A stretch of 58,968 bases of DNA, from positions 1 through 58,968 of the IMG/VR virus record IMGVR_UViG_3300037071_002299; one strand, 5' to 3'. The notes below the pieces were generated by a model, which was given only the letters and a program-made list of their open reading frames with translations, ran no database searches and was not told where the DNA came from. Positions within the stretch are counted from its first letter, which is position 1. Each line of letters starts with the position of its first letter. This DNA comes from a virus. Lineage: Duplodnaviria; Caudoviricetes. The translations under genes and the position numbers were made by a program. Shown piece after piece: positions 1 to 58,968 of the stretch.

Positions 1-154
1 AGAAAGACGCGCCCGCGGGCGTATTTATGTCGCCCCAGAACGGCCGAAGACCCCGCCGTGACCGCGGTGTGACATGGAGTAAGTGCTTGACAGGCATTGG
101 GAAACATGCTTTTGACCCCTTTGTAACTGGGGTGTAACCCGCGGGGTAGATGGG

Positions 155-568
155 ATGGCGTTATCAAGTGGCGTGAGTGCTGGTGGGCGGCCTCGGCAGC
201 CTCGAGAGATCGCGGAACTGAAGGGCGATGCGAAGCACAATCCGAAGCGGTATCGGGACCGGTATGCGAAGTCGAAGCAGCCGCTCGGCAAGCCGCCGAA
301 GCATTTGTCGGAGGCGGGTCAGGGGATCTGGTTTGAGATCGAGAGCTATGCGATCGAGGGGACGATCCGAGCTCCGCAGCGGCTGATCATGGAGGCGACG
401 TGCGAGCTGGTGGCGGAGTTTCGGGACAACCCTCGGGAGTTCCCGGTAGCGAAACACAACACTCTGCGGAGCAACCTGGCCGAGTTGTGCTTGACGACCA
501 ACAGCCAGCAGAAGCTGAAGGTTGAGGAGGCTCCGGAGGATGGCCCGTACTCGGCGTATCTCGACTGA
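155..568 (+). CDS. terS: Terminase small subunit (P27-like)
   Basis: GGRPRQP...LKGD...PPKHLS...W N-terminus and LxELxLT C-terminus typical of P27-family TerS; overlaps terL. Confidence 0.8.
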   Translation: MALSSGVSAGGRPRQPREIAELKGDAKHNPKRYRDRYAKSKQPLGKPPKHLSEAGQGIWFEIESYAIEGTIRAPQRLIMEATCELVAEFRDNPREFPVAKHNTLRSNLAELCLTTNSQQKLKVEEAPEDGPYSAYLD

Positions 569-2234
569 CACGCCTGCGGGGCTGGCGATTGGCTACGCGC
601 GCGATGTGGATGCCGGGCGCGTGCCGGCGGGTCCGTACGTCAAGCTCGCCTGCAACCGTTTCCTGCGCGATCTCGGGCGCAAGGACTGGCCGTACACGTT
701 CGACGCGGAGACGGCCAACAACTACGTCAAGTTCATTCAGACGTTACCGCACGTCAAAGGCAAGTGGGCGGCGCACGGTGAGACGCTGCGTCTTGGGGCG
801 TGGCAGTGCTTCATCGAGTGCAACCTCTTTGGCTGGCTGAGTGAGAAGACCGGGCTGCGGCGCTTTCGCCAGTCCTACGAGGAGATCCCGCGGAAGAACG
901 GCAAGTCGACTCGGGTGGGCTCGCGCGGCATTTTCATGCTGACGGGCGATCGGGAAGCCGGGGCTGAGATTTACGCGGGTGCGACCACGGAGAAGCAGGC
1001 GCATGAGGTGTTTCGCCCCGCCTGGCAGATGATCAAGAAGTCAGAGAAGCTGCGCTCGGTGTTTCATCTGGAGATGGCCGGGAATTCCAACAACCCCGGT
1101 CCGATCTACCGGATTCGGGACATGAGTCGCTTTGAGACGATGATTGGCAAGCCCGGTGACGGGGCGAGTCCGCACGCGGCGCTGATCGATGAGTTCCACG
1201 AGCACGACTCCCCGCAGATGCTCGAGACGATGCTGACGGGCATGGGCGCACGCGAGCAGCCGCTGCTGTCGATCATCACGACGGCCGGCAGCAATCTCGG
1301 CGGACCCTGTTACGAGAAGCGCCGCGACGTGATCCGCATCCTCGAGCAGCAGGACGAGGACGAGACGCTCTTTGGCATCATCTACGGGCTTGACCCGGAC
1401 GATCAGTGGGACGATCCCGCGAATCTGGTGAAGGCCAATCCGAACTACGACGTCTCCGTGTTCGGCGAGTTCCTGAATGCGATGCTGGCGCAGGCGCGGC
1501 GCTCATCGACCCGCCAGAATGCGTTTCGCACCAAGCACCTGAACGAGTGGATGGGTGCGAAGACGGCGTGGATGAACATGCTTGCCTGGCAGCGTCAGAA
1601 ACGCACCTTGCAGGTGAGCGATTTCAAGGGCTGTCGTTGCTGGCTCGGCGTGGACCTCGCAAGCAAGATCGACATCACCGCGCTCGTCATGCTGTTTGAG
1701 AAGAACGAGCAGTATTACTGCATTCCGCGGTTCTACGTCCCTGAAAAAGCGGTCGAGGAGAACGAGAAGTACCGCGAGTACGTCACGGGTGGGGAGTTGA
1801 CGGCCACACCCGGCACGATGACCGACTACGAGTTCCTCGAGGAGGAGATCAAGTCGGTCGCCAAGCAGGTGCAACTGCAGGACATCGCTTTCGATCCGAC
1901 GCAGGCGTCCTACGTGATGACGCGGCTCACCCAGTCACGGCTGCCGGTGATCGAGTTCGCCCAGAACGTGCGCAACCTGTCTGAGCCGATGAAGGAGTGC
2001 GAGGCGCTCATACTCGCCGGAAATCTCTTTCACGACGGCAACTTGGCGATGACATGGATGATGGGCAACGTGATGGCGCGGCTCGATGCCAAGGGGCACA
2101 TCTACCCGCGCAAGGAAAACGACTACGACCCGAAGTGTAAGATCGACGGTGTGGTCGCGCTCATCATGGCGATGGGCCGCGCACTGCTGACGAAGCAGGC
2201 GCCGAACTACAAGATATTCTTCATCGGTAAATGA
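540..2234 (+). CDS. terL: Terminase large subunit
   Basis: Walker A IPRKNGKST, Walker B LIDEFHEH, ITTAG coupling motif, nuclease GVDLAS...KIDGVVA; ATG at 540 chosen over TTG at 522 because of GAGGAGG upstream. Confidence 0.97.
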   Translation: MARTRRISTDTPAGLAIGYARDVDAGRVPAGPYVKLACNRFLRDLGRKDWPYTFDAETANNYVKFIQTLPHVKGKWAAHGETLRLGAWQCFIECNLFGWLSEKTGLRRFRQSYEEIPRKNGKSTRVGSRGIFMLTGDREAGAEIYAGATTEKQAHEVFRPAWQMIKKSEKLRSVFHLEMAGNSNNPGPIYRIRDMSRFETMIGKPGDGASPHAALIDEFHEHDSPQMLETMLTGMGAREQPLLSIITTAGSNLGGPCYEKRRDVIRILEQQDEDETLFGIIYGLDPDDQWDDPANLVKANPNYDVSVFGEFLNAMLAQARRSSTRQNAFRTKHLNEWMGAKTAWMNMLAWQRQKRTLQVSDFKGCRCWLGVDLASKIDITALVMLFEKNEQYYCIPRFYVPEKAVEENEKYREYVTGGELTATPGTMTDYEFLEEEIKSVAKQVQLQDIAFDPTQASYVMTRLTQSRLPVIEFAQNVRNLSEPMKECEALILAGNLFHDGNLAMTWMMGNVMARLDAKGHIYPRKENDYDPKCKIDGVVALIMAMGRALLTKQAPNYKIFFIGK

Positions 2235-2247
2235 GGAGATTGACGCA

Positions 2248-2826
2248 ATGTGGACCTGTTACCCGCTGCCGCCTCCGGGCGGCTTCCTGATCCTGCCCGG
2301 CGCCGGCACACCGCCACCGACCGAGCCGATCGTCATTCCACCCGACACGCAGCCCGTCCCGCCGCCTGACCTCGGTCAGCCGGGTCCGCCTGTGTATCCG
2401 GGTTGGCCCATCGGTGGAGGCGGACCGAGCCTGCCGATCCAGCCGCCGAACATGCCGGGTTGGCCGGTGATGCCCGGTTACCCGGTGCTGACGCCTCCCG
2501 GCTACGCGCCGGTGCCCGGCTGGCCCGCGCTGCCCGGTTACTGGCCCGGTGGTGGTCAGGGTGGTGGTGCACCGCAGCCGCCGCTCGGCTTCTGGGGTCC
2601 GAACGATCCACGACCGACGCTGCCGATCTACATGCCGGGCTTCCCCGGTGGTCGACCGCCCTACGGTCCCGGCGGACCCGGCACAGAGCCGCCTGCGGGC
2701 GTACAGGTCATGCCGGTCGCGATCTGGATGATGGCTGTGCCTGCCGATCAGGTGCCGCCATTCCCCGGTATCGCAAAGCCGCCGGCTGACAGCAAGCCGC
2801 CCGTGCCGGAACCGAAGAAGAAGTAA
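2248..2826 (+). CDS. Proline/glycine-rich hypothetical protein
   Basis: RBS GAGGAG upstream, terminator downstream; PG(W/Y/F)P repeats. Confidence 0.75.
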   Translation: MWTCYPLPPPGGFLILPGAGTPPPTEPIVIPPDTQPVPPPDLGQPGPPVYPGWPIGGGGPSLPIQPPNMPGWPVMPGYPVLTPPGYAPVPGWPALPGYWPGGGQGGGAPQPPLGFWGPNDPRPTLPIYMPGFPGGRPPYGPGGPGTEPPAGVQVMPVAIWMMAVPADQVPPFPGIAKPPADSKPPVPEPKKK

Positions 2827-2848
2827 ACGATTCGGCAATCGATGAGTG

Positions 2849-2879
2849 GAGGCCACCTTCGGGTGGCCTCTTCTTTTTT
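2849..2879 (+). terminator. Intrinsic terminator
   Basis: GAGGCCACC-TTCG-GGTGGCCTC followed by TTCTTTTTT. Confidence 0.85.
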
Positions 2880-2889
2880 GGAGCAAGCA

Positions 2890-4893
2890 ATGACGACGAA
2901 CCGGACAATGCCGATTGCGACCCGCGCCTACAGCGTGCTCGAGATCAAGTCCTTCGACGAGGACACGCGCGCGTTCACGGGTGTCGCAACGACGCCCACG
3001 ACGGATCTCATGGAGGACGTCGTCGAGTCGAAAGGCGGGCAGTTCAAGCTGCCGATCCCGTTCCTGTGGCAGCACGACAAGGAACGCCCCGTCGGCCACA
3101 TCACCCACGCTCAAATCTCCGACAACGAGATCGCGGTGCGCGGACGGTTGGAACGTCCGTTTGAAGGCGCACCTGCCAGTTGGGCCGAGCGACTGAACGT
3201 AGCATGGGCCGACATCAAGACCGGGCTCGTCCGCGGGCTGTCCATCGGGTTCAAGCCGCTGGAATGGGAACCCATCAAGGGCACCTACGGCAATCGTTTC
3301 ACAAAATGGACATGGCTCGAGTTGAGCGCGGTCACGATTCCCGCCAACACCGATGCCTCGATTTTGACCATCAAGTCGATCGCTGCGCGTGAGGAGCAGG
3401 CCGCGTCAGGCCGCAATGCTGCCTCGCGAGTGGTACGACTCGATTCTCCTGCCGGCGTCACGGCAAAGCGCAGATCAATCACGCCCCAGGAGGGCAATGC
3501 GATGAATGTTTCAGACCAAATCAAGTCGTTTGAGGCGAAGCGGATGGCAACCGCTACGCAGCTCGACGTCCTGCTCGAGAAGGCGGCCGAAGAGGGCCGC
3601 ACGCTCGATGAGGCCGAGCAGAAAGAGCACGATGAGCTCGACGCCGACGTCGCGCGCATCGACCAGCACCTCGACAACCTGCACGCCGCCGAGGCGCGGC
3701 AGATGGCGCGGGCGAAGCCGGTGGAGAAGGGTGGTGTGGTGGCGGCATCGCGCTCGCGCGATCCCTACATCACGGCGGGTCGCGAGACGCTGCCACCGGG
3801 CGTGGAATTCGCCCGCTTCGTCAAGTGTGTGGTGGCCTCGCGCGGCATTCCGCTCGCGGCCTTTGAGGTGGCAAAGCACCAGTATCCGGACAATCCTCGC
3901 CTGCAGACGATCCTGAAGGCGGCGGTGGCGGCCGGTACGACCTCGGATGTGGCTTGGGCCTCGCCGCTGGTGGAGTATCAGCAGCTTGCGAGCGAGTTCA
4001 TCGACTTCCTGCGCCCGCAGACCATTCTCGGGAAGTTTGGCACCAACGGCATTCCGGCACTCAATGCGGTACCGTTCAACGTGCGTATTCCGAGGCAGAT
4101 GACGGGTGGACAGGGCTACTGGGTCGGACAGGGCAAGGCGAAGCCGCTGACGAAGTTCGACTTCGACAGTGTGACCTTCGACTTCTACAAGGTGGCGAAC
4201 ATCGCCGTGCTCACCGACGAGCTGGTGCGTTTCAGCAATCCGTCCGCGGATCTGCTGACCCGCAACTCCCTCGCCGCGGCGCTGCGCGCTCGGCTCGACA
4301 TCGACTTCATCGATCCGGGCAAGGCGATCGATGTGGGCGTCTCGCCCGCCTCGATCACCAACGGCATCACCGGTATCACCTCCAGTGGTACGGGTGCCGA
4401 TGGCATCTTCGCGGACCTCGAGGCGGTGATGGGTGCGTTTGCGGCGAGCGGTCTCGCCCCGAACGTGGCGATCATGTCCTCGATGAACGCGCTCGCGCTG
4501 TCGATGCTGCGCTATCCGCTCTCGGGTGCGCCCGTGTTCGGTGGCATGTCGGCACAGGGCGGGACGTTCAACGGACTGCCGGTGATCGTAAGCGAGTACG
4601 TGAGTCAGGTCGGCGAGACGGGATCGAGCCCGATCGTCTTCCTGAACACCAACGAGATCCTGCTCGCCGACGACGGCACGGTGACGATCGACGCATCCAA
4701 CCAGGCGTCTCTGGAAATGTCGGATGCACCGGCCCACAACTCGGGCACGCCCACGGGGGCGAGTCTGGTCAGCATGTGGCAGACGAACTCGGTCGCCCTG
4801 AAGGCCGAGCGGTACATCAACTGGCTGCGTGCCCGTGACGAAGCCGTGGTGTGGATCGATGGGGCGGCCTACACATCGGTGCCGTCGACGTAG
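2890..4893 (+). CDS. Fused HK97 prohead protease and major capsid protein
   Basis: Protease motifs LWQHD, GLSIGF, ELSAVTIPAN; coiled-coil delta domain; HK97-fold motifs WVGQGKAKP, SMWQTNSVALKAER. Confidence 0.95.
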   Translation: MTTNRTMPIATRAYSVLEIKSFDEDTRAFTGVATTPTTDLMEDVVESKGGQFKLPIPFLWQHDKERPVGHITHAQISDNEIAVRGRLERPFEGAPASWAERLNVAWADIKTGLVRGLSIGFKPLEWEPIKGTYGNRFTKWTWLELSAVTIPANTDASILTIKSIAAREEQAASGRNAASRVVRLDSPAGVTAKRRSITPQEGNAMNVSDQIKSFEAKRMATATQLDVLLEKAAEEGRTLDEAEQKEHDELDADVARIDQHLDNLHAAEARQMARAKPVEKGGVVAASRSRDPYITAGRETLPPGVEFARFVKCVVASRGIPLAAFEVAKHQYPDNPRLQTILKAAVAAGTTSDVAWASPLVEYQQLASEFIDFLRPQTILGKFGTNGIPALNAVPFNVRIPRQMTGGQGYWVGQGKAKPLTKFDFDSVTFDFYKVANIAVLTDELVRFSNPSADLLTRNSLAAALRARLDIDFIDPGKAIDVGVSPASITNGITGITSSGTGADGIFADLEAVMGAFAASGLAPNVAIMSSMNALALSMLRYPLSGAPVFGGMSAQGGTFNGLPVIVSEYVSQVGETGSSPIVFLNTNEILLADDGTVTIDASNQASLEMSDAPAHNSGTPTGASLVSMWQTNSVALKAERYINWLRARDEAVVWIDGAAYTSVPST

Positions 4894-4947
4894 TAGACTT
4901 CCGGACGTGAACCACACGTACTCCCGTGCATGTGGTCGCAACCGGAG

Positions 4948-4986
4948 ACCCCGGCGGGCGTAACAGCCCGTCGGGGTTTTCTTTTT
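4948..4986 (+). terminator. Intrinsic terminator after capsid gene
   Basis: ACCCCGGCGGGC-GTAACA-GCCCGTCGGGGT then TTTCTTTTT. Confidence 0.8.
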
Positions 4987-4999
4987 GGAGAACACAGCC

Positions 5000-5185
5000 A
5001 TGCACTTGAAAGTCGTCCGCAACATCCGCGGGCTGGTGATGGGTCAGCGCCTGACGATGGACCGCTACTTCGGGCGCGCACTCGTCGCGCACGGCATCGC
5101 CGAGGAAGTGCTCGAGGGTGAGCAGCCGCGCAAGAAGCGCGCCTACAAGCGGCGCGACCTGCAAGCCGAGCAGAGCCGGGAATGA
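5000..5185 (+). CDS. Small basic head-associated protein
   Basis: GGAG RBS, KRAYKRRDLQAE tail, ATGA overlap with portal. Confidence 0.65.
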   Translation: MHLKVVRNIRGLVMGQRLTMDRYFGRALVAHGIAEEVLEGEQPRKKRAYKRRDLQAEQSRE

Positions 5186-6615
5186 AACTCCCAAAGCTGC
5201 TGCAGTTCTTCACCCCGACCCAGCGCGACGCGCCAGTCGCGCAGCGCAAACTCCTGCACCCCATGAATGGGCGCGGTGGCGCCGGCTGGTTTCGTATCTA
5301 CGAGAGCTACAGCGGTGCCTGGCAGCAGAATGTCGTGCTCGACCGCGACACGATCCTCTCGCACTCGGTCGTCTTCGCCTGCATCACGCTCATCTCGCAG
5401 GACATCGGGAAACTGCGCTGCAAGCTGGTCGAGCAGCAGGAGAGCGGCATCTGGAAAGAGGTGCAGAACTCCGCCTATTCGCCCGTGCTGCGCAAACCCA
5501 ATCATTTCCAGACGCGCGTCAAGTTCTTTGAATACTGGATTGCGTCGAAGCTGATTCACGGCAACACCTATGTGCTGAAGCAGCGCGATGATCGCAACGT
5601 CGTCAAGAGGCTCTACATCCTCGATCCGACACGGGTGAGAGTGTTCGTCAGCGACGATGGGGCGGTGTTCTATGAACTGAAGATCGACAATCTCGCCAAC
5701 CTCGATGCGGTTGCCGGGCGGCGCGAGAACAACACGCTGATGGTGCCCGCACGCGAGATCATTCACGACCCGATGTCGCTGCTGTGTCATCCGTTGCTCG
5801 GTGTGTCACCGCTCACCGCCAACGGGCTCGCCGCACTGCAGGGCCTGCGAATCCAGCAGGGTTCGGCGGCGTTCTTTGCCAACGGGTCTACCCCCTCCGG
5901 CGTCATCACTGCACCGGGACATCTCGAGCAGGACGATGCCGATGAGATCAAGTCGGCATGGGACACCAACTACTCCGGTGCCAATGCTGGCAAGGTCGCG
6001 GTGCTCGGTGATGGGCTCAAGTTTGAGCAGATGGCGGTGAACTCGGTCGACGCGCAGCTCATCGAGCAACTCAAGTGGACCGGTGAGAACATCTGCACGG
6101 CATTTCATGTACCACCGTACATGGTGGGCATCGGTCCCATGCCGACCTATAACAACATCGAGGCGCTGAACCAGCAGTACTACAACCAGTGTCTGCAATC
6201 GCTGATCGAGAACCTGGAGCTGTCGCTCGACGAGGGCCTCGAGATGACGAGCCCGACGCTCAGTCTCGGCACGGAGTTCGACCTGAAGGGACTGCTGCGA
6301 ATGGACACCGCGACGCGCTACAAGGCGCACAGCGATGCGATCGGTGGCGGCTGGTTGACGCCCAATGAGGCGCGCATCGATGAGGATCTGCCGCCCGCGC
6401 AGGGCGGGGCGACGCCCTACATGCAGCAGCAGAATTTCTCCCTGCTGGCGCTGAACAAGCGCGATCAGAAGGACGATCCATTTGCGAGCGGTAGCAAGGC
6501 TCCGGCCACCCCGGCGCCACCCGCACCGCCCGAGAAGGACGATGAGGAGAAGAGTCTCACGCTCTTTGCGACCGAGCTGCGCAAGTCACTCTCCCTTGCC
6601 GTCCTGACAGGCTGA
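5182..6615 (+). CDS. Portal protein, HK97 family
   Basis: VFACITLIS, KPNHFQT, HGNTY, GVSPL, FHVPPYMVG, TPNEAR motifs. Confidence 0.96.
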   Translation: MKLPKLLQFFTPTQRDAPVAQRKLLHPMNGRGGAGWFRIYESYSGAWQQNVVLDRDTILSHSVVFACITLISQDIGKLRCKLVEQQESGIWKEVQNSAYSPVLRKPNHFQTRVKFFEYWIASKLIHGNTYVLKQRDDRNVVKRLYILDPTRVRVFVSDDGAVFYELKIDNLANLDAVAGRRENNTLMVPAREIIHDPMSLLCHPLLGVSPLTANGLAALQGLRIQQGSAAFFANGSTPSGVITAPGHLEQDDADEIKSAWDTNYSGANAGKVAVLGDGLKFEQMAVNSVDAQLIEQLKWTGENICTAFHVPPYMVGIGPMPTYNNIEALNQQYYNQCLQSLIENLELSLDEGLEMTSPTLSLGTEFDLKGLLRMDTATRYKAHSDAIGGGWLTPNEARIDEDLPPAQGGATPYMQQQNFSLLALNKRDQKDDPFASGSKAPATPAPPAPPEKDDEEKSLTLFATELRKSLSLAVLTG

Positions 6616-6639
6616 AGTAGTGGTGGTGGTGCTCTCGGC

Positions 6640-7803
6640 ATGGACCGTCATCAATCAACGGAGGCATTGAACAACGTGGATATGCGGAACATGGCTGAGA
6701 TCGTTGCCAGTGCCGTCAAGGAGTACGTGGCGCTCGCCGTTGCGGAGCTCTCCGGGCGCGTCGGGCAGATCGAGAAAGCACCGCCACCGGTCGAAGCCGC
6801 GGTGATCAAGGCGCTGATCGAGGCGGAAGTGCAGGAGACGACCTCGGAGATGCGTGGGCAGTGGGACGCACAATTGAATACCGCAATCGCGGCACTGCCC
6901 CCGCCGACGGATCTCGCGCCGCTCGCTGAAACGGTGGCGCACATCGAGCAAAGACTGAGCGAGGCCACCACGCTGCAGATCGCGGACATACCAGAAGACC
7001 TGAAGGCACGGGTGAAGATCGATTACCTGAATCTGCAGAACCTTCACGAGCGTGTGATGACCATGGAGGCAAAGCCGATGCCGGTCGAGGGACCGCCCGG
7101 CGAGCGCGGACTGCAGGGGGAGCGGGGTGAGAAGGGCGAACCGGGGGATGCTGGTCCGCCCGGCGAAGTCGGTCCTGCGGGCGAGAGCGGGGCTCCCGGC
7201 GAGCGCGGTGAGAAGGGTGCCGACGGTCTGCCGGGTGTGCCGGGTGAGCGGGGTCCGGACGGCCAAGACGGTCGGGATGCGGTCGCCCTTGAGATCCTCG
7301 ACGGGGTCGACGAGACCCGCCGCTATCCACGGGGCACGGTGGTGACCTTCCGCGGCGGGCTGATTCGGGCGTTCCGACGCAGCGATCCGCTCGCCCCCGG
7401 CGTGGAACTCGAGCGGGCCGGCTGGCATGTAATCCTGAACGGCATTGCCGAGATGGCCTCCGAAGTACAGAACGAGCGCGAGTTCGTCCAGCGCACCGTG
7501 TTTACCAACGGCGCGGTGAACGAGGTCCGCACCCGCATGGCGATCCCGCTCTATCGAGGCATCTGGAAAAAGGGCGTGGACTATCACGCTGGCGACAGCG
7601 TCACCTACGGCGGCTCCAGCTTCATTGCGCAGCGCGACACGGTCGATGAGGAACCAGAGGCCAGCGATGCCTGGCGGCTCGCCGTCAAGCGCGGGCGCGA
7701 TGGCAAGAATGGCAAGGACGGCAACAAGGGCGAGCCGGGCGTGCAAGGCGAGCGCGGCCGAGACCTCACACAACGCGACTACACGACAGGACGGCGATTC
7801 TGA
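6640..7803 (+). CDS. Collagen-like (Gly-X-Y) head-associated protein
   Basis: Long GXY run, YRGIWK...[13 protein letters not shown] and [12 protein letters not shown] motifs; start may be a few codons later. Confidence 0.8.
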
Positions 7804-8147
7804 TGGTCATGCTAGTCAGTCTGGATCAGGCGAAGTTGAGCCTGCGTCTCGATCACGATGCCGACAACGAGCGGGTCGAGGAAGAGATTCACGATGCCTC
7901 TGCGATCGTGCTCACGCACCTGAAGGACCGCGCGTTGCTGCTGGTCGACACCTCCGGTGAAATCCTCTCCGATTCCACCGGCACCATCGAGATTCCGCGC
8001 GACATCCAGCGCGCCACACTCGCGATGGTGAAGATCCTGCATGAGAGCAATGCGGGCGACGGGCAGCGGATGGGCTGGAACGAAGGGTTCCTGCCGGATG
8101 AAGTGCGCGCGTTGCTGTTTCCGCACCGGATGCCAACCGTCGCATGA
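7803..8147 (+). CDS. Head-tail connector (HK97 gp6-like)
   Basis: LVSLDQAKLSLRLDHD...IPRDIQRATL...LLFPHR; synteny. Confidence 0.85.
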   Translation: MVMLVSLDQAKLSLRLDHDADNERVEEEIHDASAIVLTHLKDRALLLVDTSGEILSDSTGTIEIPRDIQRATLAMVKILHESNAGDGQRMGWNEGFLPDEVRALLFPHRMPTVA

Positions 8148-8512
8148 ACACCGCCAATATGGGCACGGGCGATCTCAACCGGGTGGTTGACATCGAAGAG
8201 AAGACGCTCGTGCAGAACACGATCACGGGAGCCAAGACTCCCACTTGGAGCGTATTGTGGAGCGACGTCCCGGCCAACATCGATTTTCGCACTGGAAAGG
8301 AGTACATCGCCGCACAGGCAGTCCAGTCCGAAATAACCTGCTTCATCACCATCCGCTACCGGGACGGATTACGGCCCGCACACCGCATCGTGCAAAAGGC
8401 AACGGAGCGGCGCAGCCGAAAAGTGTTCAATATCCGCGGCATCATCCCCGACTCCAAAAGCGGCCTCGAGTGGCTGACGATGCCGTGCTCCGAGGGCGTA
8501 GATCAGGGGTAA
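8144..8512 (+). CDS. Head closure protein (SPP1 gp16-like)
   Basis: GDLNRVVDI, GKEYIAAQA, ITIRYR, FNIRGI; synteny. Confidence 0.88.
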   Translation: MNTANMGTGDLNRVVDIEEKTLVQNTITGAKTPTWSVLWSDVPANIDFRTGKEYIAAQAVQSEITCFITIRYRDGLRPAHRIVQKATERRSRKVFNIRGIIPDSKSGLEWLTMPCSEGVDQG

Positions 8513-9147
8513 GCGCCACCGTCGCGCCGGAGTGGCGTGGCGAGACGGTGGCGATTCTCGCGGCGGGTCCCTCGCTTACCCGCGAGCAGGCAGAGCAGGT
8601 GCGCGGTCGCTGCCGGGTGATCGCGGTCAACAACACCGCGATCGACACGGAGGTAGACGGTGTCCTGCAACTGGCTTTTGCACCGTGGGCAGACGTGCTA
8701 TACGCGGCCGATGCGAAGTGGTGGCACTGCTACAAGGATCGTGCGCTGGCATTCGCAGGGCTCAAGTACACGATCTCGGCGATTCCGTTTCCTGAAGTAC
8801 TTCGGTTGCAGCGTTCGCACCAGAGAGCCTTCGATGAGCGCCCGACGCACCTCTGCGGATCGAACAGCGGCTACCACGCGCTGCACCTGGCGGTGCATTT
8901 CGGGGCGGCGCGCGTTCTGCTGCTCGGCTTCGATATGAAGAATGGCATCAACGGTCGGCGCCACTACTTCGGCAATCACCCAAAGCGATTGAATGCCCGG
9001 CCGGCGTTTCCGACGTGGATCAACCAGTTTGCGAAGCTCGCGCCGGAACTCGCCAAGCGGCGCATCGAGGTTGTGAACTGCAGCCCGAGCACGGCATTGT
9101 TTGCGTTCCGGCGGGCAAGTCTGACGACGGTACTAAATGCCCAATGA
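8485..9147 (+). CDS. Putative glycosyltransferase (MptE/Maf-like nucleotide-binding fold); start uncertain
   Basis: ILAAGPSL, IAVNN, DVLYAAD, SNSG..ALHLA..FGA.RVLLLGFD..HY motifs; possible in-frame GTG starts at 8470, 8485 or 8548. Confidence 0.6.
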   Translation: MLRGRRSGVSATVAPEWRGETVAILAAGPSLTREQAEQVRGRCRVIAVNNTAIDTEVDGVLQLAFAPWADVLYAADAKWWHCYKDRALAFAGLKYTISAIPFPEVLRLQRSHQRAFDERPTHLCGSNSGYHALHLAVHFGAARVLLLGFDMKNGINGRRHYFGNHPKRLNARPAFPTWINQFAKLAPELAKRRIEVVNCSPSTALFAFRRASLTTVLNAQ

Positions 9148-9736
9148 CTTAGGACAGCGCGCCTCGCTCGCCTACCGCAACGCACGGGCTGAGATCGAGG
9201 CAGGGCAAGTGCCAGATAAGTATCGGCGTCTGCTGCCGTACATTCAGGGCCAGCGGGTGCTAGAGATCGGTGCGGCGGAAGGCGTGCTCGGACTGCTGCT
9301 GTCACGCGAGGGCCAAGTCGAGCGAGTGACGGCGCTCGAGCTGCGCGAAGACCGGCACCGGGAGGGTCAGCGCCTGCAGCGGGTCTGGGCGGAGCGCGGC
9401 TTCGATGTAAGCCGCTGCCTGATGGTACAGGGCGACATCCGCGAGCACCTGCACCTGCTCGAGGTCACCGATACGCTGGTGGCGGTGCGCTCGATCTATT
9501 ATCTGCGCGCGGAAGCACAGTCAGTTATGGAGGTGGCTGCGCGTCGGGTGCGTCGCGTGGTGTTGTGCGGCAACGCTGGCCGGCAAGCCCAGTACCGCTC
9601 GCAGCCGAGCAGTGAGCTCGGTCGGTTCAATTACCTGGCCGCCATCGATGGCATGAAATGGCTGTTGACGGGCGCGGGTTATCAGATCGCCGCGGTGATC
9701 AGTAGTGGCGATCCTATCGTGGTGGGCATCCAATGA
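9137..9736 (+). CDS. Class I SAM-dependent methyltransferase
   Basis: Motif I VLEIGAAEG, acidic residue after strand 2 (TALE), QGDI. Confidence 0.75.
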   Translation: MPNDLGQRASLAYRNARAEIEAGQVPDKYRRLLPYIQGQRVLEIGAAEGVLGLLLSREGQVERVTALELREDRHREGQRLQRVWAERGFDVSRCLMVQGDIREHLHLLEVTDTLVAVRSIYYLRAEAQSVMEVAARRVRRVVLCGNAGRQAQYRSQPSSELGRFNYLAAIDGMKWLLTGAGYQIAAVISSGDPIVVGIQ

Positions 9737-11097
9737 CGGTCGTCTTGCGAGTCTCGCCGCAGGACGTGACGCACAAGCTCTCGTGCGATCTCTTTGAGAC
9801 CGAGGCGGCGGAGTGGGGCGATAAGACCTACATGCCGATCGAGCAGACGATCAAGCACCGCTCGATCGTCGCTCGTTACGTCGAGGGGCGCGCGTGGGAG
9901 GAGACGGAACTGTTCACCAACATCTACACGCGCCGCTTCGCGGCCGGCGAGCATGTGCGCGGCTGCTCGACGATGGCGGGATTGCTGCAGCAGTACCGCA
10001 CACGGGTCGATCACATGTACGCCGACATGCAGAAGCACGGGTATCGCGACGACGCCGATGACCTGATCCCGGTGGTGATCGCACCCGACGGGACGCTCAC
10101 GCTTGGCAACCAGGGCAACCACCGGCTCGCCATTGCCAAGGTGCTCAACATCCCGAAAATCGCCGTCAGGGTGTGCGGCCGACTCGACTCAATCCGCTGC
10201 CCGGTGGAACCGGCGACGTTCCAACCGGTGCTGCACGACGGAGCACGGGAGATCCCGGCGATGACCACGCCGGCCGAGCGGGTGGCGTACTACGAACTGG
10301 CGAAAGCGCAGGCGGCGCTCGGCGCGGTCGTCGAACTCGGCACTTGGCTCGGGGCGGCGACGGTGTTCATGGCGGCCGGTGTGCGTGATGCGGACACTCG
10401 CCGCCCAATGCACTCCTACGACCGCTTCAAGTGGAAGCCGATCCATGAGTACAAGGCGGGGCATCCGCTGCGCTGCTCGATGATCGAGCAGGTGAAGCGC
10501 AACTTGGGTCCGCTCGCCGCGCTGGTGCAGCTGCACAAGATCGAGATCACCGACGCGAAGTGGCTGGGCGGGCCGATCGGGCTGCTGGTGGCGGACGGAC
10601 CGAAGCACGCGGGAGACGTGGTGCGCACGCTCGGGATCTTCGGACCCGAGCTTGTCGTCGGCAGTTGTACGGCGTGGCAGGATTTTGCGTACTTCCCGGC
10701 TTACGAGCTGCCGGTGTGCTTTGAGCGACTCGAGCAGGCGGGCGTGGTGTCATTTGTGCGCGGCGTGTTTCCCGGCACCACTGCTGTGTTGCGCATTGAG
10801 AAACACATCAGTCGCAAGCTCGCACACTCCATCAAGGTGAGTGACATCAAGACGACCGAGATCCTGCCGATCTGGGAAAAGTGGAGCGCGCGGCTGCCCG
10901 AGGAGATGCGCCCGCGGTTCATGTGTGGAGCGGCGCTCTTTCTGCACGACCGTGGCGAGCAGGCGCAGGCGGCCGCACTCTTCAAGGCGCTGCTCGCGGA
11001 GTACACCGAGGACATCGCATCGAAGTGGGAATACTTCAAGAACAAGAAACCGGAGATGCTGCGGCGCTATCCGGCCATCGCGGCCGAATTGTCATGA
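9733..11097 (+). CDS. ParB/Srx-like N-terminal domain fused to a SAM methyltransferase
   Basis: IPVVIAPDG...GNHRLAIAKVL in N-terminus; VVELGTWLG, SYDRF, LLVADGPKH, WQD in C-terminus. Confidence 0.7.
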   Translation: MTVVLRVSPQDVTHKLSCDLFETEAAEWGDKTYMPIEQTIKHRSIVARYVEGRAWEETELFTNIYTRRFAAGEHVRGCSTMAGLLQQYRTRVDHMYADMQKHGYRDDADDLIPVVIAPDGTLTLGNQGNHRLAIAKVLNIPKIAVRVCGRLDSIRCPVEPATFQPVLHDGAREIPAMTTPAERVAYYELAKAQAALGAVVELGTWLGAATVFMAAGVRDADTRRPMHSYDRFKWKPIHEYKAGHPLRCSMIEQVKRNLGPLAALVQLHKIEITDAKWLGGPIGLLVADGPKHAGDVVRTLGIFGPELVVGSCTAWQDFAYFPAYELPVCFERLEQAGVVSFVRGVFPGTTAVLRIEKHISRKLAHSIKVSDIKTTEILPIWEKWSARLPEEMRPRFMCGAALFLHDRGEQAQAAALFKALLAEYTEDIASKWEYFKNKKPEMLRRYPAIAAELS

Positions 11098-11834
11098 TGC
11101 TCACCCCGGAGGAACTGGCCGAGCTGCCGCCGAAGGCGAGGCGTGACTTGGAGATCGTCGATCTCTATCTCGAGCACGACTACCTCACCGCGTATGCGCT
11201 GCACACCGCGCAACGGATTGTGCATGAAGGGTACGAGGCCGCGGCAGGGGCGGATGCGAGCCGTGACAACTGGGACAGCCACGGCAACCTGCAGCGGGAT
11301 TTCCTGCTCAACATGGGGCTGCAGCCGCACCACCGGCTGCTCGAGGTCGGCTGTGGGGCGGGACGGCTTGCACGCAAGATCGTGCCGTACCTCGGACGCG
11401 GGCAGTATCACGGCGTCGACCTTTCGGAGGCGGCTGTTGAATCAGCCATTGAATTGTCGGTCAGCGAAGGCTGGAGTCACCACGATCCGCAGTTCTATGT
11501 CGGGCAGGTCGCGGATCTCCGGGCCGGCTCTTTCCAATTCGCTTGGGCGCACTCGGTTACCACGCATTTACCACCGACACTGATCACAAATCTCTTTTCC
11601 CAGGTGGCAGCCGCGATGGTCGGCAATGGGGTCTTCTACTGGACGTACCTGCCCGCGGAGCGTGACGAGCGATACGGGCTGACGCAGTTCCGTACCACGG
11701 TGGCGACGCTGCGCAGGTGCGCCGAGGATGCGGGGCTCACCTTTGACGAGGTGCCCGACTGGGTGCGGCTTGCTGGCTACAAGCCCGGTCGCTGGAGCTA
11801 CGGGCAAAGCATTGCGGTGAGCCGGCGTGCATAA
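11094..11834 (+). CDS. Class I SAM-dependent methyltransferase
   Basis: LLEVGCGAGR, YHGVD, FAWAHSVTTHL. Confidence 0.85.
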   Translation: MMLTPEELAELPPKARRDLEIVDLYLEHDYLTAYALHTAQRIVHEGYEAAAGADASRDNWDSHGNLQRDFLLNMGLQPHHRLLEVGCGAGRLARKIVPYLGRGQYHGVDLSEAAVESAIELSVSEGWSHHDPQFYVGQVADLRAGSFQFAWAHSVTTHLPPTLITNLFSQVAAAMVGNGVFYWTYLPAERDERYGLTQFRTTVATLRRCAEDAGLTFDEVPDWVRLAGYKPGRWSYGQSIAVSRRA

Positions 11835-12573
11835 GCTGACGGTCGCGTGCTGGAAGTGGCGTTCTGCGCCCGGCTATCGCTCGACCTTCACCGCGCAGCA
11901 TGTCAACACGCTGCGCAGCATGGTGGCGCGGCATTACGCGAAGCCGCACGATTTTGTCTGTATCACGGATGATCCGGCCGGCATCGACGGGGATGTCCGG
12001 ATCGTTCCAATCTGGGACGACCACAAGAATCTCCGCGGGCCGAATGGGGTCAACTGCTATCGTCGTTTGAAGGCGTTCTCGGTGGAAGCAGCGGATCTCA
12101 TCGGCCCACGGTTCGTCTCACTGGATCTGGATGCGGTCGTCACGGACGATCTGACACCACTGTGGGACCGGCCGGAAGAGTTCGTCATCTGGGGCGATAC
12201 CGCGCGCGGCACGCCGTACAACGGCAGCATGTTCCTGCTGACCGCAGGCACGCGCACGCGCGTCTGGGAGACGTTCGATCCGCAGAAGTCGCCGGCCGCC
12301 GCCAAAGCGCGCGGCTACATCGGCAGCGACCAAGCGTGGATCGGCGCGTGTCTCGGTCCGCACGAGCGCAAGTGGTCGATACTCGACGGCGTGTATTCGT
12401 ACCGGGTACACATTGCGCAGGAACTGAGGAACTCACGCTTTGAGCGACCGCCGCCGGGTCGTCCGCACATCCTGCCCGGCAACGCGCGCATTGTCCTCTT
12501 TCATGGCCGGCACGACCCGTGGCATCCGCAAGTCCAGAAATTGAATCCGTGGATTACGGACCATTGGAGATAA
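11827..12573 (+). CDS. GT-A fold glycosyltransferase
   Basis: CWKW, FVCITDD, DxD motif LDLDAVV, YNGSMF, SDQAWI, FHG..DPW. Confidence 0.8.
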   Translation: MHKLTVACWKWRSAPGYRSTFTAQHVNTLRSMVARHYAKPHDFVCITDDPAGIDGDVRIVPIWDDHKNLRGPNGVNCYRRLKAFSVEAADLIGPRFVSLDLDAVVTDDLTPLWDRPEEFVIWGDTARGTPYNGSMFLLTAGTRTRVWETFDPQKSPAAAKARGYIGSDQAWIGACLGPHERKWSILDGVYSYRVHIAQELRNSRFERPPPGRPHILPGNARIVLFHGRHDPWHPQVQKLNPWITDHWR

Positions 12574-12579
12574 GCACTA

Positions 12580-13140
12580 ATGGCTAAGGTTTCCTTTGAG
12601 GTCGAGATGAAGCAGAGCGGATTGCCGCAGCTCATCAATACGCTCAAGGACTTCCCCGACCGTTTCCAGCAGAAGATCGTGCGGCGTGCCGCACGCCGAG
12701 GCATGAACATCGTCCGCGACGCGGCCCGAACGAAAGCGAAAGCGATCGACGATCCGGCCACGCCGAAGCGGAAAATCTTCAAGAACATCGTCACCAACGA
12801 ATCGGCGCGGCGCGGTCGCGCCATTGGCGGCATCGTGATGAAGGTCGGTGTGCGCGGTGGCGCACTCGCCTATCCATTGATGACCCACGGGCGCGGTGCG
12901 CCGTTTCAGCCACGCCGCAAGCCGCGGGCGAGCGCGAAACCGCCGTCGCCGCATCCCGGTGGCGACACCCGCTACTGGCGGCACCAGGAATTCGGCTGGC
13001 GGCATGTGGGCGGAAAGCACGTCGTCGGACGCAAGTTCATGCTGCAGGCACTGATTGAGAACTCGCAAAAGGTTGCCGACAAGATCGTCCAAGAGATCAA
13101 CATCGGGCTCGACACGCTTTTCAAGGGAGGCCCGCCATGA
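12580..13140 (+). CDS. HK97 gp10-like tail completion protein
   Basis: RRAARRG, YWRHQEFG, FMLQAL; synteny. Confidence 0.8.
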   Translation: MAKVSFEVEMKQSGLPQLINTLKDFPDRFQQKIVRRAARRGMNIVRDAARTKAKAIDDPATPKRKIFKNIVTNESARRGRAIGGIVMKVGVRGGALAYPLMTHGRGAPFQPRRKPRASAKPPSPHPGGDTRYWRHQEFGWRHVGGKHVVGRKFMLQALIENSQKVADKIVQEINIGLDTLFKGGPP

Positions 13141-13526
13141 TTGGCGTACCGCCGATCTACGAACTCTGCGATGTCGACACGGGTGTGCAAGCCGTGCTGG
13201 GCGGTCCTGATGGCCTGCGCGTGTATCCATTCGGGCATGTGCCGCAGGACAACCCGCCCGAGCCGCGACCGTATGCTGTGTGGCGACGGACGTATGGGGC
13301 ACCCGAGAACACGCTTGGCTGCCCGCCCGATATGGATTACGTCGGCATCGAGGTAATCTGTGTCGGCGATCCGGACACCTGCCGGGAGGCGCACGATGCG
13401 ATCATTCTGGCGATCGAAAGTCACTGTCATGTGGTCGGCCTTGATGACGAGGGGCGCGATCCGGACACGGATGATTACTGGTGTTCGTTCACGGCCGACT
13501 GGTTTGTATCGCGCAACGGAACATGA
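13137..13526 (+). CDS. Tail terminator (DUF3168-like)
   Basis: RVYPFG..PQ....PYAVW....G.PEN.L; synteny. Confidence 0.8.
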   Translation: MIGVPPIYELCDVDTGVQAVLGGPDGLRVYPFGHVPQDNPPEPRPYAVWRRTYGAPENTLGCPPDMDYVGIEVICVGDPDTCREAHDAIILAIESHCHVVGLDDEGRDPDTDDYWCSFTADWFVSRNGT

Positions 13527-13699
13527 AACCGTACACCTATCGGTTTCACTTCGCGGTGATACGCGCGCTGCGCGGCGTACTCACGGCATGGGAGAAGTGG
13601 GTGGAAGCGGACCATCTGGCGGGCTTGCCAGAGGGTACGCCTGAAGAGGTGATGAAGCTGCTGACGCCGGAACAGCGTCGACCAGACAAGCCACAATAG
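13523..13699 (+). CDS. Small hypothetical protein
   Basis: ATGA overlap with the previous gene. Confidence 0.45.
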   Translation: MKPYTYRFHFAVIRALRGVLTAWEKWVEADHLAGLPEGTPEEVMKLLTPEQRRPDKPQ

Positions 13700-13817
13700 T
13701 TTTTAACACTGCCTCGCTCCGTGCCTCGCGCATCTGCGCCGCGCACACATGGCCTCGCAGGAAACAACCTCTGACTGCTCGTAGGCGGTCTGTTTTCCTT
13801 TTCTGGAGGATTGAGCA

Positions 13818-14285
13818 ATGGCTGTAAAAACCCAAGGCACCGAACTTTATTTCATCGACCCCGATTCAACCGAGGTCGTGAAGATCGGCTGCCCGACGAC
13901 GATCACCGGCATCGGCGCTGCGCGCGACCAGATCGAGACCACCTGTCTCGATTCGGAAGGCCGCACGTACGAAGCCGGCATGCCGACGCCCGGCACGGCG
14001 AACTTCACCATTCAGGCGGACCCGGCTGATCCGAGCCACATCCGTCTGCATGAGTTGTACCGCGAGGGGACGACACTCGACTTTGCGCTCGGCTGGTCGG
14101 ACGGCACTGGCATCGTACCGACGGCGGATTCGTCGGGATTCACCCTGCCGACGACGCGGTCGTGGATCAGTTTCACCGGGTACGTCACGGACTTCCCGTT
14201 CGACTTTGCACTGAACTCGGTCGTGACATCGAATCTGGGAATCCAGGTGTCCGACTTCCCGCATTGGATTCCCAAGTCGACCTAG
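13818..14285 (+). CDS. Major tail tube protein
   Basis: MAVKTQGTELY, IETTCL, FTGYVTDFPFDF; strong GGAGG RBS. Confidence 0.9.
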   Translation: MAVKTQGTELYFIDPDSTEVVKIGCPTTITGIGAARDQIETTCLDSEGRTYEAGMPTPGTANFTIQADPADPSHIRLHELYREGTTLDFALGWSDGTGIVPTADSSGFTLPTTRSWISFTGYVTDFPFDFALNSVVTSNLGIQVSDFPHWIPKST

Positions 14286-14306
14286 ACAGGTCAAGCGAGG
14301 TAACTG

Positions 14307-14693
14307 ATGGATCTGAAACAACTGCAAGAGTTGGGTGGCTTCGTCCCGAAGCTGCCGATCAAGCGCCCCGTGACGTGGCAGCCGGTCAACGACGACGGCA
14401 CGCCGAAGGGCGACGAGCTCACGTTCGATGTCTTCATCCGGAAGCTGTCGTTCGGTGCGCTCGAGCGATTGTTCGACGACAAGCAGCCGATCGATCGGCA
14501 GCGCATGTCGGCCTACATCGCCGATGCGGTATCGCTCGGGGACGAGGGCAAACAGAGAATCAGTTACCAGCAGGCTATGGAGCTGGAGCCGACGCTCGCC
14601 ACGGCGCTGATGAACGCCGTCGGCGAGGTGAACAGCGTCAAGAAGCAGGAAGTGAAAACCAACGGGGAGGCTGAACCGGAAGCAAAAAACTAA
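14307..14693 (+). CDS. Tail assembly chaperone (G-like)
   Basis: Between tube and tape measure genes; ends GCA AAA AAC TAA. Confidence 0.85.
   Translation: MDLKQLQELGGFVPKLPIKRPVTWQPVNDDGTPKGDELTFDVFIRKLSFGALERLFDDKQPIDRQRMSAYIADAVSLGDEGKQRISYQQAMELEPTLATALMNAVGEVNSVKKQEVKTNGEAEPEAKN
14684..14690 (+). other. -1 programmed ribosomal frameshift slippery site A AAA AAC
   Basis: XXXYYYZ heptamer just before the stop; the -1 frame is open (LTPAEREEASRDFWCEMVMAG...) to 15013. Confidence 0.85.
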
Positions 14694-15013
14694 CACCCGC
14701 CGAACGCGAGGAGGCATCACGGGATTTCTGGTGCGAAATGGTGATGGCCGGCGTCGGCGGGAAGACGGTCGAAGAGGCGAAGGACCGCCTCACCTTTTGG
14801 GAGGTACAGGAATTCTGGATTCCGTACCAGAGCAGGCACGGGTCGTTCAACAGCACCGAGCGGATGGAGTTGGGTTTCGCCCAACTCTGCCGACTGGTGA
14901 ATCACGCGGCCGGCGGCCATGCGCGGCTGGAGGATTTCCTGCCGCGTAGAGAGGGCGAGCAACACGGGACACCGGAGCAAGTGATGGCAATCCTGATGGG
15001 CAAGAGGACGTAA
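14690..15013 (+). CDS. Tail assembly chaperone frameshift extension (T-like)
   Basis: GVGGKTVEEAK motif, continuous with the -1 frame of the upstream chaperone. Confidence 0.8.
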   Translation, partial: LTPAEREEASRDFWCEMVMAGVGGKTVEEAKDRLTFWEVQEFWIPYQSRHGSFNSTERMELGFAQLCRLVNHAAGGHARLEDFLPRREGEQHGTPEQVMAILMGKRT

Positions 15014-18000
15014 ATGGCAACTCGCGGCTTGGGCACACTCACGCTGGACCTGCTCTTAAAGGTCGGCGGTTTCAAGCAGGGCATGACCGAAGCAGAGCGC
15101 GCGGCTGAGCGTGCGATGCGTGCCATCACAGAGAGCGCGAGACGTGCGTCCAAGGACGTCAATCAATCCTTCAGCGGTGGTGTCAAGGTCGAGGGCCTGC
15201 AGAAGGCGGCACGGATTGTTCAGACGGAACTGAAGAAGACCGAGGATTCGGTCAAGGCGGTCAAGGCGACGTTCGGGGATGTGGGGTTCCGCATCCCCGG
15301 ATTGCGCCAGGCGGAAATCGAGGCGCGGAAGCTCAACGAGGCGATGGCGCTGCTGCGGGAGCGCACGGCGCAACTGCTACAGGCAGGGTTCGGCGAGCGG
15401 GTGGCGGCGCAAGTCGCCACGCCACTCGAGCTCTACCGCAAGCAGGTTGAGTTGCTGAATTTCGCCGCCGCGCAGGGCGTCATCAACCAGCAGACCTTCA
15501 GCCGGGCACTGCACTCAACGACGCAGGCGTTCATTGCTGGCACGCCGGCCATGCAGCGATGGAATCTACTGGTTGAGGAAGGCAAGCGGCTCATGGCGGC
15601 CAACGTCGGGCCGCAGGATGCGTTCCGCAATCGCTTCAAGGAACTGACGCAACTCGCGCTCTCCGGGCAGATCACGCCCGAGGTGCGCACCTCCGAGATC
15701 GCCAAGGAGAAGGCGATCCGCGACAGCTTGACGGGCGTCACGGCCGAGAACAATCGTCTCGATACCGAAGCCAAGCGCATCAAGGAATCGCAGATCCCGC
15801 CGCAGCGTGAATACAACGAAGCGATGGCGCTGACGCAGAAGTTGCTCGACACGCAGCGCATCGATCAAGCGGAATTCAACACCGAGGCACAGCGACTCAA
15901 GGCCATCCTCGATGCCAGTAATCCGGCTCAACAGGAGCAGAACCGGCTGATGGCGGAGGCGGCGAAGCTCGCTGCACGGCTGCAAGATCCGCTGATCCAG
16001 TATCAGCAGCGACTGAAAGAAATCGCTGCGATGAAGATCGCCGCACCGGATCTGGTCAGTGATGAGATCGAAACCGCTGCGATCAAGGAGGCCGAGGACG
16101 CCTACAACAAACTCAATCCGGAGATTCAGGAGAACCTCCGCCTTGAGAAAGAGGCGGCGGCGATCAAGGCGGCGAACACGACTGCGCAGGAACGCTACGA
16201 CGCAGCGATTGCCCACTCCGCTTCGTTGATCGGCAAGGTCGGTTTCACGCAGGCCGATCACAACCGCGAAATCGCACGGCAGAAAGCCATTCTCGATGCG
16301 AGCAATCCGGCGCTGCAGGAGCACGCGCGCCTGATGGCCGAGGGTGCGCGTGCGACGAAGACGCACATGTCGGCGCAGGAGCAGCTCGACGCGGCCATCG
16401 CGCACGCCGATAAACTGCTCGCCACCTACGACGCGACGCTCAAGCGCACGGCGATCGATCAGCAGACGCACACCCGTATGGTGGCTGCGGCGCGTGCCGA
16501 ATTCGATCGCGCGTCACAGAGTACGCAGAAATTGAGCGGGCGCTTCTTGGAGTTTTCCAAGCTCCTGAATCGCGGGTTTGGCCTGCAGTCGTTTGTGGCA
16601 CAGGCCCTGTCGATCTTCGCCATCATCAATCTGGTACGTTCGATCATCCAGATCACCGATGAGTTGAAGCTGCTGGAGAACCGGCTGAGGCTGGTCACGC
16701 ACAGCACCAGCGATCTCGTACGCACACAGAAAGAACTGTTTGAGGTCGCACAGCGCACGCGGCAGGAATATACCGGCGTCACGGATCTCTACATCCGACT
16801 GGCGCAGGCCAGCAGTGAACTCGGTGCCACGCAGCAGGAATTGATCGCCGTCACAGAAGCGACAGGCAACGCGCTTGCTATCGCCGGTACAGGGGCGGAG
16901 CGCGCCAGAGGCGTACTGATCCAGCTCACACAGGGTCTTGGCGGCGGCACGTTCCGCGCTGAGGAATTCAACTCGGTGCTTGAGGGGGCCGCGCCGCTGG
17001 TCCGCATCGTTGCAAAACACATCGATCGTTTTGCCGGCAGTGTGCAGGCCCTGCGCAAAGAGGTGCGCGAAGGCACCGTGACATCAAAGGAGTTCTTCGA
17101 TGCCATCCGCGATGGCTCTGAAGAACTGTCGAAACAGGTGGCGTCGACGCCGGTCACGATCAGTCAGGCGTTTACCCAACTGAAAAATGTTTTCCAGCAG
17201 GCGGTGCTCGGCACCGATATGCAGCCGCTCGTAAAGGGCATTCTCGACCTGAAGGTGCTACTGGAAGATCCGCAGTTCCAGCAAGCGTTGGTGGACTTCG
17301 TCAACTTGCTGCTGACCGCCGGCGGCGCGGTTCTGCGCACGGGCGAACACTTTGCGCAACTCGCGCTGGAGTTGAAGCAGAGCATCGCCTATGCCAAGGG
17401 CGAGCTGAGCGAGATCGAGGTGCTGGAGGCGAAAATTCAGCGGGTTGGGTTCACATTGCGGCAGGCCCAGCGAGGAGGGTTCCTCGAGAGCGGCGACATC
17501 ACGGCCATCGGTCTCAGTGTCGAAGGTCTGACTGCGAAGCTGGAGCGTCTGCGTAAAGAACTTGAGTTGCTGAAAGGCCAGGAACTCAGTGAGATCGTCA
17601 TCACGGCGAAGTCCATTGAGGCGCCCGTCGCGCCGATTGGTGATCCGAAGGCTCTCGAGCAGATCCGCAAGCAAATTGAGGCACTGGAGCAGCAGCGCGT
17701 GCTGCTCGGCAAGAATGCCGCGGCGACGATGGCGTATCGCATCGCGGTCGGTGATCTGAGAGAGACGTTTCAGAAAGCTGCCCCTGACGCGGAGGACTTG
17801 AAGGGCGCCCTGATTGCGGCTGCGGCGGCGCTCGAGCAGGAAACTGCCGTGCAGAGCGTCAAGAACTCGATCGAGGCTCTGCAACGCCAAGCGGCGGTGC
17901 TCAATCTCACGGAAAAGGAGGCGTTTGAATATAACCTGACGCAGGGCGAGCAGGCCGATCAGCTGGAAAGAACCGGTAAGGCGCAGGCGGGGTTGACCGA

Positions 18001-19690
18001 GGAATACCGCAAGGCGTGGGAGCAACTGCAGCAGCAGAAAGACGTCAAGACCATCATCGAAGGGCTGGTCGAGGTCGAGCAATTGCTGCTGGAAGCCTCG
18101 GGTCGTACCGCAGAGGCGCAAGCCCTCGCCACGCAGGAACGCTACAAGAAGCTGCTCGATGCCGTGTCGGCCGAGACCGAGCGCGCCGTGGCCGACATGG
18201 AGGCGCTCAGCGCCCAAGTGGAAGGTGCGGTGATCGATCCGACGGTCGACGCGAGTGGCATCGAGCACATCACCATCGAGGCGAAGAAGGCGAAGTACAG
18301 CCTCGAGGAACTGCAGCAGATCGAGATCAAGATCAAGGCTGCGATGGACATCGAATCGTTCCGTGCGCAGGCCGACGCGCTCGACAGGCGGATCGAGGAC
18401 ATCCGTACGGATTTCGGTCGTCAGGAGCAGACCATTCAGGCGCGGGTCGACACGGGACTGCTGTCGGAGATCGGCGCCCGCAGAGAACTGATCCGCGTGC
18501 ATCAGCGCGAGGCGGCGGCGCTGCAGGACCTCTACAACCAGTACAAGGCGCTCGCCGACATCAGCGGCATGGACGAAGTCCGCCGCAAGATGGAAGAACT
18601 CGGGATCATCATCGAGGATCTGAAGACCTCGGTGGACACGCTCGGCAAGGCGATGGCCGATGCGTTTGAGGAAGGAATCGGGGAGGCGCTCGGCGACGTG
18701 GCGAAGGGCGTCGCCTCGCTCGGTGAGGCGGCCGAGAGTTTCCTCGAGAGCCTCACGGATGCGCTTATCGATTGGGCGTCGGAGCAGGTGGCCGCGCAGA
18801 TGCGCGACGTCATCTTCGGACCCAATGGTCCGCTCGGGGAGATCCTGAAGACGATCGGGGGCGGGGGGCTCTTCGCTGGCGGCGGCGCCGGCCTCTTTGG
18901 CGACGGGCTCGAGGAGATCGCGGTCACGGCGCAGCGGTTGCCCGAGGGCGTGGGCGAGGTGGCGGCGGCGGGGGCGGAGACGGCAGGGATGGCAGCGGCG
19001 ATCACGGCGGCCGGCACCGCGGCGGGGGCGTCGATCACCGGGGCCACGGCGGCGCTCACCACCGCAGGGGCGACCGTCGCCGGAGCAATCACCACCGCTG
19101 GCACTGGGGTCGCCGGGGCGATCTCGGCGGCGGGTAGCGCGGCGGCGGCGGCGATCGGGGCGGCCAGTGCCAGTTCCGCCATCCCGATCCCGATACCGGG
19201 CGCGGCGGGGGGCGGCCTGCTCGCGGACATCGCCGTGGTGGCCGGATTGGGGATGGGGCGGTATGCCGGAGGGGGTCCGCTCGATGTCTTCTCTGGGGGC
19301 TTCCTGCGCGGTCCCGGCACGCCCACCTCGGACTCGCTCCTGCTGCGGGGCTCGCGGGATGAATTCATGGTGCAGGCGCGGGCGGTCGGCCAGCCGGGCG
19401 GGCGGCAGTTCCTCGACGCCTACAACAGCGGGCTGGTGACGGTGCGGGAGATCCGCCACGGGCTGGAGTCGATCGGGCGGGTGCCGCGCTTTGCGGGGGG
19501 TGGATCGCTGTCCTCGGGTGCCAGTCCAGCCGCGGTGAGCAGCCCAGCGGTCTCCCGCCGACAGGGGGACACGATCAACCAGTACCTGACGATCAACGCA
19601 CCGGGGGGCAATGTGAGTCGACAGACCGAACTGCAGATCACCGCCGCTGCCGCGCGTGGCGCACGGACCGCTGACAGGCGCAACAACTGA
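15014..19690 (+). CDS. Tape measure protein
   Basis: 1558 aa, helical Ala/Glu/Gln-rich; LGTLTLDL N-terminus, tape-measure domain (EEFNSVLE), C-terminal GPGTPTSDS and FAGGG motifs. Confidence 0.95.
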   Translation: MATRGLGTLTLDLLLKVGGFKQGMTEAERAAERAMRAITESARRASKDVNQSFSGGVKVEGLQKAARIVQTELKKTEDSVKAVKATFGDVGFRIPGLRQAEIEARKLNEAMALLRERTAQLLQAGFGERVAAQVATPLELYRKQVELLNFAAAQGVINQQTFSRALHSTTQAFIAGTPAMQRWNLLVEEGKRLMAANVGPQDAFRNRFKELTQLALSGQITPEVRTSEIAKEKAIRDSLTGVTAENNRLDTEAKRIKESQIPPQREYNEAMALTQKLLDTQRIDQAEFNTEAQRLKAILDASNPAQQEQNRLMAEAAKLAARLQDPLIQYQQRLKEIAAMKIAAPDLVSDEIETAAIKEAEDAYNKLNPEIQENLRLEKEAAAIKAANTTAQERYDAAIAHSASLIGKVGFTQADHNREIARQKAILDASNPALQEHARLMAEGARATKTHMSAQEQLDAAIAHADKLLATYDATLKRTAIDQQTHTRMVAAARAEFDRASQSTQKLSGRFLEFSKLLNRGFGLQSFVAQALSIFAIINLVRSIIQITDELKLLENRLRLVTHSTSDLVRTQKELFEVAQRTRQEYTGVTDLYIRLAQASSELGATQQELIAVTEATGNALAIAGTGAERARGVLIQLTQGLGGGTFRAEEFNSVLEGAAPLVRIVAKHIDRFAGSVQALRKEVREGTVTSKEFFDAIRDGSEELSKQVASTPVTISQAFTQLKNVFQQAVLGTDMQPLVKGILDLKVLLEDPQFQQALVDFVNLLLTAGGAVLRTGEHFAQLALELKQSIAYAKGELSEIEVLEAKIQRVGFTLRQAQRGGFLESGDITAIGLSVEGLTAKLERLRKELELLKGQELSEIVITAKSIEAPVAPIGDPKALEQIRKQIEALEQQRVLLGKNAAATMAYRIAVGDLRETFQKAAPDAEDLKGALIAAAAALEQETAVQSVKNSIEALQRQAAVLNLTEKEAFEYNLTQGEQADQLERTGKAQAGLTEEYRKAWEQLQQQKDVKTIIEGLVEVEQLLLEASGRTAEAQALATQERYKKLLDAVSAETERAVADMEALSAQVEGAVIDPTVDASGIEHITIEAKKAKYSLEELQQIEIKIKAAMDIESFRAQADALDRRIEDIRTDFGRQEQTIQARVDTGLLSEIGARRELIRVHQREAAALQDLYNQYKALADISGMDEVRRKMEELGIIIEDLKTSVDTLGKAMADAFEEGIGEALGDVAKGVASLGEAAESFLESLTDALIDWASEQVAAQMRDVIFGPNGPLGEILKTIGGGGLFAGGGAGLFGDGLEEIAVTAQRLPEGVGEVAAAGAETAGMAAAITAAGTAAGASITGATAALTTAGATVAGAITTAGTGVAGAISAAGSAAAAAIGAASASSAIPIPIPGAAGGGLLADIAVVAGLGMGRYAGGGPLDVFSGGFLRGPGTPTSDSLLLRGSRDEFMVQARAVGQPGGRQFLDAYNSGLVTVREIRHGLESIGRVPRFAGGGSLSSGASPAAVSSPAVSRRQGDTINQYLTINAPGGNVSRQTELQITAAAARGARTADRRNN

Positions 19691-20310
19691 TGAGCGACTT
19701 CATCGAGTCGCCGCGGTTTCCGGCGTGCCCGAGCTTCGGCTACACCTCGGAGCCTGAGTACAAGGTCATCATCCAGCGGCGGGCGAGCGGCGTAGAGAAG
19801 CGCAACCGCGCCTGGTTGCGCCCGCTGATCCGCGGCACGGTCACGGTGGGTCCGCGCCTTGAGGCTGAGATCGAGGAACTGCTGACATGGTGGCATGCAA
19901 CGGGCGGCATGGCGCGCGGTTTCCGGTTCAAGGACCGGGTCGACTGGAAGTCGACGACGCAGATGGCACAGTCTGTGTCGAATACCGACCAGCCGCTCGT
20001 CGAGACGACGACACCGGGAGTCTACCAGCTGACCAAGCGTTATCAGGTCGGTATCGACGAGGATGGTGATCCGGTTTATCAGGACCGCTACATCTACAAA
20101 CCCGTCTCGGGCACGGTGGTGCTCTCGGGTGGCGGGTCGGTTGACTACACGACCGGGCTCGTCACCGGAGGAGGCGCCGGTACTTGGGGCGGGGAGTTCG
20201 ACGTGCCGATGCGATTCGACTCCGGCTTCCCGGTCGAGATCGTGCAGGCACGGATCGAGTCGGTGACCTTTGCGCTGCAGGAACTTCGCATGACCGGAGA
20301 GACCGGGTGA
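19690..20310 (+). CDS. Distal tail protein (DUF2460, GTA-like)
   Basis: SGVEKRN, GFRFKD..DWKS, GEFDVPMRFD. Confidence 0.88.
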   Translation: MSDFIESPRFPACPSFGYTSEPEYKVIIQRRASGVEKRNRAWLRPLIRGTVTVGPRLEAEIEELLTWWHATGGMARGFRFKDRVDWKSTTQMAQSVSNTDQPLVETTTPGVYQLTKRYQVGIDEDGDPVYQDRYIYKPVSGTVVLSGGGSVDYTTGLVTGGGAGTWGGEFDVPMRFDSGFPVEIVQARIESVTFALQELRMTGETG

Positions 20311-21257
20311 GAACCATCCCCGCGGGCTTCCTCGACAGCCACGTCACCCAACTCCACGTCTGCTGGCGCGTCATCCGCCGCGACGGTGAAGTGATCTACG
20401 GCACCGAATGCGACGAGGACATTACGATCACGACCGGCGACTACGTGGGCGTGTACATCGCCCGCGCCGGTATCACGGGCAGCGACATCCGCTCGACCTC
20501 GGACTTGTCGGTCGACAATCTCGAGGTGGTGGGCGCGCTCGCGCCGTCAGCCGTGCCGGGCGATACGGGTGATACGAGTGACACCAGCGACACAGGCACG
20601 CTCACGCTCATCGACGTCAGTGCGGCCGACATCGAGGCGGGACTGCTCGACAACGCCGAAGCCGTCACGTTCATCGTCAACTCCGACGACCCTGATCTCT
20701 ATCAGCGTGTCCTGCGAGCCGGCTGGATCGGCAACGTCACGCGCACGGCCGAGGGTAAATGGACGACTGAGCTGCGTGGTCTGACGCAGGCGCTCTCGCA
20801 GGGCATCGTTCGGACTTACGGCGTCGGCTGCGATGCGGAGTTGTTCGACGCACGCTGCAGGGTCGATCCCGCGGCGTTCTCCCTCTCCAGTTACGTCTAC
20901 GAGCTCGACAGCCGTCGGCGCTTCAAGGTGCATCCGGACTTGGGCGACTTGGGCGCGCAACCGGGTCAGGTGCCGGGCGGCATGATTACATGGACCTCGG
21001 GCGCCAATACCGGCTACTCGATGGAGATAAAGACCTACAGCGATGGAGCGCCCGACACGCTCGACAACCTGTTCTGGGTCGAACTCTTTCTGCCGATGCC
21101 GAGGGACATCGACTTCGGCGACACCTTCGACTTCCGAGCCGGCTGTGACAAGAAGATGGAGACCTGCCTCGGCGTCTATAGCAACCTGCCGAACTTCCGA
21201 GGCCATGGTGTCCTCGTTCCCGGTGATGCAGAAATCCTCAAGGTGGGCAAGAAGTGA
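20307..21257 (+). CDS. Baseplate hub protein (DUF2163, GTA-like)
   Basis: CWRVIRRDG, CDAELFDARC, GCDK...C...N..NFRG. Confidence 0.88.
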   Translation: MRTIPAGFLDSHVTQLHVCWRVIRRDGEVIYGTECDEDITITTGDYVGVYIARAGITGSDIRSTSDLSVDNLEVVGALAPSAVPGDTGDTSDTSDTGTLTLIDVSAADIEAGLLDNAEAVTFIVNSDDPDLYQRVLRAGWIGNVTRTAEGKWTTELRGLTQALSQGIVRTYGVGCDAELFDARCRVDPAAFSLSSYVYELDSRRRFKVHPDLGDLGAQPGQVPGGMITWTSGANTGYSMEIKTYSDGAPDTLDNLFWVELFLPMPRDIDFGDTFDFRAGCDKKMETCLGVYSNLPNFRGHGVLVPGDAEILKVGKK

Positions 21258-21772
21258 GCCCATGTTCCGGCTGCATTAAAGTGCGCCGTGCCATCATCAA
21301 TAGAGCGCCACCTCGCATCGCCGCCCCTCTCGCCCGCGCTTTTCTGCCGACGGTCACGACCGCGGCTGCCGTCATTGCTGAAGCTCGTACGTGGGTCAAC
21401 GTGCCGTTCCGGCATCAAGGTCGCGACCGCAGCGGGGTCGATTGCGTTGGGATGCCGATCGTCGTGTTGCACGCACTCGGCGCAGTCTCAGGCGACTTTG
21501 AAATTCGCGACTATTCCCGTCGGCCGCACCACGGCAACCTTGAGCAGCGCCTCACCGCGCACTGCACGCCGCTGCCGGAATACGTGCCCGGCTGCCTGGT
21601 CGCAATCCGCTGGGAAAAGACCCTCGCGCACGTCGCGATCTACACCGACACCGACACCCTGATCCATGCACTCGAGCGCCATCAGAAAGTAATCGAGCAC
21701 GGCTTCCGCGGCATGTGGCGTGCGCGCTTCGCACAGGGCGCATGGGCGCTGCCGGGGGTGCGCTATGGCTGA
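21254..21772 (+). CDS. Tail-associated NlpC/P60 peptidase
   Basis: ARTWVNVPFRHQGR..GVDCVG catalytic Cys, HVAI, LIHA. Confidence 0.9.
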   Translation: MSPCSGCIKVRRAIINRAPPRIAAPLARAFLPTVTTAAAVIAEARTWVNVPFRHQGRDRSGVDCVGMPIVVLHALGAVSGDFEIRDYSRRPHHGNLEQRLTAHCTPLPEYVPGCLVAIRWEKTLAHVAIYTDTDTLIHALERHQKVIEHGFRGMWRARFAQGAWALPGVRYG

Positions 21773-24700
21773 CCAAGTTGGCCGTTTTGCGCTGACTGCT
21801 ATCGGCGGATACTTTTTTGGTCCGTGGGGGGCACTGGCGGGTAGTTTCCTTGCCAATTTTCTCTTTCCGGTCGAAGGCCAGAAAGGACCGCGCCTCAACG
21901 AACTGAACTTACAGCACTCGACCATCGGCGCAGCGATCCCGATCGTCTACGGTACGGGTGTCCTCGCCGGAAACGTGATCTTCAGCGGTGGCCTCACCGA
22001 GACCGAGCATGAGGGTGGCGGCGGCAAGGGTGGGCCGAGCGGACCGGCGACGTACTCGTATGCCGTTGATGTTGCAGTTGGCATCTGTGAAGGTCCGATT
22101 GGGGGTATCAGGCGCATCTGGGCAGACGCGGATCTGATCTATGACGCGAGCGATGACACGACGCTCGCAGAGCGGTTCGGGGATGACTTTGAGAATATCT
22201 CGGAGGCGTTTCTCGCCATCCGCGCGATGTCTGCACAACTGGACTTTGATTTATACCTCGGCGACGAAGATCAGCTGCCTGATCCCACGATTGAAAGCCA
22301 TGTCGGCGTTGGCCTTACGCCAGCGTATCGCGGACTGGCGTACATCGTCCTGCCAAACTTCCAGCTTGAGAAGTTTGGCAATCGCATCCCGAATTTCAGG
22401 TTTGAAGTCTTTACGCTCGGCACTAACACGGAGTGCGCGGTCTACAGCGCCGGGCATCTCGAGCCTTGGCAGTTCTATTACAACGCTGGCACATTAGATC
22501 CGCGCAACCCTAGCAATCAACACCTCTATGGCTACACCGAGCTTGGTGGTTCACCAAATACGACCTACGAGGCTGCACTTGCCGACATCAACGCGGTTAC
22601 TGATCATCCAGAAAACCCATTTCATTTTGAAAAAGCTCCACAGCACGGGCCAACTTATGTTCACGGCTGGGCGATCACGCAGTCGGGCGGTGGTGGACTA
22701 ACAAACCCCTGCGGGATCGAGGAGTCTGACCCCTTCTCAGGCGACCCCGGCACCGATTACATCGGGGTCTTCATGTCGGTTAATTCGCTTGAGACTGTCA
22801 GCGATGAATGTGAGTCGGCGCTTGGTAATCCGTCAGGCTTTACAGAGACATGTGCAGCATGGTGGACGCTTCTGGGTGGCAAGGGTCGAGTCAAATACGT
22901 CATTGATAAAACAGGTGGTTCCTCTGGTTACTGGGTTCTTACTGATCACAATGAAGACCCAGCACCGTGGTTTGAAGGCACTACGAATGCGTCCGGTGAC
23001 GTATATCACGTTATCGGGCAAACAATTCCCTGCGCTGATCTGGGTGGTGGTTCCTTTGATGTTTGGCGCATGGCGTCACACGAGATCGAAGTACGGCGCT
23101 GGTGGGCGCCGACGAGTTCACTGTTTGAATGGACGCGAGTCTCCGGCACCTTCAAGTCGCTGCGCCCGTATGTCGAGAATAGTGGCGTCGTCACGTCCTA
23201 TCCGAAAGACCCGACACTGCGCAGCGATGACGTTAACTATGACAACGAAGACTATTGGACTGCAGCTTACAACGCGGCGGTGGCGGACAATGCTTCGCTA
23301 GGCATTAACGATCGGAACCGCATTCCTGAAGATTGGGTTTACGGCGTCGACTATCCGACGGCGTCGTCCTCGCATATCTCAAACATCCAGAGCGGCATCG
23401 TCTGGGCGGGCAGCTGCACCACCGTCACGACCGAGTGCATCCCGATGGCGGAGATCGTATCCGACATCTGCCGCCGGGATGGGTTGCGCACCGACACCTC
23501 GAGCCAGATCGACGTCTCGGATCTCTCGACCTGCGTGCCTGGTTATATCGTTGGGCAGCAGATGTCGGGGCGTGATGCACTCGGACCGCTGCGCATGTAC
23601 GGGCTCTTCGACGCAGTCGAGAGCGATGCCGTGCTGCGGTTTGTCGAGCGGGGTCATGCGCCGGTCGCGACGCTGACGACCGACGATCTGGGCGCGCATG
23701 AACACGGCTCAGAGCCACCGTCTCTGGTTGAGGTCGCGCGCACGCAGGAGAAGGATCTGCCGCGCCGTGTGCGCCTGCACTTCCCGAATTTCCTGCACGA
23801 CCATGAGGTGAGCGAGCAGTCCGCCTCGCGCATCACGACGGAAGCAATCGATGAACTCGATGTGCAGTTACCGGTGTCGATGGAGCCCGACACCGCGAAG
23901 CAGCTCGTCGAGATCATGCTGTCCGAGGCGTGGGTCGCCCGCAACGGCTACCGTTTCTCGCTCGACAACGACTGGCTCGGCCTCGAGCCCACGGACTGCG
24001 TTGGCCTTCCCGTGGATGGCAACCTTGAGCGGGTCCGCATCGTTGCGATCGACTACAAGATCGGTGGTCTACTGCAAGTCGACGCCATGCGTGACGACGA
24101 CGGCACGTATGTCTCGACCGCCGTGGCGGTTCCGGGTCAGCCTTCGGGCGGCGTACCGGGCAGCTCGGGTGGCGGTCCGATCTGCGATTCCGCGGTGGTG
24201 CTGCTCGACATTCCTTGCCTGACGGGCACACCGCCGAGCGGCGACGAGGCATGGATCTACGCCGCGATTTACGGCACCTGTGCCAATTTCTGGAATAGCG
24301 CGGCGCTCTATCGCAGCGACGACGGCGGCGAGACCTATGCGCAGATCGCGCGCGCGGAGCAGGAAACGACGGTCGGCACGATCCTCGACATGACCGGTCC
24401 TGACACGGACCCGACACTGCCGGGGGACTCCCCGCCGTACGACAGCAGCAACTCAATCACTGTCAACCTTCTTGAAGGCACGCTCGCCAGCGTGAGTGAT
24501 GCGGGGATCGACGCGGGCTTGAATCTCGCGGCGATCGGCCAGCCTGGCCGCTGGGTGATCATCCAGTTCAAGACCGCCGATCTCGACACAAATAACGTCT
24601 GGACGTTGACCGACCTAATCTGGGGCGTCAACGGCACCGAGCACTTGCTCGGCACGACCGGCGAAAATGACACCTTTGTGCTGCTGTCCGACTCGGCACT

Positions 24701-25565
24701 GCTGCGCATTCCTGTGCCGGCGAGTGCGATCGGTGTCCAGAAACATTACAAGGTTGTGAGTGCCGGCCAGTCGATCGACGCCGTCGATGAAATCACGTTC
24801 ACCACCTGGGGCCTGTGCTATCAGCGGTTCTGCCCCTCGACGGTGATCTCGGCCACACTCACCGATCCACCCGCATCGCCTGTCGATGGCGACTCTTACC
24901 TGCTCCCGAATGACACCGGGCTCACGGGATCTTGGGCTGCGCACGGCGGTGAGATTGCGACGTGGAGCAGTGAGACCGGGTCGTGGGTGTTCTGCATGCC
25001 GGTGCCCGGCAGCATCATTCACATCAGCGACGGTGAAGACACGAGCGGCGGCGGCACCGATGTCATCTCCGGTGGCGATGGCAGCTACACCCCCTCGCCG
25101 TGGGCTCAGACCAGTGCGACCTTCGTCACCGTCCACGATGAAAGTGCCACGCTGCCGAATTCCTTCCGACTTGTGGAAGGCACGGTGGTCGACTTTGAGT
25201 TCGACACCAGCGCGAACACGCTCACCATCAACGCGGGCGGCATCCCGCAGAACCTGCAGAACGGCAGCTACACGATTCTTGCGGCTGACAACGGCCGGCA
25301 CCTCTATCACCCCTCGGGTGCGGCAGCGGGCCATACCTACACGCTGAACATCGACGGTGCGGACATCGGCGCCGGCTTTGCGGTCACGATCTTCAACCTG
25401 AGTGCCAACCCGCTCTCGATTGCGGTGACTGGCGGCACGCTGCGCTGGATCGGCAGCGGTGCGGGTGCCACTGGCACGCGCTCGATGGCGCAGTACGGTC
25501 ATTGCACCATCGTGGTCACAGATACGGGCGACGAGGCGCTCGTGGATGGAGCCTTGCTCACATGA
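21765..25565 (+). CDS. Central tail tip/host specificity protein (GTA megatron-like)
   Basis: GPRL, IPIVYG, AVGICEGPI, PAYRGLAY, GNRIP motifs; C-terminal PPASPVDGDSY fibre-type module. Confidence 0.88.
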   Translation: MADQVGRFALTAIGGYFFGPWGALAGSFLANFLFPVEGQKGPRLNELNLQHSTIGAAIPIVYGTGVLAGNVIFSGGLTETEHEGGGGKGGPSGPATYSYAVDVAVGICEGPIGGIRRIWADADLIYDASDDTTLAERFGDDFENISEAFLAIRAMSAQLDFDLYLGDEDQLPDPTIESHVGVGLTPAYRGLAYIVLPNFQLEKFGNRIPNFRFEVFTLGTNTECAVYSAGHLEPWQFYYNAGTLDPRNPSNQHLYGYTELGGSPNTTYEAALADINAVTDHPENPFHFEKAPQHGPTYVHGWAITQSGGGGLTNPCGIEESDPFSGDPGTDYIGVFMSVNSLETVSDECESALGNPSGFTETCAAWWTLLGGKGRVKYVIDKTGGSSGYWVLTDHNEDPAPWFEGTTNASGDVYHVIGQTIPCADLGGGSFDVWRMASHEIEVRRWWAPTSSLFEWTRVSGTFKSLRPYVENSGVVTSYPKDPTLRSDDVNYDNEDYWTAAYNAAVADNASLGINDRNRIPEDWVYGVDYPTASSSHISNIQSGIVWAGSCTTVTTECIPMAEIVSDICRRDGLRTDTSSQIDVSDLSTCVPGYIVGQQMSGRDALGPLRMYGLFDAVESDAVLRFVERGHAPVATLTTDDLGAHEHGSEPPSLVEVARTQEKDLPRRVRLHFPNFLHDHEVSEQSASRITTEAIDELDVQLPVSMEPDTAKQLVEIMLSEAWVARNGYRFSLDNDWLGLEPTDCVGLPVDGNLERVRIVAIDYKIGGLLQVDAMRDDDGTYVSTAVAVPGQPSGGVPGSSGGGPICDSAVVLLDIPCLTGTPPSGDEAWIYAAIYGTCANFWNSAALYRSDDGGETYAQIARAEQETTVGTILDMTGPDTDPTLPGDSPPYDSSNSITVNLLEGTLASVSDAGIDAGLNLAAIGQPGRWVIIQFKTADLDTNNVWTLTDLIWGVNGTEHLLGTTGENDTFVLLSDSALLRIPVPASAIGVQKHYKVVSAGQSIDAVDEITFTTWGLCYQRFCPSTVISATLTDPPASPVDGDSYLLPNDTGLTGSWAAHGGEIATWSSETGSWVFCMPVPGSIIHISDGEDTSGGGTDVISGGDGSYTPSPWAQTSATFVTVHDESATLPNSFRLVEGTVVDFEFDTSANTLTINAGGIPQNLQNGSYTILAADNGRHLYHPSGAAAGHTYTLNIDGADIGAGFAVTIFNLSANPLSIAVTGGTLRWIGSGAGATGTRSMAQYGHCTIVVTDTGDEALVDGALLT

Positions 25566-26416
25566 CCGTTCAGCAGTGGTTCTACATGCTGAGCGGCGAG
25601 CCGGTCGTTATCAACATCGGTGAGTACGTCGGCGGCGGACCGTCCTCTTATCCGATTCCTGCTGGCGCGAAATGTCTGCTCGTTCTAGCGACGGCTGGCG
25701 GCGGTGGTGGTGGGTCGGGCGTGGTCGGCGCGGTCAATTCTGCGCGGCGTGGCGGCGGCGGCGGTGGCGGCGGCGGCATGACGTTTCATGTGTTGCCTGC
25801 TGACTTCTATGGGTCACCCTATTCAAACGTGAGCGTTGACGGCAGCGCGGGTGGCGCGGGTGGCGCGGGGCGGTCAAGCAACGGTAACGGCACGGCTGGC
25901 ACGGGTGCGGTGCCCGCGCACGCCAGCGTGGTGCGCGCTGGCGGCGGGTTCGCGGGTCCGCAAGCCACAACGACGACTGGCGGTACGGGAGGGGCCACTG
26001 GCCTCGGCTCACAAGGCTCTGGAGGCACGGGCGGCGCGGGCGGTCTAGCACCGGCGGCGGCTCAGGTTCGCACCAATAGCGTCGTCACAACGGGCGGCGG
26101 TGGTGGCGGCGGTGCGGTACAGACCACCAACGTCGAAAGCGCGGGCGGCGCGGGCGGCAGCAACAGCACGCTCAGTATCACAGCTGCTGCTGGCGGCGCG
26201 ACTGGAAGCGATCCCGGGGCGGATGCCGCTGAGGCATATCAAGGCGGCGGCGGCGCGGGCGGTGAGGCAAGTTCAGCAACAGCAAATCAACTCTCCGGTA
26301 CGAGTCACATCTATGGCGCAGGCGGTGCGGGCGGCGCGGCGGCCACGGCCAACGGGCCTTCACAGGCTGGGCGCAATGGTGCGGATGGCGTGCTGCTCGT
26401 TGCGGCGGCACTCTGA
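25562..26416 (+). CDS. Glycine-rich tail fibre-like protein
   Basis: Poly-Gly GGGGGG and GGAGG repeats downstream of the tail tip gene. Confidence 0.7.
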   Translation: MTVQQWFYMLSGEPVVINIGEYVGGGPSSYPIPAGAKCLLVLATAGGGGGGSGVVGAVNSARRGGGGGGGGGMTFHVLPADFYGSPYSNVSVDGSAGGAGGAGRSSNGNGTAGTGAVPAHASVVRAGGGFAGPQATTTTGGTGGATGLGSQGSGGTGGAGGLAPAAAQVRTNSVVTTGGGGGGGAVQTTNVESAGGAGGSNSTLSITAAAGGATGSDPGADAAEAYQGGGGAGGEASSATANQLSGTSHIYGAGGAGGAAATANGPSQAGRNGADGVLLVAAAL

Positions 26417-28086
26417 TGGCTAATTGTCAGTACCTGGACGCCGATGGCAGCTTCACCGTAGACCCGGCGACCAAACTTGCCATGTTCGTTGCTGCGGGCG
26501 GGGGTGGCGGGGGTGGTTCCGGGCGCAAGGGCGCGACCAGCACCAACCGCGCCGGTGGCGGCGGGGGCGGCGGGGGTGGCCTTGGATTCTTGGCGCTCGC
26601 GTCCAAGGCGTTGCCGTCTAGCATCGCCGTCACCATCGGACAGGGCGGCGGCGGCGCGGCGGCGCAGACCACGGCTGATACCAACGGCAATGCTGGCACG
26701 GCGGGAACATCGACTACCATCGAGAAGGTGATGATCGTCGGCGGCGGCGGCGCAGGTCCGGGTGGCGCGACCAGCGCTGTCGGTGGACCGGCCGGCGGCA
26801 CGGTGGACACGCAGTTTGGCGTGGGTGCCAACGGCGGCGACGCACGCACGACCGGTGACAAGAACGGACTTAGCCCCGGCGCAACCGCCTACGGCTGCCT
26901 CGTGAAGCCGGGCGGTGGCGGTGGTGGCGGGTACATGACGAATGCCAACTCCCCTACGGCGGGCGGTATTGGATCGCAGTGGACGTTTCTTCCCGGCCAC
27001 GTGGGTGCCGCCGCTGGAACGTCGGGCGCGTCACCGACGCACGGCGTTGATGCGGCGCTGCCCGACAACCCCTACGGCGGCGGCGGTGGTGGTGGCAGCT
27101 CGGTCACAACGAATGCTGCTCGTGGTGGTCACGGACTTGCGTCGCGTGGTGGGGGCGGTGGGGGTGGCGGTGCCGTGCTCAATACCGCCGGCAATTCAGG
27201 TCCGGGCGGCGACGGGGCCGACGGTTACGCAGTGATGATCCCGGTGGAGTCCTTAGTTGATACGCAGAGCTTCGCCGCGAACGGGACATGGACGAAACCG
27301 GGCGGATTGACCGCGCATTCGCAGGTCATGGTGATCCTGTGGGGTGGCGGCGGTGCGGGCGCTGCGGGTAAGAAGAACGTCGTCGGCGGCAGCTTTCGCG
27401 GCGGCGGGGCGGGTGGTGGCGGCGGCATGAGCCTTGGTATTTTTCCCGCTGCCGACTTGCCCAGCACGGTCTCGGTGACTGTCGGCGTCGCGCAGGCCGG
27501 CGGCACGTCATTCACGGCGGACACGACCAGCGGGCCAAACTTGGGCAAGCAATCGGGCAACGACTCATTCTTCGGCAACTTCATCGCAGCGGAGGGCGGC
27601 ACGGGCGGCAACGGCACAACGAATGCGACCGTGGCTGCCGGTAACGGCAGCTTCTTATCGGGGATCACCGGCACCGCTCCGCAATTGACAGGCATCAACG
27701 CCATAGACGGTGAGGATTTTAGAGTGATGTCCGGTTCTGGCGGCAACGGCTGCGGGATCAACTCCGGCGTCGCTGGCAGCGGCGGCGGTGCATCGCGTTA
27801 TGCAACCATCGAGAACATGGGCTTCTGGGCGCGGTCCCCGCCGCCCTCAGGAAGCTCAGTTGGTGACGCGAGCGATGCCGCGCAGGGCGGACCATGGTGG
27901 TCAGGCGGAAGCGGTGGCGGTGCGTCGTCGTTTGTCGGCGGTCGCGGTGGTGACGGTGCAGCAGGTCTCGGTCCCGGCGCACCCGGCGGCGGCGGTGGCA
28001 ATACTGTCAACGATGGCGGCACGAGTCGGTGCGGTGCGGGCGGTGCGGGCGCGCGCGGGCACGTCTACGTGCTGACGTTCAAATAA
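26416..28086 (+). CDS. Glycine-rich tail fibre-like protein (two Gly-rich domains)
   Basis: F.ANGTWTKP..., GGGGGG blocks, G.V.V C-termini. Confidence 0.72.
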   Translation: MANCQYLDADGSFTVDPATKLAMFVAAGGGGGGGSGRKGATSTNRAGGGGGGGGGLGFLALASKALPSSIAVTIGQGGGGAAAQTTADTNGNAGTAGTSTTIEKVMIVGGGGAGPGGATSAVGGPAGGTVDTQFGVGANGGDARTTGDKNGLSPGATAYGCLVKPGGGGGGGYMTNANSPTAGGIGSQWTFLPGHVGAAAGTSGASPTHGVDAALPDNPYGGGGGGGSSVTTNAARGGHGLASRGGGGGGGGAVLNTAGNSGPGGDGADGYAVMIPVESLVDTQSFAANGTWTKPGGLTAHSQVMVILWGGGGAGAAGKKNVVGGSFRGGGAGGGGGMSLGIFPAADLPSTVSVTVGVAQAGGTSFTADTTSGPNLGKQSGNDSFFGNFIAAEGGTGGNGTTNATVAAGNGSFLSGITGTAPQLTGINAIDGEDFRVMSGSGGNGCGINSGVAGSGGGASRYATIENMGFWARSPPPSGSSVGDASDAAQGGPWWSGGSGGGASSFVGGRGGDGAAGLGPGAPGGGGGNTVNDGGTSRCGAGGAGARGHVYVLTFK

Positions 28087-28098
28087 TAGGAGCACGAC

Positions 28099-28485
28099 AT
28101 GAACGCGCGGCGCGCGCTGCTGGTCGCGGTGAGTGGGCTGCTCGCCGGCTGCGGCCAGCTGCTCTACCGAACGACGCACCTGCGCTCCTTCGATCAGCGC
28201 CTGGCGCACGCCTACGGTGTGCATGAGGTGATCATCCAGACCGTGCCGCAGGCGGTGACGATCGGGCACATCACAGAGGCGAATGGCGCGCTGGTGATCA
28301 AGTTGGCGGATCAGGCACGCGAGGTGCTGGAACTCGCGCGCACGCTCGACCTCGACGGCCACGGCGTTGCGGCGGATCAATCGATGCAGCTCGGCTGGAT
28401 GACGCTGCACGCGCTCGATGAGTTTCTGAAGGGGGAGCGGCCGCTCACCTTTCTCAAGGTCTATTCTGAGGCAAAGCCAGACTAG
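28099..28485 (+). CDS. Putative lipoprotein
   Basis: MNARRALLVAVSGLLAG-C lipobox; AGGAG RBS. Confidence 0.7.
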   Translation: MNARRALLVAVSGLLAGCGQLLYRTTHLRSFDQRLAHAYGVHEVIIQTVPQAVTIGHITEANGALVIKLADQAREVLELARTLDLDGHGVAADQSMQLGWMTLHALDEFLKGERPLTFLKVYSEAKPD

Positions 28486-28800
28486 CGATCGGACTCCCGA
28501 ACAGTTGCTCCAGTCATGGCGGGATTCGGCCCACCGATGCCAGTTGGTCTGTGCCACTTCTCGCCCTCGCGGCCTCGCTTCCAGGCTCCGCACTGATAGC
28601 ACCAGAGCAGAGCAACCGAATCGCGCACGGTCGTAATGACCCATAGCGACTGGCGGTGATCGTGTCTAGGCTTGCGCATCGGACGCACTATCCGCTAGTG
28701 CCCTCATGGTATCGCGTGATACTGATCCACAAAGTCACCCGCCGCTGCCAGGTTGTTGAACCACCCTACCCGCCCTTATAGCCCTCCTCTTCCAGCGCAG

Positions 28801-29346
28801 TCAGCCACCCTCGCTGCGCGTCTGAGAGGACCGCTTCCAAAATTCCCAGCGCAATTCTCTAGGCACAATTGGCATCGATTCCGCTTGCTCTTGCGACCAT
28901 CCAGCACGGATACGCTGTTTGAAAACACTGCAGGCTCTGCATATTCTCGCTCCAGCCGGTCGCGCCTTTGTTGGTGGTTTCATGTAGGTGTTCTCGGGCG
29001 TGTACTCATGCCCGCGTGGACAATGTGTGCGTTGTTGTGAATGGTGTCGGCCCTTACGTATGCAGTCCTGCATATTTTGTTTTTGTGTGCCGAGCCAGAG
29101 ATGTTCAGGATTGACACAACGCCTATTGTCACAGCTATGACATACATCCATGCCATCGATGATCGGACCTTTGAACAGATGATAAGAAAGTCTGTGCGCG
29201 CTCCAGCCGCGATTCTGATAAGCGATGGTCACATAGCCAGTCGGTTTGACGTGGCGCCGCCGAAATTCCCAGCATCCTGAATCGACGACATCTACCAGCA
29301 ATCTAAGACGTTTGCGGTACCAGTCATCAGTGCGAGAGCGAATCAT
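28801..29346 (-). CDS. HNH homing endonuclease with Zn-finger tail
   Basis: GCWE, AHRLSY, CHSCDNRRCVNPEHL, THCPRGH. Confidence 0.9.
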   Translation of the reverse strand: MIRSRTDDWYRKRLRLLVDVVDSGCWEFRRRHVKPTGYVTIAYQNRGWSAHRLSYHLFKGPIIDGMDVCHSCDNRRCVNPEHLWLGTQKQNMQDCIRKGRHHSQQRTHCPRGHEYTPENTYMKPPTKARPAGARICRACSVFKQRIRAGWSQEQAESMPIVPRELRWEFWKRSSQTRSEGG

Positions 29347-29741
29347 CGTCGCCACTCCGGTAGAGCGTGATACTGATCGATAAAGTCGCGGCAGGCGTCG
29401 ACGTCGTGAAAAACGCCGACGCACCAGCCCTGCGACTCTAGGCCCTCAAGCCATAGCTGTTGATCGATCGACAGCTTTTGTTTCGCGTCGCGTTTCAACT
29501 CAATCGCGAGGCCCGCGTAATCACCGCGCCGTGCTCTGCACTCCAAATCCGGTATGCCCCGCTTCCAGCCGAGGCCCTTAAAGATCGCTGCGCGCTTCGG
29601 GTCAATCGCCACTCCGCTCGGGCAATGATTCGTCAACTGCCAAGTCTTCGGGTACTGCAAAGACCACCACTTCGCCACCGCGCGCTGCAGATCGCTCTCG
29701 GGGTGCTGCCGTGGGGCGCGTAGCGAGAGCCGCCGTGTCAT
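29343..29741 (-). CDS. VRR-NUC nuclease/Holliday junction resolvase-like
   Basis: ESDLQ, GIPDL, IELK, Q..WL..L...GW. Confidence 0.85.
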   Translation of the reverse strand: MTRRLSLRAPRQHPESDLQRAVAKWWSLQYPKTWQLTNHCPSGVAIDPKRAAIFKGLGWKRGIPDLECRARRGDYAGLAIELKRDAKQKLSIDQQLWLEGLESQGWCVGVFHDVDACRDFIDQYHALPEWRR

Positions 29742-29953
29742 CCGCGTTCCTTCTTTTCCAGATAGGCCGCCAGCACCACCGGCCACACGTCGCGAAAGAA
29801 CACCGACTTCAACGGAAACCCCGCCTGCCGCTTGGCGCGGGGAATCATTCCGATGATCTGTGCGTGGCGCCGGTTGAGCGATTGCAAGCGTGCGAGTGCG
29901 GCGCGCAGCAGCTCGTTCTCTTCCTTGAGTTGCGCCTTGGTCTGCCTGGTCAT
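29738..29953 (-). CDS. Hypothetical protein
   Basis: Overlapping stop/start chain; MTRQTKAQ start. Confidence 0.55.
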   Translation of the reverse strand: MTRQTKAQLKEENELLRAALARLQSLNRRHAQIIGMIPRAKRQAGFPLKSVFFRDVWPVVLAAYLEKKERG

Positions 29954-30048
29954 CTGCGTCCAATCAGCGCGGCGACCGTGCCGAGAATGTAGCCGAGCGC
30001 AAAGATCAGCAGCACGCCCCACACCGAACTCACCGCGCACATCGTCAT
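29950..30048 (-). CDS. 32-aa single-TM peptide (below ORF track cut-off)
   Basis: MTMCAVSSVWGVLLIFALGYILGTVAALIGRR with ATGA overlaps at both ends. Confidence 0.5.
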   Translation of the reverse strand: MTMCAVSSVWGVLLIFALGYILGTVAALIGRR

Positions 30049-30296
30049 TCTCCGTCGCCGAACATCCCGCCGATCAAAAACCCAAACAGCCCCGCCACAC
30101 CCAGCCCAAGCGTGTTGTCGGGAGTGATGCGTTGACCACTACGGATGGCTGCCCTCAGATCAAATGCCTGCCGGTCCTTTGCGCAGTCACGTTCGCAGAA
30201 CGGAGCCTCACATCGCTCTCCGTTGAACGGACAGAATCCGTCCTGCTTGGGAACACTGGGCCGGGGCAAGGGCAGGCCGGGAGGGCTACTTGCCAT
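30045..30296 (-). CDS. Hypothetical protein with Cys cluster and C-terminal TM
   Basis: Operon chain; CPF..C..C..C motif. Confidence 0.5.
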   Translation of the reverse strand: MASSPPGLPLPRPSVPKQDGFCPFNGERCEAPFCERDCAKDRQAFDLRAAIRSGQRITPDNTLGLGVAGLFGFLIGGMFGDGE

Positions 30297-30534
30297 ACCC
30301 TTCTCCGTTTTTCTCCGGCTTGGGCAGATCCACCGCTGCAATCGTGACGCGAGCGGTGCCCTCAACTTCTTCAAGAACCACGTTCAGCGTCAGGGTGAGG
30401 TGGTAGACCGCGCCCATGGCTGCCTCAAAGGTGGCGCCGGTCACACCGTCCATCTTTCGACCGTCGAGGTAGACCTCTGTCCCCCGCGTAGAACCGTTGT
30501 CGGTGTGCGGGTTGACGATGCGGACCCTGTGCAT
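30286..30534 (-). CDS. Hypothetical protein
   Basis: GAGGTG RBS; operon chain. Confidence 0.6.
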   Translation of the reverse strand: MHRVRIVNPHTDNGSTRGTEVYLDGRKMDGVTGATFEAAMGAVYHLTLTLNVVLEEVEGTARVTIAAVDLPKPEKNGEGYGK

Positions 30535-30554
30535 GGCAGTTCACCTCACTTCAT

Positions 30555-30770
30555 TCAGTTCAACTTTGTGCATGGCTCGATGCAGCGGATGCGTTGCCCC
30601 TGCAGGTGTGACAAGCCCTTGCGCTTCGCGGCATCGAACTGGGCGATCACATCCTCGCGGCTCTTGGCCTCGATGAAATACTCACTCACCAACATTGCGC
30701 CGTCGGGCAACGAGATGGGTGCCTCGTCCGATGGCTCAACCGGGCGCTCCAGTTCGACGCGGAATCTCAT
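30555..30770 (-). CDS. Hypothetical protein
   Basis: AAGGAAG RBS before MRFRVE. Confidence 0.55.
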   Translation of the reverse strand: MRFRVELERPVEPSDEAPISLPDGAMLVSEYFIEAKSREDVIAQFDAAKRKGLSHLQGQRIRCIEPCTKLN

Positions 30771-30793
30771 CGCTGCTTCCTTTATCGTCTGCA

Positions 30794-31387
30794 CTATCCG
30801 CTGCTTGCTAACAACAATAGTGAGAGCTGTTCCGCCTCACGCGCACCCCACTGCGCCGCCATCGCTTTCGCGAGCCCACTATAGGTGCGACTGCGCTCCC
30901 TCCAACGATCCTCACTCGGCGCCATGCGATGCACGCGCGCCTCTCTCCCATCGACAATCTCGGTCGGCCACAGCCGCGGTAATCCCTTCAGCCACAGACA
31001 CGTCGCCTTTGTCTCTCCGTGCCCGAATTGCCACGGTTGCAATATCTGATCCGGCGGTCGCCAGAAACTACTCAAAATGCTGATCGGATTCTCGATTGCG
31101 ATGCGCTCAATCGGCGCGGCTGCCAGTTGCAGGACGAAGCCGAGACTGTGCGCCTGCTCATCGCGTTTGTCCTTGAACCACCGAGCCCCCGAGACCGACA
31201 GGTGTGTGCAGGGCGGGTGGGCAATGAGCAAGTCCCACCCGGCATCTAGGAAGTCCCGAATGTCGCCCTGGTAGTGCTGGCCGTTCGTCTCCGACGGCAA
31301 CACGTCGCAGGACCAGGCGTCATGCCCGAGGACCGTGAAGGCGTCCCGCACGACCCCGGAGAACTCGCAGGCGACAAGGACTCTCAT
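30794..31387 (-). CDS. Short DNA cytosine methyltransferase-like protein
   Basis: MRVLVACEFSG (motif I variant), AHPPC (motif IV), IENP (motif VI). Confidence 0.75.
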   Translation of the reverse strand: MRVLVACEFSGVVRDAFTVLGHDAWSCDVLPSETNGQHYQGDIRDFLDAGWDLLIAHPPCTHLSVSGARWFKDKRDEQAHSLGFVLQLAAAPIERIAIENPISILSSFWRPPDQILQPWQFGHGETKATCLWLKGLPRLWPTEIVDGREARVHRMAPSEDRWRERSRTYSGLAKAMAAQWGAREAEQLSLLLLASSG

Positions 31388-31983
31388 GGGGTCACTGAGG
31401 AATCAGGAGAAGCTCTCCGGCGAGCGGATTCGACAACCCGCACTCGATGGCACGCCCGGCACTGTTTCTGTCCGTTTGGCGCAACGTAGAGGTTATCGCC
31501 GGATAGCGGGTGTCCGTGCTTGCAATGCGTCACGATCCTTCTGCCCCGATTCCTCGCCTTGCCCCGCTGGCGTATCCGGTGACACTCGCGGCAGTTCCTG
31601 TGCCCCGTAGTTGGGTGCAGATAGCTATGCTCCGCGTAGGCGTGTCCGTGCGGGCAGTGCGTCTTGGCTAGCGCGTAGTGCTGTCCCTTGCTAACCACGT
31701 CCAGGCTATTCGCTCGCTGATCCCCGAGCCATAAGTGATCCGGGTTGCAGCAGGGTTTGTTGTCGCAACTGTGGCAGACATCCATCCCGGCCGGGATCTC
31801 TCCCTTGTGGAGCCGATAGGACGCCCGGTGCGCGCTCCACTTCTTGCCGTGCAAGTAGATTTGGCCGTACCCGCTCGGGTGACGAAAGCCCTGCCATTCC
31901 CAGCAACCAGACGGGACGACTTTGCAGCGGGCCTGCAATCGCGCCCGGTAGTAGTCGTCTGTCCGTGGCGGGTGGCAGCTCAT
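31384..31983 (-). CDS. HNH homing endonuclease with two Zn-finger repeats
   Basis: GCWEWQG, AHRASY, CHSCDNKPCCNPDHL, THCPHGH, THCKHGH. Confidence 0.9.
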   Translation of the reverse strand: MSCHPPRTDDYYRARLQARCKVVPSGCWEWQGFRHPSGYGQIYLHGKKWSAHRASYRLHKGEIPAGMDVCHSCDNKPCCNPDHLWLGDQRANSLDVVSKGQHYALAKTHCPHGHAYAEHSYLHPTTGHRNCRECHRIRQRGKARNRGRRIVTHCKHGHPLSGDNLYVAPNGQKQCRACHRVRVVESARRRASPDSSVTP

Positions 31984-32711
31984 TCGACACCCCTCGATTT
32001 ATCCGAAGCTCTCAGTGGCAACTGCGCCGGGTTGAACGCCTTACGCGCTATCGCCCACTCGGCGAGTCGGTCATCCACGCCAACGTCTACGCCGTCATCA
32101 TCGGTCAATTGCTCGATAAGGTAGTCAGCGCGTTCTACTAGGTCGGTCGCCTGTTCCAGCAGACCAGCTATTTCGACCGCATCCCGGCTTTCATCGCGCA
32201 GGAGCTTCCGCGTAAACTCAATCGCTGGCGTCTCGTCAGCGGCTCCATCAAGCAAGCAAATTGCCTTATGCGCCGCTTGGGCGTCGTGGAGCGTTTCAAA
32301 CTCCAGGATGACCCGATAGCACCCGGTTGGCCCGGCCTCGCAGATCGCATAGATGCGCTTGATAAGCGCGGAGCGCAGGGGATTTGAGGCGGGCTGCGGC
32401 GTCTCGTCCGCTGTTCCAAACGCGCGACGGCGCAACTCAGTCCGCCAGTAGAATCGGCGTTTATATTTCCCTGCCAGCAGTTCGGGCTCCTCTGGGAACT
32501 CGTCTCGCTCACCGAGCGCCCAATAGACCACCTCCCGCAGCCGCTCGATCTCGTCGGCGGCGTGCTGAGCCCACGCAAAGGACAGGGTGCGGAGCGCGTA
32601 GACAACGTCCGGCGGATTTGAGGGGAGTGGCGCTTTGTCTGTCATCGGGTAGTACCCATCGGTCATCCACTTGAGCTGATCGGCCCACTTGTCGACACGC
32701 CAGCCCATCAA
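31980..32711 (-). CDS. Hypothetical mosaic protein
   Basis: AADEIERLR motif common in phage early proteins; ADET repeated. Confidence 0.6.
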   Translation of the reverse strand: MMGWRVDKWADQLKWMTDGYYPMTDKAPLPSNPPDVVYALRTLSFAWAQHAADEIERLREVVYWALGERDEFPEEPELLAGKYKRRFYWRTELRRRAFGTADETPQPASNPLRSALIKRIYAICEAGPTGCYRVILEFETLHDAQAAHKAICLLDGAADETPAIEFTRKLLRDESRDAVEIAGLLEQATDLVERADYLIEQLTDDDGVDVGVDDRLAEWAIARKAFNPAQLPLRASDKSRGVE

Positions 32712-32908
32712 GGGCTCGCCGTCGGCTGATCCGTTGTTGCGTTCTCGATTGCATCATGGAGTGCCGCGATCCCGGTAAAAACTGGAGTAGGGTCGTCCGT
32801 GTGGATTCGCTCATTCAGTCCCGCAAGCACCAGCCTTGCAGCCGATAACAATTGATCCCGTTGCTGTTTCAAGATCGCCACGTCGGCCATTAGCTCAAGT
32901 GTGGGCAT
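32708..32908 (-). CDS. Hypothetical protein
   Basis: GGAG RBS before MPTLEL. Confidence 0.55.
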   Translation of the reverse strand: MPTLELMADVAILKQQRDQLLSAARLVLAGLNERIHTDDPTPVFTGIAALHDAIENATTDQPTASP

Positions 32909-33299
32909 CGTTGTCTCCGTCCGGTGTTGCCGATGCGTGAACAGTGGCTCTCTTGCAGCCCGGCTTGTGGGATAGCTGACCGAGCATCGTGTAAGTGCGG
33001 GACTTGCATTCCCCGCAGTGGCCGACACCCCGCAGCCGGCGCCGAGGTGTTTTTTCTACGCCCTCGACGCCCTTGATCGGGAACTCAAATACCAGCCAGT
33101 CCTCGTCTCGCATTTTGTTGAAGTCGCCCTGCTCGGCCACTACGTTCTTCCATTCCCTCACGTAGAAGCCGTCGAGCGCCCATGAGCAGCGTTTGTCCTT
33201 GCGCGGGCAGTCCGCCATTGCCGCCTCGAGCGTGGCATACACGCCATGCAGCGTGCAGTTGTCGTGGTAGGGGCTGCACACAAGAATGTAGACCTTCAT
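32895..33299 (-). CDS. Hypothetical protein
   Basis: MKVYILVC start with GGAG RBS. Confidence 0.55.
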   Translation of the reverse strand: MKVYILVCSPYHDNCTLHGVYATLEAAMADCPRKDKRCSWALDGFYVREWKNVVAEQGDFNKMRDEDWLVFEFPIKGVEGVEKTPRRRLRGVGHCGECKSRTYTMLGQLSHKPGCKRATVHASATPDGDNDAHT

Positions 33300-33321
33300 G
33301 GCTCCGTTCCTTTGTCCGATG

Positions 33322-33858
33322 TCATCGACCGTTTGCAGGCGGGCTGGCGCGTTCATCGGCGATCGGCAGTTCCTCGGCATGATCTTCCAGCATCACAAAG
33401 CGGATGAATTCCATCGGGCAGAAGTAACATTCCTGCGCGACGTTCACATAGCGCCGATCGCGCGTGGTGGCGACCGTCCATGCCTTGTGATCTTCGACCA
33501 TCGCAATCGCGGCGCACTTGAGATCGTTGCTGACGACGATGTAGGCAAATGGCTTCGGCGTGGCCCGATCGAATGAGTGTCGGGCGCATACGATGAAATC
33601 CGAGTAGGGCCAGCTTGCCCGGCCAGTGAAGCAGAAGCCGCGTTTCTTAACCTCGATGCGCTGATTGATGTAGAGATCACCCTGATCCGCAAAGTCTTCC
33701 CAGGCTTTGCGGTTCGGGGCCTGTCCACTGCGCGGCACGGACACGCTGTAGCCGCGCGTGTGCAGCCACCTCGCCACGCGCCATACGGTCTGGTCACTCG
33801 CGGCGAGGTGGTTGAGGAACCGACGATGGTCCTCGTCCTTCTCCAGTTCACTCGCCAT
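33322..33858 (-). CDS. PD-(D/E)XK-like nuclease-fold protein
   Basis: DQGDL...IEVKKR motif. Confidence 0.55.
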   Translation of the reverse strand: MASELEKDEDHRRFLNHLAASDQTVWRVARWLHTRGYSVSVPRSGQAPNRKAWEDFADQGDLYINQRIEVKKRGFCFTGRASWPYSDFIVCARHSFDRATPKPFAYIVVSNDLKCAAIAMVEDHKAWTVATTRDRRYVNVAQECYFCPMEFIRFVMLEDHAEELPIADERASPPANGR

Positions 33859-34789
33859 GCGAGGGATCAGCCTGCTCGGGCGGCTGCGCGTTCTCGTCGG
33901 CGATCGACAGTGCGGGCTGATCGGCCTCGTCTTTCTTGCCGCGCTTGCGAAGCGCCGCCTTGGCGCCCTCGACACCGACGCCCACCGGCTCGTCGGCGCC
34001 TTTCGTTTCCTCGATCTCAAACCACTCGCTCGCCGTCGACATGCCATCCTTGAGCGAGTTGTAGACCTTGCTGAGATTGACCATCAGCGCAGGCGTGATG
34101 GTCTCGACGCGACGCTGGATGCGCTTCTCGATCATGGCGCGGGTCACACCGAGCTTCTCAAACGTCTTCACCAGCGACTCGATGCGGGCCGGGGTGATCT
34201 GCACCTTGGTGGTCAAGGTCTGCTTGCACTGCTCGATGGCGGCATCGGAGACATCCGCCGGGATCACGGCCAGCAGGCAAGCACGCTTGCGACGTGCGCC
34301 TTGGTTGGCGATCACTTCGTAGATGTCACGCTCGTCGGTGACGACGTAGCCGCCGCCATGCTTGCGGTCGCGCCAGTGCTTGACCTGAAACCGCTTCTCG
34401 TCGCGGAAGTTCGTCTCCAGATCCCACGCAAAGGCGAGGCACTCGGAGTAGCTGCCGCGGCGCTCGATCTCGGTCACGCCGCAGAGGATGTTGCCCCAGT
34501 TGCGGGCGATCTCCTCGACCAGGCGGATCGAAGCACCCTCGATGTCGGTGCCGCCGCGGGCGTACTGGTACATCGCCTCCTGTGCCAGCGTCTCGCGGGT
34601 GCAGGCGGCGAGGATGCGGTCCATCGCACGCACCGGGTCGCGCGGGAAGCGTTGTGCGACCACCATCGCGGCCTGCACCTCGGCCACCTCGCGCTGCACA
34701 AGGGCGGTGGTGGCGGCGGTCGCCGGCACCGCCGGCGTCACGACGAAGGGATTGGCGATCGGCTCTGGAACATTGGTCACTGCGTTCAT
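33848..34789 (-). CDS. Putative single-strand annealing/recombination protein
   Basis: Directly after the YqaJ exonuclease; AQRFPRD, IRLVEE, AWDLETN, GARRKRACL motifs. Confidence 0.6.
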   Translation of the reverse strand: MNAVTNVPEPIANPFVVTPAVPATAATTALVQREVAEVQAAMVVAQRFPRDPVRAMDRILAACTRETLAQEAMYQYARGGTDIEGASIRLVEEIARNWGNILCGVTEIERRGSYSECLAFAWDLETNFRDEKRFQVKHWRDRKHGGGYVVTDERDIYEVIANQGARRKRACLLAVIPADVSDAAIEQCKQTLTTKVQITPARIESLVKTFEKLGVTRAMIEKRIQRRVETITPALMVNLSKVYNSLKDGMSTASEWFEIEETKGADEPVGVGVEGAKAALRKRGKKDEADQPALSIADENAQPPEQADPSHGE

Positions 34790-34822
34790 GTCTTAGCTCT
34801 CCCGTGTTGGGTGTTTATCGAT

Positions 34823-35713
34823 TCAACTCTTGGTCTGTATCCATCGGGCGTCGATGAAGGTCGTCTCGGGCACGCTGTACGCCTTACGGGTCTGCAGCTT
34901 ACGCCGCAGCGCCTTGCCGTCGAGAAAGCGCAACTCCGCCGCCTCGCCCATCGCCCACATGAGATGCGCTTTGGCCGTGTCGGCGGCGCCGTGATACACC
35001 TGCGCTCGCTCGCTCGCATCTTCGTACACGACGCGCCAGTGGTCGAGCATCGCATCGGCGGTGAGGATCTCGCCGTTGGTGCCGGGGTTCAACTTGCGGA
35101 CGATCTCCAGTGCGCGCGGGTGCGTGAGGTCGACCTCGGGCGGGGTGCGTGAGAGCACCGCATCCCAGAACGCGCGCTCACCCTCGATGAGCATCTCCTG
35201 CAGTTCGCGGTCGGCCGGGATCTCGTACTGTCGATACTCCTGACCGCCGATCAGCACCGCGACATCCGCGACGGGCAGTGAGGTGATGCAGAGATAATGC
35301 TGCACCTGCAGCAGATAGTTCTGCGGAATCTGATCGGTGTCGGGCTCGCCCCAACCCTGCGCCGAGCGGGCCGTCTTCACCTCCAGCAGCCGCTCGTCGC
35401 TGGTAATGCCATCGACGTTGGCAACCATGAACGAATGCTCCGGATGCACCAGCGTGGCGGGTGGCACATGCACCGAGCGCCCGGTGCGGCTCGCGTACTC
35501 TTGGCGGATCACGGGCTCAAGCAGAATGCCCCAGCGCATCGGTTCGTTCGGCGTCGTCTCAATTTCGATCGTGACGTCATCGCCAAGGGCCGCGCACTTT
35601 TGATGGTAGAGCTCGATCGGTGCTTTCCACGGACTCAAGCCCAGTGCCGCGGCACAGTCGGAGCCGCCAATGCCGCTCGCGCGGGCCTGTTGCTGTTCTG
35701 CTGTCAATGCCAT
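34823..35713 (-). CDS. YqaJ-like viral recombinase exonuclease
   Basis: GIGGSD...GLSPW, WG..LE, ANVDG, LEVKT, Y..QVQHY. Confidence 0.92.
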   Translation of the reverse strand: MALTAEQQQARASGIGGSDCAAALGLSPWKAPIELYHQKCAALGDDVTIEIETTPNEPMRWGILLEPVIRQEYASRTGRSVHVPPATLVHPEHSFMVANVDGITSDERLLEVKTARSAQGWGEPDTDQIPQNYLLQVQHYLCITSLPVADVAVLIGGQEYRQYEIPADRELQEMLIEGERAFWDAVLSRTPPEVDLTHPRALEIVRKLNPGTNGEILTADAMLDHWRVVYEDASERAQVYHGAADTAKAHLMWAMGEAAELRFLDGKALRRKLQTRKAYSVPETTFIDARWIQTKS

Positions 35714-35745
35714 CGTCTATCTCCCGTGTTGCCTGAACAAGGTGC

Positions 35746-35910
35746 TCATAATCCGCAGTCTCCGCGTTCGCAGCAGCGGCACAGTCGGTGCAGGATGCAA
35801 TCGCTCGGCGCCTGGTCGGGTGGCATGTACCAGTGGGTCCACAACTGGCCGCAGGCGGTGCAGATCACGTCGACTTCGACGCGGTCGATCATGGCGCGGG
35901 ATGAATTCAT
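35746..35910 (-). CDS. Small Cys-rich protein (54 aa, below ORF track cut-off)
   Basis: CTAC...CRCC..C; ATGA overlap with the upstream gene. Confidence 0.45.
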   Translation of the reverse strand: MNSSRAMIDRVEVDVICTACGQLWTHWYMPPDQAPSDCILHRLCRCCERGDCGL

Positions 35911-36113
35911 TTCTGCTCCTGTCCGAACCGACCGTCGAATACCCTGCGCTGATCCTCAAGACCTTGTCGGTAACCGCGCAGATACGCGAGGCGCAGAGCG
36001 CGCTCGAGGGTGGCTCGGTCCGTCGGCTGGGTGTCGCACCAATGCAAGATCCGCAGGACTTCCGCGGTATCCGGTGGCAACTTCAGCACGTATGCGGTTT
36101 CGACCGTGATCAA
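35907..36113 (-). CDS. Hypothetical protein, first gene of leftward operon
   Basis: CACGGGAG motif upstream; TTG start. Confidence 0.55.
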   Translation of the reverse strand: MITVETAYVLKLPPDTAEVLRILHWCDTQPTDRATLERALRLAYLRGYRQGLEDQRRVFDGRFGQEQK

Positions 36114-36138
36114 GTGATCTCCCGTGAGCAGTCGTCGG

Positions 36139-36218
36139 AGATTACGGCCGCGAATGATGTGCTGTCAATACTCGCTGTAATCGAACGCTTGACAGCCGGC
36201 GAATATGGCAGGTACTTT
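36139..36218. promoter_or_regulatory. Divergent sigma70-type promoters
   Basis: Leftward TTGACA(36168-36163)-N18-TAATCT; rightward TTGACA(36189)-N18-TACTTT. Confidence 0.65.
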
Positions 36219-36228
36219 GCGCTCCACT

Positions 36229-36438
36229 ATGAGAGCCATCAATCGAGCGATCGAGATTTTCGGCAGCCAACGGGAGTTCGCCGAACGCATCGGCGTCACG
36301 CAGGGACTGGTGTCGCGCTGGGCGCGCGGCGGCAGCGTCCACCAGCGTCACTTCCGCGCCATCCAGAAGGCCACCCGCGGCAAGGTAAAGCCCATTCATC
36401 TGCTGGACGATGAGCTGCGCAGGCCGAACGGCGGGTGA
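36229..36438 (+). CDS. Cro-like HTH regulator
   Basis: FGSQREFAERIGVTQGLVSRW...ATRGKV. Confidence 0.88.
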   Translation: MRAINRAIEIFGSQREFAERIGVTQGLVSRWARGGSVHQRHFRAIQKATRGKVKPIHLLDDELRRPNGG

Positions 36439-36658
36439 GAAAGCCCTGTCAAGACCTTGCGTCGGTGCTGTGACAGGGCTAGGGTTTTCAACCCCCGTGG
36501 GGTCGGTTGCGCTTCGATTCGTCCTGATGTGAAAGAGGCCCCGTTCGCGGAAACGAACGGAGCCTCGGTGTCGACTGATTCCCGGTCTAAAGGAGAGATC
36601 AATCTATGAACACAATACCGAACCGCGCCGACGGTCACAAGACGACCGGGCGGTCGCC

Positions 36659-37459
36659 ATGAGGGCGCGTAACGTCAAACCCGGACTGTTCAAAAATGAA
36701 CAACTCGGCGGCGCCGATCCGCTCTACACCCTGATCTTTGAAGGGCTCTGGATGCTGGCGGATCGTGAAGGCCGGCTTGAAGATCGGCCGCTACGCATCC
36801 ACGCCGAGATCAACCCGTACCGGGCCGCGGACGGAACAATCGCGGCGGTCGATTGGCTCGTCGAGAATCGTTTCGTCATCCGCTACAAAGTGGACGGCGT
36901 GTCCTATCTTCAGATTCTGATGTTCCACAAGCATCAGAACCCTCACCAGCGGGAGTCGCCCAGCGAGATCCCGCCGCCGCCTGGTGGTGTGGACCGTTAT
37001 CTGCACGATCCGGTTACGGCCGAGCAACGAACCAGGATTCTGACTAGAGACGGCACTTGCCGACGGTGCGGGAGTGCGGAGAATCTTGAAGTCGATCATA
37101 TAGTTCCGCTGGCCCGGAGGGGTACATCCGAGGATGAAAACCTGCAGGCGTTGTGCGGTCCTTGTAACCGTCAGAAAGGAGCCAAGCATAGCCTAGGCAA
37201 TGGCAAAGCACAGCCTAGGCACGACCAAGGCACAGCCAAGGCTATGCCGAGCCCGGCTGATTCCGGATTCTCTGATTCCCCCTTCCTGATTCCGGATTCC
37301 TCTCTTCTCCGTTCTTCCTCTTCTGGTGATTTATCACCATCTCCATCTGGGGGGTTGTCAGGGGGGAGAGCGATTAAAAATCGCAACGAGAAGAAGCGGG
37401 CGGTCGACGCTGCCGTCCGTGGCATCGCCCAACAGAAAGCTTTCGGAGGCAAGCCATGA
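36659..37459 (+). CDS. Phage replication initiator-like protein with internal HNH domain
   Basis: RARNVKPGLFKNE..L, GLWMLADREGRLEDRP N-terminus; CRRC...DHIVP...NLQALC..CN HNH. Confidence 0.75.
   Translation: MRARNVKPGLFKNEQLGGADPLYTLIFEGLWMLADREGRLEDRPLRIHAEINPYRAADGTIAAVDWLVENRFVIRYKVDGVSYLQILMFHKHQNPHQRESPSEIPPPPGGVDRYLHDPVTAEQRTRILTRDGTCRRCGSAENLEVDHIVPLARRGTSEDENLQALCGPCNRQKGAKHSLGNGKAQPRHDQGTAKAMPSPADSGFSDSPFLIPDSSLLRSSSSGDLSPSPSGGLSGGRAIKNRNEKKRAVDAAVRGIAQQKAFGGKP
37184..37300 (+). repeat. Iteron-like repeats (putative origin inside initiator gene)
   Basis: GCATAGCCTAGGC / GCACAGCCTAGGC / GCACGACCAAGGC / GCACAGCCAAGGC at ~11-bp phasing, then TGATTCC repeats and a pyrimidine tract. Confidence 0.55.
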
Positions 37460-37734
37460 CGCACTACTCGATGCCCATGACGTCCGAGCAGGAGGCCGCG
37501 CTCGCCGCGATGCCGAAGCTCGAGGGCGCAGTCGTGAATCTGTTCTTCGTTCCGCCGCGCCTGCGGCCCGGGCTGGAGGATCAATGGCGGGAGTGGTGTC
37601 GAGCGCATCCCCGATCGTTGTGGCCCGAGTGGCTGGTCGCATGGGGCGAGTACCGCAAGAGCGGGCAGGCGCCGGGCTACGTCGGGCGGTTTGAAGAGCG
37701 CGCCGAAGGAGGCACATCAGCCGCAGCCCGGTGA
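37456..37734 (+). CDS. Hypothetical protein
   Basis: GGAGG RBS, ATGA overlap. Confidence 0.6.
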   Translation: MTHYSMPMTSEQEAALAAMPKLEGAVVNLFFVPPRLRPGLEDQWREWCRAHPRSLWPEWLVAWGEYRKSGQAPGYVGRFEERAEGGTSAAAR

Positions 37735-37772
37735 CACGTCACCATTGATGTGACATGGCACTGTGCTATACT
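37731..37772 (+). promoter_or_regulatory. Promoter with two GTGACA-NN-TCAC-type operators
   Basis: GTGACACGTCAC, TTGATG-N16-TATACT (extended -10) with GTGACATGGCAC in the spacer. Confidence 0.65.
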
Positions 37773-37800
37773 GGCCTCCATCAACCACGGGAGGCAAGCA

Positions 37801-38331
37801 ATGAACGGCGATCCACGTTACACGCCAGTCGTGCAGGCGCTGCCGGCGACGTTGCCGCCACTCACCCGAGCGGAAGCGCAACGCGCGGCGCGGCGGCTCT
37901 ACCGCCAGTTCCTGACCGCGGAGGACTGTGGCGAGGGCGGGCGCGTTGTGAAGTTCATGGGCAGCGCACGCCGCTGCTGGGTGAGTCCGCGCCCGACCAG
38001 CGGTCACCGCAAGGGCTGGGGCCGTCTGGTTCACGACGTCTCGCACGGGATCTTCCGCTGGCGCTACCCGAAGCTGCGCCCGCACCACGGGCTGCACGCC
38101 AAGCTGGAGGCGGAGATTGCGGCCTACGTGGCCGGCAGCGGCTGGCTCGATGGGGCGCTCAAGCCGAAGGCCAAGGCGAAGTTCTCCATCGACGAGCGCC
38201 GGGCCATGAAGCTCGCCCGCATCGAGCAGCGCCTGGAACGCTGGCAGGCGAAAGAGCGTCGGGCGCAGACCGCGATCAAGAAACTGAAGCGCCAGCAGGC
38301 CGCACTACGACGGGTGACAAGTCACCCTTGA
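37801..38331 (+). CDS. Hypothetical protein (HDxSH motif, basic coiled-coil C-terminus)
   Basis: CACGGGAG RBS; GWGRLVHDVSH. Confidence 0.7.
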   Translation: MNGDPRYTPVVQALPATLPPLTRAEAQRAARRLYRQFLTAEDCGEGGRVVKFMGSARRCWVSPRPTSGHRKGWGRLVHDVSHGIFRWRYPKLRPHHGLHAKLEAEIAAYVAGSGWLDGALKPKAKAKFSIDERRAMKLARIEQRLERWQAKERRAQTAIKKLKRQQAALRRVTSHP

Positions 38332-38357
38332 CGTGACATGGCACCCGGCCTTATAGT
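38314..38357 (+). promoter_or_regulatory. Promoter with two operators
   Basis: GTGACAAGTCAC, TTGACG-N18-TATAGT with GTGACATGGCAC in the spacer; same layout as 37731. Confidence 0.65.
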
Positions 38358-38392
38358 CGGCCATCGGGATTGACAACACACGGGAGATCGAC

Positions 38393-38695
38393 GTGCGAAT
38401 CGAACTGAAGCATCTGAAGTACAACCCGCGCAAGAGCGCCTCCTACCGCGCCTACCAGGCGACGGTACTGATCGACGGCGCCTATGCCGGGGTGGTCACC
38501 AGTGTGGGTGATGGCAGCATCAACGACTACGAGCCGTTCACGCTGCGCCAGCGGCTGAACGAGTACGCCAACACCCTGCCGCGCATCGCGACGGAGTTCA
38601 CGCGCGACGGCACGCCGCTCACCTTCCAGCCCAACTGCGACTACGTGATCGAACTGCTGGTCGAGGCGCGGCTCGCGCAGTGGGCGGCAGCATGA
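38393..38695 (+). CDS. Hypothetical protein
   Basis: CACGGGAG RBS, GTG start. Confidence 0.65.
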   Translation: MRIELKHLKYNPRKSASYRAYQATVLIDGAYAGVVTSVGDGSINDYEPFTLRQRLNEYANTLPRIATEFTRDGTPLTFQPNCDYVIELLVEARLAQWAAA

Positions 38696-38850
38696 CGCCG
38701 CTCACCGTCGCCGAGCGCAAGCGGGCCGAGCGCGATCGGATGCGCAAGCGCGGCTACGTGTTGCGCCAGTTCTGGATTCATCCGAAGGACTGGCTGCGGG
38801 TACAGACGTACCTGCGGCGGGTCAACCGACGCCGCGGTGAGACGTCGTGA
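38692..38850 (+). CDS. Small basic putative DNA-binding protein (52 aa)
   Basis: MTPLTVAERKRAERDRMRKRGYVLRQFWIHP; ATGA/GTGA overlaps. Confidence 0.55.
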   Translation: MTPLTVAERKRAERDRMRKRGYVLRQFWIHPKDWLRVQTYLRRVNRRRGETS

Positions 38851-39071
38851 GCCACCGCTGGCACTACGAGAGCGATGGGGATCGGGGGGCGCGCACGCAC
38901 TATGCCGTGCGCTTCACTGATCAGAATTGCGAGACCTGTGGCCGGTTCCACGGGTTTGAGCGGCGCGACTTTCCGAGCGCGGCCGCGGCACTGAAATTCA
39001 TCGTGCACGAGAACAAGCGCAGCACGCAGATCAATCACGGGAGATCACATGACCACACGCACCAAACGTAA
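38847..39071 (+). CDS. Hypothetical protein
   Basis: GTGA overlap; CETC. Confidence 0.45.
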   Translation: MSHRWHYESDGDRGARTHYAVRFTDQNCETCGRFHGFERRDFPSAAAALKFIVHENKRSTQINHGRSHDHTHQT

Positions 39072-39276
39072 GTGCGGCATCGTCACCTGCGAGAACATCC
39101 TCTCGGCGCGCAGCCGTCTCGATGAATGCCCGCAGTGCCGGGCGAATTTCCGCTACTGGTTAAAGCGCCCGGCACACGTCCGCGTCACGCGCCGTCGCAA
39201 ACTCGCCAAGTACAGCGAGCGGATGGACGTGGTGATCGGCAACGGGGTGACCATCATCCGGAGGAAAGCGTCATGA
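39049..39276 (+). CDS. Small Zn-ribbon basic protein
   Basis: CACGGGAG RBS; C-x4-C...CPQC. Confidence 0.6.
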   Translation: MTTRTKRKCGIVTCENILSARSRLDECPQCRANFRYWLKRPAHVRVTRRRKLAKYSERMDVVIGNGVTIIRRKAS

Positions 39277-39539
39277 CCGTCTCCGGCAAGGTGAACCCCA
39301 AGACGAAGTGGACCCCGACGCGGCGTGCGAAGTTCATCGCCACCATGAAGGCGAAGTCCACCGCGAAGCGCAATGGCAAGGGCGCGCCACAAGCGCACGA
39401 GCGCGTCCACGACGCGATTGTGTGGTTGCGGCACGCGGAGACCAGCGCCACGCGGCGGCTGCGCGCAGGCCAGTTGAAGCGGTTCGATGAATCGCACATC
39501 TACGCGACGCTCGCGCTGCGGGCACTGGAGGGCGAGTGA
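39273..39539 (+). CDS. Hypothetical basic protein
   Basis: GGAGG RBS, ATGA overlap. Confidence 0.6.
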   Translation: MTVSGKVNPKTKWTPTRRAKFIATMKAKSTAKRNGKGAPQAHERVHDAIVWLRHAETSATRRLRAGQLKRFDESHIYATLALRALEGE

Positions 39540-39751
39540 ACATGGCGCGCCATACGGCGATGACGGAGCAGAGTTTCTGTTATTTCCAGATCGGCTTTGC
39601 ACGCGCGCTGCGTCTTCAGCGCATGCTCAATGCACGCGCGGAACTGGACCTTGAGTTACGTGCCGAACTCGTCAAGCAGGCACAGTATTGGCACTCGATG
39701 ATGATGCGCTACCTGAGCGACTTGGAGAGTCCTTCATCGGGTGCCGGGTAG
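39536..39751 (+). CDS. Hypothetical protein
   Basis: GTGA overlap. Confidence 0.45.
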   Translation: MNMARHTAMTEQSFCYFQIGFARALRLQRMLNARAELDLELRAELVKQAQYWHSMMMRYLSDLESPSSGAG

Positions 39752-39805
39752 CCGGCATCCGCGTGAAGCACTTTCGCTTCTGATTCGATACACGGGAGAT
39801 TCCAA

Positions 39806-40342
39806 ATGTTGAGAGCAACGATAGCGACCGCGCTCCTCGCGGTCAGTGGTATGGCGGCTGCGGCGGACGACAGCAAGGGGCTGATGCTTGGCATCGCGGC
39901 CGGGCAGATCGATTACGACTCAGTTCTCGATATCGATGACACGTCAACTGCCTGGAAAGCCTACGCTGGCTACCGCTTCTCGCCGAACTTCACCACCGAA
40001 CTCGCTTACGTCGACGGCGGGGAGTACGGCGGGGAACTGGCGAGCGGTGTGCATGTCAGTGCTGACGTCACGGTCATCCAGCTTTCCGCGACAGGTGGCT
40101 GGTGGTTCAACGACGTGTTCGGTGCCTACGTGCGGGCGGCGTGGAACAACTACGACGCCAAGGTGCGTGCGAGCGCGTTCGGAATGACCGTCAGCGACGA
40201 CGTGAACGAGGATGAACTCGGCTATGGGGTCGGGCTGCAGGTGCTCTATGATCGATCACTGGTGCGCCTTGAGTACGAGACCGCGGACATCGAGGATAGC
40301 GACGTCAGCGTCGTATTCCTGAACGTCGGCTGGCAGTTCTAG
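39806..40342 (+). CDS. Outer membrane 8-strand beta-barrel (OmpA-TM/Lom-like)
   Basis: Sec signal peptide, YAGYRF..NF..EL.Y, GYGVGLQ, RLEYE, C-terminal GWQF. Confidence 0.88.
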   Translation: MLRATIATALLAVSGMAAAADDSKGLMLGIAAGQIDYDSVLDIDDTSTAWKAYAGYRFSPNFTTELAYVDGGEYGGELASGVHVSADVTVIQLSATGGWWFNDVFGAYVRAAWNNYDAKVRASAFGMTVSDDVNEDELGYGVGLQVLYDRSLVRLEYETADIEDSDVSVVFLNVGWQF

Positions 40343-40587
40343 TCATCGGGGGGGTGAGTGGGGGAGGTGGGGCGGCGCCCGGTCAGGGGCGCCGCCCCGG
40401 TTGCGCCGCGCCAACACCTTGCGGTACAAGACGGCTCGATAGCCCACCGTTGGGGGAGAGCCGATGGATCAGTTGCCAATTCGCTACGCCGCCGTCATGG
40501 CGGCGTAGTCGCATTTGCGCCTATGAACAGCAACCCCCGCGCCGGTTTCACGGAGAAGCAGGCACTCGATCTGCACAAGCAACTCCC

Positions 40588-40965
40588 ATGACCGTGTCTG
40601 CGGTCGATGACGTGCCCGATGAAATCGAAGGCCGCTTGGAACGGTGGGGCCATCTGGCTCGAGGCCGCTACGAGGATCTCGGCATCACCGATCGCAGTGT
40701 GCTCGCGCGAATCATCGAGGAAGGCGCGGGTGCCTGCCAAATATCCGATTGGGCAAGCCAGCACCTGCCCGATGACGTCGTAGAAGTAGACCAGGCCATC
40801 GCGCGCCTGCCCAACCGCTATCGACGCGCAATCAAGTTGCACTACATGACCGAACTCGATACGCAAACAAAGGCGAAAGAGATGGACACCTCACGCACCA
40901 ATTTTTTCTTGCTCGTCAACGCCGGGAAGGTCGGCGTCTACATGCGACTGGTCGCACACGTCTGA
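40588..40965 (+). CDS. Q-like antiterminator/sigma region 4-like regulator
   Basis: RLERWG N-terminus, VDQAIARL...IKLHY, C-terminal HTH. Confidence 0.65.
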   Translation: MTVSAVDDVPDEIEGRLERWGHLARGRYEDLGITDRSVLARIIEEGAGACQISDWASQHLPDDVVEVDQAIARLPNRYRRAIKLHYMTELDTQTKAKEMDTSRTNFFLLVNAGKVGVYMRLVAHV

Positions 40966-40986
40966 GCGCGACGCGAGAACTCTGAC

Positions 40987-42303
40987 ATGACATGGCTCGC
41001 CACCGAGGATTTTGAGTCCTACACCGCCACCGCGAACCTGAGCGGTGGCGCGGGTGGTGCGAATTGGTCCGGCAACTGGACCACCGTGACAGGCACGTTC
41101 ACCGTAGAGAACAGTCCGTCGGGCGGCGGTAAGGTCGCGCACAGCAACACGACCAACAGCTCTTACCGCAGGAGTGTCAGCACCGTCAGTTACGGCGGGC
41201 GCATCCGCTTCCGTATGCGTGTGGGTGCGACGCCGAATGATGAAGCGGGTGTATGGCTTGGTGAGTCAGGCACCCCAATTCTGGTCGTGGCGTTTCAGCC
41301 GTCTGGGAAAATTCAGACCTTCGATCATGATACAACGGCGTGGGTCGATCTGGCGTCGTACTCCGTCAACACTTGGTACACGGTCGACATTGAGTGGATT
41401 GGCATTGGCAACACGTATCGCGTCCGCATCGATGATGGCGCGTGGTCGGCCAATTTTGAAGTGTCGGGCTCCACGGTGTCGCCCACCGACGTCGGGCTCT
41501 ACAACTTCGCGACCAACAGCGCCAGCCTGTACGTCGATGACATTCAACCGACGCCGTCGGAGCGCGGCGCATTCAAGGTCGGGCTGTCGCCTGCGTCGCG
41601 CATCCGCCTGCCGGTGGCGTCGCTCGGCATGGCGGTTGATCCAGATACGACCGGCGTGACGGTGACGGGCTGGCTCAAGCGCACGGCGGGTGCCGGCGGC
41701 GCATACAAGCCGGCGATCTGGGGCTCGTTGGTGTCGAGCGGGTATTGGTTCCTCGGCTGGGATTCGGCGGCCTACCCGAGCGAGGACTTCTACATCGAAG
41801 GCTCGGTGCGCGTCGGCGGTCACGAGTCGTTCTCCTCACAGCCCGTGCTCAACGAGTGGGTGTTCTGCGCCTACACGCTGGATATTTTTTCAGCGTTCTT
41901 GGAACACGTCTATTGGTACGACGACGACTACACGCAGCAGGGACATAAGAGTGCTTCTTCCGGCGGCTCGGTCGCGATCGATTACATCGAGATCGGTACG
42001 CAGGACACGTTCAGTGGCGGCATCACGGGCTACGTCGCGCAGGGCCGCGTGTTCGACCGCGTGCTCACGCAGGCTGAGATCGAAGCGGAGATGCAGAGCA
42101 GCTCCCCGGTCCTCACTGCAAATTGCCTGAGCGCGTTTGAGAACGATCCGGGCATCGATGTGACCGGCCACGGCAATGCTTGGGAGGCGCGCATCTATCA
42201 GATCGATCCCGCTGAGTACCCGCCGAACTACGACGAGGAGCCGCCACCGGAACCGGGCGTGCCGAATTGTTACGTCGTGATGAGCAACATACGGATGAAC
42301 TGA
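40987..42303 (+). CDS. Putative virion protein with concanavalin/LamG-like domains
   Basis: EDFESY, NTWYTVDI, YVDDI, NEWVF, FDRVLTQAEI. Confidence 0.7.
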   Translation: MTWLATEDFESYTATANLSGGAGGANWSGNWTTVTGTFTVENSPSGGGKVAHSNTTNSSYRRSVSTVSYGGRIRFRMRVGATPNDEAGVWLGESGTPILVVAFQPSGKIQTFDHDTTAWVDLASYSVNTWYTVDIEWIGIGNTYRVRIDDGAWSANFEVSGSTVSPTDVGLYNFATNSASLYVDDIQPTPSERGAFKVGLSPASRIRLPVASLGMAVDPDTTGVTVTGWLKRTAGAGGAYKPAIWGSLVSSGYWFLGWDSAAYPSEDFYIEGSVRVGGHESFSSQPVLNEWVFCAYTLDIFSAFLEHVYWYDDDYTQQGHKSASSGGSVAIDYIEIGTQDTFSGGITGYVAQGRVFDRVLTQAEIEAEMQSSSPVLTANCLSAFENDPGIDVTGHGNAWEARIYQIDPAEYPPNYDEEPPPEPGVPNCYVVMSNIRMN

Positions 42304-42315
42304 GGAGGATTGACG

Positions 42316-42753
42316 ATGGCTCGACATTCAGTAGCAGGCCGATCCACGATCGCTGGCACAACCGTGCGCGGACAATTTTCATTGTTCGCTGCGGCTGCGT
42401 GTCGGTTGGTCGTGCGTGAAGTCGGAATTTCCAATACCACGGCGACGGCGTTCTGCGCCGCGCTCGCACGCTTCACCAACACCACCGGTCAGGGCACCGG
42501 GCTCACGGAGGCAAAGCAGAATCCAAACGCCAACACCATCCAAGGCACGGCATTCGCCGGACACACGGCAGACCCTGCGATTAGCGATGTGTTTCGTCAA
42601 GCGTCGATTGCAGCGGCCATCGGCGCAGGTTACGTGTGGACCTTCGGCGATGAGGGGTTGATCATCCCGCTCGGTACATCGAACGGACTCGGCATCATCA
42701 TCCCGGTTGGTACTGGGCAGATCACTGACTTCTATATCGATTGGGACGAGTAA
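42316..42753 (+). CDS. Putative virion structural protein
   Basis: GAGGAGG RBS; beta-rich, ends WDE. Confidence 0.6.
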   Translation: MARHSVAGRSTIAGTTVRGQFSLFAAAACRLVVREVGISNTTATAFCAALARFTNTTGQGTGLTEAKQNPNANTIQGTAFAGHTADPAISDVFRQASIAAAIGAGYVWTFGDEGLIIPLGTSNGLGIIIPVGTGQITDFYIDWDE

Positions 42754-42759
42754 TCGTCC

Positions 42760-43497
42760 GTGGCTGATCTTACTTTACCGACGTTTGTTGCGGCTGGCAC
42801 GGTTGATGCGGGTGCGGCGAGCTGCGCGCCCGGCATTCCCGCCGGCTCGCAGCTCAACGACATCATGTATCTGCTTGTCACTACGAAGCGGCACTCGACA
42901 TGGGAGGCCACGGTCCCCGCTGACTGGACAGCAATTGGAACTCCGCAAGCGATTGGCACGGTCGATGGTTCGGCGTCAGTCCAGTTTCAGTCGTATTGGA
43001 AGAGGCACACAGGAAGCGAGTCGGCACCGTCCTGCACCGTCACCACGTCTGATTACATCCTCGCGCGCATCATTTCGATTCGCGGTGCGCCCAACAATGG
43101 AGTGCCGCACGAGGACGTGATTCAGACGACGGGCACAGCGACAACAAGCGTGGATTTTAATACGAATTTCCTCACGGGGCCGAAGCGCCTCATGCTTGGG
43201 TTCATTGCGGGCACGCGCGACGCAACCGCGACGAACACCTATTCGGCTTGGAGTTATGGATCGAACGGCGCGACCGAATGCATCGACAATTCAACGGCGA
43301 CGGGGGATGGAGGCAGCATCGGAGCAGCCTATTCCAGCGACGTGGACTTCGCGATGGCTGCCACTAGCTGGTTTAATGTGACGCAGTTATCGACTGCTTG
43401 GACGGCGACGTCCTTTGGCGTGATGCCGCGCGTCGATAACCTGCTGCCGCCCGTGATCGTGCCGCCGATGCGCGCACCCGGATACAGCAACAGATGA
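42760..43497 (+). CDS. Putative virion structural protein
   Basis: PTFVAAG, PAG...ND, beta-rich Thr/Ser/Ala composition. Confidence 0.6.
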   Translation: MADLTLPTFVAAGTVDAGAASCAPGIPAGSQLNDIMYLLVTTKRHSTWEATVPADWTAIGTPQAIGTVDGSASVQFQSYWKRHTGSESAPSCTVTTSDYILARIISIRGAPNNGVPHEDVIQTTGTATTSVDFNTNFLTGPKRLMLGFIAGTRDATATNTYSAWSYGSNGATECIDNSTATGDGGSIGAAYSSDVDFAMAATSWFNVTQLSTAWTATSFGVMPRVDNLLPPVIVPPMRAPGYSNR

Positions 43498-44495
43498 GCT
43501 ACACCCGCTGGCCGTACAGTGTGCGCACGCGCCCGCTGACGAAGCGGGTACCGCTGATCATTTACGGCCTGTCGATCTCGAGCGGCGACGGCGAGGTCTT
43601 CGACGTTGCACCGGACAACGCGACGCACGGCCATACGGTCAGCTCGCCGACGGTTGTCACCAGTTCGGTCGTCGTTCCTGCCAGTTGCACGCACAGTCAC
43701 ACCGTCACCGCGCCGACGGTGACGGCCAAGTTCGCCGTCGCCGCGGCGAGCTGTACTCACGGTCATACGGTGACCTCGCCAGGTATCGTCACCACGTCGA
43801 ACGTGGTGCCGGCGAGTTGCACACACGGGCACACGGTCACTGCCCCGACGGTCGTGACGAGTGCCGTCGTGGTGCCGGCCAACTGTACGCACGGTCATAC
43901 CGTCACCTCACCGAGCATTGTCACGACGACGTCCGTCGTCCCTGCGAGCTGCACGCACGGTCATACCGTCACCTCACCCGCGGTGGGGATGGGCACTGCG
44001 GTCCTGCCCGCGGGCTGCACGCACGGTCATACGGCGAGTTCACCGACCATCACGGTCGAGTACGGCATCACCCCGGCCAACTGCACGCACGGTCACACCG
44101 TCACTTCGCCCAACATCGCGACCGGCAGCGTCGTGCTGCCCGACGATGCGACGCACGGTCATTTCGTTTCGCAGTCAGCGGTGTGGCTGATCGCGCACGT
44201 CCTGCCCGCGAACTGCATACACGGCCACACCGCCTCGGCCTCGGCGATCGGCACCGGTATGCTCGTGATACCGGCGAGCTGCGTGCATGGTCACACCGCC
44301 ACCAGCCCGATCATTCGCGCCGCCGATGCACGACCGACGGAGTTCTGCGAGGTGGAACCGGAAGCGTGGATGGTTGCCGCCACTGCGGATGACCGGTGGG
44401 CCAGCACTCACAGCGAGATCGTTTTCTATCCGGTGGAGCCGGCGCCGCACTCCGTTGAAGTACTCAACGATGTGGCTTGTCGCGTAAGCCCTTGA
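43494..44495 (+). CDS. Fibre-like protein with 11 x 22-aa (C)xHxH repeats
   Basis: Repeat consensus VVPA(S/N)CTHGHTVTSP. Confidence 0.75.
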   Translation: MSYTRWPYSVRTRPLTKRVPLIIYGLSISSGDGEVFDVAPDNATHGHTVSSPTVVTSSVVVPASCTHSHTVTAPTVTAKFAVAAASCTHGHTVTSPGIVTTSNVVPASCTHGHTVTAPTVVTSAVVVPANCTHGHTVTSPSIVTTTSVVPASCTHGHTVTSPAVGMGTAVLPAGCTHGHTASSPTITVEYGITPANCTHGHTVTSPNIATGSVVLPDDATHGHFVSQSAVWLIAHVLPANCIHGHTASASAIGTGMLVIPASCVHGHTATSPIIRAADARPTEFCEVEPEAWMVAATADDRWASTHSEIVFYPVEPAPHSVEVLNDVACRVSP

Positions 44496-44670
44496 AAAGT
44501 CCGGACTGAAAGTCTATGTTCTATGCCAGCGTCAGATGCTGTCAGTAAGGCCCGCACATGCGGGCTTTTTTATGCCTGTTTGCGTTGTGGTCCTCTGCCG
44601 GGCTGTCCTCGGCCCCGATCGGATTCGCCTGGCCTATCGCAACCGCCCTTTCGGGGGCGGTTCTTTTTTT
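44492..44670 (+). promoter_or_regulatory. Putative late promoter followed by two intrinsic terminators (pR'/tR'-like)
   Basis: TTGAAA...TATGTT; hairpins GGCCCGCA-CA-TGCGGGC+T6 (44549-44571) and AACCGCCCT-TTCG-GGGGCGGTT+T-run (44641-44670). Confidence 0.6.
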
Positions 44671-44694
44671 CCCCTCTCCAATCAGGAGCTTGAG

Positions 44695-44817
44695 ATGGAA
44701 ATGAAAGAACGATGGGAGGCATTCAAGACCGCCGCGAAACCGTACGGGCCGATAGCGATACTGGTCGTACTGGTCTTCGTCGTGATCGCGCTCACCCTCG
44801 GCATCCAGAGGCTCTGA
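44695..44817 (+). CDS. Small single-TM membrane protein (holin/antiholin candidate)
   Basis: AGGAG RBS; IAILVVLVFVVIALTLGI. Confidence 0.55.
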   Translation: MEMKERWEAFKTAAKPYGPIAILVVLVFVVIALTLGIQRL

Positions 44818-44819
44818 TT

Positions 44820-46655
44820 GTGAAAGGTCTGCGGATTTTCTTCCTGACGCTGCTCGCGGGCTGTGTACTGCCGGCCCCGCAGCAGGAGCCCGTGCCTCAG
44901 CCGGCGCCTGGCAACCCGAAGGCGCCACTCTTCACGCTGGAGGGCGGCTCAATTGTCGACAGCGGGCGCTTTGAGTTCGGCAAGATTCCGGAGTTGCTGC
45001 TGATCCGTGGCCTGCCGCAGGTGGTGCAACTCGGCTTCTACCAGATCGATCCGGCCAATCCGTGGACGCCCGGCGATCTCGATCGCTCCTTGGGCTGGCT
45101 CTCCAATCGCTTCACCCGACTGGTCGACGCGGCGAGCGGCCAACCGGTCACCATGTTCGGCTACGACGAGCGCACCGGGGAGTTGTCGTACTCGGGCGCT
45201 TGGTCGGGCGACGTCACAGTGCGACTGATGCAGCTGGGCGGTACGGTGCAGTCGCTGCCGTTTCGCATCCGCGTGATCTCACCGACGGTTGTGTACGGCG
45301 ACAACGCGGTGGCGATCAATGCAGAGCACGGCTGGGCGGCCGTGACGTGCCCGGCCGACCTGATCAAATTCGGCGCCTGCAAGAAGAAGTTCAAGGGTGG
45401 TGCGACGGACGTCGCCCCGCTCGTGATCTACATCACGCCGGGCAGCTATGCGGGTCAGGACTGGCACCTGGCGGATCGACCGTACACCTACGTGATCGGC
45501 GATCCGGGTAATCGCCCGACGCTGGCGAACGATGATCTGGCCGGCGGCAAGAAGGCGATGTTCTACATCGCCAACTTGAACCTGATCAACGTCAACATCA
45601 CGCTCACGCACGCGCTGCCGGGGCGCACCAACGACACGGTGCTGCGCAATCTGCGCCAGTGTTGCGAGACGGCGCAGAACAACGGCTACAGCAACCCGAA
45701 CAAGCCGACCTATGCCGACCAGTGGAACGTCTACTGGCATCAATCGGAATCGCGGGGCATGGGTGGCACCGGCAACACGACGCATGCGGCGTACGTGGAG
45801 GGACGGCCGAACTCGCTGTTCGACGTGAACAACATCCGCGTGCTCGGCACTCGAGGCTCCTCGGCGGTCAAGACAACGGTCGCCGAGCTGAACGTGCGCC
45901 ACTCGTTGTTCACGGTTGCAGAGTCGGCCGACGATCTTGCCAACGGCACCTGTGCCACGACCGGCTACTCAAGCGGCTGCCTGATGCACACACCGATCGA
46001 CGTGCCGGGTTACTCCAGCGTCGTGATCTACGGTAATCGCTTTGAGGTGTGGCGCGGCTCGACCGTCGGTGCGACGGTCGGGCGCTCCGGTGTGCTCGCC
46101 GGCACGATCTTCTTCCGGCTGCGGCTGCCGACGCTCGGCTCCGACGTGCCGAACTACCCGAATATATCGTGGAATCCGCCCGTCTCCTCGCAGCGCACGG
46201 ATCTCTCACCGTGCCTGCAGTGGGCCTCCGGCCCGGCGACCTTCACAGACGACAAGTTCTGGCGTGACGTGCGTGCGGTGCCGCTCGCGGACCCGCTCAA
46301 TCCATGCACGTTCAAGCACTACGTGTCGTTCAACACGTTTGTTCAGCTGCCGGGCTCACTGCCGCTGCGCATCCTGCGCGATGACGGCACGTATCCGGCC
46401 AAGGTGACGTCGCAGTTCTCGCCCTTTCAGGACATCCTGCGCAACCACCCGCTGTGGGCGGAGCGATCCACCAGCCTGCTGTACGGCAACACCAACATCG
46501 GTTTCTTGGAAGACCAAGAAATCTACCAGCTCGATGACAAGCCGAACGTCCGCAACGTCGATCCGCTCGCGTTCTGGCCTCGTAGTGAGCCCGAGGATTT
46601 CCCTCGCGTCTTGGACGATCTCGGGAAGGAGTTGCCGCCATGGTTCAAGCTCTGA
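44820..46655 (+). CDS. Large lipoprotein with probable parallel beta-helix domain
   Basis: GTG start, LLAG-C lipobox; THAAYVE...NNIRV...AVKT pattern like right-handed beta-helix proteins. Confidence 0.65.
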   Translation: MKGLRIFFLTLLAGCVLPAPQQEPVPQPAPGNPKAPLFTLEGGSIVDSGRFEFGKIPELLLIRGLPQVVQLGFYQIDPANPWTPGDLDRSLGWLSNRFTRLVDAASGQPVTMFGYDERTGELSYSGAWSGDVTVRLMQLGGTVQSLPFRIRVISPTVVYGDNAVAINAEHGWAAVTCPADLIKFGACKKKFKGGATDVAPLVIYITPGSYAGQDWHLADRPYTYVIGDPGNRPTLANDDLAGGKKAMFYIANLNLINVNITLTHALPGRTNDTVLRNLRQCCETAQNNGYSNPNKPTYADQWNVYWHQSESRGMGGTGNTTHAAYVEGRPNSLFDVNNIRVLGTRGSSAVKTTVAELNVRHSLFTVAESADDLANGTCATTGYSSGCLMHTPIDVPGYSSVVIYGNRFEVWRGSTVGATVGRSGVLAGTIFFRLRLPTLGSDVPNYPNISWNPPVSSQRTDLSPCLQWASGPATFTDDKFWRDVRAVPLADPLNPCTFKHYVSFNTFVQLPGSLPLRILRDDGTYPAKVTSQFSPFQDILRNHPLWAERSTSLLYGNTNIGFLEDQEIYQLDDKPNVRNVDPLAFWPRSEPEDFPRVLDDLGKELPPWFKL

Positions 46656-47281
46656 GGTTGTTCTTGCTGCTGACGCTCGCCTGCGCGAGTCTCGCCCAGG
46701 CACAGGCGGTACCCACCTGCACGGTCACGGCACTGCCGGAGACCGGTGTCGGCAACACGGTGGTCACCGTTACGTGGAAGGCCACGGACGCGGCCGTGTG
46801 TGTGGCGAGCGGCGGCTGGTCCGGTCCGAAGGACTGTGCGGGCGGCAGCCAGCAACTCACCGTGTCGGCGAGTCGCACCTTCACGATGGTCGCGCGTGGC
46901 CCCACCGGCAAGGTGGTCGCGAAGTGGACCAAGCCCACGCAGAACACCGACGGCACCCCTGCGACGGTGACGGGCTTCAAGCTCTACATCGCCGATGCGC
47001 CGACGGGCCTGCCAGCCGCAACGCCAATTGATCTGCCGGTGTCGCCGCTCGAGTACGTCTTCTGGCGCCAGCCAGGCGATGTCAGTGCCGGCGTGAAAGC
47101 GATCCGCAGCGACGGTGTCGAGAGCGTGCTGTCGAACGTCTCATCGAAGAACGTCAACGCGGCCTCGGCCACCTGTGCGGACTCCGTGACGATCACCCCG
47201 CGCGTGAAAGCCCCGGTGCTCACGCTCTCATGGCTCAAGGAACTCTTCACGTTCGATCGCAACAAGGGTGACCAGACATGA
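46640..47281 (+). CDS. Exported FN3/Ig-like protein
   Basis: Signal peptide ending AQA; WTKPTQNTDGT...GFKLY. Confidence 0.7.
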   Translation: MVQALRLFLLLTLACASLAQAQAVPTCTVTALPETGVGNTVVTVTWKATDAAVCVASGGWSGPKDCAGGSQQLTVSASRTFTMVARGPTGKVVAKWTKPTQNTDGTPATVTGFKLYIADAPTGLPAATPIDLPVSPLEYVFWRQPGDVSAGVKAIRSDGVESVLSNVSSKNVNAASATCADSVTITPRVKAPVLTLSWLKELFTFDRNKGDQT

Positions 47282-48153
47282 TTCGATTCGCCATCGCGGC
47301 AGCTTTGCTGCTGAGTTTTTTTACCGCCACGGCGCAAGACCAGCAGGCCGCCGCGCCCGCACCGACCATCAGCGCCGATCCGAAGGCGGTTGCCGTCACA
47401 GTCGCACTGACCGCCTCGCCGCTCACCGGCACCTGTCCGTTCAACATGAACCTGAGTTGGACGGCGTCGAATGCGTCGGTGTGTAACAAGACCGGCGCAT
47501 GGAGCGGCAACGCGGGCGCCTCGGGCTCGGAGTCCGTGCAGGTCAACGCGGCCTCATCCACCTACACGCTCACCTGCTCCTCGAGCACCGACAGCCGCAC
47601 AGTGTCGTGGACGAACCCGACGCAGAACACTGACGGCACGGCGGCGAGCCTCTCGGGCAACAAGGTCTTTCACTCGGCGAACTCGAGCACCATCGAGTCG
47701 CAGAATCCGGCCATCGTCCTGACACCCGCGAAGACCACCTACGTGCTGGCCGGGCTGCCGGCGGGTCCGCGGGTGGTGGGTGTGAAGGCAACCGGGCCTG
47801 CACCAAGCCTGCTTGACTCACAGATGAGTTCACTCGCGAGCTTCACCGTCGTGCTGCCGACCGGTGCCGATACGGTGCAGGCCGGTTGCACCACGCCGCC
47901 AGAGCCGAAGCCACCGACCGCCGTGACAATTTCCTCGACGGTCTGGGAAGTGATCCATAACTTCTACGGCAACTATGTCGGGCGCGACGTGGGCACGGTG
48001 GCACTGAATCAACGCTGCCTCGGGCCGGATGCCTACATCACGCAGGGTGAGGGCATCGAGTACTGGGGCGTGCCTCGAGCGAAGGTGAAGATTTATCGCA
48101 AGCCGAAATCCGATCTGCTGGTCGGTCGGTGTGAACTCCAAGCAGCTACGTGA
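47278..48153 (+). CDS. Exported FN3/Ig-like protein (paralog of previous)
   Basis: Signal peptide; LSWTAS...C..GAWSG, WTNPTQNTDGT. Confidence 0.7.
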   Translation: MIRFAIAAALLLSFFTATAQDQQAAAPAPTISADPKAVAVTVALTASPLTGTCPFNMNLSWTASNASVCNKTGAWSGNAGASGSESVQVNAASSTYTLTCSSSTDSRTVSWTNPTQNTDGTAASLSGNKVFHSANSSTIESQNPAIVLTPAKTTYVLAGLPAGPRVVGVKATGPAPSLLDSQMSSLASFTVVLPTGADTVQAGCTTPPEPKPPTAVTISSTVWEVIHNFYGNYVGRDVGTVALNQRCLGPDAYITQGEGIEYWGVPRAKVKIYRKPKSDLLVGRCELQAAT

Positions 48154-48173
48154 TCACGCAGGAGCAATGAGTC

Positions 48174-48545
48174 ATGGCGAAATTCACACCCGATGCGGTC
48201 CTCGACAAGATGGCCGACTACATCATCGCGAACGCGACCACGGAGTATCTGTGCTCCGGACAGCCGACGAACTTCGCCGGTATCGCGGCAGTTGCGCTCG
48301 CGGACGTCGCGATTGACAGCGGCGACTTCACCAAGGGCGACGGCACACCCGACGGGCGCGATGTCGACGTGGCCGGTCAGGCGGATGTGGTGATCGATAC
48401 CAGTGGCACGGCCAATCACGTCGCGCTCGCGAGCGGCAGCGAGCTCTTGTACGTCACGACCTGTCCGGACAAGGTGCTCACCTCGGGCGGTGGCAACGTC
48501 GCGGCCATCGCCGGGTTCACGATCACGCTCCGCGATCCGACCTGA
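48174..48545 (+). CDS. Putative virion structural protein
   Basis: AGGAG RBS; MAK..DAVLD, GTANHVAL motifs seen in phage fibre modules. Confidence 0.65.
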   Translation: MAKFTPDAVLDKMADYIIANATTEYLCSGQPTNFAGIAAVALADVAIDSGDFTKGDGTPDGRDVDVAGQADVVIDTSGTANHVALASGSELLYVTTCPDKVLTSGGGNVAAIAGFTITLRDPT

Positions 48546-48561
48546 CCGGTGAGGCAGCGCC

Positions 48562-49059
48562 ATGTCCTGTCGCATCGACCAGACGCTGTGCAAAACGCCC
48601 GAAGAGGAGAAGCTACGCGGCTTCGACTACACCAAGTTCCTGGCGAACGTCTGGACCGCCTCCAGCGTCTACTTGGCAGGCGAGGTCGTGCGCCCACCGA
48701 AAGCCACCGGCTTCCAGTACCGGGCATTGAACGATGGACAGACCCGCGCCTCCGCGCCGACGTTCCCGACCACCGACGGTGCCACCAAGACGGATGGCAC
48801 GGTGGTGTGGCAGGCGGAGCCCATCGACAACGACAGCCTCCGCAGCACCATCGCCGCCTCCGTCTGGAACGCCGACGACAGCAGCATCACGTTTGCCGAT
48901 CAGGCGATCGACAACACCGCCGGCCGGCAACGCACCAGTGTCATCATCGGCGGCGGCGTCCCCGGTGCTACCCATACCGTGATCAACACGACTACGATGT
49001 CTGACGGGAGCACCGAGGAGATGGGCATCGCAGTGGAGATCAGCGCACTTGATGTGTAG
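48562..49059 (+). CDS. Putative fibre adaptor with carbohydrate-binding-like insert
   Basis: KTPEE..FDY; W.ASSVY..GEVV..P, DGTVVW; GG..G..H.V.N. Confidence 0.55.
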   Translation: MSCRIDQTLCKTPEEEKLRGFDYTKFLANVWTASSVYLAGEVVRPPKATGFQYRALNDGQTRASAPTFPTTDGATKTDGTVVWQAEPIDNDSLRSTIAASVWNADDSSITFADQAIDNTAGRQRTSVIIGGGVPGATHTVINTTTMSDGSTEEMGIAVEISALDV

Positions 49060-49146
49060 TTACTGCGGCCACCGCCGGGAGGTTAGCCATGTGCGGAATG
49101 TGCGCTCGAGCCCGAGCGTGGGCGAAGAAGTGGGGCGGGATCGCCC

Positions 49147-49398
49147 GTGAGCGCGCCCTCGCCCTCCGCCGTCGAGGCAGTGATCCGCGAGTTGGCGATC
49201 GCGCTGACGCAGCTCGCCGTGGCGCTGAATCGTCAGACGCAGGCGATGCTGGAACTAGCCGAGCAGACTCGTCAATTGGTGCAAAGCGTGTCCGAAAGCG
49301 CAGCCGCAGCGGAAACGGGCGCCTCGGGCAGCAATAGCGAGGACCAGGATCACCTGCCGACCCACGGCTTGGATGGACAACCGATCATCTACCGCTAG
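49147..49398 (+). CDS. Hypothetical coiled-coil protein
   Basis: Helical heptad composition; overlaps alternative ORF 49089-49337. Confidence 0.45.
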   Translation: MSAPSPSAVEAVIRELAIALTQLAVALNRQTQAMLELAEQTRQLVQSVSESAAAAETGASGSNSEDQDHLPTHGLDGQPIIYR

Positions 49399-49529
49399 GA
49401 GACCTCCGATGGAAAACCCCAATCCCGTGCCGGATGAGACGCCCCCGGAGGACGACCCGGAGGATGGGGACGAGGACTGACGCCTGTCGCCCAGAATCGA
49501 CGATCGGCTGAACCCCCTCCCCTCCCACC

Positions 49530-50300
49530 ATGCCCGACCGTCCGCCTCAGCACGCGCCACGGGGGAGCCCCAGACGGCATTCGGTGGCGACCAACGACTG
49601 GGGCAAGTCGCGGGGCCGGAAGATGTCGAGCCGCCCATGGGAGCGGCTGCGGCAGCAGGTACTGGCACGGGACCGCTACCTCTGTCAGCGATGCCTTGCC
49701 TTTGGCCGGGTGACCCGTGCCACCGAGGTCGACCACGTCATCCCCCTCGAGCAGGGTGGTCGGGAGGACGATTCCCGCAACTGCCAGTCCCTGTGTCACG
49801 ACTGCCACCTCATCAAGACCGCCACAGAGCGCCGTGGGGCGGCGGCGCGGCCGGAGTGGCTACCGACCCCCCGCTGCCCCGTGACGCTGCTCACCGGGCC
49901 TCCGGGGGCCGGCAAGACGACGTATGCGCGGGCTCACCGGGCACCGGGCGACGTAGTGGTCGACTTGGACGACTGTTTCTTCGACATCTGCGGGGTCCAC
50001 GGGCACACCGCCGACCGCGCCCATCTGGGCGCCGCCCTGCGGTTGCGCAACGCCCGCTTGGCGGACTTGGCCCGCAAGTCGATCACCGGGCGGGCATGGG
50101 TCATCGTCGGTGCGCCAACGAGGGAGGAGGAGCAATGGTGGGTTACCAAGCTCGGCGACGCGCAGCACTTGAGGCTCGATCCCGGCGTCGAAGTCTTGCG
50201 GCTGCGTATCAGTCCGGCCCGTTTTCAGTTGGCGGAGCAGTGGTACGCCGAGCGCAATATCAGCCCGGTGGAGATCCAGTTGGCGGACCCGGTCTCCTGA
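49530..50300 (+). CDS. HNH endonuclease fused to P-loop NTPase
   Basis: RDRYLCQRC...VDHVIP...N.QSLC..CH..KT; GPPGAGKTT; VVDLD. Confidence 0.88.
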   Translation: MPDRPPQHAPRGSPRRHSVATNDWGKSRGRKMSSRPWERLRQQVLARDRYLCQRCLAFGRVTRATEVDHVIPLEQGGREDDSRNCQSLCHDCHLIKTATERRGAAARPEWLPTPRCPVTLLTGPPGAGKTTYARAHRAPGDVVVDLDDCFFDICGVHGHTADRAHLGAALRLRNARLADLARKSITGRAWVIVGAPTREEEQWWVTKLGDAQHLRLDPGVEVLRLRISPARFQLAEQWYAERNISPVEIQLADPVS

Positions 50301-50515
50301 TCAGCCCGGTCATTTTTCAGTGCGGCTGGAACTCGAGCCAGTGGCTGCGGCAGGTGCTGGCGCCACGGGAATGCGTCGACGCCTGCCTGCCCTCGCCGGT
50401 CGAGGAGGCATGGCTCGCCGACCTCGCGACCTGGTGGCCGGAGGTCAGCCCCGCGAATGCCGCGAGCCGTGCGGCATCAGCCCCGACGATATTCGGATTC
50501 CGCCGAACTCGCTGA

Positions 50516-50746
50516 TCAGTATCGCCACTCGCTGCCGACGGCCAGCTTGTAGGCGGTGACCGCCGCGCGGAACGCCTCGTACCACGCCAGAACCGCGTCG
50601 TCGGCTTTCGCCAGTTTCTTGAGCGCCGCGGGCGGTATGCGGTTGCCCTTGTAGTACGGGTTCCACCCGAAGTGCTCGCCACGGTCGGCGAGGGCGCGCG
50701 CGGTCTCGCTGAGTGCGCCTATGGACAGCTGCGTGGTTCGTTTCAC
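50516..50746 (-). CDS. Hypothetical early protein
   Basis: GTGA overlap with upstream gene. Confidence 0.55.
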   Translation of the reverse strand: MKRTTQLSIGALSETARALADRGEHFGWNPYYKGNRIPPAALKKLAKADDAVLAWYEAFRAAVTAYKLAVGSEWRY

Positions 50747-51072
50747 TGGCCCAACTCCACCCGGCCATCGACATAGACCGTGACGGCGCGCGCGCCCTTG
50801 CGGTACGTCTGGACGAGATCATCGCGATCCGGGTCCGTGCCCTCGTTGGAGATCATGACGGTCGCGCGGCGCTCGGAGGCGACGTCTTGGGCGAGCGCGA
50901 TGGCGACGACGAGGTCGGTGCAATCGCCTGCGTACTTGCCCTCGCACCAAAGGTAATAGCTGATCGGGAGCCGTTCCGCGATCGCGATCAGCCGCTCGCC
51001 GCTCGGCAGCAATTTGCCGTCGATCATGTAGTCGTTCAGCGCCAGTGAGTGTAGCCATTGGCGGTCGTTCAT
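50743..51072 (-). CDS. Hypothetical early protein
   Basis: CACGGGAG RBS. Confidence 0.7.
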   Translation of the reverse strand: MNDRQWLHSLALNDYMIDGKLLPSGERLIAIAERLPISYYLWCEGKYAGDCTDLVVAIALAQDVASERRATVMISNEGTDPDRDDLVQTYRKGARAVTVYVDGRVELGQ

Positions 51073-51116
51073 GTGTTGCTCCCGTGTGAAAGTTAGAAAA
51101 TCAGCCTGTCAGGATT

Positions 51117-51437
51117 TCAGTTCTCCGGCTGCGTGCGCAGTGAGCGCGCCGGGCGGATGTCCCGCAGCGTCACGTCGATCCGCATCAGCAGTTCCGGTGA
51201 CATATCATCGGCATCGAGCAGTGCGGCACGCGCGCGCGTGAGCACTTCCAGCAGTTCGCACCGCTCGGTCTGAGCCTTGAGCATGGCCGTGCAGATGCGC
51301 TCCGCGACCGAGCGCGGGTTGTCGCTGCCGTTGCCGCTGCCAACGTCGGCATCCAGATAGTGCAGCGCGGCGGTGCGTACCTGCGAGAAGAAGTCGAACC
51401 AGGACGTGCTGCCGAGCGTTGACGTGTTGTCTTTCAT
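51117..51437 (-). CDS. Hypothetical early protein
   Basis: GGAG RBS before MKDNTS; stop inside 22-bp motif. Confidence 0.65.
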   Translation of the reverse strand: MKDNTSTLGSTSWFDFFSQVRTAALHYLDADVGSGNGSDNPRSVAERICTAMLKAQTERCELLEVLTRARAALLDADDMSPELLMRIDVTLRDIRPARSLRTQPEN

Positions 51438-51481
51438 TGTGGTTTCTCCAAGTGGATGTGCGGGATCAGCCCGTCGAATTT

Positions 51482-51688
51482 TCAGTCGATTGGCCGGATC
51501 AGTTTCGCCCCTTCCCACGGCATGTAGCCGCCGTAGTCGTCGCGGGCGCGCATGATGATGACAGCATCCATCGCCGCAGGCCGCGACGTGAAGGGGCCGT
51601 CGGCATCGCGCCAGAGGCCAAAGCGGCGGCGCTGGACGTAGAATGTCCATCGCTGGCGCTCGATTCGTTGCACGATTCGTCGTTTCAT
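51482..51688 (-). CDS. Hypothetical early protein
   Basis: CACGGGAG RBS before MKRRIV; stop inside motif. Confidence 0.65.
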   Translation of the reverse strand: MKRRIVQRIERQRWTFYVQRRRFGLWRDADGPFTSRPAAMDAVIIMRARDDYGGYMPWEGAKLIRPID

Positions 51689-51716
51689 CGTCGTCTCCCG
51701 TGTGAAGGGGCTGCGA

Positions 51717-51977
51717 TCAGCCCCGTGAATTTTCAGTCGTTGTCGGCGCAGGCCGCAAGGGTGCTGGATTGCGCACGCAGAGCCGGTGTCCGTACTTCTC
51801 CATGAACAGGCCGCCCGGTGCGATGCGCTCGATGGCCTCGCGGATTTCCTCGGCAGCGAAGCCAGGTTCATCGTAGTCGGTCGCCCGCGTGCCCAGTTCC
51901 TTCGCGCAGAGCATCGTCATGTCTGCGAAGAAATCGTATAGGTCGGCGTAGCAAGGACTCTCTCGTTTGGTCGTCAT
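51717..51977 (-). CDS. Hypothetical early protein
   Basis: CACGGGAG RBS before MTTKRE; stop inside motif. Confidence 0.65.
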   Translation of the reverse strand: MTTKRESPCYADLYDFFADMTMLCAKELGTRATDYDEPGFAAEEIREAIERIAPGGLFMEKYGHRLCVRNPAPLRPAPTTTENSRG

Positions 51978-52003
51978 GTGTTTCTCCCGTGTGTGTGTGT
52001 CAG

Positions 52004-52030
52004 AAAAGGGGCGGGCTCGCAACCCGCCCC
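52004..52030 (-). terminator. Intrinsic terminator after DUF932-like gene
   Basis: Minus strand GGGGCGGG-TTGCGAG-CCCGCCCC-TTTT. Confidence 0.7.
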
Positions 52031-52037
52031 AGTTCAC

Positions 52038-53114
52038 TCATGCCGCCTGTCGGAGTTCCGCCCCGGCGACCCGCTGCCAGTCGGAGCGGGGCAAGGTGAT
52101 GATGTTGCCGCCGATCTTCTCCAACTCGGTCGCCCGGTCGTAGCTCTCGGCATCGTTCGCCAGATTGGTCACGGCATTCGCCATGCCGTAGAGCGTGTAG
52201 TCGCGGCCCTGTATGAGTCGTTCCAGCACGCTCTCCTGCTCGCCTTGCAGCAGCCCGACCGTCTTGGCGAGCAACTGCACGGCAGCCTGCGGGCTCTTGA
52301 CGGGCTCGGTATCCGCCGCATCGCGTAGCTTGGCGACGATCTTATCCAGCATCACTTCGCTGGTGGCCGCGCGGATCATGTCGCGCATCTTGAGCAGGAT
52401 TGCGGAGTCCTCGGCGCGCATGGTGTCCTCGGCCAGCACGACCCCCTCGGGCAGTTCCAGGCGCGAGCCGACGTGTGCGCGCCGCCACTTGTACTCGGCC
52501 ACGACCATGCCGTTTGTGCAGCGCAGCCGCTCGATCCACGGATCGACGTAGAGCGAGCCGTCGCCAATCTCGGAGTTGCCGATGATGACGCCAGCACGCA
52601 CCGGGTCGCCCACCTTGACGTCGCGCAGCAGGCTCGTCACCACCGCCTTGATGTAGAGCCGCCGCTCGGTGACTTCGCAACTCACCACCTGCACGTCGGA
52701 GCGTTCCAGCAGGGCCGGCAGCGTCGTCTCCGCGACGTGTTCATGGTCGATGCGCTGGTAGCGGTCAGAGAGCAGCGCACGGGCCGAGCCGTCGAGCGTG
52801 CGGACCATGTGCCGCGCGTCGGACTTACGGAACCAGTGATTGACGTTGCGCTCCCACAGGTCGGAGTCCGACTCGCCCAGCAGGCGGTCGTAGTACGCCT
52901 TGGCAATGCCAGTCTTCTCGGCAATCTGCCCGTGCGTGTGCTGGTTGACGTTGAACAACTCATCGCCCGCACCGTTGACGAACAGGGTGGGCGCACGATC
53001 GAGGCCCATGCGCGTTGCGCTGATGTGCTGTGCGGGCACGATGTAGTCGTGCTTCGCACCTGATTGCCGCATGATTTCAGCGGCGAGTTCCTGCAAGTTT
53101 CTGCCTGTTTTCAT
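52038..53114 (-). CDS. DUF932-like protein
   Basis: RALLSDRY, I.NSE.G.GS, RLRCTNGM, R.HVG, NAVT motifs. Confidence 0.8.
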   Translation of the reverse strand: MKTGRNLQELAAEIMRQSGAKHDYIVPAQHISATRMGLDRAPTLFVNGAGDELFNVNQHTHGQIAEKTGIAKAYYDRLLGESDSDLWERNVNHWFRKSDARHMVRTLDGSARALLSDRYQRIDHEHVAETTLPALLERSDVQVVSCEVTERRLYIKAVVTSLLRDVKVGDPVRAGVIIGNSEIGDGSLYVDPWIERLRCTNGMVVAEYKWRRAHVGSRLELPEGVVLAEDTMRAEDSAILLKMRDMIRAATSEVMLDKIVAKLRDAADTEPVKSPQAAVQLLAKTVGLLQGEQESVLERLIQGRDYTLYGMANAVTNLANDAESYDRATELEKIGGNIITLPRSDWQRVAGAELRQAA

Positions 53115-53148
53115 GGTCGAAAGTCTCCCGTGTGGTTGATGGAAAAAA

Positions 53149-53520
53149 TCAGCCCGTGGCGTTCTGAGTCAGGCGGGCAAAGAGCGTGTGCGGGAACAGA
53201 AACCGCTTGCCGTCATCGCGCGCCGCAATGATCTTGCTGCCTCGGTTCGCACCGACGACCGTGAAGGTGCGTACACCCTGCTTGAAGGTTGTGCCGAGCG
53301 CGGGCAGCTTATCGTCGTACTTGCGGCGCATCTCGTACTCTGCGGCCTGCCTGTCGAGCCCGCCCTCGACGACGCCCTCGACCGAAAAGGTGAAGGAGTC
53401 GTCGCGGTACTTGCACCCGTCTGCCGTCAGCGACTTGAGCCCGTGACGCTTCGCGACCTCGACCAGTGCGGCGTCGATGTCGGCGCGCAGAACGCGCAGG
53501 AAGTCTCTTGAAATGGTCAT
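53149..53520 (-). CDS. Hypothetical early protein
   Basis: CACGGGAG RBS; stop inside motif. Confidence 0.7.
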   Translation of the reverse strand: MTISRDFLRVLRADIDAALVEVAKRHGLKSLTADGCKYRDDSFTFSVEGVVEGGLDRQAAEYEMRRKYDDKLPALGTTFKQGVRTFTVVGANRGSKIIAARDDGKRFLFPHTLFARLTQNATG

Positions 53521-53567
53521 TGATGGTCTCCCGTGTTGAGTGGAGGCGGGATCAGCCCGCCGAAGTT

Positions 53568-53768
53568 TCAGTTGAGAGTATGCGCCCGTGACCTGTCACT
53601 GGTCAATGCCTCGTACTCTTGGTCAAGGTAGTCAAGCAGATACTTGACGTAACCCGTGGCGAGCCGGTATCCGTCGAAGTCGAACTCCTGGTCGAATCGC
53701 TCGCACGCCTCGCAAAAAGCGTTGCGCAGCCGCTCGACCCGCGCGGGTGTGAATGTGATGGTCTGCAT
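53568..53768 (-). CDS. Hypothetical early protein
   Basis: CACGGGAG RBS; F.FDG..L...Y.KYL..YL; stop inside motif. Confidence 0.7.
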   Translation of the reverse strand: MQTITFTPARVERLRNAFCEACERFDQEFDFDGYRLATGYVKYLLDYLDQEYEALTSDRSRAHTLN

Positions 53769-53815
53769 GGTCGTGTCTCCCGTGATGGTGGATGGAAAAT
53801 CAGCCCGTCAGGATT

Positions 53816-54127
53816 TCAAGTCAAATCGGCAGCATCGTCGTCAAATTCGTTAATGTCGCGAATCACGCGACCTGTCTCACGCACCGCTTGCGCGATCACT
53901 TCTAGGCTGTCCGAGCCCCATTCGGTGCCGTCGAGTACTTGGTGAATACACTCAACTGCCTCGGTGTCTGTAATCGTCGTTCGCTCGTCCCGCTCGCGCG
54001 CGACGTTGGCGCGGCGCTTGGCCTCACTGGCGATGCGGTCCATGAGCGCGATGTACTCGGGCAGTTCCGGCCCGCCGAGTTCCTCGGCTTGCTGTAGCGC
54101 GTCGAGAATGTCTGTTTCGATGGTCAT
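53816..54127 (-). CDS. Acidic hypothetical early protein
   Basis: CACGGGAG RBS; stop inside motif. Confidence 0.7.
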   Translation of the reverse strand: MTIETDILDALQQAEELGGPELPEYIALMDRIASEAKRRANVARERDERTTITDTEAVECIHQVLDGTEWGSDSLEVIAQAVRETGRVIRDINEFDDDAADLT

Positions 54128-54170
54128 GTCAGTCTCCCGTGTTGAGTGGAAAAATCAGCCCGTGCGGTTT

Positions 54171-54740
54171 TCAGTGCGGGCAGGGTCCGGTGTAGTGCGG
54201 GCCGTTGCTGCGCTCGCACTCATCGCACCCGTTCGGACTGCCGAAGCCGTGCGCCTCGGCCAGCCGGTCGATGATGCGAGTGGCGACCGCGCGATCGAAT
54301 CCCAGGCGCGCCTGGAAGTCGTCGAGCATGTCGAGCATCTCGTCATAGCGCGATGGACTGTCGAGGCACTCGACCTGTTCCAGAAAGAGCCCGCCGAGGC
54401 CGAGCCGGTGCATCTCGCGCCCCGCGTCCGCGATGGCGTCGGGAATGAGTCCGGTATCAGCCCGCCGGTATCCGAGTTCAGGGTGCGCAAGCGCAGTCCA
54501 TGCCGCGCCGCCCGTCAGGCGGGACACGTCGCCCGCGTTCGGCGGCGCATCGCGCTCGTCCAGTACGGCGATGCACGCCCAATCGAAGCGAGCCTCATGC
54601 ACGGCAGTCACTTGGCAGAGCAGGCGTCCAGCGTGCCAGCCCGTCAGCCCCTTGCCCGACCACGGGCGGCGGAATTCGGAAACGAATATCGCCCCCGGCT
54701 GAATGTCGTCCCGCGTGAGGCGGTTCACGGCTGCACCCAT
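54171..54740 (-). CDS. Hypothetical early protein with C-terminal CxxC..H..C.H
   Basis: Operon chain; stop inside motif. Confidence 0.6.
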   Translation of the reverse strand: MGAAVNRLTRDDIQPGAIFVSEFRRPWSGKGLTGWHAGRLLCQVTAVHEARFDWACIAVLDERDAPPNAGDVSRLTGGAAWTALAHPELGYRRADTGLIPDAIADAGREMHRLGLGGLFLEQVECLDSPSRYDEMLDMLDDFQARLGFDRAVATRIIDRLAEAHGFGSPNGCDECERSNGPHYTGPCPH

Positions 54741-54928
54741 CGCGGCAGGTCGGACGGATACTCAGTCCCGTCGAGCGCGTCCAAGCAGACGGCGCGGTCC
54801 GGTCCCCTGACGGAGAAGATGGTCGCCACACTTTCCGGGTCGCGATGGATGCCTAATGCCTGTTCCGCAGCATCCAGTTCTGACTCGGCCTCGACTTCGA
54901 TGTACCAGACAACCTGATAGGCGGTCAT
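54725..54928 (-). CDS. Hypothetical early protein
   Basis: ATGA overlap; Y.V.W.I.VEA.S...AA. Confidence 0.65.
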   Translation of the reverse strand: MTAYQVVWYIEVEAESELDAAEQALGIHRDPESVATIFSVRGPDRAVCLDALDGTEYPSDLPRWVQP

Positions 54929-55254
54929 GGCTGCACCTTGGCGAGTGCGGCGTGGGCTGCTGTCAGTACGTTGTGTTCTCGCACGCTTTCAAGAATGCCG
55001 CGCGATGTGGTATTGGATCGTGACGCTATTGCGTCACGCGACGCCCACTCTGCGTAAGTCTCGACTCGCTCGATCAGCGACGACAGCGCCGCGTACAGGT
55101 CGGGCGCAGCGGCGATAAGTGATTCGTTGCGCGCCGCGTCGTCGTTATGGTCGCTGAATACAACGCAGACTTCGGCACCGTTTGCGCCGAAAATGCGGCC
55201 ATTGGATCGGTCCACGGTCCACGGTCCCGGTGTGAAATTGGTGTGCTTGGTCAT
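54925..55254 (-). CDS. Hypothetical early protein (TPGPW...LIAAAPDL family)
   Basis: CACGGGAG RBS; widespread phage TPGPW/AAAPDL motifs. Confidence 0.75.
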   Translation of the reverse strand: MTKHTNFTPGPWTVDRSNGRIFGANGAEVCVVFSDHNDDAARNESLIAAAPDLYAALSSLIERVETYAEWASRDAIASRSNTTSRGILESVREHNVLTAAHAALAKVQP

Positions 55255-55306
55255 GTTGTCTCCCGTGTCAGTTGGTGAATCAGCCCGTCGAATTTTCAGT
55301 TCGGCT

Positions 55307-55335
55307 TTTATACTCCGTGACATGTCCACAGTCAA
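55307..55335 (-). promoter_or_regulatory. Early promoter with operator in spacer
   Basis: Minus strand TTGACT-N17-TATAAA; spacer contains GGACATGTCAC. Confidence 0.7.
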
Positions 55336-55706
55336 GGAGTCGTATCAGCCCGGTCAATTTTCAGTCCTATCAGCCCGTCGAATTTTCAGTTGATGGACTC
55401 GACCTGGCGTTCCAGGCGAGCTCTATCAGCCCGCGTAAAATTCAGTCGAGCCGCTATCAGCCCGCCCGATTTTCAGTTCGGCATCAGCCCGACCAAGTTT
55501 CAGTTTCCTGGCCAGGCATCAGCCCAAGCGATTTTCAGTTCGCAGCCGTGACAGGCGCAGCCCGCCAGCAAGGCGCAGCCGCACCGCTCGATAGCACGGC
55601 TTTCGGGCGCGCGGCAGCCGCAACAGTTATGTTGCTTTTTGGGCGCAGCCGCGCAGCCGCAAGGCAGCAACAGTCGCAGTCGCGGTAAGGCAACAGCCAC
55701 CGTCGA

Positions 55707-55848
55707 GGCAGCAGCCGTCAGGGCAGCAGCCGTCAGGCAGCAGCCGTCAGGCAGCAGCCGTCAGGGCAGCAGCCGTCAGGCAGCAGCCGTCAGGCAGCAG
55801 CCGTCAGGCAGCCACCGTCAGGGCAGCAGCCGTCAGGGCAGCAGCAGC
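55707..55848 (+). repeat. Tandem repeat (G)GGCAGCAGCCGTCA, 9 full copies plus partial
   Basis: 14/15-bp units read directly; one variant GGCAGCCACCGTCA. Confidence 0.95.
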
Positions 55849-55910
55849 GATGTAGGAACGCGCAAGGGTGTGCCGGTAGTGTGCCTCCCGTGACGTGACA
55901 AGTAGTCTGG

Positions 55911-55941
55911 AAAGGGCCGCTAGCGCGTGCTAGCGGCCCTT
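55911..55941 (-). terminator. Hairpin terminator after amidotransferase gene
   Basis: 13-bp perfect stem AAGGGCCGCTAGC-GCGT-GCTAGCGGCCCTT. Confidence 0.7.
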
Positions 55942-55948
55942 GTCCACA

Positions 55949-56770
55949 CTACTCGCGACCGCGCGAGAATAGACCGCGACACATTTCGGAAATGTAGTCG
56001 CGCGAGTCGTCGCGCGCGTCTTGCTCTCGCGCCGAGTCGTCGATTGTGTCCACGTCACCGTCAAACTGATTTAGCGGCGCATATGGCGATGATTGGTACT
56101 CGCCCCATGTCTCTGTGTTGTGCCAGTCAAAATCGCTGCTAGGTGCTCTCACGGTCGCAGGAAGCACGCGCGTGGCCTTTGCCGTTGTCTTGCGCGTGTA
56201 CGCGCGCCAATGAATTGCAGCCGTGTCTGGTGCTACCAGCGAATAGGTATTGCTGTACCAGATGCCGCGACACCAGTCGCCCCATGTCTCGTGAACGATT
56301 GAAAAGTCGCGGCCATCGTCGGACATGAAAAGCAAGCGTGAGCCGTAGGTGTCTTGCTCGACTTCGGACAGCCATGCATCGCGGTCTGTACGACGCGACG
56401 AGTAGTACGGCAGATATTCGCGACAGAAAAGTGAAGTGTCCGATTCGCTGTCAGTCGCGAAACGCGCCGTTTGCGATAGCACGCCATTGTGCATCACAAA
56501 ATCGCCAGTTTCGGGAACGCGGAAAGGATGCGTCAGCGCGCGTCCTACGCGACCGTGAGTCGCGTATCGGAAGTGCACTGCATAGGGTATGCCCGCATGC
56601 GACAGGTACTGTGCATACCGCCACGCGCGGCGCGTGCTGCGCTTGCCGTTGAATTTCTCGACACCATCCGCAGACATGATGCCAATACCGTCCGCGTTAT
56701 CGGCCGCAGCAGACTGAAAGTCGAGTCGTGCGGGTAAATCCGCGTGCTTTGCAAACATGATTAGACACAT
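55949..56770 (-). CDS. Class II (Ntn) glutamine amidotransferase
   Basis: N-terminal MC, N.DG.G, HFRYATHG, HPF, MHNG, SDT. Confidence 0.9.
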   Translation of the reverse strand: MCLIMFAKHADLPARLDFQSAAADNADGIGIMSADGVEKFNGKRSTRRAWRYAQYLSHAGIPYAVHFRYATHGRVGRALTHPFRVPETGDFVMHNGVLSQTARFATDSESDTSLFCREYLPYYSSRRTDRDAWLSEVEQDTYGSRLLFMSDDGRDFSIVHETWGDWCRGIWYSNTYSLVAPDTAAIHWRAYTRKTTAKATRVLPATVRAPSSDFDWHNTETWGEYQSSPYAPLNQFDGDVDTIDDSAREQDARDDSRDYISEMCRGLFSRGRE

Positions 56771-56797
56771 AGAAAAGTCTCCCGTGTGAGTGAACGA

Positions 56798-58003
56798 TTA
56801 AAGATCGGAAACGGCCGCAGCCGCCGCGAACTGTGCTGGTGCTGGCGCGCGTGCTGGCATGAAACCGGCAGCGCGCAAAAAGCACGTCAGATGCGCATAC
56901 GTCTTGCTACGTGCGGCGAGCCAATCAAGAAACGGCTGCGGCTGTTCGACATCGCGCATGCTGGCAGTCGCGCAATACGTGAGAATGGCGTGGCAAAATT
57001 CCAGGTTTTTAAGCACGCGCTCCGGTCGCAGATTGCCGCGAAACAATCGAAATTCGATGGTCTGACGGCCGCTGATATTCAGCAGGTCGTAGCGGCTCGC
57101 GCCTAGCATGCCGCCGTCTTTGATGCGCTTGCGAGTGTCGCGGACGCAGTAGTTACTGCCACCGGATTCTCCTTCCGTCAGCAACGGTCGCTGTGCAATG
57201 GCGCGAACCAGCGCGTGGTTACCATTGCAATTCAAAAATACCAGTGTCTTGCCAATCTGTAGCGGCGACAGTGCGCGGCGATTCGCATGGATGTGGATTC
57301 CGCAGCGATTCGTTCCTGCACCGGAACGCGCGCGACGCGCTAACGGCTGGAGCAATGCCGGCCAGTTGAAGGATTGCGCATGCTGATCCAGCGTATACGG
57401 CAGTGTCACTAACTCAATGCCGCTGTCGTAATTCAGCGAGCCGTCAGATTTGAGAATGTACCGGCCATCGCCATGCTTGCCGCCAAGCATGCGCACGACT
57501 GTTTCGCGGTCTGTCGTGGTTTCCATCTCAAGCTCAACACCGAAGCACAGCGCATGCCGCGATGTTTCGCGCGGCCATCCGTGTACTTCCAATACATCCG
57601 TGCTGTAGTCGGCTAGCGTGTCTTGATCATCTTCTTCTGCACTGTCGTGCCACGCGTCGTCGGATTCCCAGTAGTACAAATGGTCGCAAGCGTAGGCATA
57701 GGTCGAGTGTTCGCCAGTGTCTCCGCAATACACGGTTTCGCCATTGTTGAAGCACGGCATACACCACGCTTCGCGCCGACGCAGAGCGGTGCGCAGTTCC
57801 TGCATGCTGTCGCAGTCAGTCAATTCCTCGCATGAGCCGCAAGGCGTCGCATGATCGGCTGCGCATGCATCGCACCATGTTTGCTCGATTCCGCGCCGAC
57901 CGACTTGCACGGTAAGCGCGCTGTCGGTGTCGGTCGCTGCGTCGCAGTGCGCGCAGACTATCGAATCCTCGGCAGCCGTTTCGTTTTGAGTGTCAGTTGT
58001 CAT
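56798..58003 (-). CDS. Putative amidoligase (COOH-NH2 ligase) with N-terminal CxxC repeats
   Basis: FGVELE, KSDGSL, IELVT, CGIHIH, RY..LN, TIEFRLF. Confidence 0.88.
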   Translation of the reverse strand: MTTDTQNETAAEDSIVCAHCDAATDTDSALTVQVGRRGIEQTWCDACAADHATPCGSCEELTDCDSMQELRTALRRREAWCMPCFNNGETVYCGDTGEHSTYAYACDHLYYWESDDAWHDSAEEDDQDTLADYSTDVLEVHGWPRETSRHALCFGVELEMETTTDRETVVRMLGGKHGDGRYILKSDGSLNYDSGIELVTLPYTLDQHAQSFNWPALLQPLARRARSGAGTNRCGIHIHANRRALSPLQIGKTLVFLNCNGNHALVRAIAQRPLLTEGESGGSNYCVRDTRKRIKDGGMLGASRYDLLNISGRQTIEFRLFRGNLRPERVLKNLEFCHAILTYCATASMRDVEQPQPFLDWLAARSKTYAHLTCFLRAAGFMPARAPAPAQFAAAAAVSDL

Positions 58004-58028
58004 AGGGATCTCCCGTGTGAGTGAAAAG

Positions 58029-58232
58029 TTAGTCGTCGGTCGCGAGAATTGCGCGCGCGCGCTCGATTAGCGCATACGCATCGCGCGCCTTGCTGTACCC
58101 GAGAATGGCAACAGCATCGGCAAGCGCACCGTCCAGTGCGATCGGCTCTTGCTCGCGCAGTGCGCGCGCGACATTGACCAGCACAGTTACTGTGTGTAGC
58201 GACTTCGGCAGGGCATGGGGTCGAGTAGGCAT
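58029..58232 (-). CDS. Hypothetical protein, first gene of terminal operon
   Basis: CACGGGAG RBS before MPTRPH. Confidence 0.6.
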   Translation of the reverse strand: MPTRPHALPKSLHTVTVLVNVARALREQEPIALDGALADAVAILGYSKARDAYALIERARAILATDD

Positions 58233-58270
58233 GTCATTCTCCCGTGTGAGATAGAAAGTTAACGCGCGCG

Positions 58271-58414
58271 AGTATACCAGCGGACATGTCACGTCAACGG
58301 GCATCGGTCGCAATTCTTATAGCGCGTGCTTATCACACTGCGCGACCTTATAACCTAATGACATGTCACCGGAACGGGCATCGTCCCGCGTTTCAGGTTA
58401 TTAAGACATGTCAC
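58271..58414 (-). promoter_or_regulatory. Promoter with three GACATGTCAC operators
   Basis: Minus strand TTGACG...TGG-TATACT; operators at 58283, 58360, 58405; first two share flanking AACGGGCATCG. Confidence 0.6.
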
Positions 58415-58968
58415 GTTAGAAGCAAACGGTATGAGCTTGGCAAGGGCGCGCGGATGCCATAGGACAGCATAAGAGCCGCTGAGAGCCGACTTGAGCCGAC
58501 CCGCTACCTAATCCACGGCTGCCAGTTATCAACAGGGTTATGCACAAGATATACAGTCAGGAAAATCCGTGACTTGCAGGCTGTGCATATGTGCATAACT
58601 TTCTAAATCGGTCCGGCACAGGCTAAACAAAGCAAGAGCCGTGCCATGTGACATGTCGAATAGCGGGGCGCGCGACCCTATCAGACTGCACGGCAATGCA
58701 CGCGCAGCGCACAGGGCAGCGCACAGGGCAGCGCCTGCGGCGACACTGTGCATGTCGCGCTCGACGCGCTCGACGCTAGCGGGTATCGACGCGCGGCCAT
58801 GCACGCGAACGCGCCCGACAGGGCAGCACAGGGCAGCGCGTCCGGACCTTGCGGGGTCGTTCCGCGCGGCAAACGAGCAACAACGGCTGCAAGTACCAAA
58901 AACGCGACTGCCGGGCGGGTCCTACGAAATTCTTGGCGCCTCGCCGGGGACCGCGCCCGCGTCTCTTC

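Follow-up and report, generated by a model that had tools for sequence, protein, structure and literature searches.

A co-oriented 22-bp two-block word in an accessory gene block of a soil phage: candidate recognition sites of a DNA-binding protein

The window analysed here is the whole 58,968-bp record IMGVR_UViG_3300037071_002299, from a soil phage (Duplodnaviria; Caudoviricetes). Between 50.5 and 55.3 kb it carries a block of twelve small accessory genes on the - strand (Table 1), with a sigma-70-like promoter ahead of the first gene and, past the last, a convergent ORF at 49530-50300 whose product matches Pfam HNH (5.8e-13) and AAA_33 (1.8e-9). The promoter scan passed over this promoter, as the final T is missing from its second hexamer; the same scan returned a promoter-like match at 53606-53577, which precedes the junction copy at 53551-53572.

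Table 1. Features of the block and its surroundings, in the order of transcription of the block; site copies are scored in bits with the PWM described in the text.
Feature	Coordinates	Strand	Bits	Remark
Array copy 1 (ACTGAAAATCGCTTGGGCTGAT)	55518..55539	-	30.9	same 22-mer as first array copy in L298
Array copy 2	55483..55504	-	33.3	
Array copy 3	55456..55477	-	35.2	
Array copy 4	55425..55446	-	29.2	
Array copy 5	55369..55390	-	37.6	consensus 22-mer
Array copy 6	55344..55365	-	36.1	ends 8 nt before -35-like hexamer
Sigma-70-like promoter	55307..55335	-		TTGACT (55335-55330), 17 nt, TATAAA (55312-55307); consensus match by eye
Copy at predicted +1 to +22	55279..55300	-	37.6	7 nt past -10-like hexamer; 24 nt before ATG of gene 1
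Gene 1	54925..55254	-		109 aa; phrog_1273
Gene 2	54725..54928	-		67 aa; pI 4.1; 4-nt overlap with gene 1, no site
Gene 3	54171..54740	-		189 aa; degenerate copy at codons 88-95
Degenerate copy within gene 3	54456..54477	-	21.2	first half decayed, second intact
Junction copy	54154..54175	-	33.5	positions 3-5 are gene 3 TGA stop
Gene 4	53816..54127	-		103 aa; pI 4.1
Junction copy	53799..53820	-	24.7	positions 3-5 are gene 4 TGA stop
Gene 5	53568..53768	-		66 aa
Junction copy	53551..53572	-	33.5	positions 3-5 are gene 5 TGA stop
Gene 6	53149..53520	-		123 aa; pI 9.6; Y4mA_C-like (Atlas, a lead)
Junction copy	53148..53169	-	25.2	positions 19-21 are gene 6 TGA stop
Gene 7	52038..53114	-		358 aa; DUF932 / phrog_1362
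Terminator-like hairpin	52008..52030	-		10 pairs, 8 GC, then TTTT; only non-overlapping junction without site
Gene 8	51717..51977	-		86 aa
Junction copy	51716..51737	-	33.4	positions 19-21 are gene 8 TGA stop
Gene 9	51482..51688	-		68 aa; arginine-rich N-terminus; pI 11.1
Junction copy	51465..51486	-	37.6	consensus 22-mer; positions 3-5 are gene 9 TGA stop
Gene 10	51117..51437	-		106 aa
Junction copy	51100..51121	-	29.1	positions 3-5 are gene 10 TGA stop
Gene 11	50743..51072	-		109 aa
Gene 12	50516..50746	-		76 aa; pI 9.8; last gene of block
Weak distal copy	50476..50497	-	20.3	19 nt after gene 12 stop
Distal copy	50300..50321	-	33.7	starts on last base of HNH+AAA stop codon
Distal copy	50259..50280	-	26.7	in last 14 codons of HNH+AAA ORF, opposite strand
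Distal copy	50208..50229	-	28.9	in C-terminal tail of HNH+AAA ORF, opposite strand
Q21-like protein	40589..40965	+		125 aa; sigma-70 region-4 type HTH; candidate trans factor, lead only

A pattern search of the record with ATCAGCCC-N6-WTTTCAGT, allowing up to three mismatches, returned 19 copies (9 exact, 5 with one mismatch, 2 with two and 3 with three), all of them matching on the + strand within 50208-55539 and none in reverse, whereas 100 dinucleotide shuffles yielded 0.34 matches on average and never more than 2. With at most two mismatches the count was 16 forward and 0 reverse, and the pattern written backwards matched neither strand. The PWM (31-bit) built from the 19 sites scores the copies at 20.3-37.6 bits, while no other position on the two strands of the record scores above 12.0 bits, so that the scores are bimodal. 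The preliminary description, made from the sequence alone, had counted about 18 co-oriented copies confined to one segment, and this picture stands, as does its view that one module both confines the element and is bracketed by copies of it.

Read on the - strand, on which the block genes are transcribed, the site is ACTGAAAAT-N4-CGGGCTGAT. It is non-palindromic; in the + strand reading its TCAG half-sites occupy positions 2-5 and 18-21, a distance of 16 bp, which is the geometry originally reported. Sequence information is concentrated in positions 1-9 and 14-22, which form two blocks, and among 28 copies from the window and two other contigs (L297 and L298, discussed below) positions 16 and 18-22 are invariant while the inner spacer varies in sequence but is constant in length. 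Two blocks around a fixed-length spacer are the usual signature of a protein that reads duplex DNA. As for RNA structure, an Rfam search of the element returned no family at E up to 1, and RNAalifold found 0 consensus pairs in the 28 copies with 12-nt flanks. The mean hairpin energy with a copy's own flank is −1.99 kcal/mol against −1.60 ± 0.24 kcal/mol with permuted flanks, with 5.6% of 500 permutations as low, which is a weak signal.

The distribution of the copies at the two edges of the block agrees with the preliminary description. Seven copies lie at the right edge in 55279-55539, six of them upstream of the promoter and one at its predicted +1; the array copies are spaced irregularly, by 25-65 bp and without helical phasing, as expected of sites that are bound independently. 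The left-edge trio, with two members inside the 3' end of the HNH-ATPase gene, was also recovered, and a fourth, weaker copy brings the number past the last gene to four. The position of the six copies upstream of the promoter had been taken to favor a role at the DNA level over one in RNA. That argument is strengthened by the linear two-block word of fixed length and the lack of an RNA fold, and weakened in that the supporting promoter is a consensus match only.

Between the edges, single copies had been placed at most gene junctions, and indeed 7 of the 11 junctions among the twelve genes carry one. The four without a copy are three overlapping gene pairs and the one with the terminator-like hairpin, so that 7 of 8 non-overlapping junctions are occupied. 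At all seven occupied junctions the TGA stop of the upstream gene lies in the site, with no such ORF ending earlier, and the copies stand 24-33 nt before the next ATG, followed by a linker almost devoid of G (5 of 122 nt) and then by a strong SD. The role of the site as stop codon at every occupied junction had escaped the preliminary description.

These junctions are part of the case for an RNA-level signal: a protein or the ribosome would recognise the 22-nt word in single-stranded form within a polycistronic mRNA, and the word would serve to cut the message into monocistronic pieces, to protect 3' ends or to couple termination and initiation of successive ORFs. Cutting of this kind takes place at the RNase III sites between the early genes of T7. 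Apart from the stop codons and the spacing to the ATG, such a signal would account for the fact that 28 of 28 copies point the same way as the local genes, for the ORF in L298 whose TAA adjoins the first array copy and the shortened junction copy there that again gives TGA, for the copy that begins at the predicted transcript +1, and for the four copies that would fall in a 3' UTR. The upstream arrays may be transcribed too, the promoter calls being weak, in which case all copies could be transcribed and an RNA-level role would be possible. The word nevertheless has no conserved secondary structure and no Rfam family, and it would be unusual for bacteria to recognise some 16 specified nucleotides in RNA that lacks a fold. 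The second half can pair with the 16S 3' tail at −6.0 to −7.8 kcal/mol; such energies fall within the top 4-12% of random 10-mers and are unremarkable. For the 4-6 stacked copies with no neighbouring ORF, which are conserved in three contexts and precede the best promoter candidates, a function in RNA is not obvious. We thus regard a signal in RNA as unlikely, though still deserving of serious consideration.

The two other contexts are short, otherwise unrelated soil metagenome contigs (L297 and L298), which hold arrays of 4 and 5 copies colinear with that of the window. The genes joined by the word are unrelated among the three contexts. In pairwise comparison of the arrays the core positions are 96-98% identical (86/90, 69/72 and 53/54 columns) and all remaining positions 19-55%, both in the inner spacers (8/20, 3/16 and 4/12) and outside the copies (76/138, 54/116 and 47/127), and the stretches between copies differ by large indels. 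Since the core is kept where the surroundings have diverged, selection appears to act on the copies themselves, including those without an adjoining ORF. A lack of conservation elsewhere, which would have counted against the element as first described, was thus not observed. In each of the three independent contexts 8-14 nt separate the end of an array of 4-6 copies from a TTGNNN hexamer downstream, with an AT-rich hexamer 17-19 nt after it and then an RBS and ATG; in L297 and L298 the array-proximal promoter candidates were not called by the promoter scan and are weaker than that of the window. Searches of phage, plasmid, IMG/VR and genome collections gave no arrays of copies.

A word that joins unrelated genes in three contexts could also serve, or result from, recombination that shuffles small accessory genes among related phages, helped by the RecE/RecT-like genes of this phage. 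This likens the word to the PeSLs of T4-like phages, for which such a role in gene shuffling has been proposed (PMC4122927). It would fit the ORFs that terminate exactly within the word, the decayed copy at a domain boundary of the 189-aa ORF, as if two cassettes had fused, and the RecE-like exonuclease (phrog_434, 2.5e-67) adjoining a phrog_3657 protein. In-register recombination, however, leaves one copy and not stacks of 4-6 with gaps of 3-43 nt, strong purifying selection acts on the stacked copies but not on their surroundings, and the word has no attC-like hairpin, nor was an integron-type integrase seen. Sequencing reads from four runs, which gave low-depth identical fragments only, contained no joints at copies. 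A main role or an origin in gene shuffling seems to us very unlikely.

Our preferred, if tentative, explanation is that the sites are recognition sites of one putative DNA-binding protein and form an operator array together with orientation-dependent blocks within the operon. The twelve-gene block would be the regulon of this protein, which, judging from the shape of the site, would be a two-domain monomer or a head-to-tail pair contacting two blocks at a fixed distance. The six sites upstream of the promoter and the one at +1 would constitute a high-occupancy operator, and the single intercistronic sites, together with the three to four beyond the last gene, would block elongating RNA polymerase in one orientation. 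The protein would thereby bind DNA, repress rather than activate and act with polarity, and the combined effect would be to shut off the small accessory genes as a unit, insulated from read-through in and out. The comparison with mycobacteriophage L5 stoperators made in the preliminary description holds for distribution and orientation, since L5-type operators and stoperators lie at the promoter and in short intergenic gaps with an orientation tied to transcription (PMC9283540). The phage sites are comparable to mycobacteriophage stoperators, yet fall outside that family. The protein-binding system proposed earlier is less well served by the search for its binder, which was not found: Pfam and PHROGs returned no DNA-binding domain in the twelve block proteins, and one conserved small protein tested for co-occurrence with the sites had 0 hits in 28 loci. 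Moreover, roadblocks of this kind do not explain the supply of the stop codon at 7 of 7 junctions or the 24-33 nt distance to the ATG, and the intrinsic terminator within the block is no less compatible with antitermination control than with repression.

Antitermination is suggested by a Q21-like protein with a sigma-region-4 match that is encoded elsewhere in the record and had been overlooked. Its Sigma70_r4_2 match of 24.8 bits falls below the cut-off of 25.7, and its PHROG Q-like match is weak (E 0.006). The C-terminal part of an AF2 model (pLDDT 69.5) can be overlaid on ECF sigma region 4 over 55-63 columns at 1.2-1.8 Å, and the best whole-chain Foldseek match, with a TM of 0.56 (by query), is to the antiterminator Q21, with all E-values at least 0.05. 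The sites might then be utilisation or loading sites for the phage's own factor, two protomers of which would sit head-to-tail, by their sigma-region-4-type HTH domains, on the two blocks that contain CTGA and would alter RNA polymerase, enabling it to pass the terminator within the gene block; this would be a positive, processive control and not silencing. The hairpin after the DUF932 gene and the copy at +1 to +22 would suit such a factor, and Q-type elements are oriented bipartite DNA signals, with a Q-binding site and an adjacent pause element. Known Q factors, however, load once, at a promoter-proximal sigma-dependent pause, and not at every junction kilobases downstream. Furthermore, neither in L297 nor in L298 does a copy lie between putative promoter and first gene (which speaks against the operator reading as well), the -10-like hexamer of the second block lacks A at position 2, and the PWM scan of the record found no copy near the Q-like gene, all of which makes loading of a Q21-like factor improbable. 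Members of the Q-like family were not found in 5 related genomes, and a search of 185,579 species genomes gave one locus, a 22-residue Streptomyces match judged spurious. Prophage silencing is the rationale for L5 stoperators; it may not apply here, since the Q-like family has no real prophage match and neither an integrase nor a CI-like repressor came to light in the scanned ORFs.

The sigma-region-4-like protein could also be called on if each copy served as the promoter of a non-standard form of RNA polymerase, whether phage-modified or an alternative holoenzyme, giving every small gene its own start and gene 1 a series of tandem starts. The copies share one orientation and lie 24-33 nt upstream of start codons, the arrays look like clusters of phage promoters, a -10-like GAAAAT occurs in the first block, and in L298 the promoter scan pairs a spacer TTGAGA with the GAAAAT of the next copy. 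We give this little credence, as the 4-7 bp between the blocks fall far short of the 16-18 bp found in promoters of the sigma-70 and ECF types, and the sites lack the GG/GC spacing of sigma-54. No gene for an RNA polymerase was seen (a tape measure and a tail protein are the products of the two largest ORFs), three strong copies aim into the 3' end of the convergent gene with no ORF to serve, and one copy is already downstream of a good sigma-70-type promoter.

The strict orientation of the sites would also be expected of a polar DNA-handling signal, such as iterons or a centromere, sites orienting a replication fork or translocase, or a stop signal of the T5 type, located at the leading end of the genome and making DNA entry stepwise. 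The direct repeats are of iteron-like length (22 bp) in arrays that overlap a promoter, and the block falls within the final 15% of the record, which, like the contigs of many relatives, begins with the terminase genes. This is nonetheless highly unlikely in our view, because the spacing of 25-65 bp is irregular, ori-like tandem repeats are found separately, at 37184-37301 within the replication-initiator gene, no par genes were seen, half-sites elsewhere are at chance level, and single junction copies that double as stop codons are unexpected for such signals.

It is clear that the 22-bp two-block word (on the coding, minus strand, ACTGAAAAT-N4-CGGGCTGAT) is a real, sharply defined and evolutionarily conserved cis-element system with a distinctive architecture. 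At up to 3 mismatches the window holds 19 matches, all on the plus strand and all within one 5.3-kb segment, with 0.34 expected from shuffled sequence, and at up to 2 mismatches there are 16 forward matches and 0 reverse. The 31-bit weight matrix (PWM) built from the 19 copies scores them at 20.3 to 37.6 bits. This bears out the preliminary description, which reported about 18 co-oriented bipartite sites in a single segment, and the scan of both strands shows nothing like a comparable density in both orientations across the genome, since the best position other than a copy reaches 12.0 bits. The half-sites alone occur elsewhere in the window at about chance frequency, so Chi-like or avoided half-sites were rejected. 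The sequencing runs listed for the window number 14, all of soil metagenome DNA, and the four that were mapped yielded shallow coverage by fragments that match the window exactly, none of them showing a variant or a joint at a copy.

The record is linear (58,968 bp, GC 62.9%) with a CheckV completeness estimate of 83%. Terminase, a protease-capsid fusion, portal, tape measure and tail proteins lie in the left 28 kb, followed by a leftward block with a RecE-like exonuclease, a methyltransferase and HNH genes, and then by a rightward block, where a Cro-like HTH protein and a replication initiator containing internal tandem repeats of its own are encoded. An HNH+AAA gene is the last of the further rightward genes, and from 50516 to about 58235 all genes are on the minus strand. 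TerL is 62–70% identical to many IMG/VR contigs and finds its nearest relatives among species genomes in prophages of Xanthomonas maliensis (65%) and Stenotrophomonas (63–65%), which points to a host that is probably a GC-rich proteobacterium. A megablast of 50000-56000 against the cultured-phage collection gave 0 matches and thus no close relative, and no evidence of lysogeny was found.

The block in which the copies lie consists of twelve minus-strand ORFs, each with a TGA stop. Copies occupy 7 of the 11 junctions between consecutive genes; three of the other four are overlapping gene pairs, so that 7 of the 8 non-overlapping junctions are occupied, and the junction after the DUF932 gene has a terminator-like hairpin (10 pairs, 8 of them GC, then TTTT) in place of a copy. 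The TGA of the upstream ORF falls inside the word at all seven occupied junctions (positions 3–5 in five cases and positions 19–21 in two), and the word ends 26–33 nt before the next ATG. The stretch from word to ATG consists of a linker almost devoid of G (5 in 122 nt) and a conserved extended RBS, ACACGGGAGA.

Upstream of the first gene is a sigma-70-like promoter, a consensus match that was not called by the promoter scan. Six copies are stacked upstream of it with start-to-start distances of 35, 27, 31, 56 and 25 bp, followed by 65 bp across the promoter, and one copy begins 7 nt past the −10-like hexamer, at the predicted +1. Past the last gene are three strong distal copies and one weak one, two of the strong ones falling within the final 31 codons of the HNH+AAA ORF, which is convergent with the block. 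The homologues listed for this protein align only to residue 229 of 256, and therefore the two copies sit in a C-terminal tail that these homologues do not share. Read on the plus strand, the consensus word has a stop codon in no frame, which may be the reason that the HNH+AAA ORF continues through the copies. Inside the block, codons 88–95 of the 189-aa ORF contain a decayed copy with its second half intact and its first half lost, at the position where the matches of the Atlas model to shorter stand-alone proteins end. The decayed copy might possibly be the relic of a junction, and the ORF a fusion of two former cassettes.

The extended RBS is a second junction element. Directly before start codons ACACGGGAGA has 12 copies on the minus strand and 2 on the plus strand, and (A)CACGGGAGA occurs 13 and 4 times, respectively. 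Wherever the context was examined (all but two plus-strand copies), CACGGGAGA lies close upstream of the start codons of non-structural genes; these belong to three transcription units and include the RecE-like gene and its neighbour, the gene for the amidoligase and several genes that run rightward. It precedes none of the structural genes. Since it also occurs outside the block, a junction is composed of two separable elements, of which the 22-mer alone is private to the block.

Features of the window and of the two soil contigs that carry arrays of their own (coordinates on L297 and L298 are those of the contig)
Feature	Coordinates	Strand	Remarks
Segment with the 19 copies	50208-55539	+ (matches)	
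Twelve-ORF block	55254 to 50516	-	
Sigma-70-like promoter	55335-55307	-	TTGACT-17-TATAAA
HNH+AAA gene	49530-50300	+	
189-aa ORF	54171-54740	-	C-terminus Cys/His-rich
Extended RBS examples	55259-55267, 54133-54141, 53776-53784, 35720-35728, 34798-34806		
Extended RBS, further examples	56778-56786, 58009-58017, 38379-38387, 39791-39799		
Short tandem repeats	55700-55845	-	ten copies of a 14/15-nt unit, CTGACGGCTGCTGC(C)
Hairpin of the upstream operon	55939-55914		
Palindrome between array copies, window	55503-55512		CCTGGCCAGG or CCTGG...CCAGG hairpin
Palindrome between array copies, L297	~145-160, 262-275	-	CCTGGCCAGG or CCTGG...CCAGG hairpin
Operon upstream of the array	55949-58003	-	
68-aa protein	58029-58235	-	
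Replication-initiator gene	36659-37459		also has an HNH-like insert
Repeats inside the initiator gene	37184-37301		three 22-nt repeats and six CTGATTC/CGGATTC heptamers
Beta-barrel protein gene	39806-40342	+	OMP_b-brl, 5.4e-13
GC-rich hairpin before the Q-like gene	~40380-40410		
Q-like gene	40589-40965	+	125 aa
333-aa ORF	43494-44495	+	
66-nt tandem repeats inside it	43611-44299	+	nine repeats, each a 22-aa unit
L297			1,577 bp, GC 59%, four copies
L298			1,076 bp, GC 59%, five copies and a shortened junction copy
Other junction unit, L297	near 940-870, 660-585	-	

A search of IMG/VR with the single word returns 77 contigs with one match each (13 distinct 22-mers), which are taken to be mostly conserved coding sequence of two widespread prophage families, and a PWM rescan of 197 fetched IMG/VR loci (1.70 Mb) finds 0 arrays. 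In genome contigs the single word has at least 120 matches, with singletons only among the matches listed, and the junction pattern gives 10 singletons in unrelated taxa, which is about chance. The pattern of two neighbouring copies is absent from 185,579 species genomes and is present in exactly two JGI metagenome contigs, the short soil contigs L297 and L298. By blastn the array has no match in phages, and in plasmids only two 26-nt chance matches in portal genes. Used as queries, the DUF932, 273-aa and HNH+AAA proteins and a 199-aa protein of L297 find nothing in IMG/VR, and none of the 91 loci (1.37 Mb) with relatives of the amidoligase (11) or of TerL (80) reaches 18 bits by PWM.

Outside the copies the two contigs have no DNA similarity to the window, and their proteins show a single marginal similarity (E 0.008) to its proteins. 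The copies of both contigs share the orientation of the ORFs around them, and a TTGNNN hexamer 12–14 nt past the array end is followed 18–19 nt later by an AT-rich hexamer (candidate promoters, not called by the scan) and then by a leader of about 40 nt, an RBS and an ATG. In L298 an upstream ORF ends in a TAA that adjoins the first array copy, and the gene downstream of the array has its TGA stop within a word shortened to 20 nt, behind which comes a CACGGGAGA RBS; CACGGGAGA occurs four times in all. The three arrays align colinearly, with the caveat that the aligner was guided by the copies; the first copy of the window is identical to the first of L298, and the third of L297 to the fourth of L298. 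Pairwise identity is 86/90, 69/72 and 53/54 in the shared core columns, 8/20, 3/16 and 4/12 in the inner spacer, and 76/138, 54/116 and 47/127 outside the copies, with large indels between copies. The contrast between core and outside means that the copies are kept, even far from ORFs, while their surroundings drift. A lack of conservation elsewhere, which was named beforehand as an outcome that would speak against a site system, is therefore not what we find, as the arrays of L297 and L298 keep the word amid diverged sequence. Over all 28 copies of the window and the two contigs, positions 16 and 18–22 are invariant, positions 1–7, 15 and 17 are the same in at least 25, and the length is constant.

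Some other repeats accompany the arrays. The palindrome or hairpin listed for the window and L297 has a related GC hairpin in L298, and may be a second element of the arrays. The short tandem repeats of the window lie between the hairpin of the upstream operon and the site array, and a comparable GGCTG-rich run is found in L298 about 110 nt upstream of its own array. The upstream genes of L297 have a different repeated junction unit, composed of CCTTGACGGTT, a GC hairpin and CCGTGAATGCTTTCC(C)CAGTCCCCAC, then AGCGAGGGTTA before the start codon, so in that phage two junction systems exist side by side.

The preliminary description favoured a role at the DNA level over one at the RNA level, and this stands in so far as there is no fold and the word is a fixed two-block one. 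RNAalifold predicts 0 pairs for the 28 copies with 12-nt flanks, and Rfam covariance models give 0 matches at E up to 1 on both strands of 49500-58968. The fold of the whole array has a z-score of −4.6, the source of which is unrelated GC palindromes. Proteins that read duplex DNA usually specify words of this kind, with two blocks, a fixed length and a free centre, and we argue that the stacking of copies ahead of the best promoter candidates, seen in three contexts, is easier to explain at the DNA level. The alternative of an RNA hairpin presenting CUGAAAA in its loop, similar to the lambdoid boxB, was rejected, as a stem with the copy's own upstream flank (−1.99 kcal/mol, vs. −1.60 ± 0.24 with the flanks of other copies) is matched or bettered by 5.6% of 500 flank permutations and most junction copies have no stem. 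An anti-SD role was likewise set aside, the pairing of the second half with the 16S tail being unremarkable. The strict co-orientation, the 7/7 sharing of stop codons, the narrow distance to the ATG and the copy at the predicted +1 are features that favour a role on RNA or linked to translation; they are real and have no explanation in the DNA model. As for the word being a familiar DNA signal, sigma-70, ECF, sigma-28 and sigma-54 promoters fit poorly by eye because the block spacing is wrong, and in an IHF-like WATCAR-N4-TTR alignment, also by eye, the TTR part lands in the variable spacer.

Our preferred reading, held tentatively and at less than even confidence, is that the copies are sites for one putative DNA-binding protein that exerts polar control on the block. 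The array and the +1 copy would form an operator, while the junction and distal copies would act as orientation-dependent blocks and insulators. Least certain in this mechanism is the sign of regulation: repression or shut-off is favoured by the stacked copies, by the copy at +1 and by the distal ones, which would prevent transcription from entering the convergent late genes, and the terminator inside the block and the Q-like protein count for antitermination. The stop-codon role may be secondary, since an ORF that enters the word meets a stop in two of the three frames. Still, all seven junction ORFs extend as far as the word, the chance of which is (2/3)^7, or approximately 0.06, if frames are random and frame-b ORFs kept their own stops, so a translation-linked constraint is possible.

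A fuller version of polar control, which we regard as less likely than not, is a stoperator-style system evolutionarily unrelated to the actinobacteriophage one, with junction stops and insulator arrays at both ends. The 22-bp oriented word would be read by a factor common to otherwise unrelated soil phages, be it a host protein or one that phages exchange widely; the arrays would flank a gene block of anti-defence type on both sides and act there as insulators or terminators that depend on a protein; and the word would be repeated at each gene junction, where it would double as the stop codon. That the word is letter-perfect in three genomes differing in GC and genes fits either a host factor or a widely travelling phage factor.

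The 12 block proteins have no recognisable nucleic-acid-binding domain, and PDB sequence searches with three of them gave nothing useful. Atlas matches likewise give no sign of DNA binding for the 123-aa protein (Y4mA_C-like) or the 189-aa protein (nothing). Among the approximately 60 ORFs scanned, from a record estimated as 83% complete, none matches an immunity repressor (Pfam, PHROGs), and DNA-binding signatures are confined to two, the Cro-like HTH protein (phrog_35), which has an ordinary inverted repeat nearby (GCTGTCAA...TTGACAGC), and the 125-aa Q-like protein. The latter has a near-threshold Sigma70_r4_2 match and a weak PHROG Q-like match, and one source names its homologues as sigma-24 family. 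Its AF2 model (pLDDT 69.5) places the C-terminal domain on ECF sigma region 4 at 1.2–1.8 Å, and the best whole-chain TM (0.56) is with antiterminator Q21, every Foldseek E-value being at least 0.05. The gene is the first of a rightward unit, after a GC-rich hairpin, and only 21 nt separate it from the next ORF, so an obvious late promoter after it is absent. For the Q-like family the count is 0 in five genomes, and the one genome-contig locus, a 22-residue Streptomyces match, was judged spurious.

With a Q21-like protein encoded in the window and an intrinsic terminator inside the block, a concrete rival is that the word is the utilisation site of this Q-like factor in antitermination. One copy lies at the predicted +1, and the window resembles the Q21 type in having an oriented bipartite DNA signal by a promoter and a small sigma-region-4-like protein. 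The Q-binding element and pause element of the Q21 type, from lambdoid late promoters, are known, however, as a single promoter-proximal site per operon with a −10-like pause hexamer, read by a Q protein, whereas most of the 19 copies are far from any promoter (18 are not promoter-proximal), and L297 and L298 have no +1 copy. If the reader were nevertheless the Q21-like protein, the result would be multi-site antitermination, a mode not described for Q factors.

The 68-aa protein upstream of the array was also considered as a binder. Its N-terminal PKSLHTVTVLVxVAR, which may be read as a ribbon-helix-helix-type strand, is the same in all 13 homologues (45–58% identity), and the family is found in 28 IMG/VR contigs with GC from 42% to 63%. 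We rejected it, as the 28 loci encoding relatives have 0 PWM matches of at least 13 bits.

Among known systems, the likeness to stoperators proposed at the outset holds for the distribution and the orientation rule and fails for site length and genome-wide spread; for the repressor, the approximately 60 ORFs scanned gave no match. The stoperators of Cluster A mycobacteriophages (L5 type) are asymmetric multi-copy sites at the promoter and in short intergenic gaps, with an orientation tied to transcription and one protein presumed to act on both initiation and elongation (PMC9283540). The window agrees in its 19/19 co-orientation, in its occupied non-overlapping junctions and in having copies at and around the promoter. 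The Cluster A site is, however, a 13-mer and the window word has 22 bp in two blocks with a variable centre; Cluster A has more than 20 sites genome-wide, while the window has them in one block and nothing above 12 bits elsewhere. Stacked arrays of 4–7 copies are also unlike Cluster A, whose reader is a gp71-type monomeric repressor with HTH and Stoperator domains that blocks transcription in an orientation-dependent way when bound, matched by none of the scanned ORFs, and the probable host is proteobacterial rather than mycobacterial. The word is therefore stoperator-like and not a member of the family, and by analogy we judge it to be of the multi-site oriented operator kind.

The start-associated sequences and extended SAS (SAS/ESAS) of Cluster K mycobacteriophages have a consensus before start codons, GGGATAGGAGCCC, and, upstream of the SAS, paired imperfect 17-bp inverted repeats with a variable spacer; their function is still unknown after 14 years (PMC3203893; PMC12699233). 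The window is similar in its two-tier junction, where an extended RBS is preceded, at about half of the genes bearing it, by a further element, both in one orientation, and the extended RBS resembles a start-associated sequence, ACACGGGAGA and GGGATAGGAGCCC being analogous in position only. The ESAS is an inverted repeat, whereas the window word lacks a dyad and is a 22-mer of fixed length in which CTGA is directly repeated, and the passages on Cluster K describe neither ORF-less promoter arrays nor use of the element as a stop codon (PMC3203893; PMC12699233). The PeSLs (promoter-early stem-loop cassettes) of T4-like phages are short conserved regulatory units between small, variable and mostly unknown genes, each a host-type early (sigma-70) promoter with a terminator hairpin, and plausible exchange points (PMC4122927). 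In contrast, the window word has no hairpin and its blocks are 4–7 bp apart, not 16–18. The CUP of the IncN leading region is a repeated operator before establishment and anti-restriction genes, read by the ArdK repressor, with a core of about 13 nt at promoters; stacked arrays, intra-operon sites and stop-codon donors are not described there (PMC6289460). The window has a similar gene content (DUF932, amidoligase neighbours, small acidic proteins), and CUP/ArdK is a functional analogue, a repeated operator before establishment genes.

The window also differs from two other repeat systems. Integron cassettes have an imperfect palindromic attC after each ORF, an IntI integrase and attI, whereas the window word has no palindrome or hairpin, its stacked ORF-less copies are 3–43 nt apart, and no integrase is present among the window ORFs scanned. 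Iterons are phased tandem direct repeats beside or within a rep gene, and are disfavoured because the spacing of the copies is irregular and separate ori-like repeats, probably the origin, exist in the replication-initiator gene.

Both 22-mers are absent from the papers searchable as full text, and the 8-mers and 11-mers of the word occur there only in unrelated primers and promoter fragments. Judging by sequence matches, a description of the word appears in no phage, plasmid or Rfam library. Oriented words repeated at gene junctions are known from few phage groups only, the L5 stoperators and the Cluster K SAS/ESAS, so this word, with approximately 31 bits, a 12-gene block and arrays conserved across unrelated genomes, provides a clean, small example outside Actinobacteria. 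Should the word turn out to be an elongation block or insulator that is polar and depends on a protein, such silencing or timing of potentially toxic accessory genes would have arisen more than once, and the word would serve as a small and portable part for regulation; should it instead be read on RNA or by a Q-like factor, a junction signal of a new type would result. Either way, the enclosed small proteins (several very acidic), the DUF932 protein and the neighbouring amidoligase genes would form a co-regulated set that merits attention for possible functions in anti-defence or in taking over the host.

Two products of the operon upstream of the array are an Amidoligase_2 protein, which has Cys-rich motifs at its N-terminus, and the 273-aa protein, which starts MC... 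and may be an N-terminal-nucleophile amidotransferase; the pair is typical of accessory regions in mobile elements. Between the early-right genes and the Q-like gene is a moron-like gene for an outer-membrane beta-barrel protein. Further right, the repeat units of the 333-aa ORF are rich in CTHGHT-like motifs, and the same rightward block also encodes a Laminin_G_3 protein and a GP4 gp77-like fibre adaptor.
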